Part shown: in pieces, positions 1-64,000 of the stretch | How the letters are laid out: the number at the start of each line of letters is the position of its first letter | How positions within the stretch are numbered: position 1 is the stretch's first letter | NCBI GenBank assembly: GCA_046726475.1 | Contig: JBKPAO010000009.1 | Location: 7,480-71,479 of the forward strand | Reading direction: 5' to 3' | From: Gemmatimonadota bacterium | GTDB taxonomy: Bacteria > Gemmatimonadota > Gemmatimonadetes > Gemmatimonadales > GWC2-71-9 | DNA: 64,000 nucleotides | Program-made: the position numbers and the translations under genes | Notes under the pieces: model-generated | Database searches by the model: none | Told to the model about the DNA's origin: nothing | What the model saw: the letters and a program-made list of their open reading frames with translations, nothing else

Positions 1-567
1 CACGGCGGCGACCATCACACGGGCCACTCCGGTGGCAGTCACCATGCCGGCGGCCATTCGGACCACTCCCAGGGCCACACCGGTCATCACCAGCATGAGG
101 ACGGGAGCGCGAGGTGGGCGCTCTTCCTCTCCCCTCGCATCTGGTTCAGCGTGCTGGTCGGCTTCGGCGCGACTGGGCTCCTGCTCCAACACCGTGTCTC
201 CGGAGTGACCCTCCTCGGCGCGGCACTGCTGGGAGGCATCGCCTTCGAGGGGCTGCTCATGCGCCCACTCTGGTCGCTGGCGAGCCGCTTCGAGTCCGAT
301 CCCGCCATGACGCTGGAGACGGGCGTCATGGATGACGCCGAGGCGGTCACCGGCTTCAATCGGCAAGGCGAGGGGCTGGTGCGGTTGGATCTCGACGGCC
401 AGGTGGTGCAGCTACTAGGCGTGCTCACCGCGGACGAGCGCGCGGCAGGCGTGCGGATAGCCGCGGGTGACCGTCTCCTGGTCGAAGCCGTCGACCCGGC
501 TCGCCAGCGCTGCACCGTCTCCCGGCGCGACCCCGCCGGTCCGCTCACGAATCCGTCATCCCGTTAA
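1..567 (+). CDS. NfeD/YqiJ-like membrane partner of flotillin with His-rich loop (5' partial)
   Basis: Frame 1 is open from base 1: HGGDHHTGHSGGSHH... then hydrophobic segments and an OB-fold-like C-terminus (GEGLVRLDLDGQVVQL); directly upstream of an SPFH gene. Confidence 0.75.
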   Translation, partial: HGGDHHTGHSGGSHHAGGHSDHSQGHTGHHQHEDGSARWALFLSPRIWFSVLVGFGATGLLLQHRVSGVTLLGAALLGGIAFEGLLMRPLWSLASRFESDPAMTLETGVMDDAEAVTGFNRQGEGLVRLDLDGQVVQLLGVLTADERAAGVRIAAGDRLLVEAVDPARQRCTVSRRDPAGPLTNPSSR

Positions 568-577
568 GGACATCGAT

Positions 578-1936
578 ATGGATCTCCTCAAGCCTGGACT
601 TGGAATCATCGCGATTCTGTTCCTGGTCCTGTTTCTCATTCCGATGCTGGTCAACAGTGTTTTGCGAAATGTGGAAGCTGGCACCATCCGGCTGGTGAGC
701 TGGCTCCGTGGCCGAACGGTGATTTACCGCGGCCCCGGCAAGTCGATGGAAATTCCGCTGCTCACCACCGGGACCACCATTTCCAGCAAGGTCATCAACG
801 TCGATCTCGACATCACCGACCAGACCGCCGATCTGGACGACCAGGGCGCGCCTCGGCCGATCAAAGTACGGGTGCTCGCGAGCGCAATCGTGTCGGTGGG
901 CGACAGCGACCAGCTGATCAAGACCGCGGCCAACCGGTTCTTCTCCAAGCCGGACAACGACCAGACCAACACGCTCACCGATCTGCTGTCGAGTTCCGCC
1001 CGGCGGGCGATCAACCTGCTGACCCACGACCAGCTCTTCTCGGCCAAGACCACGACCAAAGCGCTCCCACCAGTGCAGCAGACCGGGACCGCCGTCGCGC
1101 CCGCACTCGCGGCACCGCTGGCCGCGGCGGAGGACGACGACGATCCGCTCGCGGTCATCATCCGCAAGGCGTGCTCCCGGGAGCTCACCGACCTCGGGCT
1201 GATCTTCAACTCGCTCAACATCAAGGTGGTGCAGTCGGAGGTCGCGGAGGCCCGGCGCCGCCAGTCGGCGGCGGAGGCGCAGGCCAACGCCGACATCGTC
1301 TCGGCGCAGCAGTCGCGGAGGTCGAAGGAAGCGCAGCTGGAGGCGGAGCGGGTTATCTCCGACAAGCAGCGCGAGCTGGCGCAGACCGTGGCGGCGAACG
1401 CCGCGCTCATCGCGCAGGCGGAGGCCAAGCGGCAGGAGAGCCTAGGCCTCCAGCGGACGTCGGAGCTGGATGCGACCCAGATTGCGCAGGCCAAGGCCGA
1501 TGCCGAGCGGGTGAGAATCGAGGCGGAGGCTGCCGCCGACGCGGAGGCAATCAAGATCAGGACGGTGGCGGCGGCACAGGCCGAGAGCATTCAGAAGGTG
1601 AACGAGGCGATCCAGGCGGGTGGAGAGTCGTACTTCCGATATCGGCAGATCGAGATGGTTCCCACCATCGCGCCGGCGATCGCCGATGCGTTGGGACGGG
1701 CGCGGCTGATCACGGTGGCGGGAGGCGGAGCGGGTGCGCCGGACAGCGCGGCGCAAAGCATGATGGGGGTGATTCAGACGGTGCTGGCGGCGCAGCTGGT
1801 CGCGAAGGGGGACCTGGCCGGGCTCAATGAGAGCGTCCAAGTCCGGGGCGACGGTGCAGACGCTGCTACGTCGGCGGTAAAGGCCGCCATTCCGCCGAGT
1901 CCTGCGCAGACAATTCGAGCTTCACGCGGAAGCTAG
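578..1936 (+). CDS. Flotillin/SPFH (band 7) family protein
   Basis: AAGGA RBS before ATG 578; N-terminal TM, SPFH-like core, long Ala/Glu/Gln coiled coil (AEAEA-type repeats). Confidence 0.8.
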   Translation: MDLLKPGLGIIAILFLVLFLIPMLVNSVLRNVEAGTIRLVSWLRGRTVIYRGPGKSMEIPLLTTGTTISSKVINVDLDITDQTADLDDQGAPRPIKVRVLASAIVSVGDSDQLIKTAANRFFSKPDNDQTNTLTDLLSSSARRAINLLTHDQLFSAKTTTKALPPVQQTGTAVAPALAAPLAAAEDDDDPLAVIIRKACSRELTDLGLIFNSLNIKVVQSEVAEARRRQSAAEAQANADIVSAQQSRRSKEAQLEAERVISDKQRELAQTVAANAALIAQAEAKRQESLGLQRTSELDATQIAQAKADAERVRIEAEAAADAEAIKIRTVAAAQAESIQKVNEAIQAGGESYFRYRQIEMVPTIAPAIADALGRARLITVAGGGAGAPDSAAQSMMGVIQTVLAAQLVAKGDLAGLNESVQVRGDGADAATSAVKAAIPPSPAQTIRASRGS

Positions 1937-2338
1937 GCGAAACGAGGCTGGTCGGGGTTCACGGCCATGGGTGCCTCCGCGGCGAACATAGGCGGCGAGA
2001 TTCCGAACCGCTGTCGAGGAAACCCGAAGCTATCGCACAACGACTCTACGCTGACTCAATGGGACCTTCCAGGTTTGGCAGGCTGGGGCCATCATGTTGC
2101 TTCCTGGAATGCGGTCATTAGAAGACACAGGCTGCGTACTGTGTCGGTTTTTGCAGGGCGTATGGGCGAGGCTCCGGTCGGAATCGCCTGAAGCGGGTGC
2201 GGTGCAGGCGCCGGACTTCCGCCATGAGTGGGGGCCCGTCTGCAGGTCCGTCCTCATCGCCTGCGCCTGGCGGATCTCGGGGGGGAGGGCTTAGACTAGT
2301 TATAGTACCGTCTCACGTCGTAGCGCGGAGGCTTCAGC

Positions 2339-2515
2339 ATGAATGCTGTATTAGAGAAACCGCGGGTACAGATCGATCCGTCAGGGGTTTCCCGGGTTGC
2401 TCCCGCTGACATTCTGCGGAGCAAGGTCGGCCAACTCGAGATCGACAAGGCCGCCGCTGTCGCCGTGGCCCTCAAACTGAGAAAACCTGGGTCGAATCGG
2501 ACCTTTCACGGATAA
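2339..2515 (+). CDS. Small hypothetical protein, 58 aa (MNAVLEKPRVQIDPSGVSRVAPADILRSKVGQLEIDK...)
   Basis: Translated by hand (below the ORF-track cutoff); GGAGG RBS 7 nt before ATG; TATAGT at 2301-2306; stop 7 nt before next gene. Confidence 0.65.
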   Translation: MNAVLEKPRVQIDPSGVSRVAPADILRSKVGQLEIDKAAAVAVALKLRKPGSNRTFHG

Positions 2516-2522
2516 ATAGACG

Positions 2523-3221
2523 GTGCCATTCAACGTACTCCTCCTTCCGTTGCTCGGAGGGTACGTCTTCATCACCAATTGGAACTACACCCGCTTTAGC
2601 GCGCGGCGCTATTCCGGCGAGCGACTGCTGATTCACGCAGCGCTCGCCGGAGTTTTTTTGTTGGTCTGCTCGTACGCGGCGGTGCTGCTGATCTCGGCGA
2701 AGTGGCCCGGGCTTGCCGCCGCCTGGACCAGCCGAGTGCCCTTTGCATATTCCGGCGCCTCGCTGGGAGCTCTGCTCTTGGGCATGACCCTCTGGTGGCC
2801 TCTCAATCTCGCTTTCACCAAGCAGACCGAGGTGCGTCGCACGATTACGGCGTGGAATGACTACATGGAAGAGCTGCTCGCGGATTCGCAGGAGGATACC
2901 CGGCAGGTTTCGATAACTCTCAAGAACCGCAAGGTGTACGTGGGGTTCGTGGTCCGAACGTTCGACCCGGCCTATGATCGTAAGTACGTGGTGCTCCTAC
3001 CAACTATGAGCGGCTACCGCGCGGAATCGACCCACCGGCTGACCTTCGACACCGATTACACCCGGGTGTACCAGGCCCTCATGGCCGAGGATGAATCTCG
3101 GCTGGTCCGCGGGGTGGAAGACTTTCAGGTGGTGGTGCCAGTCTCCGAGGTCGTCTCGGCAAACCTCTTCGACTGGGAGGCATATCAAAGATTCAACGAA
3201 CCCTTCGGAGAATCCTTGTAG
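2523..3221 (+). CDS. Hypothetical membrane protein, about 3 TM plus soluble beta-rich C-terminal domain
   Basis: 232 aa ORF; hydrophobic N-half; VSITLKNRKVYVGFV and LLPTMSGYR motifs. Confidence 0.8.
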   Translation: MPFNVLLLPLLGGYVFITNWNYTRFSARRYSGERLLIHAALAGVFLLVCSYAAVLLISAKWPGLAAAWTSRVPFAYSGASLGALLLGMTLWWPLNLAFTKQTEVRRTITAWNDYMEELLADSQEDTRQVSITLKNRKVYVGFVVRTFDPAYDRKYVVLLPTMSGYRAESTHRLTFDTDYTRVYQALMAEDESRLVRGVEDFQVVVPVSEVVSANLFDWEAYQRFNEPFGESL

Positions 3222-3319
3222 CACGGGATCTCTACACCGCAGACCAAGCTCTCCGAGACTCGTCGGGCTGCCTGAGGGAAGACTTCGTGCGGTGAAGTAC
3301 AGAAGCCCCGCTGCGTGAT

Positions 3320-3625
3320 CGGGCGGGCGGGCGGTGGGTCAGTCTGTCGGTCGGTCAGTCGGTCAAGGCTGGAGGCAATTCTGAACGGCCCTGAGCGCAG
3401 CGGAGAGGCCGAAAGGCAGTAGAACGTCGGGTTGATACAGTTGTCAGGGTGAAGAGCGCCTCGGCACGCTCCGAACTACGGCGAGTGTTCTGCAGCGAGT
3501 CAGCGTTCTCCTCCTCAGGAGTTGCAGCACGACGCTCTCCGACTGCCTCTCGGGTGGGCGGACAGGCGGACGACGGCGAGGGGGTCATCGGAATGCCTCT
3601 CCGCCGGTCCGTCCATCCGTCCGCT
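3320..3625. repeat. Intergenic short tandem repeats (GGTC/GGCGGACA-type) plus a REP-like half site
   Basis: GGGCGGGCGG..GTCAGTCTGTCGGTCGGTCAGTCGGTC; CCTGAGCGCAGCG at about 3390; GGGCGGACAGGCGGAC and a complementary GTCCGTCCATCCGTCCGC. Confidence 0.6.
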
Positions 3626-4644
3626 CATAGATGAGGCTTCTTAAACAGCCCCTTGATCTTCCCCTTCGCCGAGTTCTTGGCCTCCGCCTCCTTCTCCTGC
3701 TTCACCTCGTTCAGCGCCTCGCTGACGACCGACTTCGTGGCGTTGGCCATGGTCTTTCCCAGGTCGAAGTTCTTGAGCTGTTCGCAGGCCTTGCGCTGCT
3801 GCTCCTTCTCTTCCGGCGTCAACTCCCTGGGTTGGCTGCTCCCGGTGCTCGCATTGGCGGCGGGGGTTTCCTTCCCCTGCTTCGCTTCTGCCTTGGCCAT
3901 TTCCGCCTTGGCCTTAGCGAGCGAATCCGCCAGCTGCTGGCTTGCGAGATAGGTCACGAAGCCCCGCGCCATGGAGTCGGGGTTCGCCAGGTTGGTGTCG
4001 TTCTGGAAGGTGATCCCCGGGGGCGGCTCGAACGCTGAGGCCGGCGGGTCGCTCCGTTTGACTGAGGTAGCGGTCTCCTCGAAGTTGACGCAGAGGAGGT
4101 TGCCCTCCAGGTGGAGCGGAATCGCCGGGGCATCCTGCATCGAGCAGACCGAGAACCCCGCAAACGAGTGCTCGTCGCACTTCTCGCCGGCAAAGGTCTT
4201 GGTCTCGCCCTTCTGACCCGCCGTCAGCGTCTGGCTCCCGAAGGCCCTGGCAATCATCTGCGCCATGTCCTGCATGTTCCGGTGGAGGCGCTGCTTGGAG
4301 GCCACATCCAGGTGATCGTACGCCTTTTCCATATAGGGAAGGACGTTGGGGCGTTTGACTCCGCTCTTCTTGGTGAGATCCGCGCTGTAGCTCCACTCGG
4401 GAGTGGAAAGGGTCCACGAGTCGGTGCTGCTGGTCTGGCCCATCATCTTGCTCGTGGTGGTCTCGTGGCTCACGACTTTGTCCTTAGAGATCGCCCGCTC
4501 GGCAGTTCCCTGAATATCGCCGCTGTACGCGTAGCTGACCTGCATGGCGTTGACCTTGTTCTTGGGCAATTTGAACGGATTGTCCTGCGCGGCGAGCGGG
4601 GACGCAGCCAGCGCGAGGACCGCGACGACGGCGAGGCGTTTCAC
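3625..4644 (-). CDS. Secreted hypothetical protein (DUF4412-like)
   Basis: Signal peptide MKRLAVVAVLALAASPLAAQ; GETKTFAGEKC and PPASAFEPP motifs; Lys-rich tail. Confidence 0.7.
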   Translation of the reverse strand: MKRLAVVAVLALAASPLAAQDNPFKLPKNKVNAMQVSYAYSGDIQGTAERAISKDKVVSHETTTSKMMGQTSSTDSWTLSTPEWSYSADLTKKSGVKRPNVLPYMEKAYDHLDVASKQRLHRNMQDMAQMIARAFGSQTLTAGQKGETKTFAGEKCDEHSFAGFSVCSMQDAPAIPLHLEGNLLCVNFEETATSVKRSDPPASAFEPPPGITFQNDTNLANPDSMARGFVTYLASQQLADSLAKAKAEMAKAEAKQGKETPAANASTGSSQPRELTPEEKEQQRKACEQLKNFDLGKTMANATKSVVSEALNEVKQEKEAEAKNSAKGKIKGLFKKPHL

Positions 4645-4801
4645 GGTGAGCTCCGAGTGGGGGATTTGCGGGAACTGACCAATGTTGTGGACGAACTCGC
4701 CGGATGCAAGACGGCCCTCCCTTGCACTGCCCTGCCTCCATCTGAACCGGCTTCCGGCGATACATTACAGATCAACCTGTAAGGCACGACCCGAGGCTCC
4801 C

Positions 4802-5200
4802 GTGACCGCCGTCGAGAAATACTTTTTCACGCCGCTGTACTATCCCCCGAACATTTGGTCCGTCGTGAAGTGGTGGGAGTCGCGCCGGCTGCTGTTCAAC
4901 GTGTGCGTCGGGAGCGCCGGTCTCCTGTCGCTCGGGATGGCTGCGCTGATCAGTCGGCTGCCGCCTCATCCATTCCCGCTTGCTCCGCCCTTGGCCGTCG
5001 TGGTGGCCTATGGAATCATGGCCAACCTCTGCTACACGCTGGGCCCGATCACCGACCTCGCGCTCCGGCGCCTCCTCGGCGATCGTGCGCCAGCGGTAGG
5101 TCCTGTCCTGTTCCGCTACGGATTTGTGTTCTCCCTGGGCCTGACCCTGTTGCCCATTCCACTCGCCGCCCTGGGCTGGCTGCTGCGCTGGGTCATGTAG
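4802..5200 (+). CDS. Hypothetical membrane protein
   Basis: GTG at 4802 after GAGG; WWESRRLLFN motif and 3 TM segments. Confidence 0.7.
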   Translation: MTAVEKYFFTPLYYPPNIWSVVKWWESRRLLFNVCVGSAGLLSLGMAALISRLPPHPFPLAPPLAVVVAYGIMANLCYTLGPITDLALRRLLGDRAPAVGPVLFRYGFVFSLGLTLLPIPLAALGWLLRWVM

Positions 5201-5263
5201 GAGGCGGACAGAGCCTGCCCTCCTGACTTCGGACTCACGAATCTCACCGCTGGAGGAGCCGGC

Positions 5264-5599
5264 ATGTATCGAGTACGCCAGCAGGATCTTCCGTTCCAGG
5301 GCAGCTCGCACCAGTTCGTCGGAGCCGAGAACGGCGACGTGAACGTGTCGGCATTTCTCCTGAGCGCCCTTCCCGGCCGGGGTCCCGGGCCCCATCGCCA
5401 CCCCTACGATGAAATACAATTCCTGCGAGAGGGACGCGGGCTCTACAATGTGAACGGCCAGGAGTTCGAAGCCGCTGCTGGCGATATCCTCGTCATCAAG
5501 GCCGGTGAAGTTCATAGCTTCCGCTGCATCGGCGACGCGCCGCTGGTCCAGATCGACGTGCATCTCAGTCCGCACTTCATTCAGGAGAACCTGAGTTAG
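5264..5599 (+). CDS. Cupin domain protein
   Basis: GGAGGAG RBS; PHRHPYDE and GEVHSF cupin metal motifs. Confidence 0.85.
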   Translation: MYRVRQQDLPFQGSSHQFVGAENGDVNVSAFLLSALPGRGPGPHRHPYDEIQFLREGRGLYNVNGQEFEAAAGDILVIKAGEVHSFRCIGDAPLVQIDVHLSPHFIQENLS

Positions 5600-5609
5600 C
5601 GGCGATCCG

Positions 5610-6458
5610 ATGAAACTGATGCTACTCCCCATCGTACTCGGCGCCGTGCTCGGTGGTCTCTTTGTGCTGGGTGCGCGCGCCTGGACCCGCGGCGGCGAGC
5701 GGCGGACACTCGCGCTCGGGCTCGTCGTGGCAGCGGTCATCTATGTCGGGTTCGCTCTCGCCGCCGGAGGCAATGGCGGCGACCTCGTCCTCGAGACCAC
5801 CGGCGTCGCCATCTTCGGAGTTCTGGCCTGGCTCGGTCTCCGACACTCGCTCTGGTGGCTCCCCACCGGCTGGCTGGCACACGTGGCCTGGGACGTCGGA
5901 CTCCATGTCTACCACCAGCATGGCTTGGTGCCGGCGTGGTATCCCCTGCTCTGCGTAGGGTTCGACCTGGTGGTCGTGGGATATCTGTTGGGGGTCGGCC
6001 GGCCACGAGCAATCGATGCGTACAAGGTCCTCATACCCGTAATCCTTGCGGTCCTGGGTTGCTCGGGCAAACCGGCGCCAGCGACCTCACCGGTGCCGAC
6101 GAGCTCGGCGGCACCGAGCTGCGCGGTCGGCGACACGGTGCTGGTTCGGGAGACGCTCTACTTCGGGCGGAACCGGCCGGGAGGCGGCACCGTCAGCGAC
6201 GCCGAATGGAGGGCGTTTCTCGCCGAGGTGGTCACGCCTCGATTTCCTCTGGGCCTGACTGTTCAGGAGGCTACGGGACAATGGAAGGGCGCGAACGGCT
6301 CCGTGGAACAGGAACAATCCGAGATCGTGACGGTGTTCCATCCCGGTGACATCGCTGCCACGCGCGCCGTCCACGACATCGCGCTCGAGTACAAGCGCCG
6401 CTTCCAACAGGAGGCGGTGCTCAGAGAGCGAACGCCCACCTGCGCCCGGTTCGAGTAA
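5610..6458 (+). CDS. Apparent fusion: DUF6010-like membrane domain plus DUF3574-like domain
   Basis: N-half IYVGFA / WLAHVAWD / VPAWYPLLCVGFD; C-half LYFGRNRPGGGTVSDAEWRAFLAEVVTPRFP...FQQEAVLR. Confidence 0.7.
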   Translation: MKLMLLPIVLGAVLGGLFVLGARAWTRGGERRTLALGLVVAAVIYVGFALAAGGNGGDLVLETTGVAIFGVLAWLGLRHSLWWLPTGWLAHVAWDVGLHVYHQHGLVPAWYPLLCVGFDLVVVGYLLGVGRPRAIDAYKVLIPVILAVLGCSGKPAPATSPVPTSSAAPSCAVGDTVLVRETLYFGRNRPGGGTVSDAEWRAFLAEVVTPRFPLGLTVQEATGQWKGANGSVEQEQSEIVTVFHPGDIAATRAVHDIALEYKRRFQQEAVLRERTPTCARFE

Positions 6459-6468
6459 GCCGCCACCC

Positions 6469-6945
6469 GTGGACGTGAGATCTGCCGAACCGACAGAGAT
6501 CGAGGTCCTGGCAAGGATCTGGTATGACGGGTGGCGGGATGCACACGCGGACATCTTGCCGGAGGAGCTGGCCCGAATCCGTACGTTGGAGAGTTTCCGG
6601 GACCGGCTTCACACTGCCCTTCCCGAGGTGCGAGTCGTAGGCCCGCCAGGTGAGCCCGCGGGCTTTTGCCTCATCAAAGGTGCCGAGCTCTATCAACTCT
6701 ACGTTTCGGGACAATCCCGCGGTTCCGGCGTCGCGGCAGCGCTGGTCGCCGATGCAGAGGCCCGCCTTGCCGCCACCGGCGTCGAGACGGCGTGGCTGGC
6801 ATGCGCGATCGGCAATCAGCGAGCGGCGAGGTTCTACGAGAAGTGTGGCTGGCACCGAGCCGGCAACATGATCAACAACCTGGACACTCCAAACGGGACG
6901 TTCCCGTTGGAGGTCTGGCGGTATGAGAAGGCGGTAACGCGGTAA
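6469..6945 (+). CDS. GNAT N-acetyltransferase
   Basis: QLYVSGQSRGSGVA acetyl-CoA motif and NQRAARFYEKCGW; GTG start just after the upstream stop. Confidence 0.88.
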   Translation: MDVRSAEPTEIEVLARIWYDGWRDAHADILPEELARIRTLESFRDRLHTALPEVRVVGPPGEPAGFCLIKGAELYQLYVSGQSRGSGVAAALVADAEARLAATGVETAWLACAIGNQRAARFYEKCGWHRAGNMINNLDTPNGTFPLEVWRYEKAVTR

Positions 6946-6952
6946 AGAGCAC

Positions 6953-7067
6953 ACCTCATCCCGAGTGAGCGCACGCGAACGAGGGACCCTCTCCTGGGTT
7001 CCGAGACCTGAGGAGTAGGTCCCTTCGCGGAGCTCAGGTAGGCTCTTCGCTGCGCTCAGGATGAGGT
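6953..7067. repeat. REP-like palindromic element, copy A
   Basis: Terminal inverted repeat ACCTCATCC...GGATGAGGT with internal GAGGGACC/GGTCCCTT and TTCGCTGCGCTCAGG. Confidence 0.75.
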
Positions 7068-7152
7068 CTCTTTTGCCATTCTCACCCTCACACTACCTGT
7101 CCGCCTGTCCACCTGCCTAAAAAAATCTGCGTGTCCGGCCGATAACCAATGC

Positions 7153-7785
7153 ATGGCGCCGAGCATCGACCAGGCCGAGTGGCACTACGGCGGGGACTTC
7201 CCGGGTGACCTCCCGCCGGAAAATGGCGGGACCCACATCGGGATGTATCTCGCCTGGATAATCCACCGCGACCTGGGAAGCGCCGTCCTCCGGAAATACA
7301 CCCGTGACTCCCTACCGCTCCTGCGCGAGCGGAAGATCACCGGACGCAAGCTGCTGTTCACCGAGCTGGATGAAAGGTTCCTCGGGTCGCTACTGACCAA
7401 GGTGGGTAAGGACTTCACCAGGGATTACTACGAGACCAATTGCTACATAGACGACTACGAGGCGGTGCTCGGAGGAGGCCTGCCGACCCTTTACCACGTC
7501 GAGGATTCGTGGGACAACTATGACAAGCTTGCCCCGATCATAGACCATCGCTTCTCCCGCTGGCAGCAGGGGGAGCTCCCACCGGCCAGTCCGGTCCAGG
7601 CTCAGTTGAAGCAGCTCGAGGAAGAGTACCTGGATACCATACTGGCGGTCGCCCGAATGCTGCCGGCAGACCCGGTGGGTGCGATCGCGATATTTCAGAA
7701 GTATCTCTCCAGCGAGCCCCCACCGCCCTACCGTACCCGGGCACTCAGCGAGATAGAGAGGGTCCGGGCCAAGTACCGGATCTAA
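7153..7785 (+). CDS. Conserved hypothetical protein (WHYGGDFP...THIGM family) with helical C-terminal extension
   Basis: 210 aa ORF; recognisable N-terminal motif and YHVEDSWDNY. Confidence 0.75.
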   Translation: MAPSIDQAEWHYGGDFPGDLPPENGGTHIGMYLAWIIHRDLGSAVLRKYTRDSLPLLRERKITGRKLLFTELDERFLGSLLTKVGKDFTRDYYETNCYIDDYEAVLGGGLPTLYHVEDSWDNYDKLAPIIDHRFSRWQQGELPPASPVQAQLKQLEEEYLDTILAVARMLPADPVGAIAIFQKYLSSEPPPPYRTRALSEIERVRAKYRI

Positions 7786-7887
7786 GAATGAGAGGTCCTA
7801 CCCGACCACCTTCCCGATCCCGAGCCAGTCCGTATCTTCTCACCACTGCTATTTTCCGTTTCCGGCCCGCAGCACTCAGGGGGTGCT

Positions 7888-8082
7888 ATGAATAACCTGG
7901 TGAAAGCGCTCATCGGCCTTTCCGCGCTGGCGTTTGTGCTTGCCGTCCTGGCGAGCTTCTCGGGTCCGATCCTGCACACCGTAGCGGAAGGCTACTCACG
8001 CGCCAGCACCAATCTGGCGTTGCTCGCCATCGCTCTCGTGCTCACATTCGGGGGCACAACGACTACTCCCCGATCCCTCTAG
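7888..8082 (+). CDS. Small two-TM membrane protein
   Basis: AGGGGG RBS; 64 aa with two hydrophobic segments. Confidence 0.65.
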   Translation: MNNLVKALIGLSALAFVLAVLASFSGPILHTVAEGYSRASTNLALLAIALVLTFGGTTTTPRSL

Positions 8083-8304
8083 TTCTCGGGGCGCGGACAG
8101 CTCAGAGGCAGCAGAGCGGCGGACTGGTTGACCACCTGACCGTCGATATCACGCGCTGCAGATCTCCACTCGTCGAACGACGGGTCGAGCCTGTCTTTCC
8201 CTTGGGCCAATCCATCGTGAGTCAAGACGGGGCAGGACGCGTCGCGCTAGCGCTTGCGCGGGGACGGCTCATGGGCTGCTGACTGCGCCGAGTCGCGGAG
8301 AAGT

Positions 8305-9450
8305 ATGGCAACTGTATTCGACCTCATTGTGGTGGGCGCGGGACCGGGAGGGTCCAACGCGGCGGCCGTTGCCTTGCGGCACGGGCTGTCGGTTGCCCAG
8401 CTAGACCGCTACCGGTTTCCCCGAGTGAAGCCCTGCGGTGGCGGGGTCACGATGAAATCGTGGAATGCCCTGCGGCTCGACCCGCTGGCCGTGGTGCGAG
8501 CCGAGTTTGCCGAGATCGAAGTCAATGTCTGGCAGCGGAGCCAAAATCGCTTCAGTCACCCGCCGGCACCCCTCCTTCGCACGGTTGTGAGGTCCCAATT
8601 TGATGACTATCTGGTATCTCAAAACCTGAAAGCTCGGGGCTTTCAATTCTTCGACGACGAGCGTGTCGTGGACATCACGTACGACCGCTGGTTTCGAATC
8701 CGCACCACGAAGCGGACCCTGTTCGGACGACAGCTGGTGGGCGCGGACGGCGCTTACAGCGTGGTGAACCGGGTCTTCTCCATTGGGCGTCCGAAAGGCC
8801 AAGCGGTGGCGGTGGAGGTGACTCTCCGACGTGATCAGGCAGCGCTCCCGGTCGAGCCGCCGCCGAGCTTCGACATCGGGGCCATTGAGCACGGCTACGG
8901 CTGGGTGTTTCCCAAAGACGATCATTGGAACGTCGGCTTGTATACCCTGGGCAAGAGCAAGACCCTGCGACAACAGCTCACGGCCTACGTAGCGGCCAAG
9001 GGCTTCCGGGTGGTGGCCGATCCACTGGCCACGTTTGAGGCTCATCGCTTCCCCTACGGGGGATACCGATTTTCGCGACCCCAGGTCCCGGTATACCTCG
9101 TGGGAGACGCCGGGGGGTTCGGCGATGCGCTCACCGGAGAAGGCATCTACCATGCGCTGGAGAGCGGCCGTATCGCCGGCGAAACGGCTTATGGCTATCT
9201 GGCGGGCAAGCTCCGGCACCAAGCCTACTACCGGCGCCTGAGGAGATCGGTGCTGGCGGACACCTTTGTCACCTATCACGCGGCGAGAGCGTTTTACCGG
9301 AACCTCGATCGAGCTGCAGCACTGGTGCAGAATCCGCTGGTGTGGCGCCCCATGATTCGAGGCTACGCTGCAGGTATCACGTTGGCGGATGTACTCCGGC
9401 GGGGTGGGTGGGGCATCTCTGACGCCGTTCGAGCTGGCGTCGGAGCCTGA
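8305..9450 (+). CDS. Geranylgeranyl reductase-family FAD oxidoreductase
   Basis: VVGAGPGG, FPRVKPCGGG, GYGWVFPK, LVGDAGGF...GEGI motifs. Confidence 0.9.
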   Translation: MATVFDLIVVGAGPGGSNAAAVALRHGLSVAQLDRYRFPRVKPCGGGVTMKSWNALRLDPLAVVRAEFAEIEVNVWQRSQNRFSHPPAPLLRTVVRSQFDDYLVSQNLKARGFQFFDDERVVDITYDRWFRIRTTKRTLFGRQLVGADGAYSVVNRVFSIGRPKGQAVAVEVTLRRDQAALPVEPPPSFDIGAIEHGYGWVFPKDDHWNVGLYTLGKSKTLRQQLTAYVAAKGFRVVADPLATFEAHRFPYGGYRFSRPQVPVYLVGDAGGFGDALTGEGIYHALESGRIAGETAYGYLAGKLRHQAYYRRLRRSVLADTFVTYHAARAFYRNLDRAAALVQNPLVWRPMIRGYAAGITLADVLRRGGWGISDAVRAGVGA

Positions 9451-9451
9451 C

Positions 9452-9544
9452 CGCCGCCGTCCGGCTCGGGGCGACATCGCTGAATCACTAGTCATGGTGC
9501 TGAACTGGTTCGACGAGCTGCGGGCGAAAGTGCCGGCGCGGTAG
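9452..9544 (+). pseudogene. C-terminal remnant of a Ser/Thr kinase-beta-propeller-type gene
   Basis: Translates to ...ESLVMVLNWFDELRAKVPAR*, resembling the VVLNWFEEL tail of those proteins; no upstream gene body. Confidence 0.6.
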
Positions 9545-9580
9545 GGCGGGAAAGACGGGAAGGGCGGGAAGGTAGCCGTG

Positions 9581-9697
9581 ACACCTCATCCGAGAGAGCG
9601 GAGACGAGCGAGGAACCTACTCCGATAAGTATCGAAACTCGTGAAGTAGGTCCCTCGCGGAGTTCATCCTGGGCGTAGCGAAGGACTCGGGATGAGG
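9581..9697. repeat. REP-like palindromic element, copy B
   Basis: ACACCTCATCC...GGATGAGG ends; internal GAGGAACCTAC/GTAGGTCCCTC; flanked by complementary purine and pyrimidine short repeats. Confidence 0.75.
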
Positions 9698-9729
9698 GGC
9701 CTTCTATTCCGCCTATCCCGTCCTTCCCG

Positions 9730-10248
9730 CTACCGCCTCCCGCTCACCACTTCTCCTTCAAACGCCCGTTCCAACTCCGCGATGTCCAGCTTCTTCATCT
9801 TGAGCATCGCCTCCATCGCGCGGCCGGACTTCTCCCGGTCGGGATCGCCCAACAGCTCCACCAGGGCCGTAGGCACGACCTGCCAGGACAGACCGTACTT
9901 GTCCTTGAGCCAGCCGCACTGCTGAGCGTTGGGGTCTCCGCCTTGACCGAGCTTGTTCCAGTAGTAGTCGACCTCCTCTTGATCCTTGCACATGATCTGG
10001 AACGAAATCGCCTCATTGAACTTGAAATGGGGCCCACCGTTGAGGGCGGTAAACGGTTGACCGTTGAGCTCGAACTCGACGGTCATCACCTTCCCCGCTG
10101 GCTGGCCATGGACATCGCGTCCCGCCTCGGTGTATCGCGAGATCTTGCCGATCTTGGAGGTCTTGAAGACACCGGTGTAGAACCTGGCTGCCTCTTCGGC
10201 CTGAGTGTCGAACCAGAGGCAGGGGGTAATTGGTTGAGTAGCAGCCAT
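9730..10248 (-). CDS. VOC/PhnB-like protein (3-demethylubiquinone-9 3-methyltransferase family)
   Basis: ITPCLWFDTQAEEAA, ALNGGPHFKFNEAISF, CGWLKDKYGLSWQVVP. Confidence 0.92.
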   Translation of the reverse strand: MAATQPITPCLWFDTQAEEAARFYTGVFKTSKIGKISRYTEAGRDVHGQPAGKVMTVEFELNGQPFTALNGGPHFKFNEAISFQIMCKDQEEVDYYWNKLGQGGDPNAQQCGWLKDKYGLSWQVVPTALVELLGDPDREKSGRAMEAMLKMKKLDIAELERAFEGEVVSGRR

Positions 10249-10342
10249 GATTCATCTCCTTGGTTGCAGTCAATGTGAATACGGGCGGAGCCTCGTCTCG
10301 CTACCTGCCGCTCCTTCCGCCTCTTCCGCCACTTCGCCCTTC

Positions 10343-11038
10343 CTACTTGCGCCCTCCTACCGGCGCGGCGCCTCCGGCCTTCGCCCGGAATCCGGCAGGA
10401 CGCTCCGGCTTCGCATCGGCGAGCGCCTTCTTGACCCCGGCGGCATCGAGGTCGGTGCCGTACACCGGAGTCGCCGGCTGCTGCCGCCACGACTCGTCGA
10501 GGCTTCCTGCGTCCACTCCGTCGAAGCCGAGCTGGTCCAGTAGCCGAATCACGACGTCCTTGGCGCGGCGGTCGTCGCCCGCGACCGGAAGGGCTATACG
10601 TCCCGCTGCGCCCTTGGGTTTCCCGTTCTCCAGCAAGTGTCGCGCGTAGATGTTGTTGAATGCCTTGACCACCGGACGACCGAGCTGCTGCGACGTCCAT
10701 TGCCCCTCGGCCATCCCGTCCTCAATTTCATCGATTCGGCCGTCGCGCTGCTGCGGATAGTAGTTGCCGGTGTCCACCACAACCACATCAGCGGGCACGC
10801 CGTCGAACAGGTCGGCCGGGAGCTTCGCGATGTTCTTCATTGGGATGGTCACGATGACGATGTCCCCTGCCCTTGCGGCGTCCCTGACGGTGACCGGCTT
10901 CGCCCCGGTCTCCTTCGCGAGAGCGTTCAGCGTCTCCGGCCCCCGCGAGTTGGCGATAGAGACGTCGTGTCCTAATGCAGTGAGGCGTCGTGCCAGGGTC
11001 CCGCCGATCTGGCCCGCGCCGATGATGCCGATTCTCAT
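10343..11038 (-). CDS. NADP oxidoreductase, F420-dependent family
   Basis: MRIGIIGAGQIG Rossmann motif, ANSRGPETL, DTGNYYP, VVKAFNNI. Confidence 0.9.
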   Translation of the reverse strand: MRIGIIGAGQIGGTLARRLTALGHDVSIANSRGPETLNALAKETGAKPVTVRDAARAGDIVIVTIPMKNIAKLPADLFDGVPADVVVVDTGNYYPQQRDGRIDEIEDGMAEGQWTSQQLGRPVVKAFNNIYARHLLENGKPKGAAGRIALPVAGDDRRAKDVVIRLLDQLGFDGVDAGSLDESWRQQPATPVYGTDLDAAGVKKALADAKPERPAGFRAKAGGAAPVGGRK

Positions 11039-11078
11039 GCCTCCTCCTTGATGATGCCGATTCTCATGCCTCCTCCTT
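11021..11078. repeat. Perfect 29-bp tandem duplication spanning RBS and start codon
   Basis: GATGATGCCGATTCTCATGCCTCCTCCTT at 11021-11049 and 11050-11078. Confidence 0.95.
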
Positions 11079-11167
11079 ATAGTGCTCCATTGCCGGCCGC
11101 CAGTGCTCGCGGCCATGTCGCAGTCTAAGCGGGTAGACGGGAAGGCGGGAAGGCGGGAAGGCGCTAG

Positions 11168-11358
11168 CCCTTGCCTCCACCGCGACCACGATGCAGACTA
11201 GACCACGGCGCTCGATCCGCGCCCAACCTCTTCGACCCTGCCCCAGCCGGGTCCTGGTGAGGCAAAGGGGGGCACACTCCCGGATCCATCTGATATTCCT
11301 TTGGTACGCTGCGGGCGTCGCCGCTGGGGGGTGAATCGCTCGCGGCACGACCAAAGGA
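11168..11358 (+). promoter_or_regulatory. Candidate structured leader with RBS-sequestering hairpin
   Basis: CCCTTGCCTCCACC pairs imperfectly with GGTGAGGCAAAGGG; TCCTTTGGT pairs with ACCAAAGGA, which contains the RBS. Confidence 0.5.
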
Positions 11359-11366
11359 CTCTAGCA

Positions 11367-12056
11367 ATGCCTACCAATAAAGACTTCAAGCGGCTGGTCC
11401 GCGGGCGCATGCGGAAGACCGGCGAGGCGTACACCACCGCCCGGGCTCATCTTCTCAAGCAGAAGCCGCGGCCCACTGACTCTACCTCTTCATCGCCTCA
11501 ACCAACCGATTACGCCAAGCTCGCTGGCCGAAGCGACGCGATTCTCAAGGAGAGGACCGGCTGCACCTGGGAGCGCTGGGTGAAGGCGCTCGACCGGTCG
11601 AAGGCGTACACCTGGCCGCACCGCGACATCGCGAAGCACGTGCAGGAGAGGTACAAGGTGCCGGGCTGGTGGGCGCAGACGGTGACGGTAGGGTACGAGC
11701 GGATCAAGGGGCTCCGTGCGGTGGGTCAGCGGCGGGACGGCACCTTCGAGGCCAATAAGAGCCGAACGTTCGCAGTGCCACTCGCTCGGCTCTATCAGGC
11801 ATTCGAGGATGGGCGGGTTCGCGCGCGCTGGCTTCCCAATGTGGATCTCACGGTGCGCACCGCGACCCGAGACAAGTCGATGCGGATCACCTGGCCCGAT
11901 CGAACGTCGCTCGAAGTCGGCTTCATGGCGAAGGGAAGCCGAAAGAGCCAGGTCGCGCTGCAGCACACGAAGCTGCCGGAGAAGGCCGCAGCGACCCGAA
12001 TGAAGCAGTACTGGGCGCAGCGGTTGGATGATTTGGCTGAGGTGTTGACTCAATAG
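11367..12056 (+). CDS. Hypothetical protein: basic N-terminal helix, DUF4287-like region, SRPBCC-like C-terminus
   Basis: KDFKRLVRGRMRKTGEAYTTAR; KERTGCTWERW; GWWAQTVTVGYER; VALQHTKLP. Confidence 0.75.
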   Translation: MPTNKDFKRLVRGRMRKTGEAYTTARAHLLKQKPRPTDSTSSSPQPTDYAKLAGRSDAILKERTGCTWERWVKALDRSKAYTWPHRDIAKHVQERYKVPGWWAQTVTVGYERIKGLRAVGQRRDGTFEANKSRTFAVPLARLYQAFEDGRVRARWLPNVDLTVRTATRDKSMRITWPDRTSLEVGFMAKGSRKSQVALQHTKLPEKAAATRMKQYWAQRLDDLAEVLTQ

Positions 12057-12090
12057 ACTTACGGCAGCTCGCGCAGCGGCCTTTCCCAGC

Positions 12091-12212
12091 GTAGCGAGAG
12101 AACCGAGTAAACTACCCTTCGCGGATCTCAACCGCACGGTAGGTTGGGAGGTTCTTCGCTACGCTCGGAACGACCTCTGGATGGACTTCCTCGCTTCGCT
12201 CGTGATGAGGTG
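12091..12212. repeat. Degenerate REP-like element, copy C
   Basis: GTAGCGAGAGAACC / GGTTCTTCGCTAC arms; right end GATGAGGTG is complementary to the CACCTCATC left end of copies A and B. Confidence 0.6.
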
Positions 12213-12327
12213 CCGTCTAAATTCAGACCGCCTGTCCGCCGGCGGCTCTCTGGGAGCGCTGGTGGATGGTTTGTTTTCCAAGGGCGAGCCAGGATCGCGA
12301 GCTGACAGCGAGGGAATGAGGTAATCT

Positions 12328-12708
12328 GTGCCATCAATCACTCACCACCTAACCTTTCGGCACACCGCGCGAGCGATGTTCCAGCACGGCGCGGCGCTCC
12401 TCTGTCTCGTCTTCATTGCGCTCGCGATCGGCATGTCGATCTATCACTGGGCTGCACGTCTGCCGTGGACCGACGCGTTCCTAAATGCGGCGATGATCCT
12501 GGGAGGGATGGGTCCGGTTGACCGGCTTTCGACCACTATGGCGAAATGGTTGGCGGGGTTCTACGCGCTCTTCTCCGGCCTGGTTTTCCTCGTGGTCGCC
12601 GGAGCGATGCTAGCTCCGCTGGTACACTCCGTGTTGCATCTGTTTCACGCCGAGCCACCCGAGCCTAAGAATGTTGGCCGGCCGAAGTCCCCAGGCTCGG
12701 CACACTGA
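12328..12708 (+). CDS. Small two-TM membrane protein with ion-channel pore-like segment
   Basis: TM - DAFLNAAMILGGMGP - TM arrangement. Confidence 0.7.
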   Translation: MPSITHHLTFRHTARAMFQHGAALLCLVFIALAIGMSIYHWAARLPWTDAFLNAAMILGGMGPVDRLSTTMAKWLAGFYALFSGLVFLVVAGAMLAPLVHSVLHLFHAEPPEPKNVGRPKSPGSAH

Positions 12709-12819
12709 CAGGAGATCACCGTGGCGCAGCACGACCGTATCCGCCAAGCACCAGCCGCTGACGGAACCAGGCTGCTTCGACCTACGTACGCATTGCCAGG
12801 CCTATCTCCAGGAAGACTC

Positions 12820-14895
12820 ATGAATATGGTTCGTACGACCTCTCGTTTCTGCATGATCGCCATAGCGTTAGCTAGCCGGCTTCCGCTGTCTGCTTCCGCC
12901 CAAACCGATCACGCAACCGATTCCACCGGGATCGATCTCACCGGTATGGATCGCTCGGTCAAGCCGGGCGACGATTTCTTCGCCTATTCCAACGGCACCT
13001 GGGTGAAGCAGACCGAGATTCCCGCCGACCGGAGCTCCTACGGCGCGGGCGCAATTCTGGGCGATCTCACCGACCGTCGAGTAGCCGATCTGATTCAAGC
13101 GGCAGCCAAGGGTTCTGCGCCAGGAGGCTCTGACCGCCGCAAGATCGGCGACTTCTACGCCAGCTTCATGGACAGCACGGGGATCGACGCGGCCGGTCTG
13201 AAGCCGCTCAAGCCGACGCTCGACTCCATTGCTGCCATCAAGGATCGAAAGGCGCTGGCCCACTTCCTCGGTTCAACCCTCCGGGCCGACGTCGACGCGC
13301 TCAACAACACCAACTTCTACACCGAGAACCTGCTCGGCCTCTGGGTCGCCCAAGACCTCGACGATCCAACCCAGTACTCCCCGTTCCTGCTCCAAGGTGG
13401 CCTCGGCCTGCCCGACCGGAGCTACTACGTCGACACTTCCTCGGCGATGGCCACGATCCGCTCCAAGTACCAGGAGCACGTGGCCGCGATGTTGGGACTC
13501 GCCGGGATCCCGGACAGCGCCAAGAAGGCCGCAGGGATCGTCCAGCTCGAGAGCAAAATCGCGAACGCGCACTGGACCAGAGAGGCGTCGGGCGATGTGA
13601 GCAAGGGCAACAATCACTGGAAGCGATCAGACTTCACCAGTAAGGCACCGGGTCTCGACTGGGGGACCTACTTTACCGCCGCGGGCCTGACGAAGCCGGC
13701 CCAATTCGTCGTGTGGCAACCCAGCGCCATCACCGGCGTCGCCGCACTCACAGACAGCGAGCCGCTCGATACCTGGAAGGACTACCTGACCTTCCACGCG
13801 ATTCAGTCGCGCGTCTCAGTCCTGCCGGGCGCTCTCTACCGGCAGTCCTTCTCCTTCTTCGGCCCGGTGCTGAGTGGAGCGCAGAAGCCGCGGGACCGCT
13901 GGAAGCGTGCGGTCACCGCCACCAACAACGCGCTCGGCTTTTCGGTCGGAAAGCTCTACGCCGCGCGCTACTTCCCGCCGGCGGAAAAGGCGCGGGCGGA
14001 GTCGATGGTCACCAACCTGATCGCCGCATTCCATGACCGGATCGACGGTCTGGCCTGGATGGCACCCGCCACCAAGAAGGAGGCCAAGGCCAAGCTCGCC
14101 GTGCTTAAGGTGGGCGTCGGCTATCCAGACAAATGGCCGGGGTATTCCGGCCTTCGGATCGTCAAAGGGGATGCCTACGGCAACATGGAGCGCGCCCGGC
14201 TCTACGAATACCACCGAGCGCTCAACCGCTTGGGCCAACCGGTGGACCGGAGCGAGTGGGTGATGACGCCGCAGACGGTGAACGCGGTCAACCTCCCGGC
14301 GATGAACGCGCTCAACTTCCCCGCCGCAATCCTAGGGCCGCCCTACTTCGACCCCAAACGCCCGATCGCCATGGACTACGGCGCCATCGGCTCGATCATT
14401 GGGCACGAGGTGAGTCACAGCTTCGACAACCAGGGCGCGTTGTTTGACTCCCGGGGACGGCTGCACAACTGGTGGACTCCAGCGGACTTCAAGCACTTCC
14501 AGGCGTCGTCGCAGCAGTTGGTGGAACAGTTCAACCAGTACCGGCCGTTCCCCGACCTCGCCATCAACGGCCAGCAGACCCTGGGCGAGAATATCGCCGA
14601 CGTGGCCGGCCTCGCCGCCGCCTACGACGCATTTCATCGCTCGCTGGGCGGGAAACCGGCGCCCGCCGTGGAGGGACTCACCGGCGACCAACAGTTCTTC
14701 ATCAGCTTCGCCCAGGGCTGGCGCACCAAGACGCGCGAACCTTCGATGCGGAACCTGATCCTGACCGATGGCCACGCGCCGGCACAGTATCGCGCCTCGA
14801 CCGTGAGAAACCTGGACCCCTGGTATGCCGCGTTCGATGTGAAGCCGGGAGAGAAGCTGTACCTGACGGAGGGCGAGAGGGTGAGGGTGTGGTAG
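12820..14895 (+). CDS. M13 family metallopeptidase (neprilysin/PepO-like)
   Basis: VKPGDDFF, VNA, GHEVSHSFD zinc motif, GENIAD; signal peptide; start codon uncertain. Confidence 0.95.
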   Translation: MNMVRTTSRFCMIAIALASRLPLSASAQTDHATDSTGIDLTGMDRSVKPGDDFFAYSNGTWVKQTEIPADRSSYGAGAILGDLTDRRVADLIQAAAKGSAPGGSDRRKIGDFYASFMDSTGIDAAGLKPLKPTLDSIAAIKDRKALAHFLGSTLRADVDALNNTNFYTENLLGLWVAQDLDDPTQYSPFLLQGGLGLPDRSYYVDTSSAMATIRSKYQEHVAAMLGLAGIPDSAKKAAGIVQLESKIANAHWTREASGDVSKGNNHWKRSDFTSKAPGLDWGTYFTAAGLTKPAQFVVWQPSAITGVAALTDSEPLDTWKDYLTFHAIQSRVSVLPGALYRQSFSFFGPVLSGAQKPRDRWKRAVTATNNALGFSVGKLYAARYFPPAEKARAESMVTNLIAAFHDRIDGLAWMAPATKKEAKAKLAVLKVGVGYPDKWPGYSGLRIVKGDAYGNMERARLYEYHRALNRLGQPVDRSEWVMTPQTVNAVNLPAMNALNFPAAILGPPYFDPKRPIAMDYGAIGSIIGHEVSHSFDNQGALFDSRGRLHNWWTPADFKHFQASSQQLVEQFNQYRPFPDLAINGQQTLGENIADVAGLAAAYDAFHRSLGGKPAPAVEGLTGDQQFFISFAQGWRTKTREPSMRNLILTDGHAPAQYRASTVRNLDPWYAAFDVKPGEKLYLTEGERVRVW

Positions 14896-14917
14896 GGAGG
14901 TAAACGACGAGGCCACC

Positions 14918-15445
14918 ATGAAGATGTCCGTCTTCATCGGCGCCAGCGTGGACGGCTTCATCGCCCGATCGGGCGGCGAGCTCGATTGGCTTCCCCCGGG
15001 TGGTGGGGAGGAGCACGGCTACGAGGCGTTCATGGACTCGGTCGATGCGCTGGTGATCGGCCGCCATACGTACGAGACCGTACTGAGCTTCGATGCTTGG
15101 CCGTATGGGAAGAAGCCGGTGTTCGTACTGAGCACTCGGCCACTGGCCCCCGCGCCTGCTGGAGCCGTGGTGGAACACCTGTCAGGGACCCCGGCCAAGA
15201 TCGTGTCGCAGCTCGAGGCACGCGGCGTCCGGCATGTCTACGTAGATGGAGGAATTACTATCCAGGGGTTTCTACGGGCAGAGCTCATTCAGCGGATCAT
15301 CATCACCCGCGTTCCGGTCCTGATTGGTGAGGGCATTCCTCTGTTCGGCGTCACCGGACGGGACATTCCGCTCAAGCACATAGCGACGCGGCAATACGCC
15401 AGCGGCTTGGTTCAGACTGAGTACGCCGTCCTCGGGAGGTCCTAG
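14918..15445 (+). CDS. Dihydrofolate reductase / RibD C-terminal family protein
   Basis: ASVDGFIA, IGRHTYE, YVDGG, PVLIGEGIPLF. Confidence 0.9.
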   Translation: MKMSVFIGASVDGFIARSGGELDWLPPGGGEEHGYEAFMDSVDALVIGRHTYETVLSFDAWPYGKKPVFVLSTRPLAPAPAGAVVEHLSGTPAKIVSQLEARGVRHVYVDGGITIQGFLRAELIQRIIITRVPVLIGEGIPLFGVTGRDIPLKHIATRQYASGLVQTEYAVLGRS

Positions 15446-16026
15446 TGCGTGCCCTCCACTCAGCTTTTGGTGCTACTGCAGCAGTCGCGGCTCTTGCGCT
15501 TTCAAGTTGCCGCTCGGAAACCCAGAACGTTGCGGCAGCCGCCGGATATCATGCCCAAAAGCCTCGGCCCGCCGTCATCGGCCCAGAGGAGGGCGAGCGC
15601 CGCTTCTTGCGGGGTGGCAAGGCGCCGCTTCTGATAAAGGTCGATCCCGTGACCACCGGCTCGAACCGAATGGTGCTGGGCAGCTCCGACCTTCCACCCA
15701 GCGATGCCATCGGGGTGCACCGTCACCTGCAGGAGGACGAGATCATTCTCATCACCCGCGGCACCGCGCGGGTCCTGCTCGGCAAGGAGACCTATACGGG
15801 AGGCGCCGGCACTACAGTCTTTATTCCCCAGGGCACCTGCATCGCCGTCAGCAACATCGGCTCCGATACCATGTCCAACGTGTTCATCTTCTCGTCTCCA
15901 GGGTTTGAGCGGATCATGCGAGAAGTCTCGTCGCCGGTCGGCGCACCCCCGAAGACGGTCTCACCCGCGGAGCGCGCGGCGGCGTTCCACCGTGGCCACG
16001 CCGAGGCCGCCCCCGCCGATTGCTGA
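15445..16026 (+). CDS. Cupin domain lipoprotein
   Basis: Lipobox LSSC; VHRHLQEDE cupin motif. Confidence 0.75.
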   Translation: MRALHSAFGATAAVAALALSSCRSETQNVAAAAGYHAQKPRPAVIGPEEGERRFLRGGKAPLLIKVDPVTTGSNRMVLGSSDLPPSDAIGVHRHLQEDEIILITRGTARVLLGKETYTGGAGTTVFIPQGTCIAVSNIGSDTMSNVFIFSSPGFERIMREVSSPVGAPPKTVSPAERAAAFHRGHAEAAPADC

Positions 16027-16056
16027 CGATAGAAGCAACTCGCCGGGAGGCTGAGG

Positions 16057-16335
16057 TTGTCACACACCATTAAAGTCATAGCGGGTGGATTCGTGCTCCT
16101 TGCGCTCTGCTTGGTGGTCAGCCGCTCGCTCGCGCCGAGCCTTGCAATCGGAGTCGCCAATGCGGTCAGAGTCTTCCTCCCCCTCTGGCTCATCGCCTCG
16201 GCGGTCAATATGTGGATCGGTGTTTCTCGCGCCGGCTACTCGGTCCGTGAGGAAGCGCCCATCTTCCTGGTAGTGTTCGCGGTACCCGCCGCTCTGGCGC
16301 TCCTGGTGTTGTGGAAGTTCTCGCGGGGAAATTAG
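16057..16335 (+). CDS. Small membrane protein
   Basis: Three hydrophobic segments; NMWIGVSRAGYSVREEAPIF motif. Confidence 0.7.
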   Translation: MSHTIKVIAGGFVLLALCLVVSRSLAPSLAIGVANAVRVFLPLWLIASAVNMWIGVSRAGYSVREEAPIFLVVFAVPAALALLVLWKFSRGN

Positions 16336-16343
16336 AGGTCCCA

Positions 16344-16706
16344 ATGCCCAGACTCATCGAGCGCCCCGCTGTGATTCAGGGGGCGGGCAACAAACCGAAG
16401 CGGATCGAGGAATACGCCGGCCGGATAAACTCCGGTCACGCCGCGGTCAGCGTCGCTCGGATGGTCTCTCCCGGCGGGTGGGAAGAGCCGGGTCAGCGCC
16501 CCGAGTTCGAGGAGATCACCCTCGTGCTGCGCGGACGGGTCCGGGTGGAACACGAGGGTGGCAAGCTCGAGGTGCTTGCTGGGCAGGCGGTGATTGCTGC
16601 GCCGGGCGAGTGGGTCCGCTACAGCACGCCGGATCCGGAGGGCGCGGAGTACATCGCCGTTTGCTTCCCCGCTTTCTCGCCGGCCGTCGTTCACCGGGAT
16701 CCATAA
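16344..16706 (+). CDS. Cupin domain protein
   Basis: GNKPKRIEEYAGR, GWEEPGQRPEFEE, GEWVRYSTP. Confidence 0.85.
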   Translation: MPRLIERPAVIQGAGNKPKRIEEYAGRINSGHAAVSVARMVSPGGWEEPGQRPEFEEITLVLRGRVRVEHEGGKLEVLAGQAVIAAPGEWVRYSTPDPEGAEYIAVCFPAFSPAVVHRDP

Positions 16707-16707
16707 G

Positions 16708-17070
16708 TTGCCCGAGCCGGCCTCTGATCCTCGCGTTTACTTCGCCGCCGAGCGCACGATGCTGGCCTGGCTCCGCACCGGGATCGCAATCATGGCATTT
16801 GGCTTCGTGGTGGCCAGGTTCGGGCTCTTCCTTCGTCTGCTCCGCGCTCAGGGCGGGCCAGTGGGTCACGGGATCTCGCCCTATCTCGGGGCAGCGCTCG
16901 TCGCACTCGGCGTGGTGGCGACCGGCGGAGGCGCGCTTCGGTATCAACGGTTCTGCCGGACCCTACCGGCCGCGGATCGGCCGCCCTCCGCAAGTCCGGC
17001 GTTCGGGCTCGGACTCAGCTGGGCCTTGGTCATCATCGGTATAGTCCTCGGCATCGTCTTGCTGGTATGA
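16708..17070 (+). CDS. YidH / DUF202 membrane protein
   Basis: DPRVYFAAERTMLAWLRTG signature. Confidence 0.9.
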   Translation: MPEPASDPRVYFAAERTMLAWLRTGIAIMAFGFVVARFGLFLRLLRAQGGPVGHGISPYLGAALVALGVVATGGGALRYQRFCRTLPAADRPPSASPAFGLGLSWALVIIGIVLGIVLLV

Positions 17071-17281
17071 CCTGACGGTTTCCAACGAGCCACGACTCCA
17101 TCTCAGGAGTTCCCTACTTCCGCGCGGTCAAGTGTGACAGCTGCCGGATCGCGCTGCCCGGCCGAGCCGCCTCGGTTCGCGTACCCGCCTCTTGTGAACC
17201 CAGCCGGAATGCCATAGTGTGGAGAAGGCCGGTTTCCGCGTCTTAGAGACGTAGGATCGGCAGAGTCATCCGGAGGTCGTC

Positions 17282-17899
17282 ATGCGCGCCACCTTCCTTT
17301 TCCCATTATCCATCACCTTAGTAGTTGTCGCCGGGTGCGGCTCCCACGTAAAGGAGCAGGCGGCACGTTCCGATCTGGAGCGAGATCTCACTCTGGTGAG
17401 CAAGGCTCCCGAAACCGCGATCGCCTCGCCGATCGAGTTGGGTCGGCTCTCGGCTCAGTCGGGTAGCACCGTTGCCCTACGGCGAACGGCCCGGCACCGG
17501 CCCGCCCGGCGCTCGACCGCGAGCGCGCCCAGGCCGGTTCAGGTGGCCGCGGCCGCCGCGCCAGGGACCACCACGGCTCCAGCGCCGTCTTCGGTGGTCC
17601 AGCCCACTAACACCGCGCCGGTCGCGGCAGACCCGCACGAGCTGCCGCCCGGGAAGACCGTCACCATCATTCCAGTGAGCAACGGTCCCTCCACCGCTGC
17701 TGGAGGCCGGGGCCCGGACGAGTTCCCAACGCCCGGATACGGCACCGGCGGCAGCGGCATGGGTGGGGGTGGCAGCGGTATGGGCGGCGGCGGCAGCGGA
17801 ATGGGTGGTGGTGGCAGCGGCATGGGCGGCGACTGTCCCCGTCCTACCATTGGGCCTGGCGTCGGGATCGCGGGTCGTCCGCGGGGGATTCTGTACTAG
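17282..17899 (+). CDS. Low-complexity lipoprotein with GSGMGGG repeats
   Basis: GGAGG RBS; lipobox VAGC; four 21-bp units at about 17750-17830. Confidence 0.7.
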   Translation: MRATFLFPLSITLVVVAGCGSHVKEQAARSDLERDLTLVSKAPETAIASPIELGRLSAQSGSTVALRRTARHRPARRSTASAPRPVQVAAAAAPGTTTAPAPSSVVQPTNTAPVAADPHELPPGKTVTIIPVSNGPSTAAGGRGPDEFPTPGYGTGGSGMGGGGSGMGGGGSGMGGGGSGMGGDCPRPTIGPGVGIAGRPRGILY

Positions 17900-17980
17900 A
17901 CGGAGGGACGGAGGGTCGTAAAGACGACCCTCCGTCTTTCCGTCTCTTCGTCTCTTCTACTGCGTCGCTCCGTCTCTCGA
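17898..17980 (+). terminator. Hairpin plus pyrimidine octamer repeats
   Basis: GACGGAGGGTCGT-AAAG-ACGACCCTCCGTC followed by TTT and CGTCTCTT repeats. Confidence 0.6.
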
Positions 17981-18071
17981 CTACCAGATCCCCCGGCCTC
18001 CACTCCACCGCTCGCGATCCAGCGTCACTCGGCACCTGGCCATCTCGGCAAGAGAGGACGATCTTGCGCTC

Positions 18072-18263
18072 ATGCGTATACCTCAGCCTGAGCCTCATCC
18101 TCAGCCGTTTCCCGAGCCCGGAGATCCGTCTCGCCGCCCGAGTCCCCCGCCCCGCCCCGAGCCTCAACCGGATGGCGCACCCGACTTCGATCCGGAGCCA
18201 AGACCCAAGCCGGTGTCGTGGGAGAGCCTCGGGCCATGGGCTATGCGCTGCGCCGGTGCGTAG
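18072..18263 (+). CDS. Possible small proline-rich protein
   Basis: 63 aa PQPEP-rich ORF filling an intergenic gap; weak RBS. Confidence 0.4.
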   Translation: MRIPQPEPHPQPFPEPGDPSRRPSPPPRPEPQPDGAPDFDPEPRPKPVSWESLGPWAMRCAGA

Positions 18264-18320
18264 GTAGCACGACGCAGCTCTCCGGAACAGCTCCTAGCCC
18301 ACAGCCCACAGCGTCGTCCT

Positions 18321-18905
18321 TCAGCCGTTCTCGCCTTCCTGCTCATCGAGATGCAGTTCGTGCTTGGCAGTCCGATTGATGAGATAGACGATCACGGCGC
18401 CGACTACGACAGCCCCCAGGAGCAGGAGTTGTATCCGGCGCACCTTGCCCAACAGCACCATGGCGCTGCCGCTCACCAGGTATCCAACACCGGTGAAGAC
18501 AAAGGAGCCGATCACGCAGCCGATCGCATCTATCAGGAGAAATCGCGGCAGTGTGAGCCCGTGCAGCCCCCAGAACAGCATGCTCGCCGCCTTGGTACCG
18601 TACACAAACCGCGCGGCCAGAAGCTCCCAGGGGCCGAGCTGATGGGCGAGGCGGTCGATCGTGGGCCCGACCCTCCGGTAGAGTTTCCCCTCCCGAAACT
18701 TGGGTCCCCGGAACCGGCCGAACCCGTACCAGATCGAGTCTCCCACCAGACTGCCAATCGCACCGGCCGCCACCGCTTGGGCAAAGGGAAAGATCCCGAG
18801 GTGTGCCACAACGCCGGCGAGGATCAGGCTGAAGTCGCCCTCGAAGGCGGACCCGATCAGCACCGCGACCAGGCCGTAGCGGATCAACAGCTCCTGAACG
18901 TGCAT
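18321..18905 (-). CDS. DedA family membrane protein
   Basis: FEGD, GSLVGDSIWYGFGR, ARFVYG motifs. Confidence 0.9.
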   Translation of the reverse strand: MHVQELLIRYGLVAVLIGSAFEGDFSLILAGVVAHLGIFPFAQAVAAGAIGSLVGDSIWYGFGRFRGPKFREGKLYRRVGPTIDRLAHQLGPWELLAARFVYGTKAASMLFWGLHGLTLPRFLLIDAIGCVIGSFVFTGVGYLVSGSAMVLLGKVRRIQLLLLGAVVVGAVIVYLINRTAKHELHLDEQEGENG

Positions 18906-18907
18906 CG

Positions 18908-20596
18908 CTAATGTCGCACGGGGGTGGTGGGATCCTCGGGCGGGAGGCCCACCTGTTGTCGCGCCGCCGCGAGCGCGTCGTCGATATTGCCGAAGAGGCA
19001 GTCTTCTCCGATCTCATCCAGCAGATCCGACTGTTGCAGTGCGATGAGCGGCTGCGCGTGTACGTCGGACAGATACACCAACGTCTTGTCCCGGCGGGTG
19101 CGCCGCACCAGATCCTGGAGCGCGTGCATCGCGGTCGAGTCCATTGCCGGTACGTTCCGCATGCGCACGATCAGCACCTTGGGCTTCTTCGACACCTCGG
19201 ACAGGGTGTCCTTGAATTTCTCCGCGGCTCCGAAGAAGAACGGGCCGTTGATCTCGTACACCTCCACGCCCTTGGGAACCTGCCGGCGGTAGATCGCTCC
19301 CGACACATCGGTGCTCGTTCGCGGGTCCTGGAATTCGTCTGAGACGATGCGAACGTTGGTGACCTCGGCCATTCGCTTCATGAACAGAAACGACGCCAGC
19401 ACCATCCCGACCCCAATCCCGGTCGTGAGGTCGACCAGCACCGTGAGGAGAAAGGTCGACAGCATCACGAGGGCATCGCTCTTGGGCGCGCTCAGCTCGC
19501 TCTTGAAGACCGGCCAATCGGCCATGCGGTATGCCACCCAGGCCACAATCGCACCGAGAGCGGCGAGCGGAATCAAGGCCGCCAGCCGGCCGAAGAACAA
19601 CGTAACGACGAGGAGAGTGAGGGCGTGAATCAAGCCGGCGACGGGAGTGCGGCCTCCGCTCTTGACGTTGGTCGCGGTGCGGGCAATGGCGCCGGTAGCT
19701 GGGATGCCGCCAAATAGCGGGGCGACTACGTTGGCGACGCCCTGGGCCACCAGCTCCATATTCGATCGATGGCGCCCGCCGATCATGCCATCGGCCACAA
19801 CCGCGGACAGCAGTGACTCGACTGCCCCGAGTGCCGCGATCGTCAGCGCCGGCCGAACCAACTCCCGGCCTTCGGCGAATGTGACGCCCGGGAGCGTCAG
19901 GTGGGGGAAGCCGGCCTGGATCTCACCGAAGCGGGTACCGATCGTCTCCACCGGCAGCTGCAGCAGCCGCACCGTGAGCGTCGTGAGGATGAGAGCCACG
20001 AACGGCGCCGGCACCTTGTGGCTCACCCGGGGCCAGAACTGCAGGATGAGGAGGGTGCCGAGCGAGAGGGTCACGGCGTAGACATTGATGGTGCCGAGGT
20101 GGGTCGCGTAAGCCCCGAGCCGTTCGATGAAGTCGGGAGGTGCGCTGGCGAGTTTAAGGCCCAGCACGTCGCGGAGCTGCTGCACGATCAGAATGAGACC
20201 GATACCGGACGTGAAGCCGGTGACCACCGGAAAGGGGATGAACTTGATCGCGGCACCCAGCCGCCCGAGTCCGGCCGCGATCAACAACAACCCAGCCATG
20301 ATCGTCGCGATAATGAGTCCGTCGACTCCGTAGGTCTGCACGATGCCGTAGACGATGACCACGAACGCCCCGGTCGGACCGCCGATCTGCACCCGGGACC
20401 CTCCCAACGCCGAGATCAGCCCGCCGGCGATGATCGCGGTGTAAAGGCCGCGCTCCGGGGTGACTCCACTGGCGATCGCGAACGCGATGGCCAGCGGGAG
20501 TGCCACAATCCCCACGATGACACCGGCGGTGAGGTCCGCCACGAATTGATCGCGGCTGTAGGTCCTGAGCGTAGTGATCAGCTTAGGGACGAGCAA
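18908..20596 (-). CDS. SulP family anion permease with STAS domain
   Basis: VALPLAIAFAIASG, QIGGPTGAF, GAIARTATN, YEINGPFFFG. Confidence 0.96.
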   Translation of the reverse strand: MLVPKLITTLRTYSRDQFVADLTAGVIVGIVALPLAIAFAIASGVTPERGLYTAIIAGGLISALGGSRVQIGGPTGAFVVIVYGIVQTYGVDGLIIATIMAGLLLIAAGLGRLGAAIKFIPFPVVTGFTSGIGLILIVQQLRDVLGLKLASAPPDFIERLGAYATHLGTINVYAVTLSLGTLLILQFWPRVSHKVPAPFVALILTTLTVRLLQLPVETIGTRFGEIQAGFPHLTLPGVTFAEGRELVRPALTIAALGAVESLLSAVVADGMIGGRHRSNMELVAQGVANVVAPLFGGIPATGAIARTATNVKSGGRTPVAGLIHALTLLVVTLFFGRLAALIPLAALGAIVAWVAYRMADWPVFKSELSAPKSDALVMLSTFLLTVLVDLTTGIGVGMVLASFLFMKRMAEVTNVRIVSDEFQDPRTSTDVSGAIYRRQVPKGVEVYEINGPFFFGAAEKFKDTLSEVSKKPKVLIVRMRNVPAMDSTAMHALQDLVRRTRRDKTLVYLSDVHAQPLIALQQSDLLDEIGEDCLFGNIDDALAAARQQVGLPPEDPTTPVRH

Positions 20597-20744
20597 TCGC
20601 GGGATCTCCTGGGACAGTTTGGCTCATTCAATGGGCCGTCGTCGGGCCATTATGTCTCTCCGATCGGCTTTCCGCGGTTGCCCGGAGGCCTCCGAGGATG
20701 GCCACGTTCTTGCCTTCTGCGCTCCCGATTCGAGGAGCGCACGC

Positions 20745-21863
20745 ATGCGTATAGCCTTGGTGAGCGAGTACTACTTTCCGCATCTCGGTGGTGTCACTGA
20801 GCACGTCCATAACCTGGCTCTCATCCTGAATGGGGCGGGACACCGAGCGATCGTCATTACCGCCCGCATGGCGCCACCGCTAGCCGGTGACGACCCGGAG
20901 CCGGACGCCGAGTGGGTCCATCGGGTAGGCACCAGCCGCATCATCTTCAGCGCCGGTTCCTTCGCCCGTCTCACCACCGGCCGCGGCCTGCGCCGGCAGA
21001 TTCGCACCATTCTGCAGCGGGAGCGAATCGATCTGGTCCACGTCCACAGCGGGTTGAATCCCGTCCTCGGACTAGTGGCCCCGGATGCGGCACAGGACTT
21101 GGGGGTCCCGGTGGTCGCGACTTTTCACTCGTGGTTTCGTCGCTCGGCACTGTGCCGAATCTTCCGGCGGCAGCTCCAAGAGCGCCTCGACCGACACGCC
21201 GCCGCGATCGCGGTCAGTCAGCCAGTCGTCGAGGCCCATGCCCGATACTTCGACGCGGATTGGCAGGTTATACCCAATGGGGTCGACACCGGCTTCTTTG
21301 TGCCGCGTCGCTCTCCACCCGATCGAATTCCCAGCTCCGAGTTGCTCTTTCTTGGCCGACTGGATCCACGTAACGGACTCGACACCATTCTCGCAGCGCT
21401 GCCGGAGGTCGTCCGGCGACGGCCGGAGGCTCATCTCACCATCGCCGGTGACGGGCCGCTTCGGCCGCTGTACCAGCAGCTCGCGAAGAATATTGCCCAG
21501 CATGTCACCTTCGTTGGTCGCGTCAATGGTAATCGACCAGTGTATTACTCCAAGGCCGACCTCTATCTCTGCCCGACGACGAAGGCATCGTTCGGCGTGA
21601 CACTATTAGAGGCGATGGCCTGCGGGACACCGCAGGTGGTCTCCGACATCACCGGATTTCGCGAGCTGGTGGGGGAGGGCGGCGAAGCGGTGCTGGTTCC
21701 GAAGAATGATCCCGCCGTCTGGGCCGGGACAGTCGTCGGTTTGTTGGACGATCAAGCGCGCCGGCAATCGATGGCGGCCGCCGGCCTTGCGAAGGCCCAG
21801 TTGTACTCCTGGCCTCGAATTGCGGAGCAAGTCGTCGCTGTCTATCGCCGAGTGCTCGCGTGA
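20745..21863 (+). CDS. GT4 glycosyltransferase (PimA-like)
   Basis: GGVTEHV, IPNGVD, FLGRLDPRNG, SFGVTLLEAMACG. Confidence 0.92.
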   Translation: MRIALVSEYYFPHLGGVTEHVHNLALILNGAGHRAIVITARMAPPLAGDDPEPDAEWVHRVGTSRIIFSAGSFARLTTGRGLRRQIRTILQRERIDLVHVHSGLNPVLGLVAPDAAQDLGVPVVATFHSWFRRSALCRIFRRQLQERLDRHAAAIAVSQPVVEAHARYFDADWQVIPNGVDTGFFVPRRSPPDRIPSSELLFLGRLDPRNGLDTILAALPEVVRRRPEAHLTIAGDGPLRPLYQQLAKNIAQHVTFVGRVNGNRPVYYSKADLYLCPTTKASFGVTLLEAMACGTPQVVSDITGFRELVGEGGEAVLVPKNDPAVWAGTVVGLLDDQARRQSMAAAGLAKAQLYSWPRIAEQVVAVYRRVLA

Positions 21864-22558
21864 TGGAACCGGTCACCCTCGGCGCGGCGCTCACCGTGGC
21901 CACCGGTCTCTGGGGCGCCTACGACCCGAACAGCCCGATCTACGGCCCGGTGATTGGACGCGGTCCCCGGGAGAAAGTCGCATATCTAACCTTCGACGAT
22001 GGCCCCAATCCCGGCGTCACGGAGTCTATCCTCAGGACCCTTCGCCGCGCCGAGGTGCCCGCCACCTTCTTTATGCTGGGCAGCTATGTGGAGCAATATC
22101 CCGAGACGGCACTCGCCGTGGCGCGCGAGCGGCACGAGATCGGGAACCACACCTACTCGCATGCCCGCCTTCACCGTCTCGGCCCTAGGCGGGTTGACGA
22201 GGAGGTCCGGCTGGGCCACGAAGCGATCGTGCGCATCACCGGACGAGTCCCCTGCAGCTTTCGCGCGCCCCACGGGTACCGGGGCCCCTTCGTGTCTCGG
22301 GCGGTCGGGCACTATGGGTACCGGGTGTTCGGTTGGACGTTCGGCATCCGTGACTCCGATCGTCCCGGGGTCGAGCAGATCCGGTGGCGGGTGCGGACGC
22401 GACTCCGGCCCGGCTCGATCATTCTCCTTCATGATGGGGATGGGTATCAGCCGGAAGGCGACCGCTGGCAGACCGCGGAGGCACTGACGGACATCATCAA
22501 TGACGCGCGCGCCACTGGGTATCGGTTCGAGGCGCTCTCCCGTTTGGTCTCCGGGTGA
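21863..22558 (+). CDS. Polysaccharide deacetylase (CE4/NodB)
   Basis: LTFDDGP, GNHTYSH, FRAPHG, IILLHDG. Confidence 0.93.
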   Translation: MEPVTLGAALTVATGLWGAYDPNSPIYGPVIGRGPREKVAYLTFDDGPNPGVTESILRTLRRAEVPATFFMLGSYVEQYPETALAVARERHEIGNHTYSHARLHRLGPRRVDEEVRLGHEAIVRITGRVPCSFRAPHGYRGPFVSRAVGHYGYRVFGWTFGIRDSDRPGVEQIRWRVRTRLRPGSIILLHDGDGYQPEGDRWQTAEALTDIINDARATGYRFEALSRLVSG

Positions 22559-23481
22559 GCACTCGGCGGTGGATCACCGCGATACTCGGAGTGGTGGGTG
22601 CGGCCTTCGCGATCCATTCCGGATGGACGTTTCCCTGGTCCCGGACACTCGATCTGCTCGCCGACTCCAACTGGGAGCTGTTGACTGCCGCAGGGCTAGT
22701 GAACATCGTCTCGCTGACGGCCAAAGCATCCACCTGGTATGTCCTCCTCGCCGGGGTAGCTCCGCTGCGCATCTGGACGGCGCAAACGGCCACCTTCGTC
22801 GGCGCGGCGGTGAACTCGGTCAGCATATCGATCAGCGGGGACGTCGTCCGGGCCCAGCTCGCTTCCGAGTGGGATACAGTGCCCTTTGGGATGTCAGCGG
22901 CGGCGCTGATGGCGAGCCGAATCGTCGAGGCAGTGGCACTGTTCGCACTGGTAGCGCTCGCGTGGATGGTATTTCCCCTTGGCCGTGACTGGCGAATGGC
23001 GGGTGCCGCAGTCCTGTTGCCGGTGGCGGCTTTCGTTCTCTGGTGGAGCCGCGCGCCGGGGGGACGGACCGAAAGCGTCGCCAAAGGATGGCGCCGCGAC
23101 TTCACGGAGTTCGTCGGCCGGATCCGGGGCGGAACTGCGTCTGCCGTGGGCTGTGCTATGTTGAGCTGGTTGGGCCAGTGGCTCACCTACTATTGGAGCA
23201 TCCGGGCTACGCACGTCGACATTTCCCCGGCGGCAGCACTAGCGGCGCTCCTGGCCGCCAACCTCGCCGGCATTTTGCGCCTGACTCCGGGGAACATCGG
23301 AGTCATGCAAGGATCACTCATCGTGGGGATGCGGGCCTTCGGCGTTCGGCCCGGTGACGCGCTGGCCGGCGGCCTGGCGTTGCAGACAATCCAGGTCCTT
23401 CCCATTCTGGCCATCGCCACTACGCTGGTTGGCCGGCGCGGACTTCGTTGGAGCGGCCAACGCCGTTCGGAGGCACTCTGA
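22555..23481 (+). CDS. Lysylphosphatidylglycerol synthase TM / flippase-like protein
   Basis: Multi-TM; GDVVRA and TPGNIG motifs. Confidence 0.8.
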   Translation: MSTRRWITAILGVVGAAFAIHSGWTFPWSRTLDLLADSNWELLTAAGLVNIVSLTAKASTWYVLLAGVAPLRIWTAQTATFVGAAVNSVSISISGDVVRAQLASEWDTVPFGMSAAALMASRIVEAVALFALVALAWMVFPLGRDWRMAGAAVLLPVAAFVLWWSRAPGGRTESVAKGWRRDFTEFVGRIRGGTASAVGCAMLSWLGQWLTYYWSIRATHVDISPAAALAALLAANLAGILRLTPGNIGVMQGSLIVGMRAFGVRPGDALAGGLALQTIQVLPILAIATTLVGRRGLRWSGQRRSEAL

Positions 23482-25031
23482 TGTCGGTGACCACCGAGCC
23501 CCAGCCGACAGCAAGAGGCCGGCGCTCGCTTCCGGTGTTCTACGATCCACCAGTCGAGCTCGAGCCCGAGGCCGACTCCGCGCCACCACCGATGGGTCTA
23601 CCGCGCCGGTTGGCATTCCTGACCGCGATCATGGCTGTTCTCCTCGTGCTCGGCGCGACCGAGATTGCGCTGTCATGGTCGGCACGGACCCGGCTGGAGG
23701 ATTTCCGGCTGGAGTCGGTGGCGCTCGCCAATACCCTCGCCTCCCTGCTGATGCGAGAGGCGCCGACGGGAAATCCTGAAAGTTTGGCGCAGGGAGTCGC
23801 GGGATGGTCGCGCCATCGGCTCACCGAGTCCCAGGCCACCGTTTATGTCGCCCGGCGCGGTGTGCTGGAACCGGCGGGCTCCAGCGGCGGGCCACCGGGA
23901 GCTGCCGACCAGAGTGCCTACCGCGCCCTCGCCCGGCACACCACCGAAGTTCATCTGCTGAACGGAGCCGATCCGGGGTGGCAGGTGCTCGTGCCGCTAG
24001 GTCTTGCCCACCCGTATGGAGTGCTCGATGTCCGGGTCTCCACCCGCCGGCTACAGGACTGGGCCAGGGTCGAGCGCCAGCGCGCCTACGTACTCGCCTG
24101 TATCTCGGCGCTGCTGGTCGCGCTCGGTGTCGCCGTCCTGACCGCCCGTTGGGTCGGTCGCCCGCTCGCTGAGATCGGGCGGGCGATGGCGGGCGCGCAT
24201 CGAGGCGCCCACGGATCGCCTGCGGCCCCGGAGATCGGGCCACCGGAGTTCCGCGAACTGGCGCGGCGCTACAATCGCCTCCGCGAAGCACTGGCCGCCC
24301 GCGAGCAGGAAAGCGCCGCCCGCGCCATGCTGCTGTCACTGGAGGAACGCGCGCGTGGATTCGATCGGCTGGCCCTGCTCCAGGAAGCCGCAACCGGCTT
24401 TGCCCACGAGATCGGCACTCCGTTGAACACACTCAGTGGACACCTCCAGCTCCTGCGTGACGACCTTGCGGTGCAGGAAAATCAGACCGCGGTGGATCGG
24501 GTGCGACTACTCCTGACACAGGTGGACCGCGTAGCCGGCATCGTTCGCGCCGCCCTGGAACGCGGCAGCTGGCCGAGGCCCTACGTGCAGAACGTCGATC
24601 TCACCGAGATCGCTACTCGGATGCTGCGCTTCCTCGAGCCGGCGCTGACTGACGCCGGCGTCACCGCACAGCTCGCATCCACGTCTTGCGTCACGGCGGC
24701 CTGCGATCCTGGAATGGTGGAACAGATCCTGCTGAACCTTCTGAAGAACGCGATCGAAGCGCTTTCTCCGGGAAACTCGGTCCAGATCGCGACGTTCCTA
24801 GAGGACGGTCAGGCGTGCATCGAGATCTCCGACGATGGTCCGGGTATCGACCCGGACGCGGAGTCCACGTTGTTCCAGCCGTTCTCTACCACCAAGGGAA
24901 CGGAGGGAACCGGGTTGGGCCTCGCGGTGAGCCGACGCCTGGCGCGCACCCTCGGTGGGGACCTGCTCTATCTGCCCAGCCGGCAGGGAGCACGTTGGCG
25001 TCTCACCTTGCCCGCGGAGGGGGAAACGTGA
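23481..25031 (+). CDS. Membrane sensor histidine kinase
   Basis: Two TMs, HAMP-like region, AHEIGTPL H-box, NLLKNA, DDGPG, GTGLGL. Confidence 0.93.
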   Translation: MSVTTEPQPTARGRRSLPVFYDPPVELEPEADSAPPPMGLPRRLAFLTAIMAVLLVLGATEIALSWSARTRLEDFRLESVALANTLASLLMREAPTGNPESLAQGVAGWSRHRLTESQATVYVARRGVLEPAGSSGGPPGAADQSAYRALARHTTEVHLLNGADPGWQVLVPLGLAHPYGVLDVRVSTRRLQDWARVERQRAYVLACISALLVALGVAVLTARWVGRPLAEIGRAMAGAHRGAHGSPAAPEIGPPEFRELARRYNRLREALAAREQESAARAMLLSLEERARGFDRLALLQEAATGFAHEIGTPLNTLSGHLQLLRDDLAVQENQTAVDRVRLLLTQVDRVAGIVRAALERGSWPRPYVQNVDLTEIATRMLRFLEPALTDAGVTAQLASTSCVTAACDPGMVEQILLNLLKNAIEALSPGNSVQIATFLEDGQACIEISDDGPGIDPDAESTLFQPFSTTKGTEGTGLGLAVSRRLARTLGGDLLYLPSRQGARWRLTLPAEGET

Positions 25032-26431
25032 CGGCCGTGGAGACTGTCGAGGGCACTGCCCGATTGCTGCTGGTGGATGACGACGAGGCGGCCTGCCGGC
25101 TCCTCAGCGAAGTGCTGGAACGCGACTCCTACCGGGTGGTCTCCGCATTGTCGGCCGATGAGGCGATCGCAAAGCTCGAGGGCGAAGGACCATTCGATGC
25201 GGTGCTGACCGATCTCCGGATGCCGCAGAAGAGCGGGCTCGATCTGCTCCGCTTTCTCAGGAACCGAGATCCCGAAGCGTTGGTGCTGGTGCTGACAGCC
25301 TTCGGCGACGCTGCTGCCGCCGCCGAAGCGATCCGGGCCGGCGCCTACGATTTCATCAGCAAGCCGTACGACATCTCCAGACTGCGGGAGACGCTGGGCC
25401 GGGCCCTGGGGCGGCGGCGCCTGGCCCGTCGGCCTGCCGGCGCTCCGGGCGGGTCCGCGGCGAGTGATGTGGGCGACAGTCTGGCCCTGGTAGGACACAG
25501 CCCGGCCATCATCGAAGTGATGAAAACGATGGCGCGAGTCGCCGCCTCGCAAGCGACGGTACTCGTGCTGGGTGAGACGGGCACCGGTAAGGAGCTGGTG
25601 GCCCGAACCATCCACCGGTACTCCGACCGGGCGAGCCGGCGGTTCGTCACGGTGAACTGTTCCGCTCTCGCAGAGGGGCTCTTGGAAAGCGAGCTGTTCG
25701 GCCACGTAAAGGGAGCCTTCACCGGGGCCGCCACGTCGCGTCCCGGACTCTTCCGCGAAGCCGATAAGGGCACCCTGTTCCTCGACGAGATCGGCGATAT
25801 TTCTCCCGGCCTCCAGGCCAGGCTGCTTCGGGTGCTGCAGGAGCAGGAGATCGTTCCAGTCGGGAGCGAAACGCCTATCAAGGTCGATGTCAGGGTCATC
25901 GCCGCTACTCACCGCGACCTTCCCGAGGCGGTGCGGTCGGGGCGGTTCCGCGAGGACCTCTATTATCGACTCGATGTCGTAACGCTACGACTCCCGCCGT
26001 TGCGGGAGCGGAGGCAGGACATTCCGCTGCTGGTCGATCACTTTCTGCGGACGCTGAGCCTGCGGCATGGGCGGGGTCCGGTCGCCATGGACTCTGAGGC
26101 CCAGCGGCGACTCCTCGCCTACGACTGGCCGGGAAATATCCGGGAGCTGCAGAACGTGTTGGAGCGCGCGGTGCTATTGGCAGAACAGGGTATCATCGGC
26201 CCTGAGCATCTTGCGACCAGCGTGCGCCCGGCCGTGGCAGCCCTCGCCGAAACGCACCCACCCGCTTCCGCGGCGTTGCGTCCGCTGGAGGATGTCGAGC
26301 GGGATCACGTGATTCGGGTGCTGGCGGCGACCGGCGGCAACCGGGAAGAGAGCTCGCGCATCCTGGGCATCTCCCGGCGTACCCTCACCCGCATGATTCA
26401 GCGGTGGGGCCTCCCACCGCGACGCCAGTAG
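25028..26431 (+). CDS. Sigma54-dependent response regulator (NtrC/AtoC family)
   Basis: Receiver domain, GETGTGKE, ESELFGH, GAFTGA, WPGNIREL, Fis-type HTH. Confidence 0.96.
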   Translation: MTAVETVEGTARLLLVDDDEAACRLLSEVLERDSYRVVSALSADEAIAKLEGEGPFDAVLTDLRMPQKSGLDLLRFLRNRDPEALVLVLTAFGDAAAAAEAIRAGAYDFISKPYDISRLRETLGRALGRRRLARRPAGAPGGSAASDVGDSLALVGHSPAIIEVMKTMARVAASQATVLVLGETGTGKELVARTIHRYSDRASRRFVTVNCSALAEGLLESELFGHVKGAFTGAATSRPGLFREADKGTLFLDEIGDISPGLQARLLRVLQEQEIVPVGSETPIKVDVRVIAATHRDLPEAVRSGRFREDLYYRLDVVTLRLPPLRERRQDIPLLVDHFLRTLSLRHGRGPVAMDSEAQRRLLAYDWPGNIRELQNVLERAVLLAEQGIIGPEHLATSVRPAVAALAETHPPASAALRPLEDVERDHVIRVLAATGGNREESSRILGISRRTLTRMIQRWGLPPRRQ

Positions 26432-26535
26432 TGACATTCTGTCTCGCGACGACAAAGTGACCCGTCGAACTTGGCCTCTGGGACGCTGAACGCCCCGCAT
26501 CCCGCATTTCCAGGTACTCAAGTCCATCCCTCGCC

Positions 26536-26550
26536 TGGCATACCGATTGC
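26536..26550 (+). promoter_or_regulatory. Sigma54 -24/-12 promoter
   Basis: TGGCAT-ACCGA-TTGC matches TGGCAC-N5-TTGC with correct spacing, 62 nt before the ATG. Confidence 0.8.
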
Positions 26551-26612
26551 CCTTCCTCCGTTCGACGACGTGGTCGCCAATGGACCAGGTCACACCGTCA
26601 CAACCAGGAGGA

Positions 26613-26996
26613 ATGATGAAGCGAGCTCTTGCTCTTCTTACTGCAGGTGCTTTGGTGGGTACCATCGCGGCTCACAGCGCAACAGCGCAATCCAGTACTC
26701 CCGCCAAGCCCACTCCCAGTCCCACCATGCAGCACAATCAGACCACCGGCAGCAAGATGAAACACGACTCCACCGCGGTGAGCTCGAAGAGCAGCGCGGC
26801 GAAGCAGCAATGGAGCAAGGAACAGATCAAGGAGGCGCAGGCCGGACTGGCCAAGGCAGGCTACTTCAAGGGAACGCCGGACGGGGTGTACGGCAAGACT
26901 ACCCACAATGCGGTGAAGGCGTATCAGAAGGCGAACAAGCTGCCGGTCACCGGCCAGCTGAGCGATAGCCTTCTGACTCGACTCCGCTCGTCCTGA
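26613..26996 (+). CDS. Secreted peptidoglycan-binding domain protein
   Basis: AGGAGG RBS, signal peptide, PG_binding_1 motif DGVYGKTTHNAVKAYQKANKLPVTG. Confidence 0.88.
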   Translation: MMKRALALLTAGALVGTIAAHSATAQSSTPAKPTPSPTMQHNQTTGSKMKHDSTAVSSKSSAAKQQWSKEQIKEAQAGLAKAGYFKGTPDGVYGKTTHNAVKAYQKANKLPVTGQLSDSLLTRLRSS

Positions 26997-27023
26997 CCAG
27001 CAATTTCTTGCTGCAGTAAGATC

Positions 27024-27054
27024 CCGCCCCTCCCCCGAGGGGCGGCTTGGTTTT
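27024..27054 (+). terminator. Intrinsic terminator-like hairpin between convergent genes
   Basis: CCGCCCCTC-CCCC-GAGGGGCGG then CTTGGTTTT. Confidence 0.6.
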
Positions 27055-28381
27055 ATAGGAGCAGCATTCCGGCCAGGCCCAGCAGTAGCAGAAACCCGCA
27101 CACGTCGGTGAAGGTGGTGACGAAGATCGAGGAGGCGACCGCCGGGTCGACACCGGAGCGTTCGAGCAGAATGGGAATGAATGCGCCGGCGAAGCCCGCG
27201 ACCATAAGGTTCCCCACCATCGCGAGGAAGACGACCAGGCCGAGGCGGGGCCCTTCTCCCATCCACGCCGCAACGATTCCTACCACCACTCCGATCGCCA
27301 GACCGTTGATGATCCCGACCAGGATCTCCTTCCCTACGACGCGGGTGAACACCTTGACCGGCAGCATCCCCAGTGCGAGGCGGCGCACCGTCACCGCCAG
27401 CGCCTGGGTTCCCGCGTTGCCACCCATGCCCGCAATGATCGGCATCCAGACGGCCAGCGCGAGAGTTCGCTGGATGGTGTGCTGGAAGGAGTACACCACG
27501 CCACCGGCCAGGAATGCAGTGAGCAGGTTCACCGAGAGCCAGGGAAGGCGGCTTCGCACCGCGGTCGTCCAGCCGGCGGCCAGCTCCTCATCAGGCGAGA
27601 CGCCGCCGAATTTTAGGAGGTCCTCGGTGGTCTCCGCCTCCACGACGTCGATCACATCGTCAAAGGTGACGCGGCCGAGCAAACGTCCTTGCTCGTCCAC
27701 TACCGGCACACTCGGCAGGTTGTAGCGCGCCATCAGACGGGCCACATCTTCCTGATCGAGGTCCGGCGTCACGAAGATGTCTGCGTCGGTCATGAACGCG
27801 CGCACCGGGCGCTCCGGGCGGCTGATCACCAGATCCTTGAACGGCAAGGTACCAACGAGGTGGTCCCCCGCATCCACGACAAAGACCTGATAGAAATCCT
27901 CAACCTCTTCGGCCTGTCGACGAATCTCATCCAGGGCCTGTTCCGTGGTTGCGGTGTCCGTCACCGTGACCATGTGGGTGGTCATCAGCCCACCCGCGGT
28001 CTCCTCGTGATAACGGAGGAGCTGGTCTACCTCGGAGCGGTCCTCGACCGCGGAAAGAATCTGCTCCTGCCGCTTGGGATCGAGCTCGCCGAGAATGTCT
28101 GCAGCATCGTCGTCGTCCAACTCGTCGACGATCTCGGCCGCGAGGTCGGGATCCAGGGCGGCCAGGGTTTCCTCGGCATGCGCCTCCTCCGGCATCTCGG
28201 CCAATGCCTGGCTGGAGAGCTCGGGGGGCAGCGCCTGCACTACGGAAACGCGCTCCTTCTCGTCTAACGCGGTCAACACCTCGGCCAGATCGGCAGGCTC
28301 AAAGTCGTGGGCGCGCCGGGTGAACAGCGCCAGTTCGCCCCGGCGCACCAGCTCGACCATCCGGTCGAGGAGCTTTCTCAT
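27053..28381 (-). CDS. mgtE: Magnesium transporter MgtE
   Basis: Acidic N-domain, CBS pair, RLPWL, MGGNAGTQ, DPAVAS, TTFTDV. Confidence 0.96.
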   Translation of the reverse strand: MRKLLDRMVELVRRGELALFTRRAHDFEPADLAEVLTALDEKERVSVVQALPPELSSQALAEMPEEAHAEETLAALDPDLAAEIVDELDDDDAADILGELDPKRQEQILSAVEDRSEVDQLLRYHEETAGGLMTTHMVTVTDTATTEQALDEIRRQAEEVEDFYQVFVVDAGDHLVGTLPFKDLVISRPERPVRAFMTDADIFVTPDLDQEDVARLMARYNLPSVPVVDEQGRLLGRVTFDDVIDVVEAETTEDLLKFGGVSPDEELAAGWTTAVRSRLPWLSVNLLTAFLAGGVVYSFQHTIQRTLALAVWMPIIAGMGGNAGTQALAVTVRRLALGMLPVKVFTRVVGKEILVGIINGLAIGVVVGIVAAWMGEGPRLGLVVFLAMVGNLMVAGFAGAFIPILLERSGVDPAVASSIFVTTFTDVCGFLLLLGLAGMLLL

Positions 28382-29571
28382 GGACTGGTAGGGTGGAGCT
28401 GGACTGCAGTAGTGGCCCCGAAGCGGATCAGCAGACGCTCGATTCGGGTGGGAGAAGCTTGCAGCACATCAAACTCCAGGCCGCCGACGAAGAATCGCTC
28501 GCCGGCGTTGGGGATGCGGCCGGCCCACTCGACCAACAACCCGCCGATGGTGGTGGACCGACCCGGAGGAAGCGAAACCTCGAACCGCTCCTCGATCGCC
28601 TCGAGCGAGACGTTTCCGTCGGTCTCGAACAGCGCCGGCGTAGCGGCGGCAGGTTGGCGCACTTCCTCATCGTGTTCATCGAAGATCTCGCCGACCAGCT
28701 CCTCCAGAAGGTCCTCTAGAGTTGCGATGCCGAGAGTGCCGCCGAATTCGTCCAGCACGACGGCCAGGTGTCGCCGCTCGCGCTGCATATCGAGCAGGAG
28801 GTCGCCGCAACTGCGGCTCGCCGGCGTCATGGCCACCGGCCGTACCGGGAGCGGATCGCCCGGTTTGAGCTTGAACAGGTCGAAGGCATGCAGCATTCCG
28901 ATGATGTCATCCAAGGTCCCGCGGATGACCGGAATCCGGCTGTAGCCACTGCCGGCAAAGACCATGCGGATCTCTTCCAGTGGGGCGTTCTCCTCGATGG
29001 CGACGATCTCGGTGCGCGGTGTCATCACTTCTCGGACCGGACGGGCGCTGAACGCCATCACTCCGCCGACCATCATCAGCTCGTCGTCGTCTTCGACCCC
29101 GACGGCAGCACCCTCCCGCCAGATCGAGCGCAAGTCAGTGGGCCGTGTGGCAGTGCGCGCCGGAAGCAGCAGTCCAAGTACCCGGGACCACGGACGGAGC
29201 ATGGGGATTACCCGGCCCGCCACACTCTCGGCCCTTGGCTGAGTGAGCCAGCGCGGCACCAAGTAGGCGGCGAAGAGGACCAGGGGGACGGCCAGCAGGA
29301 CCGCGGCAACGAGGAGCCGCGGCGCGGTCGAGCCGGCGAGCAATCCCGGCACGGCAGCGCCCAGCAGCAGGACGCCGAGCGAGGTAGTCGCAGACGCCGC
29401 GGTGAGATAGTTATCGATTTGCGCCAACCCGGCGAGTGAGGCGGTTCCGCCTCGAAGCCGCCGGCCGATCGCGCGGGCCAGCTCGGCCCGGCTCACGGTA
29501 ATCAGCGCCGCTCCGGAGGTGGCACCGAACACGGTCAGCGCAATACCGAGCAAGACGGCGAGCCAAATCAT
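28378..29571 (-). CDS. CNNM/CorC (hemolysin-family) CBS protein
   Basis: VREVMTPR, GYSRIPV, VLDEFGGT, CorC_HlyC C-terminus. Confidence 0.9.
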   Translation of the reverse strand: MIWLAVLLGIALTVFGATSGAALITVSRAELARAIGRRLRGGTASLAGLAQIDNYLTAASATTSLGVLLLGAAVPGLLAGSTAPRLLVAAVLLAVPLVLFAAYLVPRWLTQPRAESVAGRVIPMLRPWSRVLGLLLPARTATRPTDLRSIWREGAAVGVEDDDELMMVGGVMAFSARPVREVMTPRTEIVAIEENAPLEEIRMVFAGSGYSRIPVIRGTLDDIIGMLHAFDLFKLKPGDPLPVRPVAMTPASRSCGDLLLDMQRERRHLAVVLDEFGGTLGIATLEDLLEELVGEIFDEHDEEVRQPAAATPALFETDGNVSLEAIEERFEVSLPPGRSTTIGGLLVEWAGRIPNAGERFFVGGLEFDVLQASPTRIERLLIRFGATTAVQLHPTSP

Positions 29572-30761
29572 CGCTCCTCCCGCGCCCCACTGACCGACGC
29601 TTCGATTGAGAGCCGGTGAACCCCAATCCGCTTGACCCGCCGGCGGACGACGTGCTCAACCGCCAGTCGGAATCCTTCGACGTCGATCGACTCGCCGGAG
29701 CGGGGAACCCGACCGAACTCGGCCAGCACCAAGCCGCCGACGGTGCTGACGTCATCACGATCGAAGCTGTGTCCCAGCGCCGACTCCAACTCCGACAACG
29801 TGACGCTCCCTTCGACCCGCCAATGATCTTCACTGACGACCTGGATCGGCGCCACCTCATCGGTGTCGTACTCATCCTGGATCTCGCCCACGATCTGCTC
29901 GAGAATGTCCTCCAGCGTGACGATGCCGGCAGTGCCGCCGAACTCATCGACCACCACCGCGAGGTGACTGGGTCCCCGCTGAAAGTCGCGCACCTGACGA
30001 TCCAGCGTCTTGCCTTCCGGCACAAATACCGCGGGCCGGATGAGCGTGTGCCACGGCCGCTGATCGTTGGGGCCGATCGCCAGAATGTCCTTGGCGTACA
30101 TCACGCCGACCACGGCGTCGGGGTTGCCGTCGTACACTAGAATCCGGGCGTGCTCGGAGCTTCGCAGCGTGGTCACGACTTCCGCCCGATCGGCTGAGGT
30201 ATCGACCGCAACGATGTCGATCCGTGGAGTCATCACTTCAGCGACCGTGGTGTCTGCCAGGGCAAAAACGCCAAGCAGCATGTCGCGCTGGGCCTCGCCG
30301 GAATGCGAATGGGGATGTGCCGGTGCGCGGGCCCGAGCCCGCTCGTCGGCCCAGCTCGCCAGCCGGAGCAGCGGGCGGAACGGTACCAGTGTCGCGGCTG
30401 CCGCACGGCGTACCGGGAGCGTGATATCGGGCGCGACGGCGGCCAAGAGACGCGGCACGAGATCGCCGATGACCCACACCATCAGAATGGCGAGGAAGAG
30501 CCGTGCGAGACCGAGGGGCGGCGACCAAGCCCACCAGGCCACGGCGCCCCCGGCGGCGGCACCGGCAACCATCAGCAGGGCGAGATGGGCGATATGGAGA
30601 TCCCGAGACAAGGTCCCCGCGCTGCCAACCGGTCCCAGCTGACCGCTGAGGGTACGGGGCAGCTCGGCATCGGCCTCCGCCGCCAGGGCGAGCCACGCCG
30701 CCCAAAGTGTCAACAGTGCGGCAATCAGCGGTGCGATGAACAGCTGAAGCAGTGCGATCAT
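29568..30761 (-). CDS. CNNM/CorC (hemolysin-family) CBS protein
   Basis: VAEVMTPR, VVDEFGGT, EQIVGEIQDEYD. Confidence 0.9.
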   Translation of the reverse strand: MIALLQLFIAPLIAALLTLWAAWLALAAEADAELPRTLSGQLGPVGSAGTLSRDLHIAHLALLMVAGAAAGGAVAWWAWSPPLGLARLFLAILMVWVIGDLVPRLLAAVAPDITLPVRRAAAATLVPFRPLLRLASWADERARARAPAHPHSHSGEAQRDMLLGVFALADTTVAEVMTPRIDIVAVDTSADRAEVVTTLRSSEHARILVYDGNPDAVVGVMYAKDILAIGPNDQRPWHTLIRPAVFVPEGKTLDRQVRDFQRGPSHLAVVVDEFGGTAGIVTLEDILEQIVGEIQDEYDTDEVAPIQVVSEDHWRVEGSVTLSELESALGHSFDRDDVSTVGGLVLAEFGRVPRSGESIDVEGFRLAVEHVVRRRVKRIGVHRLSIEASVSGAREER

Positions 30762-31174
30762 GCGAGCGCCTCCACGTAGCGCTCCTGTCTTCGCCACATC
30801 GCCGACCGGGTACGGGCGGGTCCCTCCGGATGATCGCGACCCAGCACGTGCAGTGTTCCGTGCACCAGCAGTCGGATTAGCTCCTCACGAGGAGAGATCC
30901 CACGGACTTTGGCCTCGCGTCGCGCCACCCAAGGGGAGATGTAGACATCACCGATGAGATCCCCGCTCGGCGTCGTGAGCGCGAAGCTGAGCACGTCGGT
31001 AGGCCAATCATGTCCCTTGTGAGTCGCATTGAGGCGCCGCATTGCGTCCCTCCCCAGGAAAGTTACGGAGATGGACGCCTCGCGCCGCTCGGAGCGGAGG
31101 ACCGAATGGACTACCCGGCGCACCCGCGCGGACGGCAACGGAAGCCGACGGCCGCTTACTCGAACTTCACTCAC
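30758..31174 (-). CDS. ybeY: rRNA maturation endoribonuclease YbeY
   Basis: PTDVLSF and HGTLHVLGRDH. Confidence 0.95.
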   Translation of the reverse strand: MSEVRVSGRRLPLPSARVRRVVHSVLRSERREASISVTFLGRDAMRRLNATHKGHDWPTDVLSFALTTPSGDLIGDVYISPWVARREAKVRGISPREELIRLLVHGTLHVLGRDHPEGPARTRSAMWRRQERYVEALA

Positions 31175-33377
31175 GCTCGGCCGATTGAAATTCCGGAGTC
31201 AGGCCACCGCTCGGCCGGGGGTAGCCGATTCGCTTGTGATAAGTGCCCGACATGACTCGGGCGAACTCGCGCTTGATCCGGTCGAGGTCCCGAAGTGTGA
31301 GCTGCGCGTCGTCCAACTGGCCGGATCCGACCTTCTGCTGGACCAAATGCTCGATCGCGCTCCGGACCGCCTCGGGCGTCGGATTACCCAGCACTCGGAC
31401 CGCCGCTTCCGCCGAGTCAGCTAACATCGCTACCGCGGTCTCCGGCGATTGCGGCCGCGGGCCGGGGTAACGGAAATCGGCTGGATCGACACGTCCATCG
31501 GGATCGTTGCCCCTCGCCCTGCTCAGAAAGTAGGTAATGTATGTAGTCCCATGATGCTCTGGGATAAAGGCTTTGACCACTTCGGGCAAGGCGGCCGCCT
31601 CTGCCAGCGCAATGCCGTCGGATACGTGGCTTTGAATGATACGGGCCGACTGTTGGGGACTCAGCAGGTCGTGGGGGTTAGGTGCCCCGCCCTGGTTTTC
31701 CATGAAGTGGCCGGGATTGGCGAGCTTTCCGATGTCGTGGTAGTAGCAGCCGACCCGGGCGAGCAGTCCATTCGCGCCAATGATGTTGCAGGCCGACTCA
31801 CACAGGCTTGCCATGGCGAGGCTATGGGCCCAGGTACCTGGTGCCTCCAACGCGAGCCGTCGGAGCAGCGGACGACCGAGATCGGAGAGCTCCAGGAGGG
31901 TGAGATCGGTGGTGATGCGGGTAGCCGATTCCGCCATCGGCATGACGATCATCGCCAGCGCGGCGCTTCCCAGTGCAACCGCGAGATCGAGGATGCAGCT
32001 CCCGAAGATCGTGCTGGTTGACCAGCCTTGACTGAGTCCCACGGCGATGGTGGCGAGGATCCCCGCGCCGGCGACCACGCCGATGGTGACGTAGAGGTGC
32101 CGCCGACGGCGCACCACTCTGATGCCGACAGCGCCGGCGACGCCGCCCACGAGCCCGAAGAACAGCACGTTGCTCTCACGCAGCGCCCACTGTCCGTCGA
32201 GCAGGATGGCCAGAGTGGCGGCGGCGAACACGCCGACCCATCCGTTGTAGAGCATAGTCACCAGGATGGCGACGAATGGAATGGGCACCAACTCGGGCCG
32301 GCCGGGGAACACGCTGGCGAGCACGGCGGTCATCATGACCACCAACGCGAAGAGGGCGCCAAAGAAGATCATCTCCCTCAGGTGCGCGTAGCTCTCCCGA
32401 CGATAGAACAGGATCAGCAGCCAGCAAGAGCTCAGCACCAGCACGTTGTAGAGCAGCGCACCGGCGGCGCTTCGAACCGCGAGGCCGCCGGTGCCGCGGC
32501 GCCGGTGCTCCTCGACTAACGTGAGCAGCTTGGCCCGCGCTTCTTCCGTGACGGGCTCTCCGCCGCGCACGATGCGCTCCCCCGTTCGCACCGAGTATTT
32601 GACTGGATCGACGCTCCCACGGAGCTGCTCTCGCCGAGAGGCGGTGACCAGTGGGTCCACCACGATGGTGGGATGGTAGAATGCGCCGACCAACCGCCTC
32701 AGGGTCCGTTGCCCGACAGAGGTGGGGAGATTGATACCCGCCGCTTCGGCCTGCTCCATGAGATCGGCGAAGGTGAGAATCGAGTCGCGCGGAATAATTC
32801 GCTCGGTCTCGCCTCGACGAAGCGCGATGACGGGACTGACTTCGCCGCGAATAGCGCCGGCGTCAGCTACGCCCCGGGACAGCGCTTCGGCCAGAAAGTG
32901 AGTGAAGACCTCCTGGATTTGGCGGCGACTCGTCGAGTCGGTGAGGAATTTGGTTTCCTCTGGACCCAGGCGGACTTGTGAGGCCACCACCGCGGCAACC
33001 GAGTCGGAACCTCCCGCCTCGGCGGCCTTCGCCAGGTCGGCGAAGAACCCACGAGCCGCGGCGAGTGAGGAGTCGTAGGCTGTAGGGCTGAAGCGATACA
33101 CCGGCTGGGCAGTCAGCGCGCGGGACTCGCCCTCACGGGCGATCTCCTCCGGCGTCTTCCGAACCTCGAATGCAAAGGGAGCTACCACCGCACGCTTGGA
33201 GATCTGTCCCACGGAGGGCACCGGAGTTCCCACTCCGACATGCGGCGGAAAGGCGAGATACGTCAGGAAGGCGACGGCCAGGAGCGGCGCCCAGCGGGCA
33301 AGGTGGAATCGGACGCGCTCCCGGAAGGAGGCGCCACCCCAGCTCTCCCAAACTCGAGGGTGCGACCGTCGCGCCAT
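31167..33377 (-). CDS. 7TM-HD (HDIG) phosphohydrolase, PgpH-like
   Basis: Extracellular domain, 7TM region, APGTWAHS, YHDIGK, EHHGT, LADSAEAA. Confidence 0.92.
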   Translation of the reverse strand: MARRSHPRVWESWGGASFRERVRFHLARWAPLLAVAFLTYLAFPPHVGVGTPVPSVGQISKRAVVAPFAFEVRKTPEEIAREGESRALTAQPVYRFSPTAYDSSLAAARGFFADLAKAAEAGGSDSVAAVVASQVRLGPEETKFLTDSTSRRQIQEVFTHFLAEALSRGVADAGAIRGEVSPVIALRRGETERIIPRDSILTFADLMEQAEAAGINLPTSVGQRTLRRLVGAFYHPTIVVDPLVTASRREQLRGSVDPVKYSVRTGERIVRGGEPVTEEARAKLLTLVEEHRRRGTGGLAVRSAAGALLYNVLVLSSCWLLILFYRRESYAHLREMIFFGALFALVVMMTAVLASVFPGRPELVPIPFVAILVTMLYNGWVGVFAAATLAILLDGQWALRESNVLFFGLVGGVAGAVGIRVVRRRRHLYVTIGVVAGAGILATIAVGLSQGWSTSTIFGSCILDLAVALGSAALAMIVMPMAESATRITTDLTLLELSDLGRPLLRRLALEAPGTWAHSLAMASLCESACNIIGANGLLARVGCYYHDIGKLANPGHFMENQGGAPNPHDLLSPQQSARIIQSHVSDGIALAEAAALPEVVKAFIPEHHGTTYITYFLSRARGNDPDGRVDPADFRYPGPRPQSPETAVAMLADSAEAAVRVLGNPTPEAVRSAIEHLVQQKVGSGQLDDAQLTLRDLDRIKREFARVMSGTYHKRIGYPRPSGGLTPEFQSAERE

Positions 33378-34330
33378 CAGCCGCTCTGGTCCTCCGCGTA
33401 AGCCTTGATGATCTCCCGCACCAGCCGATGCCGTACGACGTCGGTCTCGTGCAGGTAGCAGAAGGAAATGCCTTCGATACCGGGCAGGACGCGTTCCACC
33501 TGGATGATGCCAGAGTCCTCCCGCTGTGGTAGGTCGATCTGGGTCTTATCGCCGGTGACAACCGTCTTGCTGTTCACGCCGAGCCGGGTGAGGAACATCT
33601 TCATTTGTGCGCCGGTCGCGTTCTGCGCCTCGTCGAGGATAATGAATGCATCGGCCAGTGTACGGCCGCGCATGTAGGCCAGTGGCGCGATCTCGATGGT
33701 GCGGGTCTCGAGGGCCCGCTGCACCCGATCGTGCGGCATCATGTCTTCGAGCGCATCGTAGAGTGGCCGAAGATACGGATCAACCTTGGCCTGCAAATCT
33801 CCGGGAAGAAAGCCGAGCGACTCGCCGGCCTCTACGGCGGGCCGTGCCAGAATGATGCGCTTCACCCGCTTTCGAGCCAGCGCCTCCACCGCCTTGGCAA
33901 CCGCAAGGTAGGTCTTCCCGGTACCCGCGGGCCCGATGCCAACCACAATGTCGTGATCGCTGATGGCCTGGAGGTAATCTCTCTGGCCCTGGGTCTTGGG
34001 AACGATCGCGCGGCGCAGGCCAGGAAGAACGATCTTGCCGTCGGAGACCTGGGTGGGAAGCTCTCCCTGGATCCCTTCGGCTGCCAGCCGGGATACATCG
34101 TCGGGGGTGACCGTCTCGCCCATCCGTGCGAGATCCAGGAGACCCTGCACCACCGGGCCGGCGCGCTCGACCTGCTCCGGGGTTCCGGAGAGGGTCACCG
34201 ACTCCCCGCGAAAGGAGACCCTCACGCCCAGAGCACGCTGGAGCTCCTGAAGGTTGCTGTCGTTGACGCCCGCGAACAGCAAGGGATCCGCCCCCTCGGC
34301 GGACATTCTGGTTTGGATGTCGTCAGCCAT
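33377..34330 (-). CDS. phoH: PhoH-like ATPase
   Basis: GPAGTGKT, RPAVEAGE, YMRGRT, DEAQN. Confidence 0.95.
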   Translation of the reverse strand: MADDIQTRMSAEGADPLLFAGVNDSNLQELQRALGVRVSFRGESVTLSGTPEQVERAGPVVQGLLDLARMGETVTPDDVSRLAAEGIQGELPTQVSDGKIVLPGLRRAIVPKTQGQRDYLQAISDHDIVVGIGPAGTGKTYLAVAKAVEALARKRVKRIILARPAVEAGESLGFLPGDLQAKVDPYLRPLYDALEDMMPHDRVQRALETRTIEIAPLAYMRGRTLADAFIILDEAQNATGAQMKMFLTRLGVNSKTVVTGDKTQIDLPQREDSGIIQVERVLPGIEGISFCYLHETDVVRHRLVREIIKAYAEDQSG

Positions 34331-34337
34331 GTGTTGA

Positions 34338-34415
34338 AGGTAAGAGGTGAGGGGTCGGAGGTAAGAGGTAAGCGGCTCATTTCTCACCTCTTCATCCCTC
34401 ACCTCTCACTTCTCG
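34338..34415. repeat. Heptamer tandem repeats forming an inverted pair
   Basis: (GGTAAGA/GGTGAGG)n facing (TCTCACC/TCTCACT)n between aspS and phoH. Confidence 0.7.
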
Positions 34416-36175
34416 TTCTTGACCTCCAGATGAAGCTCTCGCAAATCGGCGGAGTCCACCGCCGTCGGCGCACCCTCGAAGAGAGCCCGTTGGGCAGTCG
34501 TCTTGGGAAAGGCGATCACGTCGCGAAGCGAATCCGCCTGGGCTAGCAGCATGACGATTCGGTCCAGCCCGAAGGCGAAGCCGCCGTGAGGCGGTGCGCC
34601 TGCACGGAGTCCCTCAAGCAGAAATCCAAAACGCTGCTCCGCCTGCTGCTCAGCGATCCCCAGGAGGGCAAACACTCTGCGCTGGAGCGCGGGGTCAGCG
34701 ATTCTGAGACTGCCACCGCCGAGCTCCGTCCCATTCAGGACCATGTCATAGGCCAGCGCCCGGACCTGGTCGGGTGCGGTATCCAGCAATCCGACATCGT
34801 CCGGATGGGGTGCCGTGAAAGGATGGTTCACCGAGCTAAGCGCACCAGTCCGAGGGTCTCGTTCAAAGAGGGGGAAATCGATAATCCAGACGAAATGGTT
34901 TTCACCCTCGGGGATGAGATCCATTCTGCGGGCGACCTCTTGCCGCACTCGGTCCAGAGCCGGACTCGAAATATGGTCCGGTCCGGCAACGAGCAGAAAC
35001 AAATCGCCCTCCTCCAAACCGAGCTGTGCACTGGCTGCGGGAGACAGGTACTTGGCTGCGGGACCCTCCAGGTTTGACCCGGAGCGCTTGAGCCGCAGTA
35101 GTCCAGCGGCCCCAAGTGACTTTGCGGCCGCCTCGATCTCATCCAGCTGCTTACGACTCAGTGTCGCCCCTTGAGGTACCCGAATCCCACGAACCCTGCC
35201 ACCTGAATCGATAGCCTTGCGGGTGACTGTAAAGTCTGAGTCCAGAAATGCCGTTGTCGCGTCGACAATTTTCAGTCCGTATCGAAGATCGGGCTTGTCG
35301 GTTCCGTAGTGCTCCAGGGCATCTGCATGTCTCATCCGGTGGGCAAAACTGAATGGGTACCCCACGGCGCCCCAGATCCTCTGCACCAATCCTTCGCCGA
35401 GTTTCAGCATGTCTTCCACGCCGACGAAGGATGCCTCGACATCGATCTGGGTGAACTCCGGCTGGCGGTCTGCCCTCAGATCCTCGTCGCGAAAGCAGCG
35501 GGCGATCTGAAAATACCGGTCGAGCCCAGCGATCATGAGGAGTTGTTTGTACAGTTGAGGTGACTGCGGCAGCGCGAAGAACTCGCCGGGATGCACCCGG
35601 CTGGGGACCAGGTAGTCGCGGGCACCTTCGGGGGTGGGCTTGGTGAGAATCGGGGTCTCTATTTCGAGGAAACCAAGCTCGTCGAAGTACCCTCGGGTGG
35701 CCTGCATCACCTGATGACGTAGCATCAGATTGCGCTGCAGCTCGGGGCGCCTGAGATCGAGCACGCGGTGCCGCAGCCGCAACTCCTCGGCCGGCAGCTC
35801 TTCCTTCTCCTTTCTCGCGACCGGAATGGCAGGCGTTTGCGCCGGCCCTACGATCTCGAGCGTAGTTGCGTGAACCTCGACTTCTCTCGAGGTCAGCTGA
35901 GCGTCTCGGGATGGCTCAGGGCGTAGGGCTACTGTGCCGCGGACCAACACCACCGTTTCCGCCCCCAGTGCCGCAGCACGCTCCATCACCTTCGGCGGGC
36001 TCCACTCTGGATTGAAAGAGAGCTGCACCAGTCCCGCTCGATCGCGTAGATCGACGAAGACCAGTCCGCCGAGATCGCGCCGCCGGTGCACCCATCCACC
36101 GAGCCGTACCTCCTGGCCGACCTGATCCCTCGTCAGAGCCCCGCCGCGGTGAGTGCGCAATGCGGTGGCACCCAT
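34406..36175 (-). CDS. aspS: Aspartate--tRNA ligase
   Basis: GWVHRRRDLGG, PEGARDY, QSPQLYKQ, FRDEDLRADRQPEFTQ, GLDR; RDLGG suggests the discriminating type. Confidence 0.98.
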   Translation of the reverse strand: MGATALRTHRGGALTRDQVGQEVRLGGWVHRRRDLGGLVFVDLRDRAGLVQLSFNPEWSPPKVMERAAALGAETVVLVRGTVALRPEPSRDAQLTSREVEVHATTLEIVGPAQTPAIPVARKEKEELPAEELRLRHRVLDLRRPELQRNLMLRHQVMQATRGYFDELGFLEIETPILTKPTPEGARDYLVPSRVHPGEFFALPQSPQLYKQLLMIAGLDRYFQIARCFRDEDLRADRQPEFTQIDVEASFVGVEDMLKLGEGLVQRIWGAVGYPFSFAHRMRHADALEHYGTDKPDLRYGLKIVDATTAFLDSDFTVTRKAIDSGGRVRGIRVPQGATLSRKQLDEIEAAAKSLGAAGLLRLKRSGSNLEGPAAKYLSPAASAQLGLEEGDLFLLVAGPDHISSPALDRVRQEVARRMDLIPEGENHFVWIIDFPLFERDPRTGALSSVNHPFTAPHPDDVGLLDTAPDQVRALAYDMVLNGTELGGGSLRIADPALQRRVFALLGIAEQQAEQRFGFLLEGLRAGAPPHGGFAFGLDRIVMLLAQADSLRDVIAFPKTTAQRALFEGAPTAVDSADLRELHLEVKNEK

Positions 36176-36633
36176 CAGGCACTCGCCTCGGCGTCGAGCA
36201 GTGCGGCATAGAACCGATCGGCGGTATCCGCCTGGCAGAGCTGCTGCCGGATGTGTTCCTTTCGCACCAGGCGCGCAATTCGACTTAGAATCTTGACGTG
36301 CTGCCCGGCAGCCGCCTCCGGACCGACGATGAGAAAGAAGAGTCGTACCGGATCGCCATCGATAGAATCGTAGGGCACCGGAACCGGACTGAGCCCGCAC
36401 ACGACGCTCAACTCCCGTACCGCTGAAGAGCGGGCGTGCGGGATGGCAACGCCGAAACCGATCCCCGTGCTCAACACGTTCTCCCGCTCCTCGATCGCCT
36501 CCAGAACCTCGGCGTACTCCCCTCCCGAGCGTGCGACGAGATGACGCGTGAGCTCGGCTATCACCCCCGCTTTATCGCGCGCAGCCAATGGAACGACGAC
36601 CCGATCTGGTGTGAGCAATTCGGTCAGGAGCAC
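36175..36633 (-). CDS. PTS EIIA component (PtsN/fructose-type)
   Basis: ERENVLSTGIGFGVAIPHA. Confidence 0.92.
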   Translation of the reverse strand: MLLTELLTPDRVVVPLAARDKAGVIAELTRHLVARSGGEYAEVLEAIEERENVLSTGIGFGVAIPHARSSAVRELSVVCGLSPVPVPYDSIDGDPVRLFFLIVGPEAAAGQHVKILSRIARLVRKEHIRQQLCQADTADRFYAALLDAEASA

Positions 36634-36779
36634 TGGGGGACCTGAGGCGGCATGGGGTCAAACCTATACGACGCTGTGAGGTGAGGCAATGCATTATTCC
36701 AGTTGAGCTTAGCTTACCGATGCCGAAGCCGTGGCGGTGTCGGGAAAGGCTTTCACGGTCGGGCTGCTATTTTCCAGCA

Positions 36780-37862
36780 ATGTCCACTGCCGGTCTCCGC
36801 GCGAGTATCATCGCATCCAACCTGCTCGAGCTTCCACCCGATGACGCTCGGGAGCAAATCGCGAACTGGGTCGCCGCGCGGCAGCTCCCTCCCTACCGCA
36901 CCAACCAGATCGTTCGGCGGCTCTGGAACGCACCGATCGGCAGCTGGACCGAGGCCACTGAGCTGCCGATGACGCTCCGTAACGAGCTGGACACTTCGTT
37001 CCCGCTGCCTCGCCTTCGGATGGATACCCGGCAGCAATCGGCCGATGGCACTCGTAAATATCTCTGGCGCCTGGATGACGGCGAAGCGATCGAAACGGTA
37101 TTGATTCCCTCGGGTGGACGCCGGACTCTCTGCATCTCTTCGCAGGCGGGCTGCGCGCTCGGCTGCACGTTCTGCGCCACCGGTCGTATGGGATTTCGGC
37201 GGAACCTGACCGCATTCGAGATCGCGGGACAGGTCCGCGAGATCGTCCTGAAGAACGTCGACGACAAGCCGACCAACATCGTCTTCATGGGAATGGGTGA
37301 ACCGCTGCTCAACTGGCCGGCGGTGAACACCGCGCTCAGCATCCTGAACGACGATCTGGGCTTTGAAATCGGTGCCCGACACATCACCCTGTCGACCGTA
37401 GGAATTCTTCCCGGTCTCGCGGAGTTCGCGAAACGGCCGGAGCAGTTCCGCCTGGCTATTTCCCTTCATTCCCCGACCTCAGCGCAGCGGCGCGGCATCA
37501 TGCCGATTGAGAAGAAGTACGATCTCGAGGCGGTGCTCCGGGCTGCCGAGGCGTTCCGCAGGCGGGTGACGTTCGAGTATGTGATGATCGGCGGCGTCAA
37601 CGACAGCGATGCGGACGCGGACCGGCTGGCCAAGCTGGCTCGGCGGCTGGGGGCGTTGGTCAACATTCTGCCGTTGCACCCGGGAGGCGCCCCGGATCTC
37701 ACCCCTACGACATCGGCTCGGATCAAGGCATTCGCCGGCCGGCTTCGGAACCAAGGCGTCGAGGCGACGGTGCGGCGGAGCCGAGGCCTCGATATCGATG
37801 CCGCGTGCGGGCAATTGCGCGTTGAAATGGAGAAGAAGAGCAGGCGGGAAACAAAAGCGTGA
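36780..37862 (+). CDS. rlmN: 23S rRNA m2A2503 methyltransferase RlmN
   Basis: CISSQAGCALGCTFCATG, MGMGEP, AACGQL. Confidence 0.96.
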   Translation: MSTAGLRASIIASNLLELPPDDAREQIANWVAARQLPPYRTNQIVRRLWNAPIGSWTEATELPMTLRNELDTSFPLPRLRMDTRQQSADGTRKYLWRLDDGEAIETVLIPSGGRRTLCISSQAGCALGCTFCATGRMGFRRNLTAFEIAGQVREIVLKNVDDKPTNIVFMGMGEPLLNWPAVNTALSILNDDLGFEIGARHITLSTVGILPGLAEFAKRPEQFRLAISLHSPTSAQRRGIMPIEKKYDLEAVLRAAEAFRRRVTFEYVMIGGVNDSDADADRLAKLARRLGALVNILPLHPGGAPDLTPTTSARIKAFAGRLRNQGVEATVRRSRGLDIDAACGQLRVEMEKKSRRETKA

Positions 37863-37976
37863 GCGGGAACAAGAAGAGTGTAAGCGGGGAGGCCAATGCT
37901 TCACAGGTTTCCGGGGCCGCCACGCGGTGATTGCGCCCGCTTACCGCTCACGCTGTTCCTTTCCCGCTCACGTTTT
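37844..37976. repeat. Imperfect inverted repeat between convergent rlmN and ppc
   Basis: AAAAGCGTGAGCGGGAA...GTAAGCGGG versus CCCGCTTAC...TTCCCGCTCACGTTTT. Confidence 0.65.
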
Positions 37977-40778
37977 CTAGCCCGTGGCTCCAAATCCCGC
38001 CGCAATGGTATTGATCGACAGCAATAGCGCGGACAGCTGCTCCTCCTGGCTCTTGTCACTGCCCGATTCGCGAAACCGGCGGAGCAGCTCGATCTGTTGG
38101 CGGCTGACCTGATTGATGGTTGGCAGTCGACGGGCCAGTCTCCGGCGGAATCGAGGGTAGCGTTCGACCAGCTCGCCGCCCCCGCTGATGCGGAGCACCG
38201 CCTCGACCGTGCGGTGATACTCCTCCACCACCAGCGCTAAAATCGAGGTTCTGGCAGCAGCATTGGGCACCAGCTCGGCGTACTCGCGCGCAATGCCCAG
38301 ATCGACGTAGCTCAGCGTCTTCTCCACCTCATCCACGATCAGCCTAAACAGCCGGGACTCGGTGAACATCCGGTCGAGCAGGGCCGCGCCCCGTTGGCCG
38401 CGAACCTCCAGGAACGTCAGGATGCCGCTGCCAACGCCGTACCAGCCAGGGACGAAGTGGCGATTCTGAGACCAGGCAAACACCCAGGGAATCGCCCGGA
38501 GGTCGCTGAGCGACCGTGCACCGAAGCGCCGGGCCGGACGGGAGCCGAGGTTCAGCAGCGAGATCTCTTCCAGCGGGCTCGCGGCCTGATAATACGGCAG
38601 CAGGTCGGGGTGATCGATCAACTGCCGATACGACGCCTGCGCAGCACCGGAAAGAGCCTCCATCGCCTCGTCGAATTCGGCGGTCGGCACCAGCGCCTTT
38701 TCCCGTTCCGACTTGAGGGTATGCTCGACCACGCTCGCCGCGAGCAGCTCGAGCTGATACTGCGCCGTTCCCCGATTGGCGTACTTGAACGAAACGACCT
38801 CGCCCTGCTCCGTGATTCGCATGCGACCCTGGATCGAGCCGGCAGGCTGCGCGGCAATCGCACGGCCGGTTGGGGCGCCTCCCCGGCTCACCGAGCCGCC
38901 GCGGCCGTGGAAAAACGCAATGGGCACGCCGGCTTCCTTTCCCACCCTGGTCAGCTTGATCTGCGCCTTGCTGAGCTCCCAGTTTGAAGTAAGAAATCCG
39001 CCGTCCTTGTTGGAGTCAGAGTAGCCGATCATCACCTCCTGCACTCCACCCTGACTCCGGACGCTGCGGCGCACCAGCGGCACCGCCAGAAGCTCGCGCA
39101 TGATCGCCGGCGCGCGCTGGAGATCTTCGATAGTCTCGAACAGGGGAACGATGGGAAGGGTGCAGCTCTCGACCCCGGCAGTGTCAGCAAACAGACCGGC
39201 GTTCTTGGCGAGGAGGTAGGCGCCCAGCACATCGCTCGTGCTCCGAGTCATGCTGAGAATGAAGCTGCCGAACGCCTCGCGATCGATCTCTTCTCTGAGA
39301 CCGCGAACCAACTCGAACATTCCCTGCGTTTCCGCCGAGTCGTCCGGTAACTTCGGTCGGTCTTCCCCAGGAGTGAGCGGGCGCGCCAGCTCGGCCGCAA
39401 GCCACTGCCGCCACTTCTCGGAGGTCTGATCCGGAGCCTCACGCGTGGTCTCGCTGTCCGCCTGCCCGCCCGTCCGCCCGTCCACTTGCCTCCAGAGATC
39501 CGCCAGCGCGGCGTTGAGTTTGGTGGTGTTCTCCCGGAGATCGAGCCGTACGGTGCTGAATCGGAATGCTTCCACTTCCCGGCGCACCGGCCGCACCAGC
39601 ATCGCTCCGATCGAGGTACTTCCTGCCGCGCTCAGCTGCTCCTCGATGAGACGGAGATCGCTGGCCAGGGCATCAGGGGATTGATATCCTGCCGGGCCCA
39701 CCGCGACCTGACCCCGTTCCGCCGAAGCGATCATGGTATCCACCCGGCCGATCATGCAGGCGAGGAACTGGCGAAATACCTCGCCCGGATTCCGCGCCGC
39801 GATCCCCTCGCCGTCGCCACTGGCCTCGAGCTCCCGGGTAAGTGCGGCACGAAACGCCTCCGATACCGGGATCGCTCGCTCGGTGATGCTGAGCGCGCGG
39901 ACCAGCTCCGCCAGGCGCCTGCGATAACGGCGGAGTGCTGACAGACGGTTTTCCAGCAGTGTGCTTCGCGTGACCTCGTTGGTAACGAACGGGTTCCCAT
40001 CGCGGTCGCCGCCAACCCACGAGCCGAACTGCAGGAAGGCAGGAACCTGGAAGCGCTCGCCAGGATAGAAGGAGGCTAGGGCGCGCTCCAACTTGTCGAG
40101 CAGATCGGGGACTGCCTCGAATAGAGTCTCGTTGAAGAAGTGGAGTCCCCAGAATACCTCTTGCGGTACCGTTGGCTTCGCCAGCCGGAGCTCTCCAGTA
40201 TTCCAGAGCAGCTCTATTTCGTTTCGCAATCCATCGATCAGGGACTGCCGCTCGCGCGGAGTCCATCGGGGAGACTCCAGGTCGACCAGACGGCGATAGA
40301 TCCTCCGGTGCTTCTCCAACACCGTCACACGCTTGGCCTCGGTGGGATGGGCGGTGATCACCGGTCGGACCCGCAGGACTTCTAGCAAGGATCGGATCTC
40401 GTCGGCCGGTACCTTCGAGGCAGCCGCACCGGAGATGACGTTCGCGAATGTTCCGCGAAGTTGCTCGTGCCCTCGCTCCGCCTCGATCTGTCGGCGGCGA
40501 CGCATCGCCGCATTCTGTTCGGCGATGCTGAGCAGTTGGAACCAGAGCCCCTGCACCTGAAGAGTGCGGGCCAGCACTTCCGGACTGAGCTCCGACACCG
40601 ATCGCTCACCCCGCAGGACCTCGGCGACCTCAGGCTGTCGATCCCGGACCAGCCCGAGCAGGAGCGACGACAGCAGCTCAACGACTTCATTGGCGTAGGC
40701 GGCCGCGCTGGCGGCGGCCGGGTCGGCGGACTCCGGGAGGGAAACCGGGGAGAAAGGTTCGAGCAGGGTCTGGGTCAC
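37977..40778 (-). CDS. ppc: Phosphoenolpyruvate carboxylase
   Basis: VITAHPTE, GGDRDGNP, MIGYSDSNKDGG, FHGRGGSVSRGG, LRAIPWVF. Confidence 0.98.
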   Translation of the reverse strand: MTQTLLEPFSPVSLPESADPAAASAAAYANEVVELLSSLLLGLVRDRQPEVAEVLRGERSVSELSPEVLARTLQVQGLWFQLLSIAEQNAAMRRRRQIEAERGHEQLRGTFANVISGAAASKVPADEIRSLLEVLRVRPVITAHPTEAKRVTVLEKHRRIYRRLVDLESPRWTPRERQSLIDGLRNEIELLWNTGELRLAKPTVPQEVFWGLHFFNETLFEAVPDLLDKLERALASFYPGERFQVPAFLQFGSWVGGDRDGNPFVTNEVTRSTLLENRLSALRRYRRRLAELVRALSITERAIPVSEAFRAALTRELEASGDGEGIAARNPGEVFRQFLACMIGRVDTMIASAERGQVAVGPAGYQSPDALASDLRLIEEQLSAAGSTSIGAMLVRPVRREVEAFRFSTVRLDLRENTTKLNAALADLWRQVDGRTGGQADSETTREAPDQTSEKWRQWLAAELARPLTPGEDRPKLPDDSAETQGMFELVRGLREEIDREAFGSFILSMTRSTSDVLGAYLLAKNAGLFADTAGVESCTLPIVPLFETIEDLQRAPAIMRELLAVPLVRRSVRSQGGVQEVMIGYSDSNKDGGFLTSNWELSKAQIKLTRVGKEAGVPIAFFHGRGGSVSRGGAPTGRAIAAQPAGSIQGRMRITEQGEVVSFKYANRGTAQYQLELLAASVVEHTLKSEREKALVPTAEFDEAMEALSGAAQASYRQLIDHPDLLPYYQAASPLEEISLLNLGSRPARRFGARSLSDLRAIPWVFAWSQNRHFVPGWYGVGSGILTFLEVRGQRGAALLDRMFTESRLFRLIVDEVEKTLSYVDLGIAREYAELVPNAAARTSILALVVEEYHRTVEAVLRISGGGELVERYPRFRRRLARRLPTINQVSRQQIELLRRFRESGSDKSQEEQLSALLLSINTIAAGFGATG

Positions 40779-41749
40779 ACGACGCGGTCGCGGAGCGGAG
40801 CGCCGCTGAAGAACAGTCGCAGATTCTCGACTGCTCGCCGTCCCATGGCGATGCGGGTCTCGTGAGTCGCGCTTCCGAGATGGGGGAAGAGCACCACGTT
40901 TTCCATGGTGAGCAGCTCCGGGGTGATCTCCGGCTCCCGCTCGTAAACGTCGAGGCCGGCGCCGGCGATCGTGCCGTCCCCAAGCGCTTCCACCAGGGCT
41001 GCCTCATCCACGATGTCGCCGCGTGCGGTGTTGACGAGGAACGCGTTCCGGCGCATTCGAGCCAACCGCTCCCGATTCATCAAGTGCCGGGTCTCCGGGC
41101 TCGCGGGACAGTGGAGGGAAACGAAGTCCGACTCCTCCAGCACCTGCTCCAGCGCATCTCGCGGCTCCGCTCCCAGCGCAGCCGCTTCTCCGGGCGAGGG
41201 GGGATAGGGGTCGTGGAAGATCACCCGCATTCCGAAACCGTGATGCGCGCGTTTCGCGACCGCACGGGCGATCCGCCCCATTCCAACCAGGCCAAGCGTC
41301 TTGCCACTTACCTGAGTGCCCAGCATATGCGTCGGGCGCCACCCAGTCCAGGCACCGCAGCGGACATGGCGCTCGCCTTCGCCGGCTCGGCGACTGACCA
41401 TGAGTAGCAGCGTCATCGCGATGTCGGCCGTGGCCTCGGTGAGAACATCGGGTGTGTTCGATACGGCCACCCCCCGAGCCTTGGCCGCATCGGTGTCGAT
41501 GTGATTGAAGCCGACGCCGAAGTTCGCGAGCAGGCGGGCACGGAGTGGCTCCGCGCTGAGAACCTCGGCGCTGATCCGATCGGTCACGGTGCAGAGCAGC
41601 GCGTCGGCGTCGCGGAGTGCTTCCTGGAGACCGGCGGCTCCGAGCGGACGATCGTCGCGATTGAGTCGGGCGTCGAAATCTCGGCTGAGCTCCTCCTCGA
41701 CGACTCCGGGAAGGCGCCGGGTAACTACCACGGTGGGACGCGCCATCAC
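40775..41749 (-). CDS. hprA: Hydroxypyruvate/glyoxylate reductase (D-glycerate dehydrogenase)
   Basis: NTPDVLT, GMGRIA, VNTARG, DVYEREP, HLGSAT; serine-cycle context. Confidence 0.8.
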
Positions 41750-42660
41750 TTCACGCCGACCTTCTTCCGCGACGAGCGCTTGGAGAGGGCCGCCGCGATC
41801 GTCGAACCGAGCTCGGCCGGGCTGGGAGCCACGGTGAGACCGGCGGAACGCATGATCTCGGCCTTCTCCGCCGCGGTGTCACCAAAGGCGGAAATGATGG
41901 CACCGGCGTGCCCCATCCGCCGTCCCTTCGGGGCGGTGAGCCCCGCGACATATCCGATCACCGGTTTACTCATGTTTTTCTTAACGAACAGCGCGGCTTC
42001 GGCCTCCTGGGGACCGCCGATCTCGCCGATCATCATGACCGCCTCGGTCTCAGGATCCTCCTCGAACAGCTTCAGCATATCCACGAACGAGCTGCCGTTG
42101 ATGGGATCGCCGCCGATCCCGACGCTGGTAGTCTGTCCGATGCCGAGCGCGTTCATCTGAGCCGCGGCCTCGTATCCGAGCGTCCCCGACCGCGTGACCA
42201 ACCCGACGTGCCCCCTGGAATAGATGTGGCCAGGCATGATCCCCAGCATGGCCCGGCCGGCGCTGATGATGCCGGCGCAGTTGGGACCGATTAATGTGGT
42301 CCGCCGCTCCTTGGGAAAGCGGAACAGGTACCGCTTCACCATCATCATATCCTGCGCTGGAATTCCGTCGGTGATGGTGCAGATGAGACGAATTCCGGCG
42401 TTGGCGGCCTCCATGATGGAATCGGCGCAGAACGCCGCTGGGACAAAGATGATGCTGGCAGTGGCCCCCGTTGCCTTCACTGCCTCCCGGACGGTGTTGA
42501 ATACCGGGCGATCCAGGTGCCGGGTTCCTCCTTTGCCAGGGGTCACGCCACCGACGACGTTGGTGCCGTAGGCGATCATCTCCTTGGCGTGGAACGTAGC
42601 TTTGTCCCCGGTGAACCCCTGTACTACGACGCGGGTGGTTTCATCGACGAGAATGCTCAT
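41746..42660 (-). CDS. mtkB: Malate--CoA ligase alpha subunit (SucD-like)
   Basis: [22 protein letters not shown] phospho-His; follows mtkA. Confidence 0.85.
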
Positions 42661-43889
42661 GGCTGTCCATTACCTCCGGCGACGCCAGGCGAAGAACGCT
42701 TTGCGGCGGGTGAACGGGTGGCACGGTAGGTGTTGAGCGCTTTGACAACCCGCTCCGCTGCCTCGGAGAGCGTATCTGCCGTGATGATCGGGAGACCGCT
42801 GTCCTTGAGAATCTTTCTTCCCTCTTGGAAGTTGGTCCCCGCCAGGCGCACCACCAGGGGGATCTCGAGTTGGGTCTCTCGCGCCGCCTGTACCACGCCC
42901 TGAGCGACCCAATCGCAACGGTTGATGCCGGCAAAGATGTTGACCAAAATCGCGCTGATCTTCGGATCGGAGAGCACCAACCGAAAGGCAGCAGCGACTC
43001 GGTCGGGCGAGGCGCCCCCGCCAACGTCGAGGAAGTTTGCCGGATGACCGCCCGCGTGCTTGATCATGTCCATCGTCGCCATCGCCAGACCGGCCCCGTT
43101 GATGATGCAGCCGATGTCTCCCTCGAGGGCGACATAGTTGAGGCCATACTCCGCGGCCTGCGCCTCCCGGGGATCTTCCTCAGCGTAGTCCCGCAGCTCG
43201 CTGACGTTGGGACGACGGAACATCGCGTTGTCATCGAAGGTCATCTTACAGTCGAGGGCTAGTACCTGTCCGTCGCCGGTCACCACCAGCGGATTGATCT
43301 CGACCATGGTCGCGTCGAGATCACGAAAGGCACGATAGGCGCCGAGGAGGGTGGTGACCGCACGACTCACCTGGGCCGGCGCCAGTCCCAGCCCGAAGGC
43401 GATCTCCCGTGCCTGAAAGGCAGACATGCCGATCGCCGGCTCGACCACTTCGCGGAGAATCGACTCGGGCGCGCTCTGAGCGATCTCCTCAATCTCGATT
43501 CCTCCCTGAGGGTGGGCCACAATTATGATCCGCTCGGTCTTGCGGTCCAGCACGAGCCCGACGTAGAGCTCCCGCTCAATTGGAACCGCAGCCTCGATGT
43601 AAAGCCGGTGCACCACCCTTCCCTCCGGACCGGTTTGATGGGTGACCAGCTTTCGGCCGAGCAGGCCCTTCGCCGCCTGGCGAACTTCATCTTCGCTGGA
43701 GCAGAGCTTGATCCCACCGGCTTTGCCGCGAGCTCCGGAGTGGATCTGAGCCTTCACGGCCCAGCGCGCCCCGCCGATCTCCGAGGCGCGGTAAACCGCC
43801 TGCTCGGGACTGTAGGCCACGCCACCGCGCGGGATGGCAACGCCGAAGCCGGCGAGAAGCTCTTTGGCTTGGTATTCGTGGATGTCCAT
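42657..43889 (-). CDS. mtkA: Malate--CoA ligase beta subunit
   Basis: [41 protein letters not shown] are MtkA-type rather than SucC-type (GGRGKAGG, NIFGGI). Confidence 0.88.
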
Positions 43890-43968
43890 GGTTCGTTCCG
43901 GAAAGCGGAGATTGTCGCTCCAGGAGGTCTAGAGTCGAAAGTCTAGTCAAGACTTTACGGAGATCGAG

Positions 43969-44946
43969 CTAGTGTACACCCACCTTTGACTCTTGACCCT
44001 TGACTCTCGACATTTTTCCAATCGCCTCATCCATATCCACCACGTTCTGCGCCATCCGCGCCGAGGCGGCATCGATCATGCGCCCATCGAGCTGCGCAGC
44101 GCCACGACCCTCCCGAGCTGCTTGCTCCAGCGCCTCGAGAATCCGCCGAGCCCGCTCGACTTCACGCGCCGGAGGAGTGAACACCTCGTTGGCGAGGGCG
44201 ATTTGTGATGGGTGGATCGCCCATTTCCCTTCGATGCCGAGCGCCGCCCCCCGCCGCGCAGCAGCGGTGTATCCGTCGGGATCTTTAAAGTCGCCGAAGG
44301 GACCGTCGATCGGCCGCAGACCGTAGGCCCGGCACGCAACGACCATGCGGGACAATGCGGCGTGCCACTGATCACCTGGATAATCGGGATTGAGACCGCC
44401 GATGTTCACCGTGCGTGCCCGACAGCTCGCGGCGTAATCCGCCACTCCGAAGTGCATGGCCTCGAGGCGGCGGCTGGATTGGGCAATCGCCTCCACGTTG
44501 GCCATTCCCAGAGCAGTCTCGATCAGTACATCGATTCCGATCCGGTGCGGAATACCACGGGCTTCTTCAATCTGGGTCAGCAGCGCGTCGACTAGGTAGA
44601 CGTCTGCCGGCACTCCAACCTTGGGGATAAGCACCGTGTCGAGGCGATGGCCTGCCTGCTCCACCACGTCCACCACGTCCCGATACATATAATGAGTATC
44701 GATACCGTTGATTCGGACAGAGATGGTCTTACCGCGCTCGCGCCAATCGTGCTCCAGCAAAGCCGCGATGACATTGAGGCGAGCCTGCGGCTTGTCCGCC
44801 GGGGCAACGGCGTCCTCAAGGTCGAGGAAGATATAGTCGGCTTCTCCGTCGAGCGCCTTCCGGAACATGGGAGGCTGCGAGCCGGGCACCGCCAGCTCGC
44901 TCCGCTGCAGACGGGGGTGCGACGGCTCGTAGCGGGTGTGACTCAT
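43969..44946 (-). CDS. mcl: Malyl-CoA lyase (CitE family)
   Basis: RLQRSELAVPGS, YMYRDVVDVVEQAG, MHFGVADYAAS, GKWAIHPSQ. Confidence 0.92.
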   Translation of the reverse strand: MSHTRYEPSHPRLQRSELAVPGSQPPMFRKALDGEADYIFLDLEDAVAPADKPQARLNVIAALLEHDWRERGKTISVRINGIDTHYMYRDVVDVVEQAGHRLDTVLIPKVGVPADVYLVDALLTQIEEARGIPHRIGIDVLIETALGMANVEAIAQSSRRLEAMHFGVADYAASCRARTVNIGGLNPDYPGDQWHAALSRMVVACRAYGLRPIDGPFGDFKDPDGYTAAARRGAALGIEGKWAIHPSQIALANEVFTPPAREVERARRILEALEQAAREGRGAAQLDGRMIDAASARMAQNVVDMDEAIGKMSRVKGQESKVGVH

Positions 44947-46202
44947 CGAGCGGCGCCGGCGGTAGCCTTCCTGGATACCGTCGACTGGGACTGCGTCTCG
45001 GGAGCTCGGGGCGGGAGCTCCCGTTTCGGGAGCGCGGCCGCGGTGCTGCGCCAGTACTCCTGCGCCGCGCCGACGCCGGTTCCCAGCTCTATGTCGATCC
45101 CGACGTCTCGCATGGCCATTTCGGACCCAGCGATGGCACCCAACAGCATCAGCTCGTTGAGGTCTCCCAGGTGACCGATGCGAAAGAGCTTCCCCGCCAT
45201 GCGAGCGAGCCCTGCTCCGAGGGCGAGGTTATAGCGGCGATAGGCCACATCGATGACTTCGGCTCCGTTGTACCCCGCCGGGACCATGATGGCGGTGACG
45301 GTGTCGGAGTTCCACTTGGGGGCGCGAGCGCAGAGCTCCAGTCCCCACTCCTTCACCGCCCGGCGGGTTCCTTCGGCCAGTCGGTGGTGCCGGGCGAACA
45401 CGTTCTCCAGGCCCTCTTCGAGCAGCATGTCGATCGATTCCCTGAGACCATATAGCATGGGAAGCGACGGCGTGTAGGGGAAGTAGCCGGTCGCATTCGC
45501 CTTCCGCATGTCGCCGAAATCGAAGAAGACCCGCGGCAGCTTGGCTTGATCGTAGAGCGCGAGCGCCTTTTGGCTGGCGCAGACGATGCCGAGACCGGCG
45601 GGCAACATGAAGCCCTTCTGAGAGCCGGTGACTGCGAGATCGACTCCCCATTCGTCCATCCGGAAATCGATGCTCGCAATCGAGCTGACGCCGTCTACCA
45701 TCAGCAGCGCGGGATGCTTGGTATCATTGAGCGCTCGCCGAATCCCGGCGACATCGCTGGTGACCCCGGTGGCAGTTTCATTATGAGTGAAGAGCACTGC
45801 CTTGATCCGCTGTCCTTTGTCCCCTGCGAGCGCCTCCTGGTAGCGCTCGATGGGCGCACCCTCGCCCCACTCTACATCGATAATTTCCACTTGAAGCCCA
45901 AACCGCTGCGCCATGTCGATCCAGAGATGACTGAACATCCCGAAACGCGCGGCAAGCACCCGATCTCCCGGTGACAGCGTGTTCGAGAGGGATGCTTCCC
46001 ACGCGCCCGTCCCGCTGGCCGGGAAGATGAACGCCTGACCCGATGTGGTCTTGAAGATTTTCTTGAGATCCTCGAGCACGGGCGCGGCGAGCGCCGGGAA
46101 GTCGGAGGAACGATGATCTTCCATCGCGCGGTGCATGGCACGGAGAACCCGATCGGGCACGTTGGTAGGCCCGGGAACGAAGAGGAAATTGCGGCCTGCC
46201 AT
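44943..46202 (-). CDS. sga: Serine--glyoxylate aminotransferase
   Basis: GRNFLFVPGPTNVP, HNETATG, GSQKG PLP lysine, GYFPYTP, FRIGHLG. Confidence 0.92.
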   Translation of the reverse strand: MAGRNFLFVPGPTNVPDRVLRAMHRAMEDHRSSDFPALAAPVLEDLKKIFKTTSGQAFIFPASGTGAWEASLSNTLSPGDRVLAARFGMFSHLWIDMAQRFGLQVEIIDVEWGEGAPIERYQEALAGDKGQRIKAVLFTHNETATGVTSDVAGIRRALNDTKHPALLMVDGVSSIASIDFRMDEWGVDLAVTGSQKGFMLPAGLGIVCASQKALALYDQAKLPRVFFDFGDMRKANATGYFPYTPSLPMLYGLRESIDMLLEEGLENVFARHHRLAEGTRRAVKEWGLELCARAPKWNSDTVTAIMVPAGYNGAEVIDVAYRRYNLALGAGLARMAGKLFRIGHLGDLNELMLLGAIAGSEMAMRDVGIDIELGTGVGAAQEYWRSTAAALPKRELPPRAPETQSQSTVSRKATAGAAR

Positions 46203-46328
46203 GGGAACCTCTCGATGCGGGGTAGGACGGTACGAGTAGGATGAGCCAGGAGTCTAGAGCCCACGATTCGAGTCTAGGGGAGGGGCCCACCTGAGACTCT
46301 TACCTGCTGCGACCATACGAATAACACT

Positions 46329-46346
46329 TTGTGAACTTTTTCACAA
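46329..46346. promoter_or_regulatory. Perfect palindrome matching the Rex operator (also CRP-like)
   Basis: TTGTGAA-CTTT-TTCACAA in the divergent sga/glycerate kinase intergenic region. Confidence 0.75.
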
Positions 46347-46355
46347 GAGATTCTT

Positions 46356-47678
46356 TTGACTAACGTCCATCCGGCGGACGCTCAATCGCTACTGGCCGAT
46401 CTCTACTCTGCGGCCACAACCGCAGTTGCGCCAGGACCCGGCCTCAGAGCGCGGCTCCAGAGCCTGGGCCCCGACAATGCAGCCAACTCGATCTGGGTCA
46501 TCGCACTAGGCAAGGCAGCCGTCCCAATGGCCGACGCTGCAGTGGAGCATCTCCGAGCCTCAGGACGTCGTCTCGCGGGTGGCCTTGTCATTGGCCCCGC
46601 GGTGAAGGGATCAGAAGGCTCGCCACTCCCCTATCGACAGGGAGATCACCCCGAACCGGGGCCGGCATCGTTTGCAGCGGCGGAAGCTCTTGCCCGAGTA
46701 GTAGCCCAAATTTCTCCGGAGGCCGAGGTGTGGGTACTCCTGTCAGGGGGTACGACCAGCTTGGTAGGGGCACCGGAGTCCGGGCTGACGACGGAGGAGC
46801 TCTCCGGGATCTACGCGCTTCTCCTCGGCTCTGGTCTGGAGATCACCGCCATGAACCGAATTCGGAAGCGATTCTCCCGATGGGGAGGAGGTAAGCTCGC
46901 CCGGGCGTTGGCTCCCGCCAGGGTTAGGGTCTACATCGTATCAGACGTGATCGGGGATGACCTGGCCTCGATCGGCTCGGGCCCCTGCGTACCTGATCCA
47001 ACCACTGCCGCCGAGGTGCGTCACCTCTTGGAGAGCTCGGGGCTGTGGTCGCGGATCCCGGCATCGGCTCGCACGATCATCCACTCAGCCGAGACGGGAT
47101 CGAGCCCCGAAACGCCTAAGCCAGGAGATGAGGCGTTCGTGAACGTCAGTTCGGAGGTGATTGCGAGCAATCACCTGGCACTCGAGGCCGTCCGCAACAG
47201 AGCAGCCGAGCTGGGTATGGCCCCGTTGCTGATCGAGGTGCCCATCGTAGGCGAAGCAGCGGCAGTTGGGACTCGGATCGCTTCCGAGCTGCTGGGGAAC
47301 TGCAATCGCTCAGCCGGGCAACCGGCGGCACGCTGCTTCATCTGGGGTGGTGAGACCACGGTGACATTGGGTGATGGATCGGCTGGGCTGGGTGGCCGGT
47401 GTCAGGAGCTGGCTCTCGCGGCAGCACGGGTTTTTAACCAGGCCGGTGAGTCGCTCGCGTTGCTGGCCGCCGGCACGGATGGACGAGACGGACCTACCGA
47501 CGCCGCAGGAGCAATCGTAGACGCGGGCACATGGAGCGCCATCGCACGGGGAGGACGGGATCCCGCCAGCGACCTAGCCTACCATAACGCGTACTACGCA
47601 CTTGATGCGGCCGGTGCGCTGCTGCGGCCAGGACTCACCGGGACCAACGTCATGGATGTGGTGATAGGGATCTGTTAG
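46356..47678 (+). CDS. gck: Glycerate 2-kinase (MOFRL/TtuD family)
   Basis: GKAAVPMA, LLSGG, SDVIGD, IGSGP, GGETTV, GTDGRDG, TGTNVMD. Confidence 0.92.
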   Translation: MTNVHPADAQSLLADLYSAATTAVAPGPGLRARLQSLGPDNAANSIWVIALGKAAVPMADAAVEHLRASGRRLAGGLVIGPAVKGSEGSPLPYRQGDHPEPGPASFAAAEALARVVAQISPEAEVWVLLSGGTTSLVGAPESGLTTEELSGIYALLLGSGLEITAMNRIRKRFSRWGGGKLARALAPARVRVYIVSDVIGDDLASIGSGPCVPDPTTAAEVRHLLESSGLWSRIPASARTIIHSAETGSSPETPKPGDEAFVNVSSEVIASNHLALEAVRNRAAELGMAPLLIEVPIVGEAAAVGTRIASELLGNCNRSAGQPAARCFIWGGETTVTLGDGSAGLGGRCQELALAAARVFNQAGESLALLAAGTDGRDGPTDAAGAIVDAGTWSAIARGGRDPASDLAYHNAYYALDAAGALLRPGLTGTNVMDVVIGIC

Positions 47679-48133
47679 GGGTGCAGTGCCAGCTTAGGTC
47701 GGAAGTCATCTCCCAAAATCACGCTGACATCTACCCGTCGCAGCGTGTCGATGTCGATTCTTATCCTTCCTCCCCCCAACGCCGCCGACACATAACGTGC
47801 TCGGCCGGGGTCTCCTCGACGGACCAGCACCTGGGTAAGCGCCGAGAGTGAGTCCGCGTTGCCGAGGAAGACTACATCGAGGCCATGTCCCCGTAGCAGC
47901 CGCGTGGCGGCGCGCGCGGCACCCTGGCGCCGGGTGCCGTTGAGCACTTCCACCATGATCCGCTCGCTAGGCCGGGCAGGAGCGGCAGTGGCGGCGGCTG
48001 ACGGCTCAGGCTGACTGTGCCGAAACAGAAGAGCTCCCGTAGCAGCCATCAAAATCGCCGCGGCTAGCGCGATGCCGCGCCAGTGGCGACGAGACTGTTC
48101 CAGAATCTCACGGTAGGCTCGAGTATGGGCCAT
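47675..48133 (-). CDS. LytR C-terminal domain protein
   Basis: TM then VEVLNGT...G.A and DVSVILGDDF; start uncertain. Confidence 0.8.
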   Translation of the reverse strand: MAHTRAYREILEQSRRHWRGIALAAAILMAATGALLFRHSQPEPSAAATAAPARPSERIMVEVLNGTRRQGAARAATRLLRGHGLDVVFLGNADSLSALTQVLVRRGDPGRARYVSAALGGGRIRIDIDTLRRVDVSVILGDDFRPKLALHP

Positions 48134-48666
48134 CCAGATTCGATTGTGTGAATGAGTCGGGACCGGGCGACTTCGCGCAAGACGAGTGTCGGCTCCCGAG
48201 GTAGGCGCTCGGCGAGCTCTGCTCTCCGCTCGCGATCGAAGGATCGCCCGGGCTCCAGGAAGTCGGCACAATAGAGGATACGTCCCACCATATCCCACTC
48301 AGCTAGACCGACCGAGTGATACCGCACTGCATCCAGCACCCCACGATCATCCTCGCCCTCGGCCCGGGCGCGGGCGGAGCTCGCCGGCCCATGACGAAGC
48401 TCGGGAGGTCCTGGCGTATTGGCGGACCACTTCTCCAGCACAGCGTCCGGCGCATCTCGCAGCGCGTCGTGGAGCCAGATCGCACGGAGCCAGCGGTTGC
48501 GCTCCGAATCGGGCACGCCCATCTGTTCGGCCCAGTGCACAGCGAGAGCCGCCACCCGTTGAACGTGCTCTAGCCTTTCCGGAGAGATGACTGCCCACTC
48601 GGGAAGGGTGGGCCGAAGCTCGGGTGAGCTAGGACGGGGTGGCCGCGCCGAGCCAGACTTGGTCAG
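48064..48666 (-). CDS. YqeK-like HD hydrolase (Ap4A hydrolase family)
   Basis: [26 protein letters not shown]; frame is open upstream to a CTG overlapping the panD stop. Confidence 0.85.
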
Positions 48667-49034
48667 CTCTCGGCCCGGAGCTGTGGTCGAACGATGCGGT
48701 TCTTGGAATCGACGAACACGACTGCGGGTGAGTGCCGCCCCGCTTCGTCTTCGGTGTAGACCCCATAGGAGATCACGATCACGAGATCACCCGGTAAACC
48801 CTGGCGCGCCGCAGCCCCGTTGAGTTGCAACACACCCGAGCCACGAGGGCCGGGAATGACATAAGTCGAGAAGCGAGCACCGTTGTTGACATTGACCACC
48901 TGGACCTCCTCATAGGTGGCAAGATCAGCGGCGTCGAGTAGTTCCTGGTCGATGGTGAGCGAGCCCTCATAGTGCAGGTCGGCCGAGGTAATCGTCGCCC
49001 GGTGAATCTTTGACTTCATCAGGTGGCGCTGCAT
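48663..49034 (-). CDS. panD: Aspartate 1-decarboxylase
   Basis: [22 protein letters not shown]. Confidence 0.97.
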
Positions 49035-49888
49035 CAGCCGAGTCCTTGTGCGAGAGTGATGTTGTCAATCAGGCGGGTGCCGCCGACGCGGGCCGCGATC
49101 GCCACGATGGTGCGGCCCTCCACCAGGGCGACCGGTGTCAGGCCGCTCGGCTCGACGATGGCGATGTACTCGACCGTGACCCGAGAACTGCTACGAAGCT
49201 CGTCTTGCATGCGCTGTTCTAACGCGCTAGCCCGGCGCTCACCTTCGCAGAACCCCTGGTGCGCAACGGCCAACGACCGACTGAGAAGCACCGCTGCCTT
49301 GCGGTCTCCTTCCTGGAGGTAGGTATTCCGGCTGCTGATTGCCAGACCATCCGGCTCGCGCACGGTCGGGACATCCACGATCTCGATTGGCCAGTCCAGA
49401 TCACGCACCATGCGCCTGATGAGGGTGAGTTGCTGGATGTCCTTGCGTCCGAAGCACGCCAGGTCGGGCTCGACCAAGTGGAACAGCTTCGCGACCACGG
49501 TCAGAACGCCGGCGAAGTGTCCTGGCCTAGCCGCACCCTCCCAGCGCTCGGCTGTCGGTCCCGGCACCACTCGAATTTCCGAGCCGGGCGGATACATCGT
49601 TTCCACCTCGGGGACAAACAGCGCATCGACCCCGCGGCCTGCCGCTAGCGAGCGATCCCGGGGTAAGTCCCGCGGGTAGCGTGCCAGATCCTCGCCCGGC
49701 CCAAACTGAAGCGGATTGACAAAGATGCTCATGATTACCGCTTCGGCTCGGCGCCGGGCTTCGTCGACCAGCGCGAGATGCCCTTCATGGAGATATCCCA
49801 TCGTGGGCACCAGTCCGACCCTTCGGTCGGCGGCGTGCTGCGACCTGGTCCAGGCGCGGAGCTCGGCCCTCGAGGTGATCTCATTCAA
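49034..49888 (-). CDS. panC: Pantoate--beta-alanine ligase
   Basis: [26 protein letters not shown]; TTG start overlapping the panB end. Confidence 0.96.
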
Positions 49889-50693
49889 AGCTGTGTTCCT
49901 TGGAGGGGTATTTCCCCTCCCGTACGTCGGATGCGTACGCTCGCACTGCTTCCCGCACCGTCTGGCCCAGCTGCCCGTAGTGCTTGAGGAACTTGGGCGT
50001 GAACTGCTCGTTGAGGCCGAGCATGTCGTGGAGGACCAACACCTGTCCGTCGCACTGGGGGCCAGCACCGATGCCGATGGTGGGAATGGTCAGCGACTGC
50101 GAGATCCGCCCGGCGAGGGCAGCGGGGATGAGCTCGAGGACAATGGCACACGCTCCGGCCGTCTCTAACAGCTTCGCATCGTGCAGTAGCCGGTCGGCGG
50201 CGGTCGGTTCCCTGCCTTGCACCCGATAGCCACCCAGGGCATGAACCGATTGTGGTGTGAGCCCCAAATGGCCGATGACCGGGATGCCCCGCTCTACCAG
50301 CGCGGCCACCGTTTCCGCCATGTGACCCCCACCCTCCAGCTTGACTCCGTGCGCGCCGGTTTCCTGGAGCACCCGACCGGCGTTTCTGATCGCCTCGGGG
50401 ATCGAGACCTGATAGGTGAGAAATGGAAGATCCACGAAGACGAGCGAGCGACGGGAGCTGCGCCGCACCGCGGCCGCATGGTAGATCATCTGATCCAGCG
50501 TCGTACTGAGTGTGGTCTCGTGTCCGGCAATGACCTGATTCAGTGAGTCACCCACCAACAGGATGTCGACGCCCGCCTCCTCCAGCAGGCGGGCAAACAC
50601 GGCGTCGTAGCATGTCAGCATCACCACTCGCCGCCCCGCACCCTTCATGGCGAGCAGATCACTCACCGTCAGTGGCCGTGGATCAGAGCTCAT
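49881..50693 (-). CDS. panB: 3-methyl-2-oxobutanoate hydroxymethyltransferase
   Basis: LVGDSL, VKLEGG, HLGLTPQS, GIGAG. Confidence 0.97.
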   Translation of the reverse strand: MSSDPRPLTVSDLLAMKGAGRRVVMLTCYDAVFARLLEEAGVDILLVGDSLNQVIAGHETTLSTTLDQMIYHAAAVRRSSRRSLVFVDLPFLTYQVSIPEAIRNAGRVLQETGAHGVKLEGGGHMAETVAALVERGIPVIGHLGLTPQSVHALGGYRVQGREPTAADRLLHDAKLLETAGACAIVLELIPAALAGRISQSLTIPTIGIGAGPQCDGQVLVLHDMLGLNEQFTPKFLKHYGQLGQTVREAVRAYASDVREGKYPSKEHSFE

Positions 50694-51126
50694 GGGATTC
50701 GATTTCCGCCAGCTCTCGGAGCCAGAAGTCGCGGTTGGACAGCTCAGGATGAGGAATGATAAGGTCTTCCTCGGTCACGTGCCGGTCACCAAAGCGCACG
50801 ATATCGAGATCTAATGTGCGGGGACCCCAACGTTGGGTGCGGCGGCGGCCGTGCTCGTTCTCGATGGATTGTAAGGCCGCCAGCATCGCCCGGGGCGTCA
50901 GGGACGTTTCCAGCAGCACCATCTGATTGAGGTAGGGGGGCTGATCCATTCCCCCCAACGGCGCCGTTTCTTCAACTGCGGAACTGGCGATCAGAGCGGT
51001 GCTCGGGAGTGACCCGAGGGCTTCCCGGGCAGCTCGCAGGTGGCCAGCTCGGTCGCCCAGGTTGCTGCCCAATGCCACGAAGACCCGCTCCCGGCCGGGT
51101 ACCCCGCGCTCAGGCCTCAACGGCAA
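50683..51126 (-). CDS. folK: HPPK (folate pathway)
   Basis: [22 protein letters not shown]. Confidence 0.95.
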
Positions 51127-53191
51127 AGTGACTCGCGATGCGCTGGAGGTCAGAGGCCAGGCCGCCGAGCTCCCGAATCGCGCGCTCTAGCTCGGCTTGT
51201 CCCGCCGATGCCTCTCCCGCTCGCTTGGCCAAGGTATCGGTGTCTGCCCGGCTCTTGGCCGAGCTGGCGGCGACTTGTTCGATCTGACCGGTCAGGGAAT
51301 TGACCGCATCTCGCTGCAGGGCGGCGGTCGCGGCAATCGCCTTGGCGTGTCCGCCCGCTTCACCGGTAGTCCCGACGATGGCGTCCAGAGCTTTAGCGGC
51401 ATCCGCGCTGAGCTCCTCGACACCGGCAACTACGTCGCGCCCCTTCGCCATCTGTCCGGAGACCGCGGTGACTTGATTGGCAATTTCGCCGAGGAGGCCT
51501 CCGGCTTCTTGGGCGGCGTGAAGACTCTGCGCTGCCAGTTCGCGCACTTCGGACGCAACGACTGCGAACCCGCGCCCTTCCCGGCCGGCGCGAGCGGCCT
51601 CGATCGCGGCATTGAGTGCAATGAGGTTGGTGAGGTCGGCGATCTCGCGAATCGTTCCGATAAAGCCCGTGATCCGCTGAGTGAGCCCCCCGAGTGCGGC
51701 GACCCGATCGGCACCGGCAGCAACGAAGCCTTTGAGCTCGACCAGCCGGGCGATTGCGTCGCCGATCACGTCACGGTTACGGGCAGCGACCTCGGCTGCG
51801 GTACCGCTGGCAGTGGCTGCCTGCGCTCCCTGGCTCATCATCTCCTGGGTGGCATTCGCAAGTGATCCGGTCGCGCGCAAGCCGCCGGTCGCGAACTTTT
51901 CTAGCTCCATGGCCCCCTGACGCATGCCGAGCGACACATCCGCCAGCGCCGTGGCGGAGGTGCGCAGTGAATCTGCTACCCGGGCGAGAGCCGTCACCTG
52001 CTCCCCGATCTGGCCGACGGTAAGCACCAAGGGCCGTCGAAGCTCCGCGATATGTATGGCGGTCGCCATCTGGCCGGCCAAAGTACTGAGGGCAAGCAAG
52101 TCCTTGGAACGGTAGGCGTGGCGCTTGTGGTGCTCAACCTCCAGCAGTCCCAGAATGTCGTCGCCGAAGCGAATGGGATGAATCACCAGGGTGAGCACGC
52201 CCTCCATCACGCCGGCGATCCGGGCGTCGTGGCGGGTATCCGGGACCACCAGCGGCTCACGGTTCTCCAGCACCTCACGACGCAGTGCTACCAGCGCGGC
52301 GGGGGGCTCACCTCGGCTGGGGCGCCCGATTGCGCTACGATACGCGAGCGTCGCCTCGGAGCCGGAGACTTGATACACCCGGAAATCACTCCAGTCGAGT
52401 AGGCGGTACGCCAGTCGCTCAATCTGGGTAAATGATCCCTGGAGCGTCGCGTTGCTCGCGATTGCGCCCTCCATCAGATGGACCTTGTTGAGGTCCTCCG
52501 CTCCGATCGCTTCATCGAGGATTTGTCGGGTGAGCAGTCCCAGCACTCCGAGCGCCAGCGCGACCGCCACCCACCCGACCGGAGCGAGCGTAGCGAGCGC
52601 GGTGACGATGATGGTGGAGGCGATCAGGGTGAGGAGGTAGGAGCTGATCTCCCACCGTAAGATCAGAATTTTCTCGGCGCTCTCCAGCTTGCTGCGGATC
52701 AGGAGGCTGAAGTAGAACAGCGCGCGACTGAGAAAGAAGTAGAGCGAGACGAGGATCGCAGCTGCCGGGAGGAAGTCCAGGGTCAGCTCGGAGCTTACGC
52801 CCAGGGAAAGAATAGCGGCATAGGGACCGTAGGCTGCGACGAACCCGATCACCTCCCGACCGGCATTGATGATCCCGGCCCGAGGTTGTTTGCGGAGCCC
52901 GAACACGTCTGCCGCAGCCACTCCGGCCCAAAGAGCCGCAGCCACAGGGGACGGTCCGATACAGACCGCCCCAACCAGGGTAGGAACCGCCGACTGGGTC
53001 AGATAGGAATACTTGCTGAGGCGAACCGGAACGGCCCGGAGCACGAAGATGCTGAGCATGAGCAGGACCGTGGAGATCGGATGCGACAGCCAGCGGGTGT
53101 CCACCGCAAGCACTCCGGCAAGGAGTACGAGTCCTCCTACCGAAAGTACCTGGGAGTAGCCGTGGATCAGCGGTTGAACCTTGATCTTCAT
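51110..53191 (-). CDS. Methyl-accepting chemotaxis-like protein with multi-TM N-terminus and GAF domain
   Basis: [33 protein letters not shown]; GAF-like region; 6-7 TMs. Confidence 0.9.
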
Positions 53192-53979
53192 GGGCGGCTC
53201 TCCGCATCAATGCCGCGCCGAAGAGAGGCCAAGAACCTGCCCGCCGCCCGGACTCCCTGACTTCCGAGGACATCGACCAGCGCACTTCCTACGACGACAC
53301 CGTCGGCCATACCGGCTACTACCCGGGCCTGTTCCGGCGTGGAAATCCCGAAGCCCACCGCAACCGGGAGCGAAGTCACCTGCCGGACTGCCGCTACCGA
53401 ATCACCGAGGCCAGACGACAACATTGCGGTGGCACCGGTGACTCCAAGTCGCGCCACCAGGTAGACGAATCCCCGCGCGCCTTCTACGGTTCGCGCCAGC
53501 CGGTCTCCTCGCGTGGTTGGGGCAATCAAGCGGATGAGGTCGAGCTCGCTGCGCTGGACCGCTGATTCAACATCGGGGTCACTGCCGGCGGGAAGATCGG
53601 TGAGAATCAGACCCGCAACACCGAGGGAAGTGGCATCCGCGAGAAAGCGCTCGATGCCATATCGCAAGATGGGGTTGAGATAACTGAATATCACCACCGG
53701 CCGGCTCAACTCAGCGCGAGCCACCAGCTCGAGCGTGCCGGGAAGGGTCATTCCCTGACGAAGCGCCTCAAAAGTAGACCGCTGAATCGTAGGCCCGTCG
53801 GCGAGTGGGTCGCTGAACGGCACGCCCACTTCGAGAATATCGGAGACCTCGGCAGCAAGCCGAAGCGCCTCCACGCTGGCATCCGCGCTGGGGTAGCCCG
53901 CGGTGAGATACGGAATGAGCGCGCGGCGACCGCTGGAACGCAGGGTGGACCAGGTCTGCGCCAACGGCGACTCAGACAA
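53188..53979 (-). CDS. trpA: Tryptophan synthase alpha
   Basis: [33 protein letters not shown]; start TTG 53979 (ATG 54003 possible). Confidence 0.97.
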
Positions 53980-55426
53980 AGTAATCGCCAACCGTGATTC
54001 CATAGCGAGAGGGGTTGGTGACCTTGACGATGGAGCGGCGGTAGGCGCCGCTGTCGTCCTTCTCACTCAAACTCACTTGAGTGCCGGGTGCCGGCACGGG
54101 CCCCCCGTCGGCATCGACCGCGATGCGCACCAGAGGACGTTTGAGATGCTCGCCTTCCGGATTCGGCGCAGCAACCACGCCGACTTCGAAGGTGTCCAGG
54201 ATGACGCAGGTGCCCACGGGGTAGACGCCGATCAGATTGATGAGAGCCTTCACCAGCACCCGGTCGTAGCCTCGGTTCGGGTTCTCCCACATCTCTCGGA
54301 GCACCTGATCGGGCTCGATGGGAACGGTCTGATATACCCGCCGGGTCGTCGCTGCGTCGAAGCCGTCGGCCACCGACACGATCCGGGAAAAAATGCCCAG
54401 CTTCCGTGGCCTCACCACCTTGGGGTACCCGGTGAGATCGGTCTTCATGTGATGCTCATGTGCAACCAGGACCGAGCGGTAGGGTATCTCCTCGTATCCT
54501 CGCATGCTGAAGAGGGTGAGCGCGCCAAGCCAGGGGTGGGACTGGATGATCTTCCACTCGTGCTCGTCCAGCTTGCCGGCTTTGTTCAGCACCTCAGTGG
54601 GCACCCGCGCTTTCCCCACATCGTGCAACAACGCCGCCATGCCGAGGTCACAGAGCTGGACCTTGGAGAAGCCCAGCTTTTTGCCCAAGGCGACGGAGAA
54701 GATGCAGACATTCACCGAGTGGGTGAACGTGTATTCGTCGTAATCACGAATGGTGGTCAGACCTACCATCGAGATCTCATTGTTGAGCACTTGATCGACC
54801 ACCATCTGGACCGCGCGCTTCACCCGCTTGAGTCCGGTCGCCCGGCCCAGACGAACCCCGCCGATGACATCCTTGGTCACCGCCACACTCTGGGCATACA
54901 CCTGCTTGGAGGCTTCCCGCGCCTCGGCGGAGCTTCCCCCATCCGGTAAGCCACGCTCCAACTCCAGATGCACGATGTTGGCGGCGCCCAGGCGTTCCAG
55001 GAGCTCCTTGTGCCGTTCGTCAGCGTTGTCCCTGGCGGAGAGACTGAGCAGCAAACTCAAGAAGATCTGCCAGTCCCGGCGCTCGGTCCCACCCCTGACC
55101 CGGAGCGCACCGATCTCGAAGCCTCGAAAGATTGCGAGCACGTGACTGAACGAGGCGTAGTTGTCGAGCTCCAGCCGGAGCCGGGTAGAGTTGACGAAGA
55201 TGAAGTCGCCCGCGAGTCGGATCTCCAACTCGATCTCGGTTTGGAGTAGCGAGCGGGTGGTAGCATCGAGATCGGCCAGCGCCTTTTGAACGGTGGCGTT
55301 CTCCAGCGGATAGAGCTTGAGACTTCTGAGGGCAGTGTATAGCGCGAGCAGCAAGGAGCGGCCGCCCTGGCGAAGTTGTCCGTCATCCCCCGGCGCGTCG
55401 GAGACGAGTTCCAAGGGATTGCTCAT
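53972..55426 (-). CDS. HD-GYP domain protein
   Basis: DEYTFTHSVNV, LHDVGK, HEHH...TGYP, VADGFDA. Confidence 0.9.
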   Translation of the reverse strand: MSNPLELVSDAPGDDGQLRQGGRSLLLALYTALRSLKLYPLENATVQKALADLDATTRSLLQTEIELEIRLAGDFIFVNSTRLRLELDNYASFSHVLAIFRGFEIGALRVRGGTERRDWQIFLSLLLSLSARDNADERHKELLERLGAANIVHLELERGLPDGGSSAEAREASKQVYAQSVAVTKDVIGGVRLGRATGLKRVKRAVQMVVDQVLNNEISMVGLTTIRDYDEYTFTHSVNVCIFSVALGKKLGFSKVQLCDLGMAALLHDVGKARVPTEVLNKAGKLDEHEWKIIQSHPWLGALTLFSMRGYEEIPYRSVLVAHEHHMKTDLTGYPKVVRPRKLGIFSRIVSVADGFDAATTRRVYQTVPIEPDQVLREMWENPNRGYDRVLVKALINLIGVYPVGTCVILDTFEVGVVAAPNPEGEHLKRPLVRIAVDADGGPVPAPGTQVSLSEKDDSGAYRRSIVKVTNPSRYGITVGDYFV

Positions 55427-57108
55427 TTGGCGGCCTCGCGCAGGGCACGGCTGACGGCATTGCGGACCACCAGATCCTTGTCTTCTGCCGCGCGTTGAAG
55501 GACGTCGCGAGCGTCCGGTGTCTTGAGGCGACCGAGCGCCACGGCCGCGCAAGCACGGATCTCCGGAGGTTGCTTCATCCGGAGCAGACCGCGATCGAGG
55601 AGAATGGAGCTGAGCGGCTTCAGCGCACTCACTCCTGCAATGGCGCTATATGCCTCGAAGAATGCCATCTTCTCCGTCAGGTCCATCTCCTTCACTGATT
55701 TCCCCAGCACAACGCTCTCCACCCGCCGAAGCGCGCCTTTATAGCCGCGAGCTCCTGCGGACCGCACCGCAGCGAGTCGGACTCCGCGGTCGGTATCCTC
55801 AATTGCCTTGTCGACGACCGTCAGCGCTCCCGGGGTACCCAGCTGGCCCAACGTTTGGACGATGGCTAACCGTACGGCGGGGTCGGGATGACCCATCGCC
55901 TCGGCCAGGGCGGGAACGGCCTGGTGAAGTCCCAGCCGGCCACACAAGCCGATCATGCCCGAGAGGGCGGATGAATCCTGAATACCGAGGATGCGTTGTA
56001 CCTCGGTGGGATAAGTATGTGCCAGACGATCAACGAGATCCTCCAGCATCTTCCGAAGCGGGCTCGACGTGAGATTGGGAAGCCAGCTCACGCAGGGCTC
56101 CAGTGCAGATGCTCGCAATTCCCGCAGCACCTCTGCCGCGTGCTCCTCGACCCCGAGGTTGCTCGCCTCATCCAACGATTGCAGCAGTTGCCCAACGATC
56201 GTCGGCTCACTGAGCTTGGCGCCGAAAGCGTCCAGCCGTTGGACATGTTCGGGCTTCAGATCGGGGATTCGCTCTTTCAGGAGCTTGCACTCCCGGAGCA
56301 CGGCTGCGGAGCTCCGAAAGTCGCGCGCGTTCAGGAGATTGGGGAAGAGGCGCTCGAGGATGCGAAGAACTTCGTGCCTCACCGCCGGCTGGACATTCAC
56401 CTCGAACAGATCGAACAGCACATTCAGTGCGCTCGCCCGCACGTCTCGCGAATACTCCTCATCTACCTCGCGAGCGAGATAGCTGATTTCGGAGTCGTCC
56501 AGGAAGTAAAGGGTGGACTCGACATCGTCGAGATCGATCAGACTCTTCTGCTGCTGTTGAGGAGCCTCCTGGGCAATCTGCGCCTTGCGGTCGGCCGCGG
56601 TTTGTCCGTCAAGTGCTTGCCCGCTGACCTGAGGAACCGAGCCGGCTCCGTCGCCGGTAAAAAAGTCGATGAACCGGAATTCGATGAACTCGAACTCATG
56701 CTCCCACAACAGAGTTGGGAGATCATCACCGGCGTCCGCGGGCAGAAACCGCGCTTGGTTGACGATTGTGAGCAGGCGAGGCAGATCTATTTCTTCGGCG
56801 CCACGCCGGATGGTCAGAGCGCGCATCCCGTCCTTGAACAGGCTCCAGCTTAGGCTCTCCGACTTACTTGCTTGGCGATAGACGACCTGCTCCTCCCAGA
56901 TGAACTCCGTTTCGGTCACCTTCAGCACCACCTCTTCGGTGGACGCCCAGATAGGCGGGCAGGCGGCCTGGACGTTCTTTATGGCGCGCTGATAAACCGG
57001 ATTGTTCGGCAGGTACATCTGAAAGGCCCGCAGGGCCTTCACCATCACCGCGAGCAACTCGGCAACTTGCGAGGCGGGAACAAGGGGCGTCTGCGGCTGT
57101 GCGGTCAC
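55423..57108 (-). CDS. HEAT-repeat protein
   Basis: [28 protein letters not shown] repeats; GTGA overlap with the trpB stop. Confidence 0.85.
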
Positions 57109-58307
57109 AACCGGATACCAAGACTGGCCGCGACGTGGGCCACATCCTTGTCCCCCCGCCCGCTGAGACAGATGAGCACTACGGCATCGGGCGGAAAGGT
57201 GCCCGCGGCCCGACGGACCCACGCCAACGCGTGGGCACTCTCGAGCGCCGGGATGATTCCCTCCAACCTGCAGAGCGTCTGGAAAGCATCCAGCGCTTCG
57301 GCATCGGTCGCGGTCTCGTAGCTGACCCGCCCCACATCCCGCAGGTAACTATGCTCCGGCCCGACACCGGGATAGTCGAGGCCGGCCGATATCGAGTGAG
57401 CCGGTGCCACCTGGCCGTCGGCGTCCTGCAAGAGGTAGCTCAGACTCCCGTGAAGCACACCCGGCGTCCCCGCGCTCAGGGTGGCGCTGTGATGCCCGGT
57501 GGAGAGGCCCTCCCCCGCTGCCTCGACTCCCACGAGGCGGACTCCTGGATCATCGAGGAAGCCGCTGAATATGCCCATGGCATTGGAGCCTCCACCCACG
57601 CAAGCCACGACGGTATGAGGGAGCCGGGCGAAGCGCTCCAGCATCTGCGCTCGAGACTCGCGGCCGATCACGGACTGGAAGTCACGCACCATACGGGGGA
57701 ACGGGTCGGGGCCGACCACGGACCCAATGATGTAGTGAGTGGTCGGTACATTGGTGACCCAATCGCGGAGCGCCTCATTGGTCGCGTCCTTCAGCGTCCG
57801 GGTACCTGATTCGACCGGCACCACGGTGGCGCCGAGCAGCTGCATGCGGTAGACGTTCAGCCGCTGCCGCTCCATATCCTCGGCGCCCATGTAGACCACA
57901 CATTCCATGTTGAATCGCGCGCATACTGTCGCCGTCGCCACTCCGTGCTGGCCGGCGCCGGTCTCGGCGATAATCCTCCGCTTTCCCATGCGCTGGGCCA
58001 ATAACGCCTGGCCGATCGTGTTGTTGATCTTGTGCGCGCCGGTGTGATTCAGGTCCTCCCGCTTGAGGACCACAAGGGCCTGGACGGCATCGCTGAGGCG
58101 GGGAGCCTCGGTCAGCGGGGAGGGCCTCCCAACAAACTCCGTCAACAGACGCTCCAGCTCCGCCCAGAACGAGGCGTCTTCGCGCGCGGCATCGTACAGC
58201 GCGGTCAACTCGTCGAGCGCCGCAACCAGTGTCTCGGGAACGTACCGGCCGCCATACGGTCCGAAGCGACCTGGTAGGGCGCGCTCAGGTGATTGGGCTG
58301 TGGGCAA
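57105..58307 (-). CDS. trpB: Tryptophan synthase beta
   Basis: [34 protein letters not shown]; start approximate. Confidence 0.98.
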
Positions 58308-58929
58308 ACACGGCCTCCGCAAATCGGGCGATCTTGCTGTGGTCTTTGATGCCGGGCAGGGCTTCGACGCCTGAACTCACATCCACGATATCCGGCCGAA
58401 CACAGGCCAGAGCTTTAGCGACGGTGTCAGGGGTGAGTCCGCCGGCAAGCACCATGGAATGACCCGCCAAACGCGCCCGCGCCTCGCACGCTACCGCGAG
58501 CTCGAGGGGCACTCCCGATCCACCCAGGGCCAGTGGTACGTGGGGCTCGACCAGTACCGCGTCGGATCCGGCGATCGCCCAGGTCACCGCATCCAGGTCC
58601 TGGGGCGCCGCGATTCGCACGACACGCCAGACCTCGAGACCCGCGGCGCGGATCCGTTCGGCGTCGGCCTGGGAGTAGGGACCGTGCAGCTGTGCCCCGC
58701 TAAGCCCTGTCTGCTCAGAGATCTGGAGGATTTCTTCCGGCGACTGGTCGGCGAAAACCCCCATCACGGGGACACCGGCACTGGCACCTACCAAGTCGAT
58801 CACTTGCTCCGCCCTAACCGTTCTGGGCCCTCCAGCAAAAACGACGCCCAGATAGGAGGCGCCGGCCTCAACTGCTCGGCTCACATCAGTGGGCCGCATC
58901 AGCCCACAGATCTTGATCTTAACGGCCAT
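58285..58929 (-). CDS. trpF: Phosphoribosylanthranilate isomerase
   Basis: [23 protein letters not shown]. Confidence 0.95.
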
Positions 58930-59710
58930 GCCTCGTCACCATCGACAGGTCGCGAAGAAGCGCCGCCGGAGACTCTGCCGCCGAGAGCGCAGTCCCGATC
59001 AGTACCGCGTCCGCTCCGGCCTCTGCCGCCCGAGCTACATCCTGCCGCTCGACGAGGCCGCTTTCGGCGACGGCTATCCGGTCGACGGGCACCTCGGCCA
59101 GCAACTTCCAGGCGGTGTCGACATCGACCGCAAACGTGTCCAAGTCCCGGCTGTTCACTCCGATCACCGTAGCGCCAACATCGAGTGCTGTAGCGAGCTC
59201 CACCCGTGTGTGAACCTCTACCAAGGCATCCAAACCGAGCACTTCGGCGCAGCGGAGCAGCTGATCCAGTCTTTGACGAGTGAGAATTCGGACGATCAGG
59301 AGGACGGCCGATGCGCCGGCTGCCCTGGCCTCCAGAATTTGGACCTCGTCGATGATGAAATCTTTTCGGAGCAGCGGCAGCGCACAGCGTTCAGCGGCGG
59401 CTCGCAGGTCCTGCACCGAGCCCCCGAAATATGGAGTATCGGTCAGAATGGAGATTGCCGCCGCTCCATGGGCGGCATAGAACGCGGCCCGGTCGGCAGG
59501 ATCGAGATCCTCCCGTATTGATCCAGCCGATGGCGAACGCCGCTTCACCTCGGCGATAACGGCGAGGTGGGGCCGGCGGAGCGCCGCTCGGAACGAGGGG
59601 CGCGCCAGATGGTCTACTAGAACATCCCGCTCCAGGGCGTCCTGCCGGGCCTTCAAGGCAGGTAGCGTCTGCCGGGTGGAGTCCAGGATCTGTTGGAGAT
59701 TGACAGGCAT
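58919..59710 (-). CDS. trpC: Indole-3-glycerol phosphate synthase
   Basis: IAEVKRRSPS, LRKDFI, GVNSRDL, AESG. Confidence 0.97.
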   Translation of the reverse strand: MPVNLQQILDSTRQTLPALKARQDALERDVLVDHLARPSFRAALRRPHLAVIAEVKRRSPSAGSIREDLDPADRAAFYAAHGAAAISILTDTPYFGGSVQDLRAAAERCALPLLRKDFIIDEVQILEARAAGASAVLLIVRILTRQRLDQLLRCAEVLGLDALVEVHTRVELATALDVGATVIGVNSRDLDTFAVDVDTAWKLLAEVPVDRIAVAESGLVERQDVARAAEAGADAVLIGTALSAAESPAALLRDLSMVTRHGR

Positions 59711-59716
59711 CTTGTC

Positions 59717-59758
59717 CTTCGGCCGGTGTTCGGGTAGCTTAGTTCGGGCTCTATTCGG
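59717..59758. promoter_or_regulatory. Candidate LexA operator: two TTCGG-N6-TTCGG direct repeats
   Basis: TTCGG at 59718, 59729, 59743, 59754 (spacing 11/14/11) upstream of lexA. Confidence 0.6.
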
Positions 59759-59786
59759 TCAACTCGTCGACCAGGGGAGATATCGG

Positions 59787-60395
59787 ATGCCGCTGACCAA
59801 GCGCCAGAGTGAAATCCTCAGCTATCTGCAGGCTCATATCAATGGGCAGGGGTACGCGCCCAGCTTCGAGGAAATTGCCGAGCACTTCGGTTTTCAGTCG
59901 TTGGCTACGGTCCACGAGCATCTCACGAATCTGGAGCGGAAGGGCTATATCCGTCGCTCCTACAACGAGAGCCGCTCGATCGAGGTTCTGCCGCCGCGAG
60001 GTACGTCATCGGCTAGTGAAATCCCTCTTCTCGGTAAGGTCGCGGCCGGCACCCCGATCGAATCCCTAATGCACCAGGAAAGCATTGCGGTCCCGGAGCA
60101 GATGCTGCCTCGCCGCGGACCCAACTATGCGCTGAAGGTGCAGGGCACCTCGATGATCGACGAGCACATCGTCGACGGCGACATTGTGGTCGTACACGGC
60201 AAGCAGACGGCCGAGAATGGAGAGATGGTCATCGCTCTCGTCAACGGTAGCGAGGCCACGGTCAAGAAATTCTATCGTGAGCCCGGAGGATGGATCAGGC
60301 TTCAGCCCGCCAACTCTACCATGCAACCCATGCGCTTTCAGGAGCGCGACGTCTTAATCCAGGGTGTCGTGGTCGGCGTCATCCGGAAGTACTGA
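59787..60395 (+). CDS. lexA: SOS repressor LexA
   Basis: LTKRQ winged HTH, VAAGTP cleavage site, GTSM Ser and TVKK Lys dyad. Confidence 0.97.
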   Translation: MPLTKRQSEILSYLQAHINGQGYAPSFEEIAEHFGFQSLATVHEHLTNLERKGYIRRSYNESRSIEVLPPRGTSSASEIPLLGKVAAGTPIESLMHQESIAVPEQMLPRRGPNYALKVQGTSMIDEHIVDGDIVVVHGKQTAENGEMVIALVNGSEATVKKFYREPGGWIRLQPANSTMQPMRFQERDVLIQGVVVGVIRKY

Positions 60396-61425
60396 CCGCG
60401 GGGGCGGCTGCTCGCAACCGGGCCAGCGCGGCAGCTCCGCCCCCGCCATCGAGTGCGTTCCGGCCTCGGTCGATCGCCTCCTCGAACGACCAGCCCCGCC
60501 CTGAAACGTAGAGCGCAGCTGCGGCGTTCAGCAGAACGGCGCAGCGCACCGCATGACTGCCCTTCCCCAACAGCATTGCCTCGATCCGGCTTGCATTCTG
60601 GGCCGGCTCAGCTCCGTCGAGCCCGTCTAAGTCGTCGCAGTCGAGGCCAAAGCGGCCAGGATCCAGTTCCCAGGTGCTGGTCTTCCCCTCCCTCACCTCC
60701 CAAACAGACGTCTTTCCCGACGGGCTGATCTCGTCCATGCCGATATCGGCATGCAACACCAAGGCATGTCTGGCTCCCAGGACCCCAAGAGCCGCGGCAA
60801 GGACCGGCGCTCGCGCGCGGTCGGCAACTCCAATGACCTGCCGAGCGACACCGGCGGGGTTCACCAGCGGACCCAGGAGATTCATGATGGTCGCTACGCC
60901 AAGCTCCTTTCGGACGGCGCCGAGGTGCCGCACAGCGGGGTGATAGGACGGCGCGAAAAGGAAGACCAGACCGACAGACCGAAGCACCTCTCTGGCACGG
61001 TGGGGAGGCAAAGTGATGTCGACTCCGAGCGCTTCCAGGACATCGGCCGAACCGGATCGAGAGGTGTAGCTGCGGTTTCCGTGCTTCGCCACAGGGACGC
61101 CGGCGCCGGCCACCACGAACGCCGCGGCGGTTGAGATGTTCAGCGTGCACACCTGGCCGCCGCCGGTGCCGCAGGTGTCGACCAGTTTCTCCGGGTTCTC
61201 AGCGTCCAGGCGAACCATGGCACACCGCAGAGCCAGAGCAGCTCCGGCGATCTCCTCAGCGGTCTCACCCTTGGTTCGGAGACCCATGAGGAGCGCCGCT
61301 GCCTGGATGGGACCTCCATCCCCCCGCATGAGGATCTCGAAGGCGGCGGCAGCGGCCTCTCGGTCGAGCGAGCGGCCTTGCGCGATCTGTTGGATCGCGA
61401 ACCGCAGGGGGGCATGATCGGTCAC
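60379..61425 (-). CDS. trpD: Anthranilate phosphoribosyltransferase
   Basis: DTCGTGG, NISTA, KHGNRS, GSADVLE. Confidence 0.96.
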   Translation of the reverse strand: MTDHAPLRFAIQQIAQGRSLDREAAAAAFEILMRGDGGPIQAAALLMGLRTKGETAEEIAGAALALRCAMVRLDAENPEKLVDTCGTGGGQVCTLNISTAAAFVVAGAGVPVAKHGNRSYTSRSGSADVLEALGVDITLPPHRAREVLRSVGLVFLFAPSYHPAVRHLGAVRKELGVATIMNLLGPLVNPAGVARQVIGVADRARAPVLAAALGVLGARHALVLHADIGMDEISPSGKTSVWEVREGKTSTWELDPGRFGLDCDDLDGLDGAEPAQNASRIEAMLLGKGSHAVRCAVLLNAAAALYVSGRGWSFEEAIDRGRNALDGGGGAAALARLRAAAPAVSTSG

Positions 61426-61562
61426 TGGTGCGAGGCCGGCGAAGGGTCTGGCTCGAAGGGAGGAAAGGTCGAAAAGTCTATCCGGTAAGAGCGTCTTTTG
61501 TCAATCCTGACAAGCAGTTGCGTACTTGCTCGTGGAGATGGAGCGTCGCTAGATTTCGTTCG

Positions 61563-62363
61563 ATGAGCCGGACCTTTCTCGCCACGCTTCACTACGACGG
61601 CACCGGCTTCGTCGGGTGGCAACGCCAGCCAGCCGGCCGCTCGGTGCAAGCTGAGTTCGAGCGAGTTCTGGAACGGATCTTCAGCCGGAGAACGTTGGCC
61701 CATGCTGCCGGACGGACTGACGCCGGCGTTCACGCCACCGGGCAGGCGGTAAGCTTCGGCGCTCCTCAAGGCTGGACTCATCAAGCGCTTCAGCGAGCAC
61801 TGAATGCGCTCCTTCCGAAGGACTGCTGGGTCGAGTCAGTGTACTCGATGCGGCCCGGATTCCACGCCCGAAAGTCGGCTCTGACCAGACGCTACCGCTA
61901 CGATGTAGGGTTCGATCAATCATCGGCATCACCGTTCCGGCGGCCCTACGAGTGGGCATTGGGACGCGCGCTCAATTTCGATTTGATCCGGGCGGTTGCA
62001 GGCGAGCTCCGGGGCGAGCACGACTTTCGCGCTTTTGCCGCCAAATCAAATAAGCGGCACTATCGCTGCCGCCTCTCATTGGCCGACTGGGAACTTCGTC
62101 CCGACGGACGCGGAGCGAGCTTCCACGTAGAGGCTGACCGCTTCCTGCACCACATGGTTCGCATGCTGGTGGGCACTATGGTGGACGTGGGACTCGACCG
62201 ACGTCCTCCGGAGGACGTCGTCACCCTGCTGGGCCGAGAGGACAATAGTGAGACCAGCCCTCCAGCCCCGCCGCAAGGGCTCTACTTCGTTGCGGCCAGC
62301 TATCCAGCGGAACTCTATGAGGAGATCATGGGATTTTCGGGTGCGGCAGCGCATTTCGTCTAG
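61563..62363 (+). CDS. truA: tRNA pseudouridine(38-40) synthase
   Basis: YDGTGFVGWQ, GRTDAGVHA, FLHHMVR. Confidence 0.97.
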   Translation: MSRTFLATLHYDGTGFVGWQRQPAGRSVQAEFERVLERIFSRRTLAHAAGRTDAGVHATGQAVSFGAPQGWTHQALQRALNALLPKDCWVESVYSMRPGFHARKSALTRRYRYDVGFDQSSASPFRRPYEWALGRALNFDLIRAVAGELRGEHDFRAFAAKSNKRHYRCRLSLADWELRPDGRGASFHVEADRFLHHMVRMLVGTMVDVGLDRRPPEDVVTLLGREDNSETSPPAPPQGLYFVAASYPAELYEEIMGFSGAAAHFV

Positions 62364-63762
62364 AGCGCACCTGCTGGCACTGGCACTCGGCCTACTGGGC
62401 TGCCGGGATGCGGCGCCCGACGAGCTTACCGTCGCTAGCGCCGGAGTACAGACGCCACGGCAGGTGGCGCAGGTTGACAATGCCGTCAGTGCATCCCGGC
62501 GGACCGCGCTGGTGTCTGCCGCGGACCGAGTATCGCCCGCCGTCGTCTCCATCAACGTCACGGCACGGCAGCAAGTCACTCCCCGCTCTCCCTGGGATTT
62601 CTTCTTTGTTCCCGAGCAGGCGCGCATCGTCCAGGGCTATGGGACTGGATTTGTGCTCCGTTCTGGCGGGATCATTGTGACCAACCAGCACGTGGTCGCC
62701 AACGCGGACAAGGTGGTGGTCACTCTTCGCGACGGCAATGATCTTCCGGCAACAGTCTTGGGTGAAGACCCGGTCACCGATATCGCGGTGCTTCGGGTCA
62801 AGCGAGACAATCTCCCGACCGTCGCTCTTGGCCACAGCACGGATCTGATGATCGGCGAGTGGGTGGTCGCCCTGGGCAACCCCTACGCCTACCTCCTAGG
62901 CAATGCCGAGCCCACGGTTACCGTCGGTGTGGTGAGCGCCACGGGTCGCAACATCCTTCCCGGGGGAGACCAGACCGGTCTCTACCTGGACATGATCCAG
63001 ACCGATGCCGCCATCAATCCGGGCAACTCCGGTGGTCCGTTGACGAACGCGCTCGGCGAGGTCGTCGGAGTGAATTCGTCGATTTTCAGCAACAGCGGTG
63101 GGTCCGTGGGATTGGGCTTTGCAATTCCGATCGAGCGCGCCGTTCGGGTTGCGGACGAGATCATTCGGAGCGGTACGGTCCGGCGAGCATGGGTCGGTCT
63201 CGAGGTGGAAGGAGCCAACGCCATGCGAGAATGGAAGAGCCAGGGTGGGGTCGTGCTCTCCTCGGTGGCACCCGGTGGTCCGGCCGCCCGAGCGGGTCTC
63301 AGGCCGAGTGACGTGCTGGTCGAGGCGAACAGCCGTCGGCTCCGCAATTATCTGGATTGGGAGGCGGTAAAGCTGGATCTTCACGTGGGCGACGCGGTTG
63401 ATATTCTGGTGCGCAGCGGAAGCTCGAGCGTCCGTCGCCGAATCGTCACCGGCGACCTGCCGACCGTCACTGCCGAGAAGATCACCGTTCTCCAGGACCT
63501 TCAGCTCGTCAACGTGACGCCGGCGATTCAGGCGGAACGCGGCATCCGGAGCGAGCAGGGCGCGCTCATATTCCGGATCTCCCCCCAGGTCAGTCGGGCG
63601 ACCGGGTTGGAGGCCGGCGATGTCATTCTGGCAATCAACCGATCTCCGGTACGGAGCGCGGCTGAGGTGTCCGATCTCCTCAACGTGCGGCCCGGCCAGG
63701 TCATTCGCATCTATGTCGAACGTGAGGGACAGGTGACCTTCACCGATCTGGTCTTCCGGTGA
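62341..63762 (+). CDS. HtrA/DegP-family serine protease with two PDZ domains (lipoprotein)
   Basis: Lipobox LLGC, TNQHV, DIAV, GNSGGP. Confidence 0.94.
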   Translation: MRQRISSRAHLLALALGLLGCRDAAPDELTVASAGVQTPRQVAQVDNAVSASRRTALVSAADRVSPAVVSINVTARQQVTPRSPWDFFFVPEQARIVQGYGTGFVLRSGGIIVTNQHVVANADKVVVTLRDGNDLPATVLGEDPVTDIAVLRVKRDNLPTVALGHSTDLMIGEWVVALGNPYAYLLGNAEPTVTVGVVSATGRNILPGGDQTGLYLDMIQTDAAINPGNSGGPLTNALGEVVGVNSSIFSNSGGSVGLGFAIPIERAVRVADEIIRSGTVRRAWVGLEVEGANAMREWKSQGGVVLSSVAPGGPAARAGLRPSDVLVEANSRRLRNYLDWEAVKLDLHVGDAVDILVRSGSSSVRRRIVTGDLPTVTAEKITVLQDLQLVNVTPAIQAERGIRSEQGALIFRISPQVSRATGLEAGDVILAINRSPVRSAAEVSDLLNVRPGQVIRIYVEREGQVTFTDLVFR

Positions 63763-64000
63763 GCGACGATCGCTGGCAGTCGCCGCTGAGCACCCGGTAC
63801 GCGTCGCCGGCGATGCAAACGCTTTGGGGTGAGCCACGGCGGATAGCGCTCTGGCGACGGCTATGGCTGGCCCTAGCCGAAACCGAGCGCGAGCTTGGCC
63901 TCGATATACCGGAGCAGGCCATTACGCAGATGCGGGCCCATTTGGACGATGCCGACCTCAACGCCGCCACCCGCTACGAGCGACGCTTCCGGCACGATGT
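63759..64000 (+). CDS. purB: Adenylosuccinate lyase (3' partial)
   Basis: Hand translation MSDDRWQSPLSTRYASPAM...WRRLWLALAE...ERRFRHD; GTGA overlap with the degP stop. Confidence 0.9.
   Translation, partial: MSDDRWQSPLSTRYASPAMQTLWGEPRRIALWRRLWLALAETERELGLDIPEQAITQMRAHLDDADLNAATRYERRFRHD

Follow-up and report, generated by a model that had tools for sequence, protein, structure and literature searches.

What does a compact set of serine-cycle genes do in the genome of a soil Gemmatimonadales bacterium, and does it serve the assimilation of C1 units? In the window (the whole stretch of 64,000 nucleotides that was analyzed, part of a 73-kb contig), six co-oriented minus-strand ORFs, sga-mcl-mtkA-mtkB-hpr-ppc, occupy positions 37977-46202. 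Computed with the most upstream starts, 4-nt overlaps are found at four of the five junctions (sga/mcl, mtkA/mtkB, mtkB/hpr, and hpr/ppc), and mcl and mtkA are separated by 79 nt. gck (46356-47678, plus strand) is divergent from the operon, with an intergenic region of 153 bp (46203-46355) between gck and sga. Housekeeping genes exist on both sides: PhoH, aspS, and a radical-SAM gene on one flank, and LytR_C, panD, panC, and panB on the other. GC is even along the window (0.61-0.67). The initial annotation had described this gene arrangement, with mostly overlapping stop and start codons, a divergent glycerate 2-kinase gene, and a position between core genes. The ORF coordinates and the flanks agree, and the compact serine-cycle operon is confirmed. 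It quite probably encodes the assimilatory half of serine-cycle methylotrophy.

The first gene of the operon, sga (44943-46202, minus strand), encodes a serine--glyoxylate aminotransferase of the class V aminotransferases (Pfam Aminotran_5). Its top solved relative is 6pk1, 'Serine--glyoxylate aminotransferase' (489.6 bits), followed by AGXT-type structures at about 160 bits, and it is 58-71% identical to the genes in the sga position of Methylobacterium, Methylocapsa, and Methyloversatilis loci. mcl (43969-44946, minus strand) encodes malyl-CoA lyase (Pfam HpcH_HpaI). No NCBIfam equivalog reaches its cut-off for Mcl; the solved relatives are 5ugr, 'Malyl-CoA lyase/beta-methylmalyl-CoA lyase' (421.1 bits), and 4l9y, 'Malyl-CoA lyase' (311.6 bits), and citrate lyase beta structures score at most 117 bits. 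hpr (40775-41749, minus strand) encodes a hydroxypyruvate/glyoxylate reductase of the GRHPR type (Pfam 2-Hacid_dh and 2-Hacid_dh_C), and the last gene, ppc (37977-40778, minus strand), encodes phosphoenolpyruvate carboxylase (Pfam PEPcase, 805.2 bits; NF000584, 777.9 bits, slightly below the cut-off of 815). The glycerate 2-kinase encoded by gck belongs to the MOFRL family (Pfam DUF4147, 189 bits; MOFRL, 111 bits). Archaeal glycerate 2-kinase models match it at 172 and 152 bits, under their cut-offs, and it is 32-38% identical to the sga-adjacent gck of Methylocapsa, Methylocella, and Aminobacter loci. The profile, domain, and solved-structure matches thus agree with the earlier assignment of these genes to the serine cycle.

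mtkA (42657-43889, minus strand) and mtkB (41746-42660, minus strand) encode the beta and alpha subunits of malate--CoA ligase (malate thiokinase). MtkA passes NF010647 (malate--CoA ligase beta) with 698.1 bits against a cut-off of 604, and is 67-75% identical to proteobacterial MtkA but only 42-45% identical to SucC of the phylum. In the tree it forms a clade with MtkA of Methylobacterium, Methylorubrum, Methylocapsa, and Methyloversatilis (100 SH-aLRT), separate from 11 SucC sequences of the phylum. One of these is the SucC of the same genome, whose gene is split across the ends of contigs C158 and C34. The possibility that the ligase is a true SucC is ruled out by the NF010647 cut-off, the separate clade, and the separate SucC gene, and its reading as MtkA-type in the initial annotation stands. 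MtkB has CoA_binding and Ligase_CoA domains. It matches a SucD-type model, the sole model available, with 438.2 bits and is 66-81% identical to the mtkA-adjacent gene of proteobacterial loci.

The best 28 MtkA matches among genome contigs are all from Gemmatimonadales, Gemmatimonadaceae, or Gemmatimonadota MAGs (92-73% identity), and this, together with the shared core-gene flanks, agrees with the earlier guess of a Gemmatimonadota genome. In all 30 loci labelled Gemmatimonad* (L035-L062, L064, and L081), the cluster genes inside each locus keep the same order. The whole sga-to-ppc core is present in 17 of them, and gck is adjacent to and divergent from sga in 19. This arrangement is not due to chance. 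In eight named Gemmatimonadales loci, the order and the core genes flanking the cluster on either side all agree with those found here, which supports a presumably vertical inheritance of the cluster.

The same order is not peculiar to Gemmatimonadota. Aminobacter aganoensis and Pseudaminobacter soli (L097 and L099) and six 'Gammaproteobacteria' MAG loci (L067, L068, L069, L080, L084, and L090) have sga-mcl-mtkA-mtkB-hpr followed by ppc or gck. Their hpr is of the same lineage as the one described here (57-67% identity; 55-67% over all clusters of this order), and their MtkA sequences form one group (99 SH-aLRT) beside the Gemmatimonadales groups. These loci belong to another phylum and have different flanks, and gck is co-oriented at the end of the cluster in Aminobacter and Pseudaminobacter but divergent here. 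Methylobacterium and Methylorubrum have the same enzyme set (MtkA 67-71%, MtkB 72-76%, Ppc 59-61%, Mcl 62-65%, and Sga 58-71% identical) in a different order, in which hpr and mtkA are some 2 kb apart and mcl is at the end. We take the gap to be filled by mtdA-fch, as in sga-hpr-mtdA-fch-mtkA-mtkB-ppc-mcl. Their hpr is of another lineage, only 31-36% identical (30-36% over Methylobacterium-type clusters). The claim in the initial annotation that the order is unlike the alphaproteobacterial one therefore holds for Methylobacterium but not for Aminobacter and Pseudaminobacter, which are also Alphaproteobacteria.

The shared order, together with proteobacterial MtkA sequences up to 75% identical and a tree in which the deep order of the groups is not resolved, could mean that a proteobacterial fragment was mis-binned here or acquired by recent transfer. 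Such an origin is most improbable and is already contradicted by the flanks: the cluster lies on the 73-kb contig between aspS/radical-SAM gene and panBCD, as in the eight loci above. The even GC, the presence of MtkA in 16 of the 17 congeners of the phylum sample, and the tree, where no proteobacterial MtkA nests inside the Gemmatimonadales groups, also argue against it.

The window alone could not demonstrate C1 assimilation, which the initial annotation had considered likely. The rest of the assembly (3.14 Mb, 94.3% complete, 0.08% contamination) strengthens this reading. Two PQQ methanol/ethanol-family dehydrogenases are above the cut-off (691.7 and 649 bits). The first is nearest to the solved lanthanide XoxF 6oc5 (751 bits) and has WDYDG where 6oc5 has WDFDG; its gene is next to genes for a XoxJ-type protein (TIGR03871, 259.9 bits against a cut-off of 212) and a cytochrome c. 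PqqC (297.9 bits, cut-off 240) is also encoded. The gene for Fae (242.5 bits, cut-off 118) is adjoined by those for a Mtd-like dehydrogenase (Mpt_N), FhcA (662 bits), FhcD (426-443 bits), FhcB (252 bits, below its cut-off of 327.8), and FhcC, which is cut by the contig end. mch (Mch, 422.5 bits) and a GHMP-kinase gene are on the xoxF contig. The genome also has genes for FolD, GlyA, and enolase, as well as one of the Mdh type.

Of the genes that the initial annotation had listed for a genome-wide search, xoxF, PQQ genes, glyA, and folD are thus present, and ftfL is not found in this assembly. ftfL is found in all 17 sampled congeners. In one of them (G307), it lies within an 11-kb stretch with rbfA, truB, ribF, secD, secF, tatD, murI, and others. 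The genes of this stretch have no match in the assembly, and the genes flanking it match the extreme ends of contigs C28 and C110. Because congeners keep ftfL, the stretch is unmatched, and its flanks are at contig ends, ftfL probably falls in an assembly gap and would be present in the organism. The initial annotation had named two findings that would speak against its reading: a ligase grouping with SucCD as the only copy in the genome, and a lack of genes for C1 oxidation or methylene-THF supply. The ligase groups with MtkA and a SucC gene exists in addition; XoxF, Fae, the Mtd-like protein, Mch, Fhc, FolD, and GlyA are present. Since neither finding was made, methylotrophy is well supported at the genomic level.

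The following route is predicted, with methanol as the likely substrate and the flux in the assimilatory direction. Methanol would be oxidized in the periplasm by the lanthanide-type XoxF dehydrogenase. Fae would bind formaldehyde, and the H4MPT route (Mtd-like, Mch, and FhcABCD) would convert it to formate, which FtfL and FolD would bring into the folate pool. GlyA would then form serine from methylene-H4F and glycine. Sga would convert serine and glyoxylate to hydroxypyruvate and glycine, Hpr would produce glycerate, and Gck would produce 2-phosphoglycerate. Enolase, encoded elsewhere, would yield PEP, Ppc oxaloacetate, and Mdh, also encoded elsewhere, malate. Finally, MtkAB would convert malate to malyl-CoA, and Mcl would cleave it to glyoxylate and acetyl-CoA.

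Sga, Hpr, and Gck could also act in C2 metabolism (glycolate/glyoxylate assimilation or detoxification), turning glyoxylate and serine into glycerate and feeding it into glycolysis, while the C1 genes elsewhere serve energy gain or formaldehyde detoxification alone. The top solved relatives of Hpr are glyoxylate reductases (5aov, 262 bits), followed by D-glycerate dehydrogenase 1gdh (233.6 bits) and human GRHPR (216 bits), and the Hpr family also reduces glyoxylate. The nearest NCBIfam model to Sga is BhcA (aspartate--glyoxylate aminotransferase), and its cut-off is nearly reached (634.6 against 650 bits). A search for RNA runs that contain the stretch returned none. The C2 explanation is unlikely. 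A simple glycerate route would make no use of ppc, mtkAB, or mcl, and yet these genes are translationally coupled to sga and hpr, and the enzymes share 58-81% identity with their counterparts in cultured serine-cycle methylotrophs. Fae also accompanies MtkA across the phylum: MtkA is found in 51 of the 301 sampled genomes, and Fae in 49 of these 51 (two lack it) against 14 of the 250 others, counts that overstate the support since related genomes are not independent. The 14 Fae-positive genomes without full-length MtkA suggest that C1 oxidation can exist without the cluster; in three of them MtkA is cut by a contig end.

C1 assimilation by the serine cycle, the preferred reading, needs glyoxylate to be regenerated from acetyl-CoA. 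In Methylobacterium and Methylorubrum this is done by the ethylmalonyl-CoA pathway, and the regulator is QscR. The initial annotation had pointed to ccr/ecm or aceA. Ccr is not found in this genome, nor above the cut-off in any of the 301 sampled genomes of the phylum or the 18 of the genus, and the ethylmalonyl-CoA pathway is predicted not to be the route. The genus lacks canonical ICL as well and has instead a short ICL-family protein, which scores below the two curated ICL models' cut-offs (168 bits where 562 are required, and 160 where 275.9 are). Among the 51 MtkA-positive genomes, 14 have canonical ICL and 33 the ICL-like protein (47 in total); none has both, and four have neither. Most likely, then, acetyl-CoA would yield glyoxylate and C4 units via the TCA cycle and this non-canonical ICL-family enzyme. 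If so, the cycle is an ICL-plus variant and not an ethylmalonyl-CoA variant. Because the protein fails both cut-offs, its activity is putative, and growth on C1 units alone would depend on it to close the cycle.

The condensation catalyzed by Mcl is reversible in other bacteria. Mcl and MtkAB might run mainly in reverse as a substitute for malate synthase, so that glyoxylate from the ICL-like enzyme and acetyl-CoA give malyl-CoA and then malate, a glyoxylate bypass for acetate or fatty acids. The only two perfect Rex operators of the assembly, at the ICL-like gene and at the cluster, are consistent with such a role, and so is malate synthase, which is not found in this genome and is present in just 8 of the 17 sampled congeners. 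An assembly that is 94% complete lends little weight to such an absence, however, and sga, hpr, gck, and ppc would be needless in an operon of this kind. The co-occurrence with Fae also favors the C1 role. A mainly reverse direction is therefore quite improbable, somewhat more so than a C2 function, and it is compatible with the serine cycle.

The methylotrophic lifestyle itself is not new for the phylum. Butterfield et al. 2016 (PMC5103831) describe, in the text available to us, soil Gemmatimonadetes that have XoxF together with the H4MPT and serine pathways, with H4MPT genes adjoining xoxF and proteogenomic support in related soil MAGs, and the initial annotation had overrated its discovery value. 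XoxF3-bearing Gemmatimonadetes appear in the corresponding part of Voutsinos et al. 2024 (PMC10875860). As far as these texts go, those MAGs share with this genome the XoxF-type methanol dehydrogenase, PQQ synthesis, the H4MPT formaldehyde pathway, the folate-to-serine steps, and the 'malate-intermediated' serine pathway. 'Gemmatimonadetes bacterium AG8' (L052), which comes from a grassland soil of this kind, has sga-mcl-mtkAB-hpr-ppc with MtkA 80% identical. The glycerate kinase named for Gemmatimonadetes in the figure legend of PMC5103831 differs from gck here. In the available parts of the two papers, there is no description of the operon order, of the fixed chromosomal site, of any regulator, or of the absence of Ccr and canonical ICL. 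The ICL-like partner of the operon and its predicted control by Rex appear to be new details.

The intergenic region between gck and sga contains the palindrome TTGTGAACTTTTTCACAA (46329-46346), which is upstream of both genes, 9 nt from the start of gck and 126 nt from that of sga. It matches the Rex consensus TTGTGAANNNNTTCACAA, as printed for the Gram-positive Rex regulon of Streptomyces avermitilis (PMC5355995), at all 14 specified positions. Where Methylobacterium and Methylorubrum use QscR, this genome has the Rex operator. Only two perfect sites exist in the 3.14-Mb assembly (iid expectation 0.00), and the second is upstream of the ICL-like gene. At the classical Rex targets, rex itself and the ATP synthase operons, sites with one mismatch are found; serine-cycle and ICL-family genes are not among the targets named in the accessible part of PMC5355995. 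Among the papers searched, none mentions redox-sensing, Rex, and the serine cycle together. In 11 congeners the gck/sga site matches the consensus at 14/14 (five), 12/14 (five), or 10/14 (one), and the best match in six genomes of other genera is 7-8/14. The operon is likely to be under the control of the redox-sensing repressor Rex. Consensus promoter and terminator scans of the region gave nothing exceeding shuffles. When the region is aligned with six close relatives, the sole conserved block consists of the operator and a downstream motif, TGnTA(T/C), which lies toward sga and resembles an extended -10 element.

The core of the cluster consists of six genes on the minus strand: sga (44943-46202), mcl (43969-44946), mtkA (42657-43889), mtkB (41746-42660), hpr (40775-41749), and ppc (37977-40778). 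Profile searches assign their products to a class V aminotransferase, an HpcH/HpaI-family lyase, the malate--CoA ligase beta subunit (NF010647), a SucD-type alpha subunit, a D-2-hydroxyacid dehydrogenase, and PEP carboxylase (Pfam, 805 bits), respectively. Adjacent genes overlap by 4 nt at four of the five junctions, and mcl and mtkA are separated by a 79-nt gap. On the plus strand, divergent from sga and 153 nt away from it, is gck (46356-47678), encoding a glycerate 2-kinase with DUF4147 and MOFRL (profile search). The arrangement described in the initial annotation, co-oriented and mostly overlapping serine-cycle genes with a divergent glycerate 2-kinase gene, is thus confirmed.

The same annotation took the ligase to be of the MtkA type. 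MtkA scores 698.1 bits on NF010647 (cut-off 604, passed by none of 14 control genomes) and 543.8 bits on the SucC model NF001913. A second SucC exists in the window's genome, split over the ends of two contigs (C158:7685-8638 and C34:1-315). The tree sets 81 MtkA sequences apart from the phylum's SucC (11 sequences), a split with an SH-aLRT support of 100. The window's MtkA is placed among Gemmatimonadales, inside a clade with the MtkA of Methylobacterium, Methylorubrum, Methylocapsa, and Methyloversatilis, and the genome's own SucC groups with the SucC of its congeners (genomes of the same genus). The window's ligase is predicted to be MtkA, a paralogue additional to the SucC of the TCA cycle, in agreement with the earlier assignment.

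Among solved structures, Mcl matches the malyl-CoA lyases 5ugr (421 bits) and 4l9y (312 bits), while citrate lyase beta reaches at most 117 bits. The sole NCBIfam malyl-CoA lyase model, a haloarchaeal one, is not passed (134 bits against 500). By these scores, characterised malyl-CoA lyases are nearer relatives of Mcl than either HpcH aldolases or citrate lyase beta. The best solved relative of Sga is the serine--glyoxylate aminotransferase 6pk1 (489.6 bits), the next matches being near 160 bits. On the BhcA model, Sga scores 634.6 bits, under the cut-off of 650 by a small margin. Sga is a predicted serine--glyoxylate aminotransferase outside the BhcA equivalog. The solved structures nearest to Hpr are glyoxylate/hydroxypyruvate reductases, the D-glycerate dehydrogenase 1gdh among them.

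Genes for C1 oxidation, and folD for the supply of methylene-H4F, are found elsewhere in the genome. A profile search gives two PQQ dehydrogenases above the methanol/ethanol-family cut-off. The first scores 691.5 bits on TIGR03075 (cut-off 480) and 751 bits against the solved XoxF 6oc5, whose WDFDG aligns with its WDYDG. An Asp two residues past the catalytic Asp is what we take to be the mark of lanthanide dependence in PQQ dehydrogenases. Beside the gene are one for a XoxJ-type protein, which scores above the cut-off of its model, and one for a cytochrome c. The dehydrogenase is predicted to be a lanthanide-type XoxF methanol dehydrogenase. The locus (C30; L017:4028-11442) continues after the cytochrome c with genes for a pentapeptide-repeat/DUF3280 protein and a beta-propeller protein. 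A GHMP-kinase-family gene precedes xoxF and may be a candidate for H4MPT biosynthesis; mch (C30:54494-55423) exists about 17 kb from xoxF on the same contig. Besides this first XoxF, three PQQ dehydrogenases are encoded at C78:6313-8073, C74:20973-22664, and C58:4376-6361. One of them, the other of the two that pass, is a second XoxF-like protein (649 bits); it has a cytochrome c of its own, at a locus cut by the contig end; one, at 441 bits, is under the methanol/ethanol-family cut-off; and one, also under the cut-off, is of the membrane glucose/quinate type.

The genome also has PqqC, Fae, an Mpt_N dehydrogenase, FhcB, FhcA, FhcD, the start of FhcC, and Mch, as well as FolD, GlyA, enolase, and an Mdh-type gene, the last by an Ldh_1_C family match only (109.5 bits). 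The glyA and enolase genes (C46:746-1876 and 7507-8358) are about 5.6 kb apart. The predicted enzyme set for a serine cycle that assimilates methylene-H4F and CO2 is therefore complete in this genome, with GlyA, Sga, Hpr, Gck, enolase, Ppc, Mdh, MtkAB, and Mcl. The initial annotation had left methylotrophy to a genome search, and that search finds XoxF, PqqC, GlyA, and FolD, so that genes for C1 oxidation do exist, and for methylene-THF supply at least FolD. Neither of the two outcomes that the annotation had named as speaking against it, a lone ligase of the SucCD type or a lack of such C1 genes, was thus observed. The cluster is predicted to be a true serine-cycle operon, and its Gemmatimonadales host a methylotroph of the XoxF type. 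Note that the pmoA family (methanotrophy) was unmatched in the genome, which says little because the control of the same search matched in no genome.

FolD and FtfL had been named together as a check on methylene-H4F supply. FolD is present, and ftfL was not found in the assembly; two short congener ftfL loci, used as DNA and protein queries, also matched nothing in it. All 17 sampled congeners have ftfL. In the congener G307, the gene is found in an 11-kb stretch (L131, G307:C25:19000-38900, at 3301-14182) with rbfA, truB, ribF, secD, secF, tatD, ridA, murI, and an lpxH-like gene, and none of the genes of this stretch was matched in the window's assembly. Contigs C28 and C110 match, with their final bases, the genes on either border of the stretch. 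Loss of ftfL was rejected in favour of an assembly gap, since the C28/C110 gap takes essential genes too; because these neighbours are missing and the borders of the stretch coincide with contig ends, ftfL is predicted to fall in the gap. Absences in this genome are to be read with this gap of about 11 kb in mind.

Gemmatimonadota are abundant in soils, and plant methanol is a large carbon flux. In the available text of Butterfield et al. (2016, PMC5103831), soil Gemmatimonadetes MAGs have XoxF, and a Gemmatimonadetes XoxF ranked first in abundance among the proteins of the grassland soil proteome. The available text of Voutsinos et al. (2024, PMC10875860) reports XoxF3 systems in Gemmatimonadetes and states that most of its XoxF-bearing genomes 'contain the entire serine pathway'. 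As far as these two sources go, the serine cycle in Gemmatimonadota is therefore already known. A proposed Gemmatimonadota methanotroph MAG is described in the available part of a 2026 preprint (10.64898/2026.02.02.703227) as lacking sga and hprA. The central claim, that Gemmatimonadota have a serine cycle, leaves existing knowledge unchanged; the parts of note are a link to the NADH-sensing repressor Rex and an isocitrate lyase (ICL)-like enzyme. The window itself provides a well-resolved copy of the assimilation operon, at a site that is fixed in a large share of one family. The 20 datasets listed with the stretch, from 16 studies, are all DNA metagenomes, with no RNA among them.

The window lies within a 73-kb contig of an assembly of 3.14 Mb in 172 contigs (94.3% complete, 0.08% contaminated), and its GC content is even over the whole length. 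Along the contig, the cluster is found between housekeeping genes in the order PhoH, aspS, a radical-SAM gene, the cluster, LytR_C, panD, panC, and panB. The best 28 MtkA matches among species-representative genomes are all from Gemmatimonadales, Gemmatimonadaceae, Gemmatimonadota, or Gemmatimonadetes MAGs (92-73% identity), followed by Proteobacteria (75-67%). All 30 loci with Gemmatimonad* titles have the same gene order for whichever cluster genes the locus includes; the entire sga-to-ppc core is included in 17, and gck is divergent beside sga in 19. In eight loci (L038, L039, L041, L042, L048, L049, L053, and L056), the cluster has panC or LytR_C as a neighbour at one end and aspS or the radical-SAM gene at the other. 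Because the order is common to the 30 loci and core genes flank the cluster on both sides in these eight, the cluster is considered native and at a fixed site. Three long Gemmatimonadales MAG loci of one MtkA subgroup (L051, L052, and L060) have the six-gene core, with gck and the window's core-gene flanks not detected within 3-7 kb; the cluster therefore exists in another neighbourhood in that subgroup.

The order of these genes had been described as unlike the alphaproteobacterial one. This holds against Methylobacterium: in Methylobacterium, Methylorubrum, and Hansschlegelia, unlike the window, sga-hpr is followed after a gap of about 2 kb by mtkA-mtkB-ppc-mcl. Paraburkholderia has the Methylobacterium order without the gap (sga-hpr-mtkA-mtkB-ppc-mcl), and in Methyloversatilis and Methylocapsa the opposite strand encodes hpr and sga. 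The hpr of all six genera is only 30-36% identical to that of the window. The description does not hold for Aminobacter aganoensis and Pseudaminobacter soli, in which the window's order recurs with gck in place of ppc, nor is the order limited to them, as six MAG loci labelled 'Gammaproteobacteria' have the full sga-mcl-mtkA-mtkB-hpr-ppc arrangement. In both sets hpr is 57-67% identical to the window's. MtkA of the Aminobacter, Pseudaminobacter, and 'Gammaproteobacteria' loci forms one supported group in the tree. At its base the MtkA clade forms a polytomy, and for this reason no donor between Proteobacteria and Gemmatimonadota can be named.

The distribution of the cluster was examined in 301 Gemmatimonadota genomes, an even sample of 300 plus the window's own. 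The MtkA cut-off is passed in 51, and four more have an MtkA broken by a contig end; all belong to two families of one order. Within the window's genus, 16 of the 17 other genomes pass. The Fae cut-off is passed in 63 of the 301, divided as 49 of the 51 MtkA-positive genomes against 14 of the 250 others (three of the 14 being cases of truncated MtkA), counts that ignore kinship, related genomes not being independent. Across the phylum sample, the cluster and the H4MPT pathway clearly go together. The tallies include genomes flagged as unpublished, namely G057 (which has MtkA, Fae, and the ICL-like protein), G181 (which has canonical ICL), and G157 and G097 (negatives), with G303 in the genus samples for ftfL and ICL; dropping them shifts each count by at most one. 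In another family, f10 (e.g., G011:C268:10566-11729 and G005:C125:38841-40004; L126 and L127), the only SucC-like gene found encodes a protein that scores 480-505 bits on the MtkA model, under the cut-off. With an identity of 52-53% to the MtkA of the window, this protein is halfway between MtkA and SucC; in the tree it groups with SucC on a long branch.

For glyoxylate regeneration, ccr and aceA had been proposed as the genes to look for. Neither Ccr nor a canonical ICL passes in the window's genome; a short protein of the ICL family was found. The best Ccr score (TIGR01751) is 104 bits against a cut-off of 378.55, and Ccr passes in none of the 18 genomes of the genus sample and none of the 301 of the phylum sample. 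As the phylum sample has no ethylmalonyl-CoA pathway, C1 growth would depend on an ICL-type reaction. Canonical ICL passes in 67 of the 301 genomes, in none of 17 congeners, and in none of the 18 genus genomes. The short, ICL-like protein (378 aa) is encoded on the minus strand at C112:40292-41428 (L021:7292-8428). It is under the cut-offs of both NF011645 (168 bits against 562) and TIGR01346 (160 bits against 275.9). Its closer relatives are nonetheless solved ICLs, at 124 bits, methylisocitrate lyases reaching about 50 bits. Aligned to solved ICLs, it retains SGWQ, D.EAGFGG, H.E.Q, CGH, ARTD, and N.SPS, which are presumably the catalytic-loop and substrate-binding motifs of ICL. KKCGH is changed to RTCGH, followed by a 7-residue insert.

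Orthologues of the ICL-like protein are found in 38 of the 301 genomes, all of the window's family, and these do not overlap at all with the 67 that have canonical ICL. Among the MtkA-positive genomes, the ICL-like protein is found in 33 of the 51, canonical ICL in 14, and neither in four. This pattern would fit if the short form had replaced ICL in one sub-lineage, perhaps in a single event, and the occurrence of the two forms supports a putative ICL-plus serine cycle. The ICL-like protein was rejected as a universal partner of the cluster, 18 of the 51 MtkA-positive genomes being without it. Malate synthase was not found in the window's genome, and eight of 17 congeners have one. Among the matches listed (at least 120), homologues of the ICL-like protein come only from close Gemmatimonadales (84-95% identity), where they are named 'isocitrate lyase' or 'isocitrate lyase/PEP mutase family protein' by their sources. 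The Atlas adds a Chloroflexota cluster, as a lead only.

The 153-nt region between sga and gck contains TTGTGAACTTTTTCACAA (46329-46346), which matches the Rex consensus in the available text of PMC5355995 at 14 of 14 positions. Scanning the whole assembly with the operator consensus TTGTGAANNNNTTCACAA gives two perfect sites, this one and another 30 nt upstream of the gene for the ICL-like protein, and five one-mismatch sites (C41:18779, C108:4996, C123:61287, C59:10963, and C154:5576), against iid expectations of 0.00 and 0.07. One of the five is found 8 nt upstream of the rex gene, whose product scores 247 bits on NF003995 (cut-off 126). Others are at the atpI-atpB-atpE-atpF operon, upstream of the gene for the F1 ATP synthase alpha subunit, upstream of a sugar transferase gene, and at a cupredoxin gene that is accompanied by an ECF sigma/anti-sigma pair and a divergent unknown gene. 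In the available text of PMC5355995, rex and the ATP synthase operons are among the classical targets of Rex, and the sites at these targets validate the motif for this genome. Together, the genes with one-mismatch sites would make up a small predicted Rex regulon.

Upstream of the gene for the ICL-like protein, a Rex site of 13-14 of 14 positions is found in all 20 genomes compared, from four genera. At the cluster, the site in 11 congeners matches at 14 positions in five, 12 in five, and 10 in one. In six genomes of other genera the best match at the cluster is 7-8 of 14, and a Rex site for all serine-cycle Gemmatimonadales was rejected, as none of the six has one there. It is tentatively suggested, as a reading we hold to be rather unlikely, that in the window's genus the serine cycle is tied to redox state through the predicted Rex operators and runs as an ICL-plus variant closed by the non-canonical ICL-like enzyme, which would have taken the place of canonical ICL in those serine-cycle lineages where it occurs. 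The NADH that C1 oxidation yields would then switch on assimilation and glyoxylate regeneration together. In the literature searched, no paper joins 'redox-sensing', Rex, and the serine cycle. The Rex operators and the ICL-like enzyme may offer a handle on how uncultured methylotrophs balance oxidation and assimilation.

Other elements were also looked for around the cluster. Scans for sigma-70 promoters and terminators over 37700-47900 gave two and six sites, none intergenic, and are uninformative because these counts are near those of shuffled sequence (1.1 +/- 1.1 and 4.8 +/- 2.4) and no site is intergenic. A direct repeat between sga and gck, GAGTCTAG (46250-46257 and 46270-46277, spacing 20 nt), was dropped, being conserved in none of 18 related loci. 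When seven close loci are aligned, the operator with an adjoining TGnTA(T/C) motif stands out as the only conserved intergenic block. This motif, just past the operator in the direction of sga, may be a candidate extended -10 element. On the other side, the Rex site is only 9 nt from the start of gck.

Follow-up and report, generated by a model that had tools for sequence, protein, structure and literature searches.

We begin by considering a palindrome that lies between two divergent sets of genes in the MAG of a soil Gemmatimonadales bacterium from an uncultured genus (3.14 Mb, 172 contigs, 94% complete), and we ask [quoted passage not shown] The DNA analyzed, a 64,000-nt stretch of contig C9 (hereafter the window), carries at positions 46329-46346 the sequence TTGTGAACTTTTTCACAA, that is TTGTGAA-CTTT-TTCACAA, a perfect 7+7 inverted repeat with a 4-nt spacer. 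Five of its 18 bases are G or C (28%), against 63.5% GC for the genome. The box ends 9 nt before the TTG start codon of gck (46356) and is 126 nt from the start of sga on the minus strand (46202). An earlier note on this DNA had described a perfect AT-rich palindrome, 9 nt from a glycerate kinase gene and about 125 nt from sga, in a serine-cycle cluster; the position, the repeat, the base composition, both distances and, by the NCBIfam models, the gene names are borne out.

The genes around the box form the full serine-cycle set in a single cluster (sga, hpr, gck, mcl, mtkA, mtkB and ppc, assigned with NCBIfam). The operon sga-mcl-mtkA-mtkB-hpr-ppc is on the minus strand, and the glycerate 2-kinase gene diverges from it on the plus strand. 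The features of the locus, in window coordinates, are as follows.

46356 to 47678, plus strand: gck, glycerate 2-kinase, 440 aa, TTG start (glycerate 2-kinase models, E 2e-50)
46329 to 46346, no strand assigned: predicted Rex operator, ROP (consensus match, uniqueness, footprint)
46322 to 46347, no strand assigned: invariant 26-nt block, consisting of TAACACT, the box and G (comparison of relatives)
44943 to 46202, minus strand: sga, class V aminotransferase of the serine--glyoxylate type, 419 aa (NCBIfam)
43969 to 44946, minus strand: mcl, malyl-CoA lyase family (CitE-like), 325 aa (NCBIfam)
42657 to 43889, minus strand: mtkA, malate--CoA ligase beta subunit, 410 aa (NF010647, 698 bits against a cut-off of 604)
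41746 to 42660, minus strand: mtkB, malate/succinate--CoA ligase alpha subunit, 304 aa (NCBIfam)
40775 to 41749, minus strand: hpr, NAD(P)H-dependent glyoxylate/hydroxypyruvate reductase family, 324 aa (NCBIfam)
37977 to 40778, minus strand: ppc, phosphoenolpyruvate carboxylase, 933 aa, last gene of the operon (NCBIfam)

Neighboring operon genes overlap by 4 nt at four of the five junctions (sga/mcl, mtkA/mtkB, mtkB/hpr and hpr/ppc). The NCBIfam model nearest to Sga is that of BhcA, a related aspartate-glyoxylate enzyme, at 634.6 bits, just below the cut-off of 650. The TTG start of gck falls in an NTG column that can be aligned in eight relatives. This column holds TTG in the host and in several relatives, and an in-frame CTG in five others (L009, L033, L034, L039 and L047), where it stands at the same distance from the conserved N-terminus of the kinase; the true start codon of gck may be non-canonical or lie elsewhere. 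The flanking genes include a radical SAM gene, aspS, phoH, panBCD, folK, a gene for a LytR_C-domain protein, an MCP gene and trp genes. The surroundings at 48663-51126 and 53188-61425 have a housekeeping character, with panD, panC, panB and folK, a GAF-domain chemoreceptor, and trpA, a trpB-like gene, trpF, trpC and trpD. Among the ORFs annotated over about 27-64 kb of the window, no gene for a LysR/QscR-like or other regulator is adjacent to the cluster. The nearest relatives of Sga in named records are from soil MAGs titled Gemmatimonadales or Gemmatimonadaceae, and the protein is 69-74% identical to the products of genes in Methyloceanibacter, Methylocella and Methylibium MAGs.

The box matches the generalized Rex consensus, TTGTGAA-N4-TTCACAA, with 0 mismatches; this is the motif as it is given in PMC5317091, PMC6391272 and PMC5355995. 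A scan of the window for TTGTGAANNNNTTCACAA with up to two mismatches finds the box as the sole match in 64 kb, and in 100 dinucleotide-preserving shuffles of the window the same scan finds no match in any. From its sequence and setting, we consider it highly probable that the palindrome is the operator of the NADH/NAD+-sensing repressor Rex, placed in the control region that gck shares with sga-ppc.

The next question is "does the genome encode a Rex that could bind such a site?" There is one rex gene (contig C41, 18150-18770, minus strand), with a full-length product of 206 aa that scores 247 bits with the NCBIfam model NF003995 (cut-off 126) and 69.4 bits with PF06971. The protein has a winged-helix DNA-binding domain and a Rossmann NAD(H) domain, and its sequence contains GAGKIG. 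Residues 3-204, end to end, align with the Thermus Rex of a DNA complex (3IKT) at E 5.6e-48, and the stretch QVRKDLSFFGSFGKRGLGY of the recognition helix and wing is close to QVRKDLSYFGSYGTRGVGY of T-Rex.

Over the whole genome, the numbers of sites at increasing distance from the Rex consensus are bimodal: two sites have 0 mismatches, five have one, none has two and 24 have three. The gap at two mismatches implies a small true regulon that stands above the background. The seven sites on the near side of this gap include the box itself and the following.

8 nt before the ATG of rex: at most one mismatch
Before atpA-atpG-atpD: one mismatch, at one of the two atp loci (C108:4996 and C123:61287)
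Upstream of the gene for the F0 a subunit: one mismatch, likewise at one of these two atp loci
30 nt before a gene of the isocitrate lyase (ICL) family: a perfect site, 0 mismatches
At a cupredoxin (plastocyanin-family) gene: at most one mismatch
Before a polyprenyl-phosphate sugar transferase gene: at most one mismatch

The two perfect sites in the 3.14 Mb both precede glyoxylate-linked genes. The ATP synthase genes are divided between two loci, each with its own one-mismatch Rex box, and characteristic spacers recur at these boxes across the genus. The earlier note had proposed to look for rex and for the motif in front of rex and of respiratory genes; the gene is found, as described above, and the motif stands 8 nt before it and at both ATP synthase operons. 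In Streptomyces avermitilis, experiments have established both rex and the atp operon as targets of Rex (PMC5355995). Taken together, these sites would give a small, clean Rex regulon for the Gemmatimonadota, comprising rex, the two atp operons, the ICL-family gene and the cupredoxin gene.

If Rex is the protein that binds these sites, motif and gene should be seen together in other genomes. In the genus, 41 of 41 genomes have 4-7 sites each; with a reversed pattern as the control, 39 of them have none and two have one. Of 81 genomes from the phylum, 66 have a rex match. The 15 that do not have 0-2 sites each (nine with none, five with one and one with two, seven sites in total). Each of the class's 58 rex-positive genomes has one site or more; its four rex-negative genomes have 2, 0, 0 and 0. 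The rex-positive genomes in which no site occurs, five in number, come from a single distant family, whose Rex is divergent and scores much lower. In 15 genomes with listed sites, a box lies within 40 nt of the coding start of rex. The motif thus tracks rex across the 81 genomes, in counts that are descriptive and drawn from related, not independent, genomes. Two unpublished genomes, G003 (loci L017 and L133) and G104, enter the counts as single rows, and the conclusions do not depend on them. One genome of the same class (G111) stands out with 30 sites within one mismatch, where the other 80 genomes have 0-7; it may have a much larger regulon or a repeat that bears the motif. With rex in the genome, the motif in front of rex and atp, and the motif following rex from genome to genome, the Rex reading that the earlier note had put forward is supported.

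We turn now to the history of the box. Of 24 other genomes of the genus, 21 have an Sga ortholog, as do 2 of 16 from other families of the order; three truncated loci in which the upstream region is absent (L028, L031 and L032) were dropped from the counts. All 20 same-genus loci with the upstream region share the right half-site TTCACAA, and their left half takes three forms: TTGTGAA in 7 (perfect), TTGTGCT in 9 (two mismatches) and TTGCACC in 4 (four mismatches). Conservation upstream of orthologous sga, which the earlier note had named as a check, therefore holds in part: perfect and two-mismatch boxes occur in the genus at these frequencies, but the four-mismatch form is also found there and the box is absent in distant Gemmatimonadales. 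A second set of 80 loci from named genomes, which overlaps the genus set and shares three identical Sga proteins with it, contains 11 perfect, 11 two-mismatch and 5 four-mismatch sites and 52 loci with nothing better than five mismatches; the one remaining locus is unrelated, and its four-mismatch site is a chance match. In 51 of the 80, gck and sga are arranged divergently. Since 24 of these 51, including the more distant Gemmatimonadales, have no box, the gene arrangement is older than the box.

A quick, midpoint-rooted tree of Sga (98 rows, 95 distinct), in which the Proteobacteria and the other Gemmatimonadales fall outside the genus clade, allows the three forms to be ordered. At the base of the genus clade, one branch after another carries the identical two-mismatch form. 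The perfect form is confined to a subclade of 19 rows, 18 of them perfect and one two-mismatch, and the sister subclade of 9 rows has the four-mismatch form. The simplest reading of this distribution is that the two-mismatch site is ancestral, that one lineage perfected it (CTT to AAC at positions 6-8) and that the sister lineage destroyed it; the perfect box would then be a derived state of one subclade of the genus. S. avermitilis Rex binds two-mismatch operators, at atpI and nuoA1 (PMC5355995), and the ancestral form may thus have functioned already, as a weaker operator. The perfect operator would accordingly represent a recent refinement, within one genus, of an older two-mismatch version that perhaps bound Rex weakly. 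The sister-subclade genomes with the four-mismatch form retain Rex boxes elsewhere, which indicates that Rex control of this particular cluster is dispensable. The locus, whose orthologous site went from a near-perfect ancestral state to a perfect one in one subclade and was destroyed in the sister subclade, offers a dated example of regulon growth.

Within the perfect-box subclade, the 26-nt block is invariant in all 17 distinct sequences and is the only invariant stretch in 138 nt, the flanks being unalignable. Judged by this comparison, the block is under strong purifying selection. Its invariance extends to the spacer CTTT and to the 7-nt left flank, which points to constraints beyond the binding of Rex, for example a promoter or another protein.

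Two further elements are seen in the intergenic regions of relatives. Between sga and gck, relatives have a second AT-rich palindrome that the host genome does not have. Within the genus (L014, L018, L024 and others), where it lies about 20 nt to the left of the box, it reads (C)GAATAnnTATTC(G). In box-less Gemmatimonadales (L053, L057, L058, L063 and L103) the reading is (G)TATATTGTAC(A) or TGTATGTTCATACA. A second regulator of the cluster may use this palindrome as its operator. In a distant Gemmatimonadota MAG whose Sga is 70% identical (L106), TTGTGAAAAAAGGTGCGA lies about 78 nt upstream of sga. It shares 17 of 18 bases with the genus's four-mismatch variant but points the other way with respect to sga.

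Which genes would Rex control from this position? Read on the sga strand, the block has the arrangement TTGTGA-N17-TA, extended in relatives to TTGTGA-N17-TATACA; by eye, these are weak -35-like and -10-like elements. A strict scan of 46100-46500 for sigma-70-type promoters and for terminators returns no promoter-like or terminator-like site. It is conceivable that the box controls gck only and that the sga operon has its own, Rex-independent promoter. The 9 nt between box and gck mirror the 8 nt at rex, and the distance from box to sga ranges over 54-197 nt among the 11 perfect-box loci, with no conservation of the DNA in between. On the other hand, the conserved TTGTGA-N17-TA arrangement faces sga, the perfect-box subclade shows no further conserved element between box and sga, and variable 5' leaders are common. 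We regard control of gck alone as unlikely.

A different protein might also be considered. The core TGTGA-N6-TCACA is contained in the box, as the earlier note had remarked in proposing a fit to CRP, and the genome encodes two proteins of the CRP/FNR family. The better of these (on contig C60; 225 aa, E 4e-34 to the CRP model but below its cut-off) has both Pfam domains, a cNMP-binding domain and a Crp-type HTH, and a helix RETVSRTMRNL. The RE..R pattern of this helix is, we presume, as in E. coli CRP and would suit a TGTGA core. Such a regulator, answering a cyclic nucleotide or another small ligand, could be the one that binds the site, and the nine perfect TGTGA-N6-TCACA cores in the genome, against 0 for the reversed control, suggest that some regulator of this kind is active. 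These nine cores, however, fall into two classes, five with AT-rich and four with GC-rich spacers. The AT-rich class consists of the box and the sites at rex, atpA, the ICL-family gene and the sugar transferase gene, and four of its five members, the box at 46329-46346 included, read TGTGAA...TTCACA. The GC-rich class reads TGTGA(C/T/G)...(C/G)TCACA, and the box does not group with it. Moreover, the extended motif follows the presence of rex over the 81 genomes, and one genome without a rex match (G110) has 0 sites yet carries two CRP-like homologs (63% and 57% identity), a weak point as it concerns a single genome. Of the proposed CRP fit, then, the core and a CRP-like protein stand, but the site belongs with the Rex class, and we judge CRP to be a very improbable reader of the box. 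Occupancy of the box by both Rex and CRP is possible. The four sites with GC-rich spacers (C170:38042, C2:528, C92:12085 and C99:386) are probably sites of the CRP-like protein on C60.

Alternatively, the block could be mainly the core promoter of sga, made of the -35-like TTGTGA, a T-rich spacer and the TA of a -10 element, with the palindrome as a by-product and little or no control by Rex. All 20 same-genus loci retain the right half (TTGTGA when read on the strand of sga), irrespective of the form of the left half, relatives complete the pattern with TATACA, and the invariance of the spacer and left flank exceeds what Rex binding needs. A promoter has no need of the left half, though, and the exact Rex half-site is invariant there in 17 of 17 sequences of the perfect-box subclade. 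A perfect 18-nt match by chance is very unlikely, with two such matches in 3.14 Mb and both before glyoxylate-linked genes, and the strict promoter scan has no match. The two readings are also compatible, as characterized Rex operators overlap -35 boxes (PMC5355995). That the block is a promoter with little or no role for Rex strikes us as most improbable. We reject a terminator or hairpin reading of the palindrome, since it lies between divergent gene starts with 7-nt AT-rich arms that are not called as a terminator, and a riboswitch or leader RNA reading, since an Rfam scan of 45900-46700 with E up to 1 finds no RNA family.

Returning to Rex, we can outline how the operator would work. The box abuts the start codon of gck and probably overlaps the promoter of sga, such that a bound repressor would block transcription toward gck, toward sga or both ways; the S. 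avermitilis Rex operators at atpI and nuoA1 lie over the -35 region (PMC5355995). By analogy with Rex elsewhere, when there is little NADH relative to NAD+ the Rex dimer would sit on the box and keep RNA polymerase from gck, sga or both, and with rising NADH it would leave the DNA and allow the serine-cycle enzymes to be made. The same NADH signal would release rex itself, both ATP synthase operons and the ICL-family gene. This mechanism is drawn from characterized Rex proteins (PMC5355995; PMC5317091, which quotes Ravcheev 2012). The pathway uses NADH (at hydroxypyruvate reductase) and ATP, and C1/C2 assimilation through glyoxylate would thus proceed only with surplus reducing power. The set of functions that would be derepressed (ATP synthase, Rex, the lyase and a route that consumes NADH and ATP) fits the general rule that Rex releases NADH-consuming functions. 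The serine-cycle pathway is probably switched on under surplus reducing power. The further idea of the earlier note, that the cluster may act as a CO2-fixing electron sink, goes beyond the evidence; the operon does include PEP carboxylase.

Sequencing runs with matches to the locus comprise 18 DNA runs (soil, rhizosphere and groundwater) and two labelled as RNA with small shares. One 230-nt contig from an RNA library lies inside sga (45239-45468) and none covers the intergenic region; such contigs cannot show transcription starts or expression.

The second perfect site of the genome directs attention to the metabolism of glyoxylate. The ICL-family protein (378 aa; C112:40292-41428, also L002:4293-5429, minus strand) has isocitrate lyases as its best solved relatives, at about E 1e-35, with RTCGH where those have KKCGH; from the sequence, it is uncertain whether its substrate is isocitrate. 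Of 30 genus loci retrieved, 29 include upstream sequence, and in all 29 a box with 0-1 mismatch (17 perfect and 12 one-mismatch) precedes this gene, which makes the gene a core member of the regulon. No malate synthase is found in the 94%-complete genome, and glyoxylate from such a lyase would then plausibly be consumed by Sga or malyl-CoA lyase.

The genome also holds genes of C1 metabolism. Two PQQ dehydrogenases of the methanol/ethanol family score above the cut-off, and they carry D-Y-D and D-H-D at a putative XoxF-diagnostic position, which we take to mark lanthanide-dependent XoxF enzymes. The C1 genes mch (methenyl-H4MPT cyclohydrolase), folD and glyA are present, and no formate--H4F ligase is found in the 94%-complete genome. 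These C1 genes, with the lack of a malate synthase, would fit a glyoxylate-centered route of C1/C2 assimilation, and a methylotrophic role of the cluster is plausible on this gene content. Gemmatimonadetes are among the methanol-dehydrogenase-bearing MAGs and soil proteomes of PMC11264602, in which the methanol dehydrogenase of this phylum is reported to be very abundant in soil proteomes.

Combining these pieces, we arrive at a tentative model, to which we give somewhat less than an even chance in all its parts. The whole serine cycle and an isocitrate-lyase-type source of glyoxylate would form a single NADH-gated Rex module in one soil lineage of the Gemmatimonadales; a surplus of reducing power would be what permits the assimilation of methanol-derived C1 units, which would serve as a redox valve as well; and the operator would have been perfected inside one genus, by a three-base change, from a near-palindrome that overlapped a promoter. 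If true, the model gives the serine cycle one more mode of regulation next to QscR and SecR, in a field with few regulators in print (PMC13199381), and through a cluster gated by Rex the NADH/NAD+ ratio would bear directly on C1/C2 assimilation.

How does this locus compare with known systems? Rex control of a whole serine-cycle cluster is not found in the titles and abstract openings of the open-access papers searched; the supplementary regulon tables of PMC6391272 and PMC5355995 may add targets among aminotransferases and glycerate kinases. The same titles and abstract openings hold nothing on Rex in methylotrophs or in the Gemmatimonadota. The earlier note had known of no Rex-controlled serine cycle, and for the whole cycle this stands, but a module of an aminotransferase with a hydroxyacid dehydrogenase under Rex is already in print (PMC6391272).

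The closest regulons in composition are those of Streptomyces (S. avermitilis and S. coelicolor, with rex-hem, atpIBEFHAGDC, cydABCD and nuoA-N), in which Rex is autoregulated, the operators overlap the -35 region and NADH releases Rex from the DNA (PMC5355995). The present regulon shares with them the 18-nt consensus and the presence of rex itself and ATP synthase operons among the targets. It differs in its Gemmatimonadota host, in targets that include the serine-cycle cluster and the ICL-family gene, and in being known from sequence alone, and no box with 0-1 mismatch precedes cyd or nuo among the seven annotated sites of the host.

The closest target is found in anaerobic fermenters. In Caldicellulosiruptor bescii, Rex gives an EMSA shift at Athe_2126, an operon of a class V aminotransferase and an NADH-dependent phosphoglycerate dehydrogenase (PMC6391272), and for five Thermotogales the predicted Rex regulon contains a serine-pyruvate aminotransferase (Ravcheev et al. 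2012, as cited in PMC6391272); the module is interpreted there as an NADH-dependent step of serine utilization (PMC6391272). Here, too, a class V aminotransferase of the serine/alanine--glyoxylate type and an NADH-dependent 2-hydroxyacid dehydrogenase lie under a predicted Rex box. Unlike these modules of two or three genes, however, the present cluster adds malyl-CoA lyase, malate thiokinase, PEP carboxylase and a divergent glycerate kinase, and it resides in a host with genes of the methanol dehydrogenase family and for H4MPT.

The serine-cycle regulators named in the available portions of a 2026 paper are QscR, SecR and a candidate ScyR, with Rex unmentioned in those portions, and QscR is described as the only one identified before SecR (PMC13199381). 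The target pathway is the same in these systems and here, namely sga, hpr, mtkAB, ppc and mcl (PMC13199381). QscR acts as an activator, with formyl-H4F as its signal, and SecR is an atypical response regulator (PMC13199381), whereas Rex would be a repressor that reads NADH/NAD+, and the cluster considered here has no adjacent regulator gene. Its gene order, gck divergent from sga-mcl-mtkA-mtkB-hpr-ppc, also differs from cluster types IV and V (PMC13199381). Seen against all three groups of systems, the element would be an ordinary Rex operator, and it is the target and the phylum that are new.
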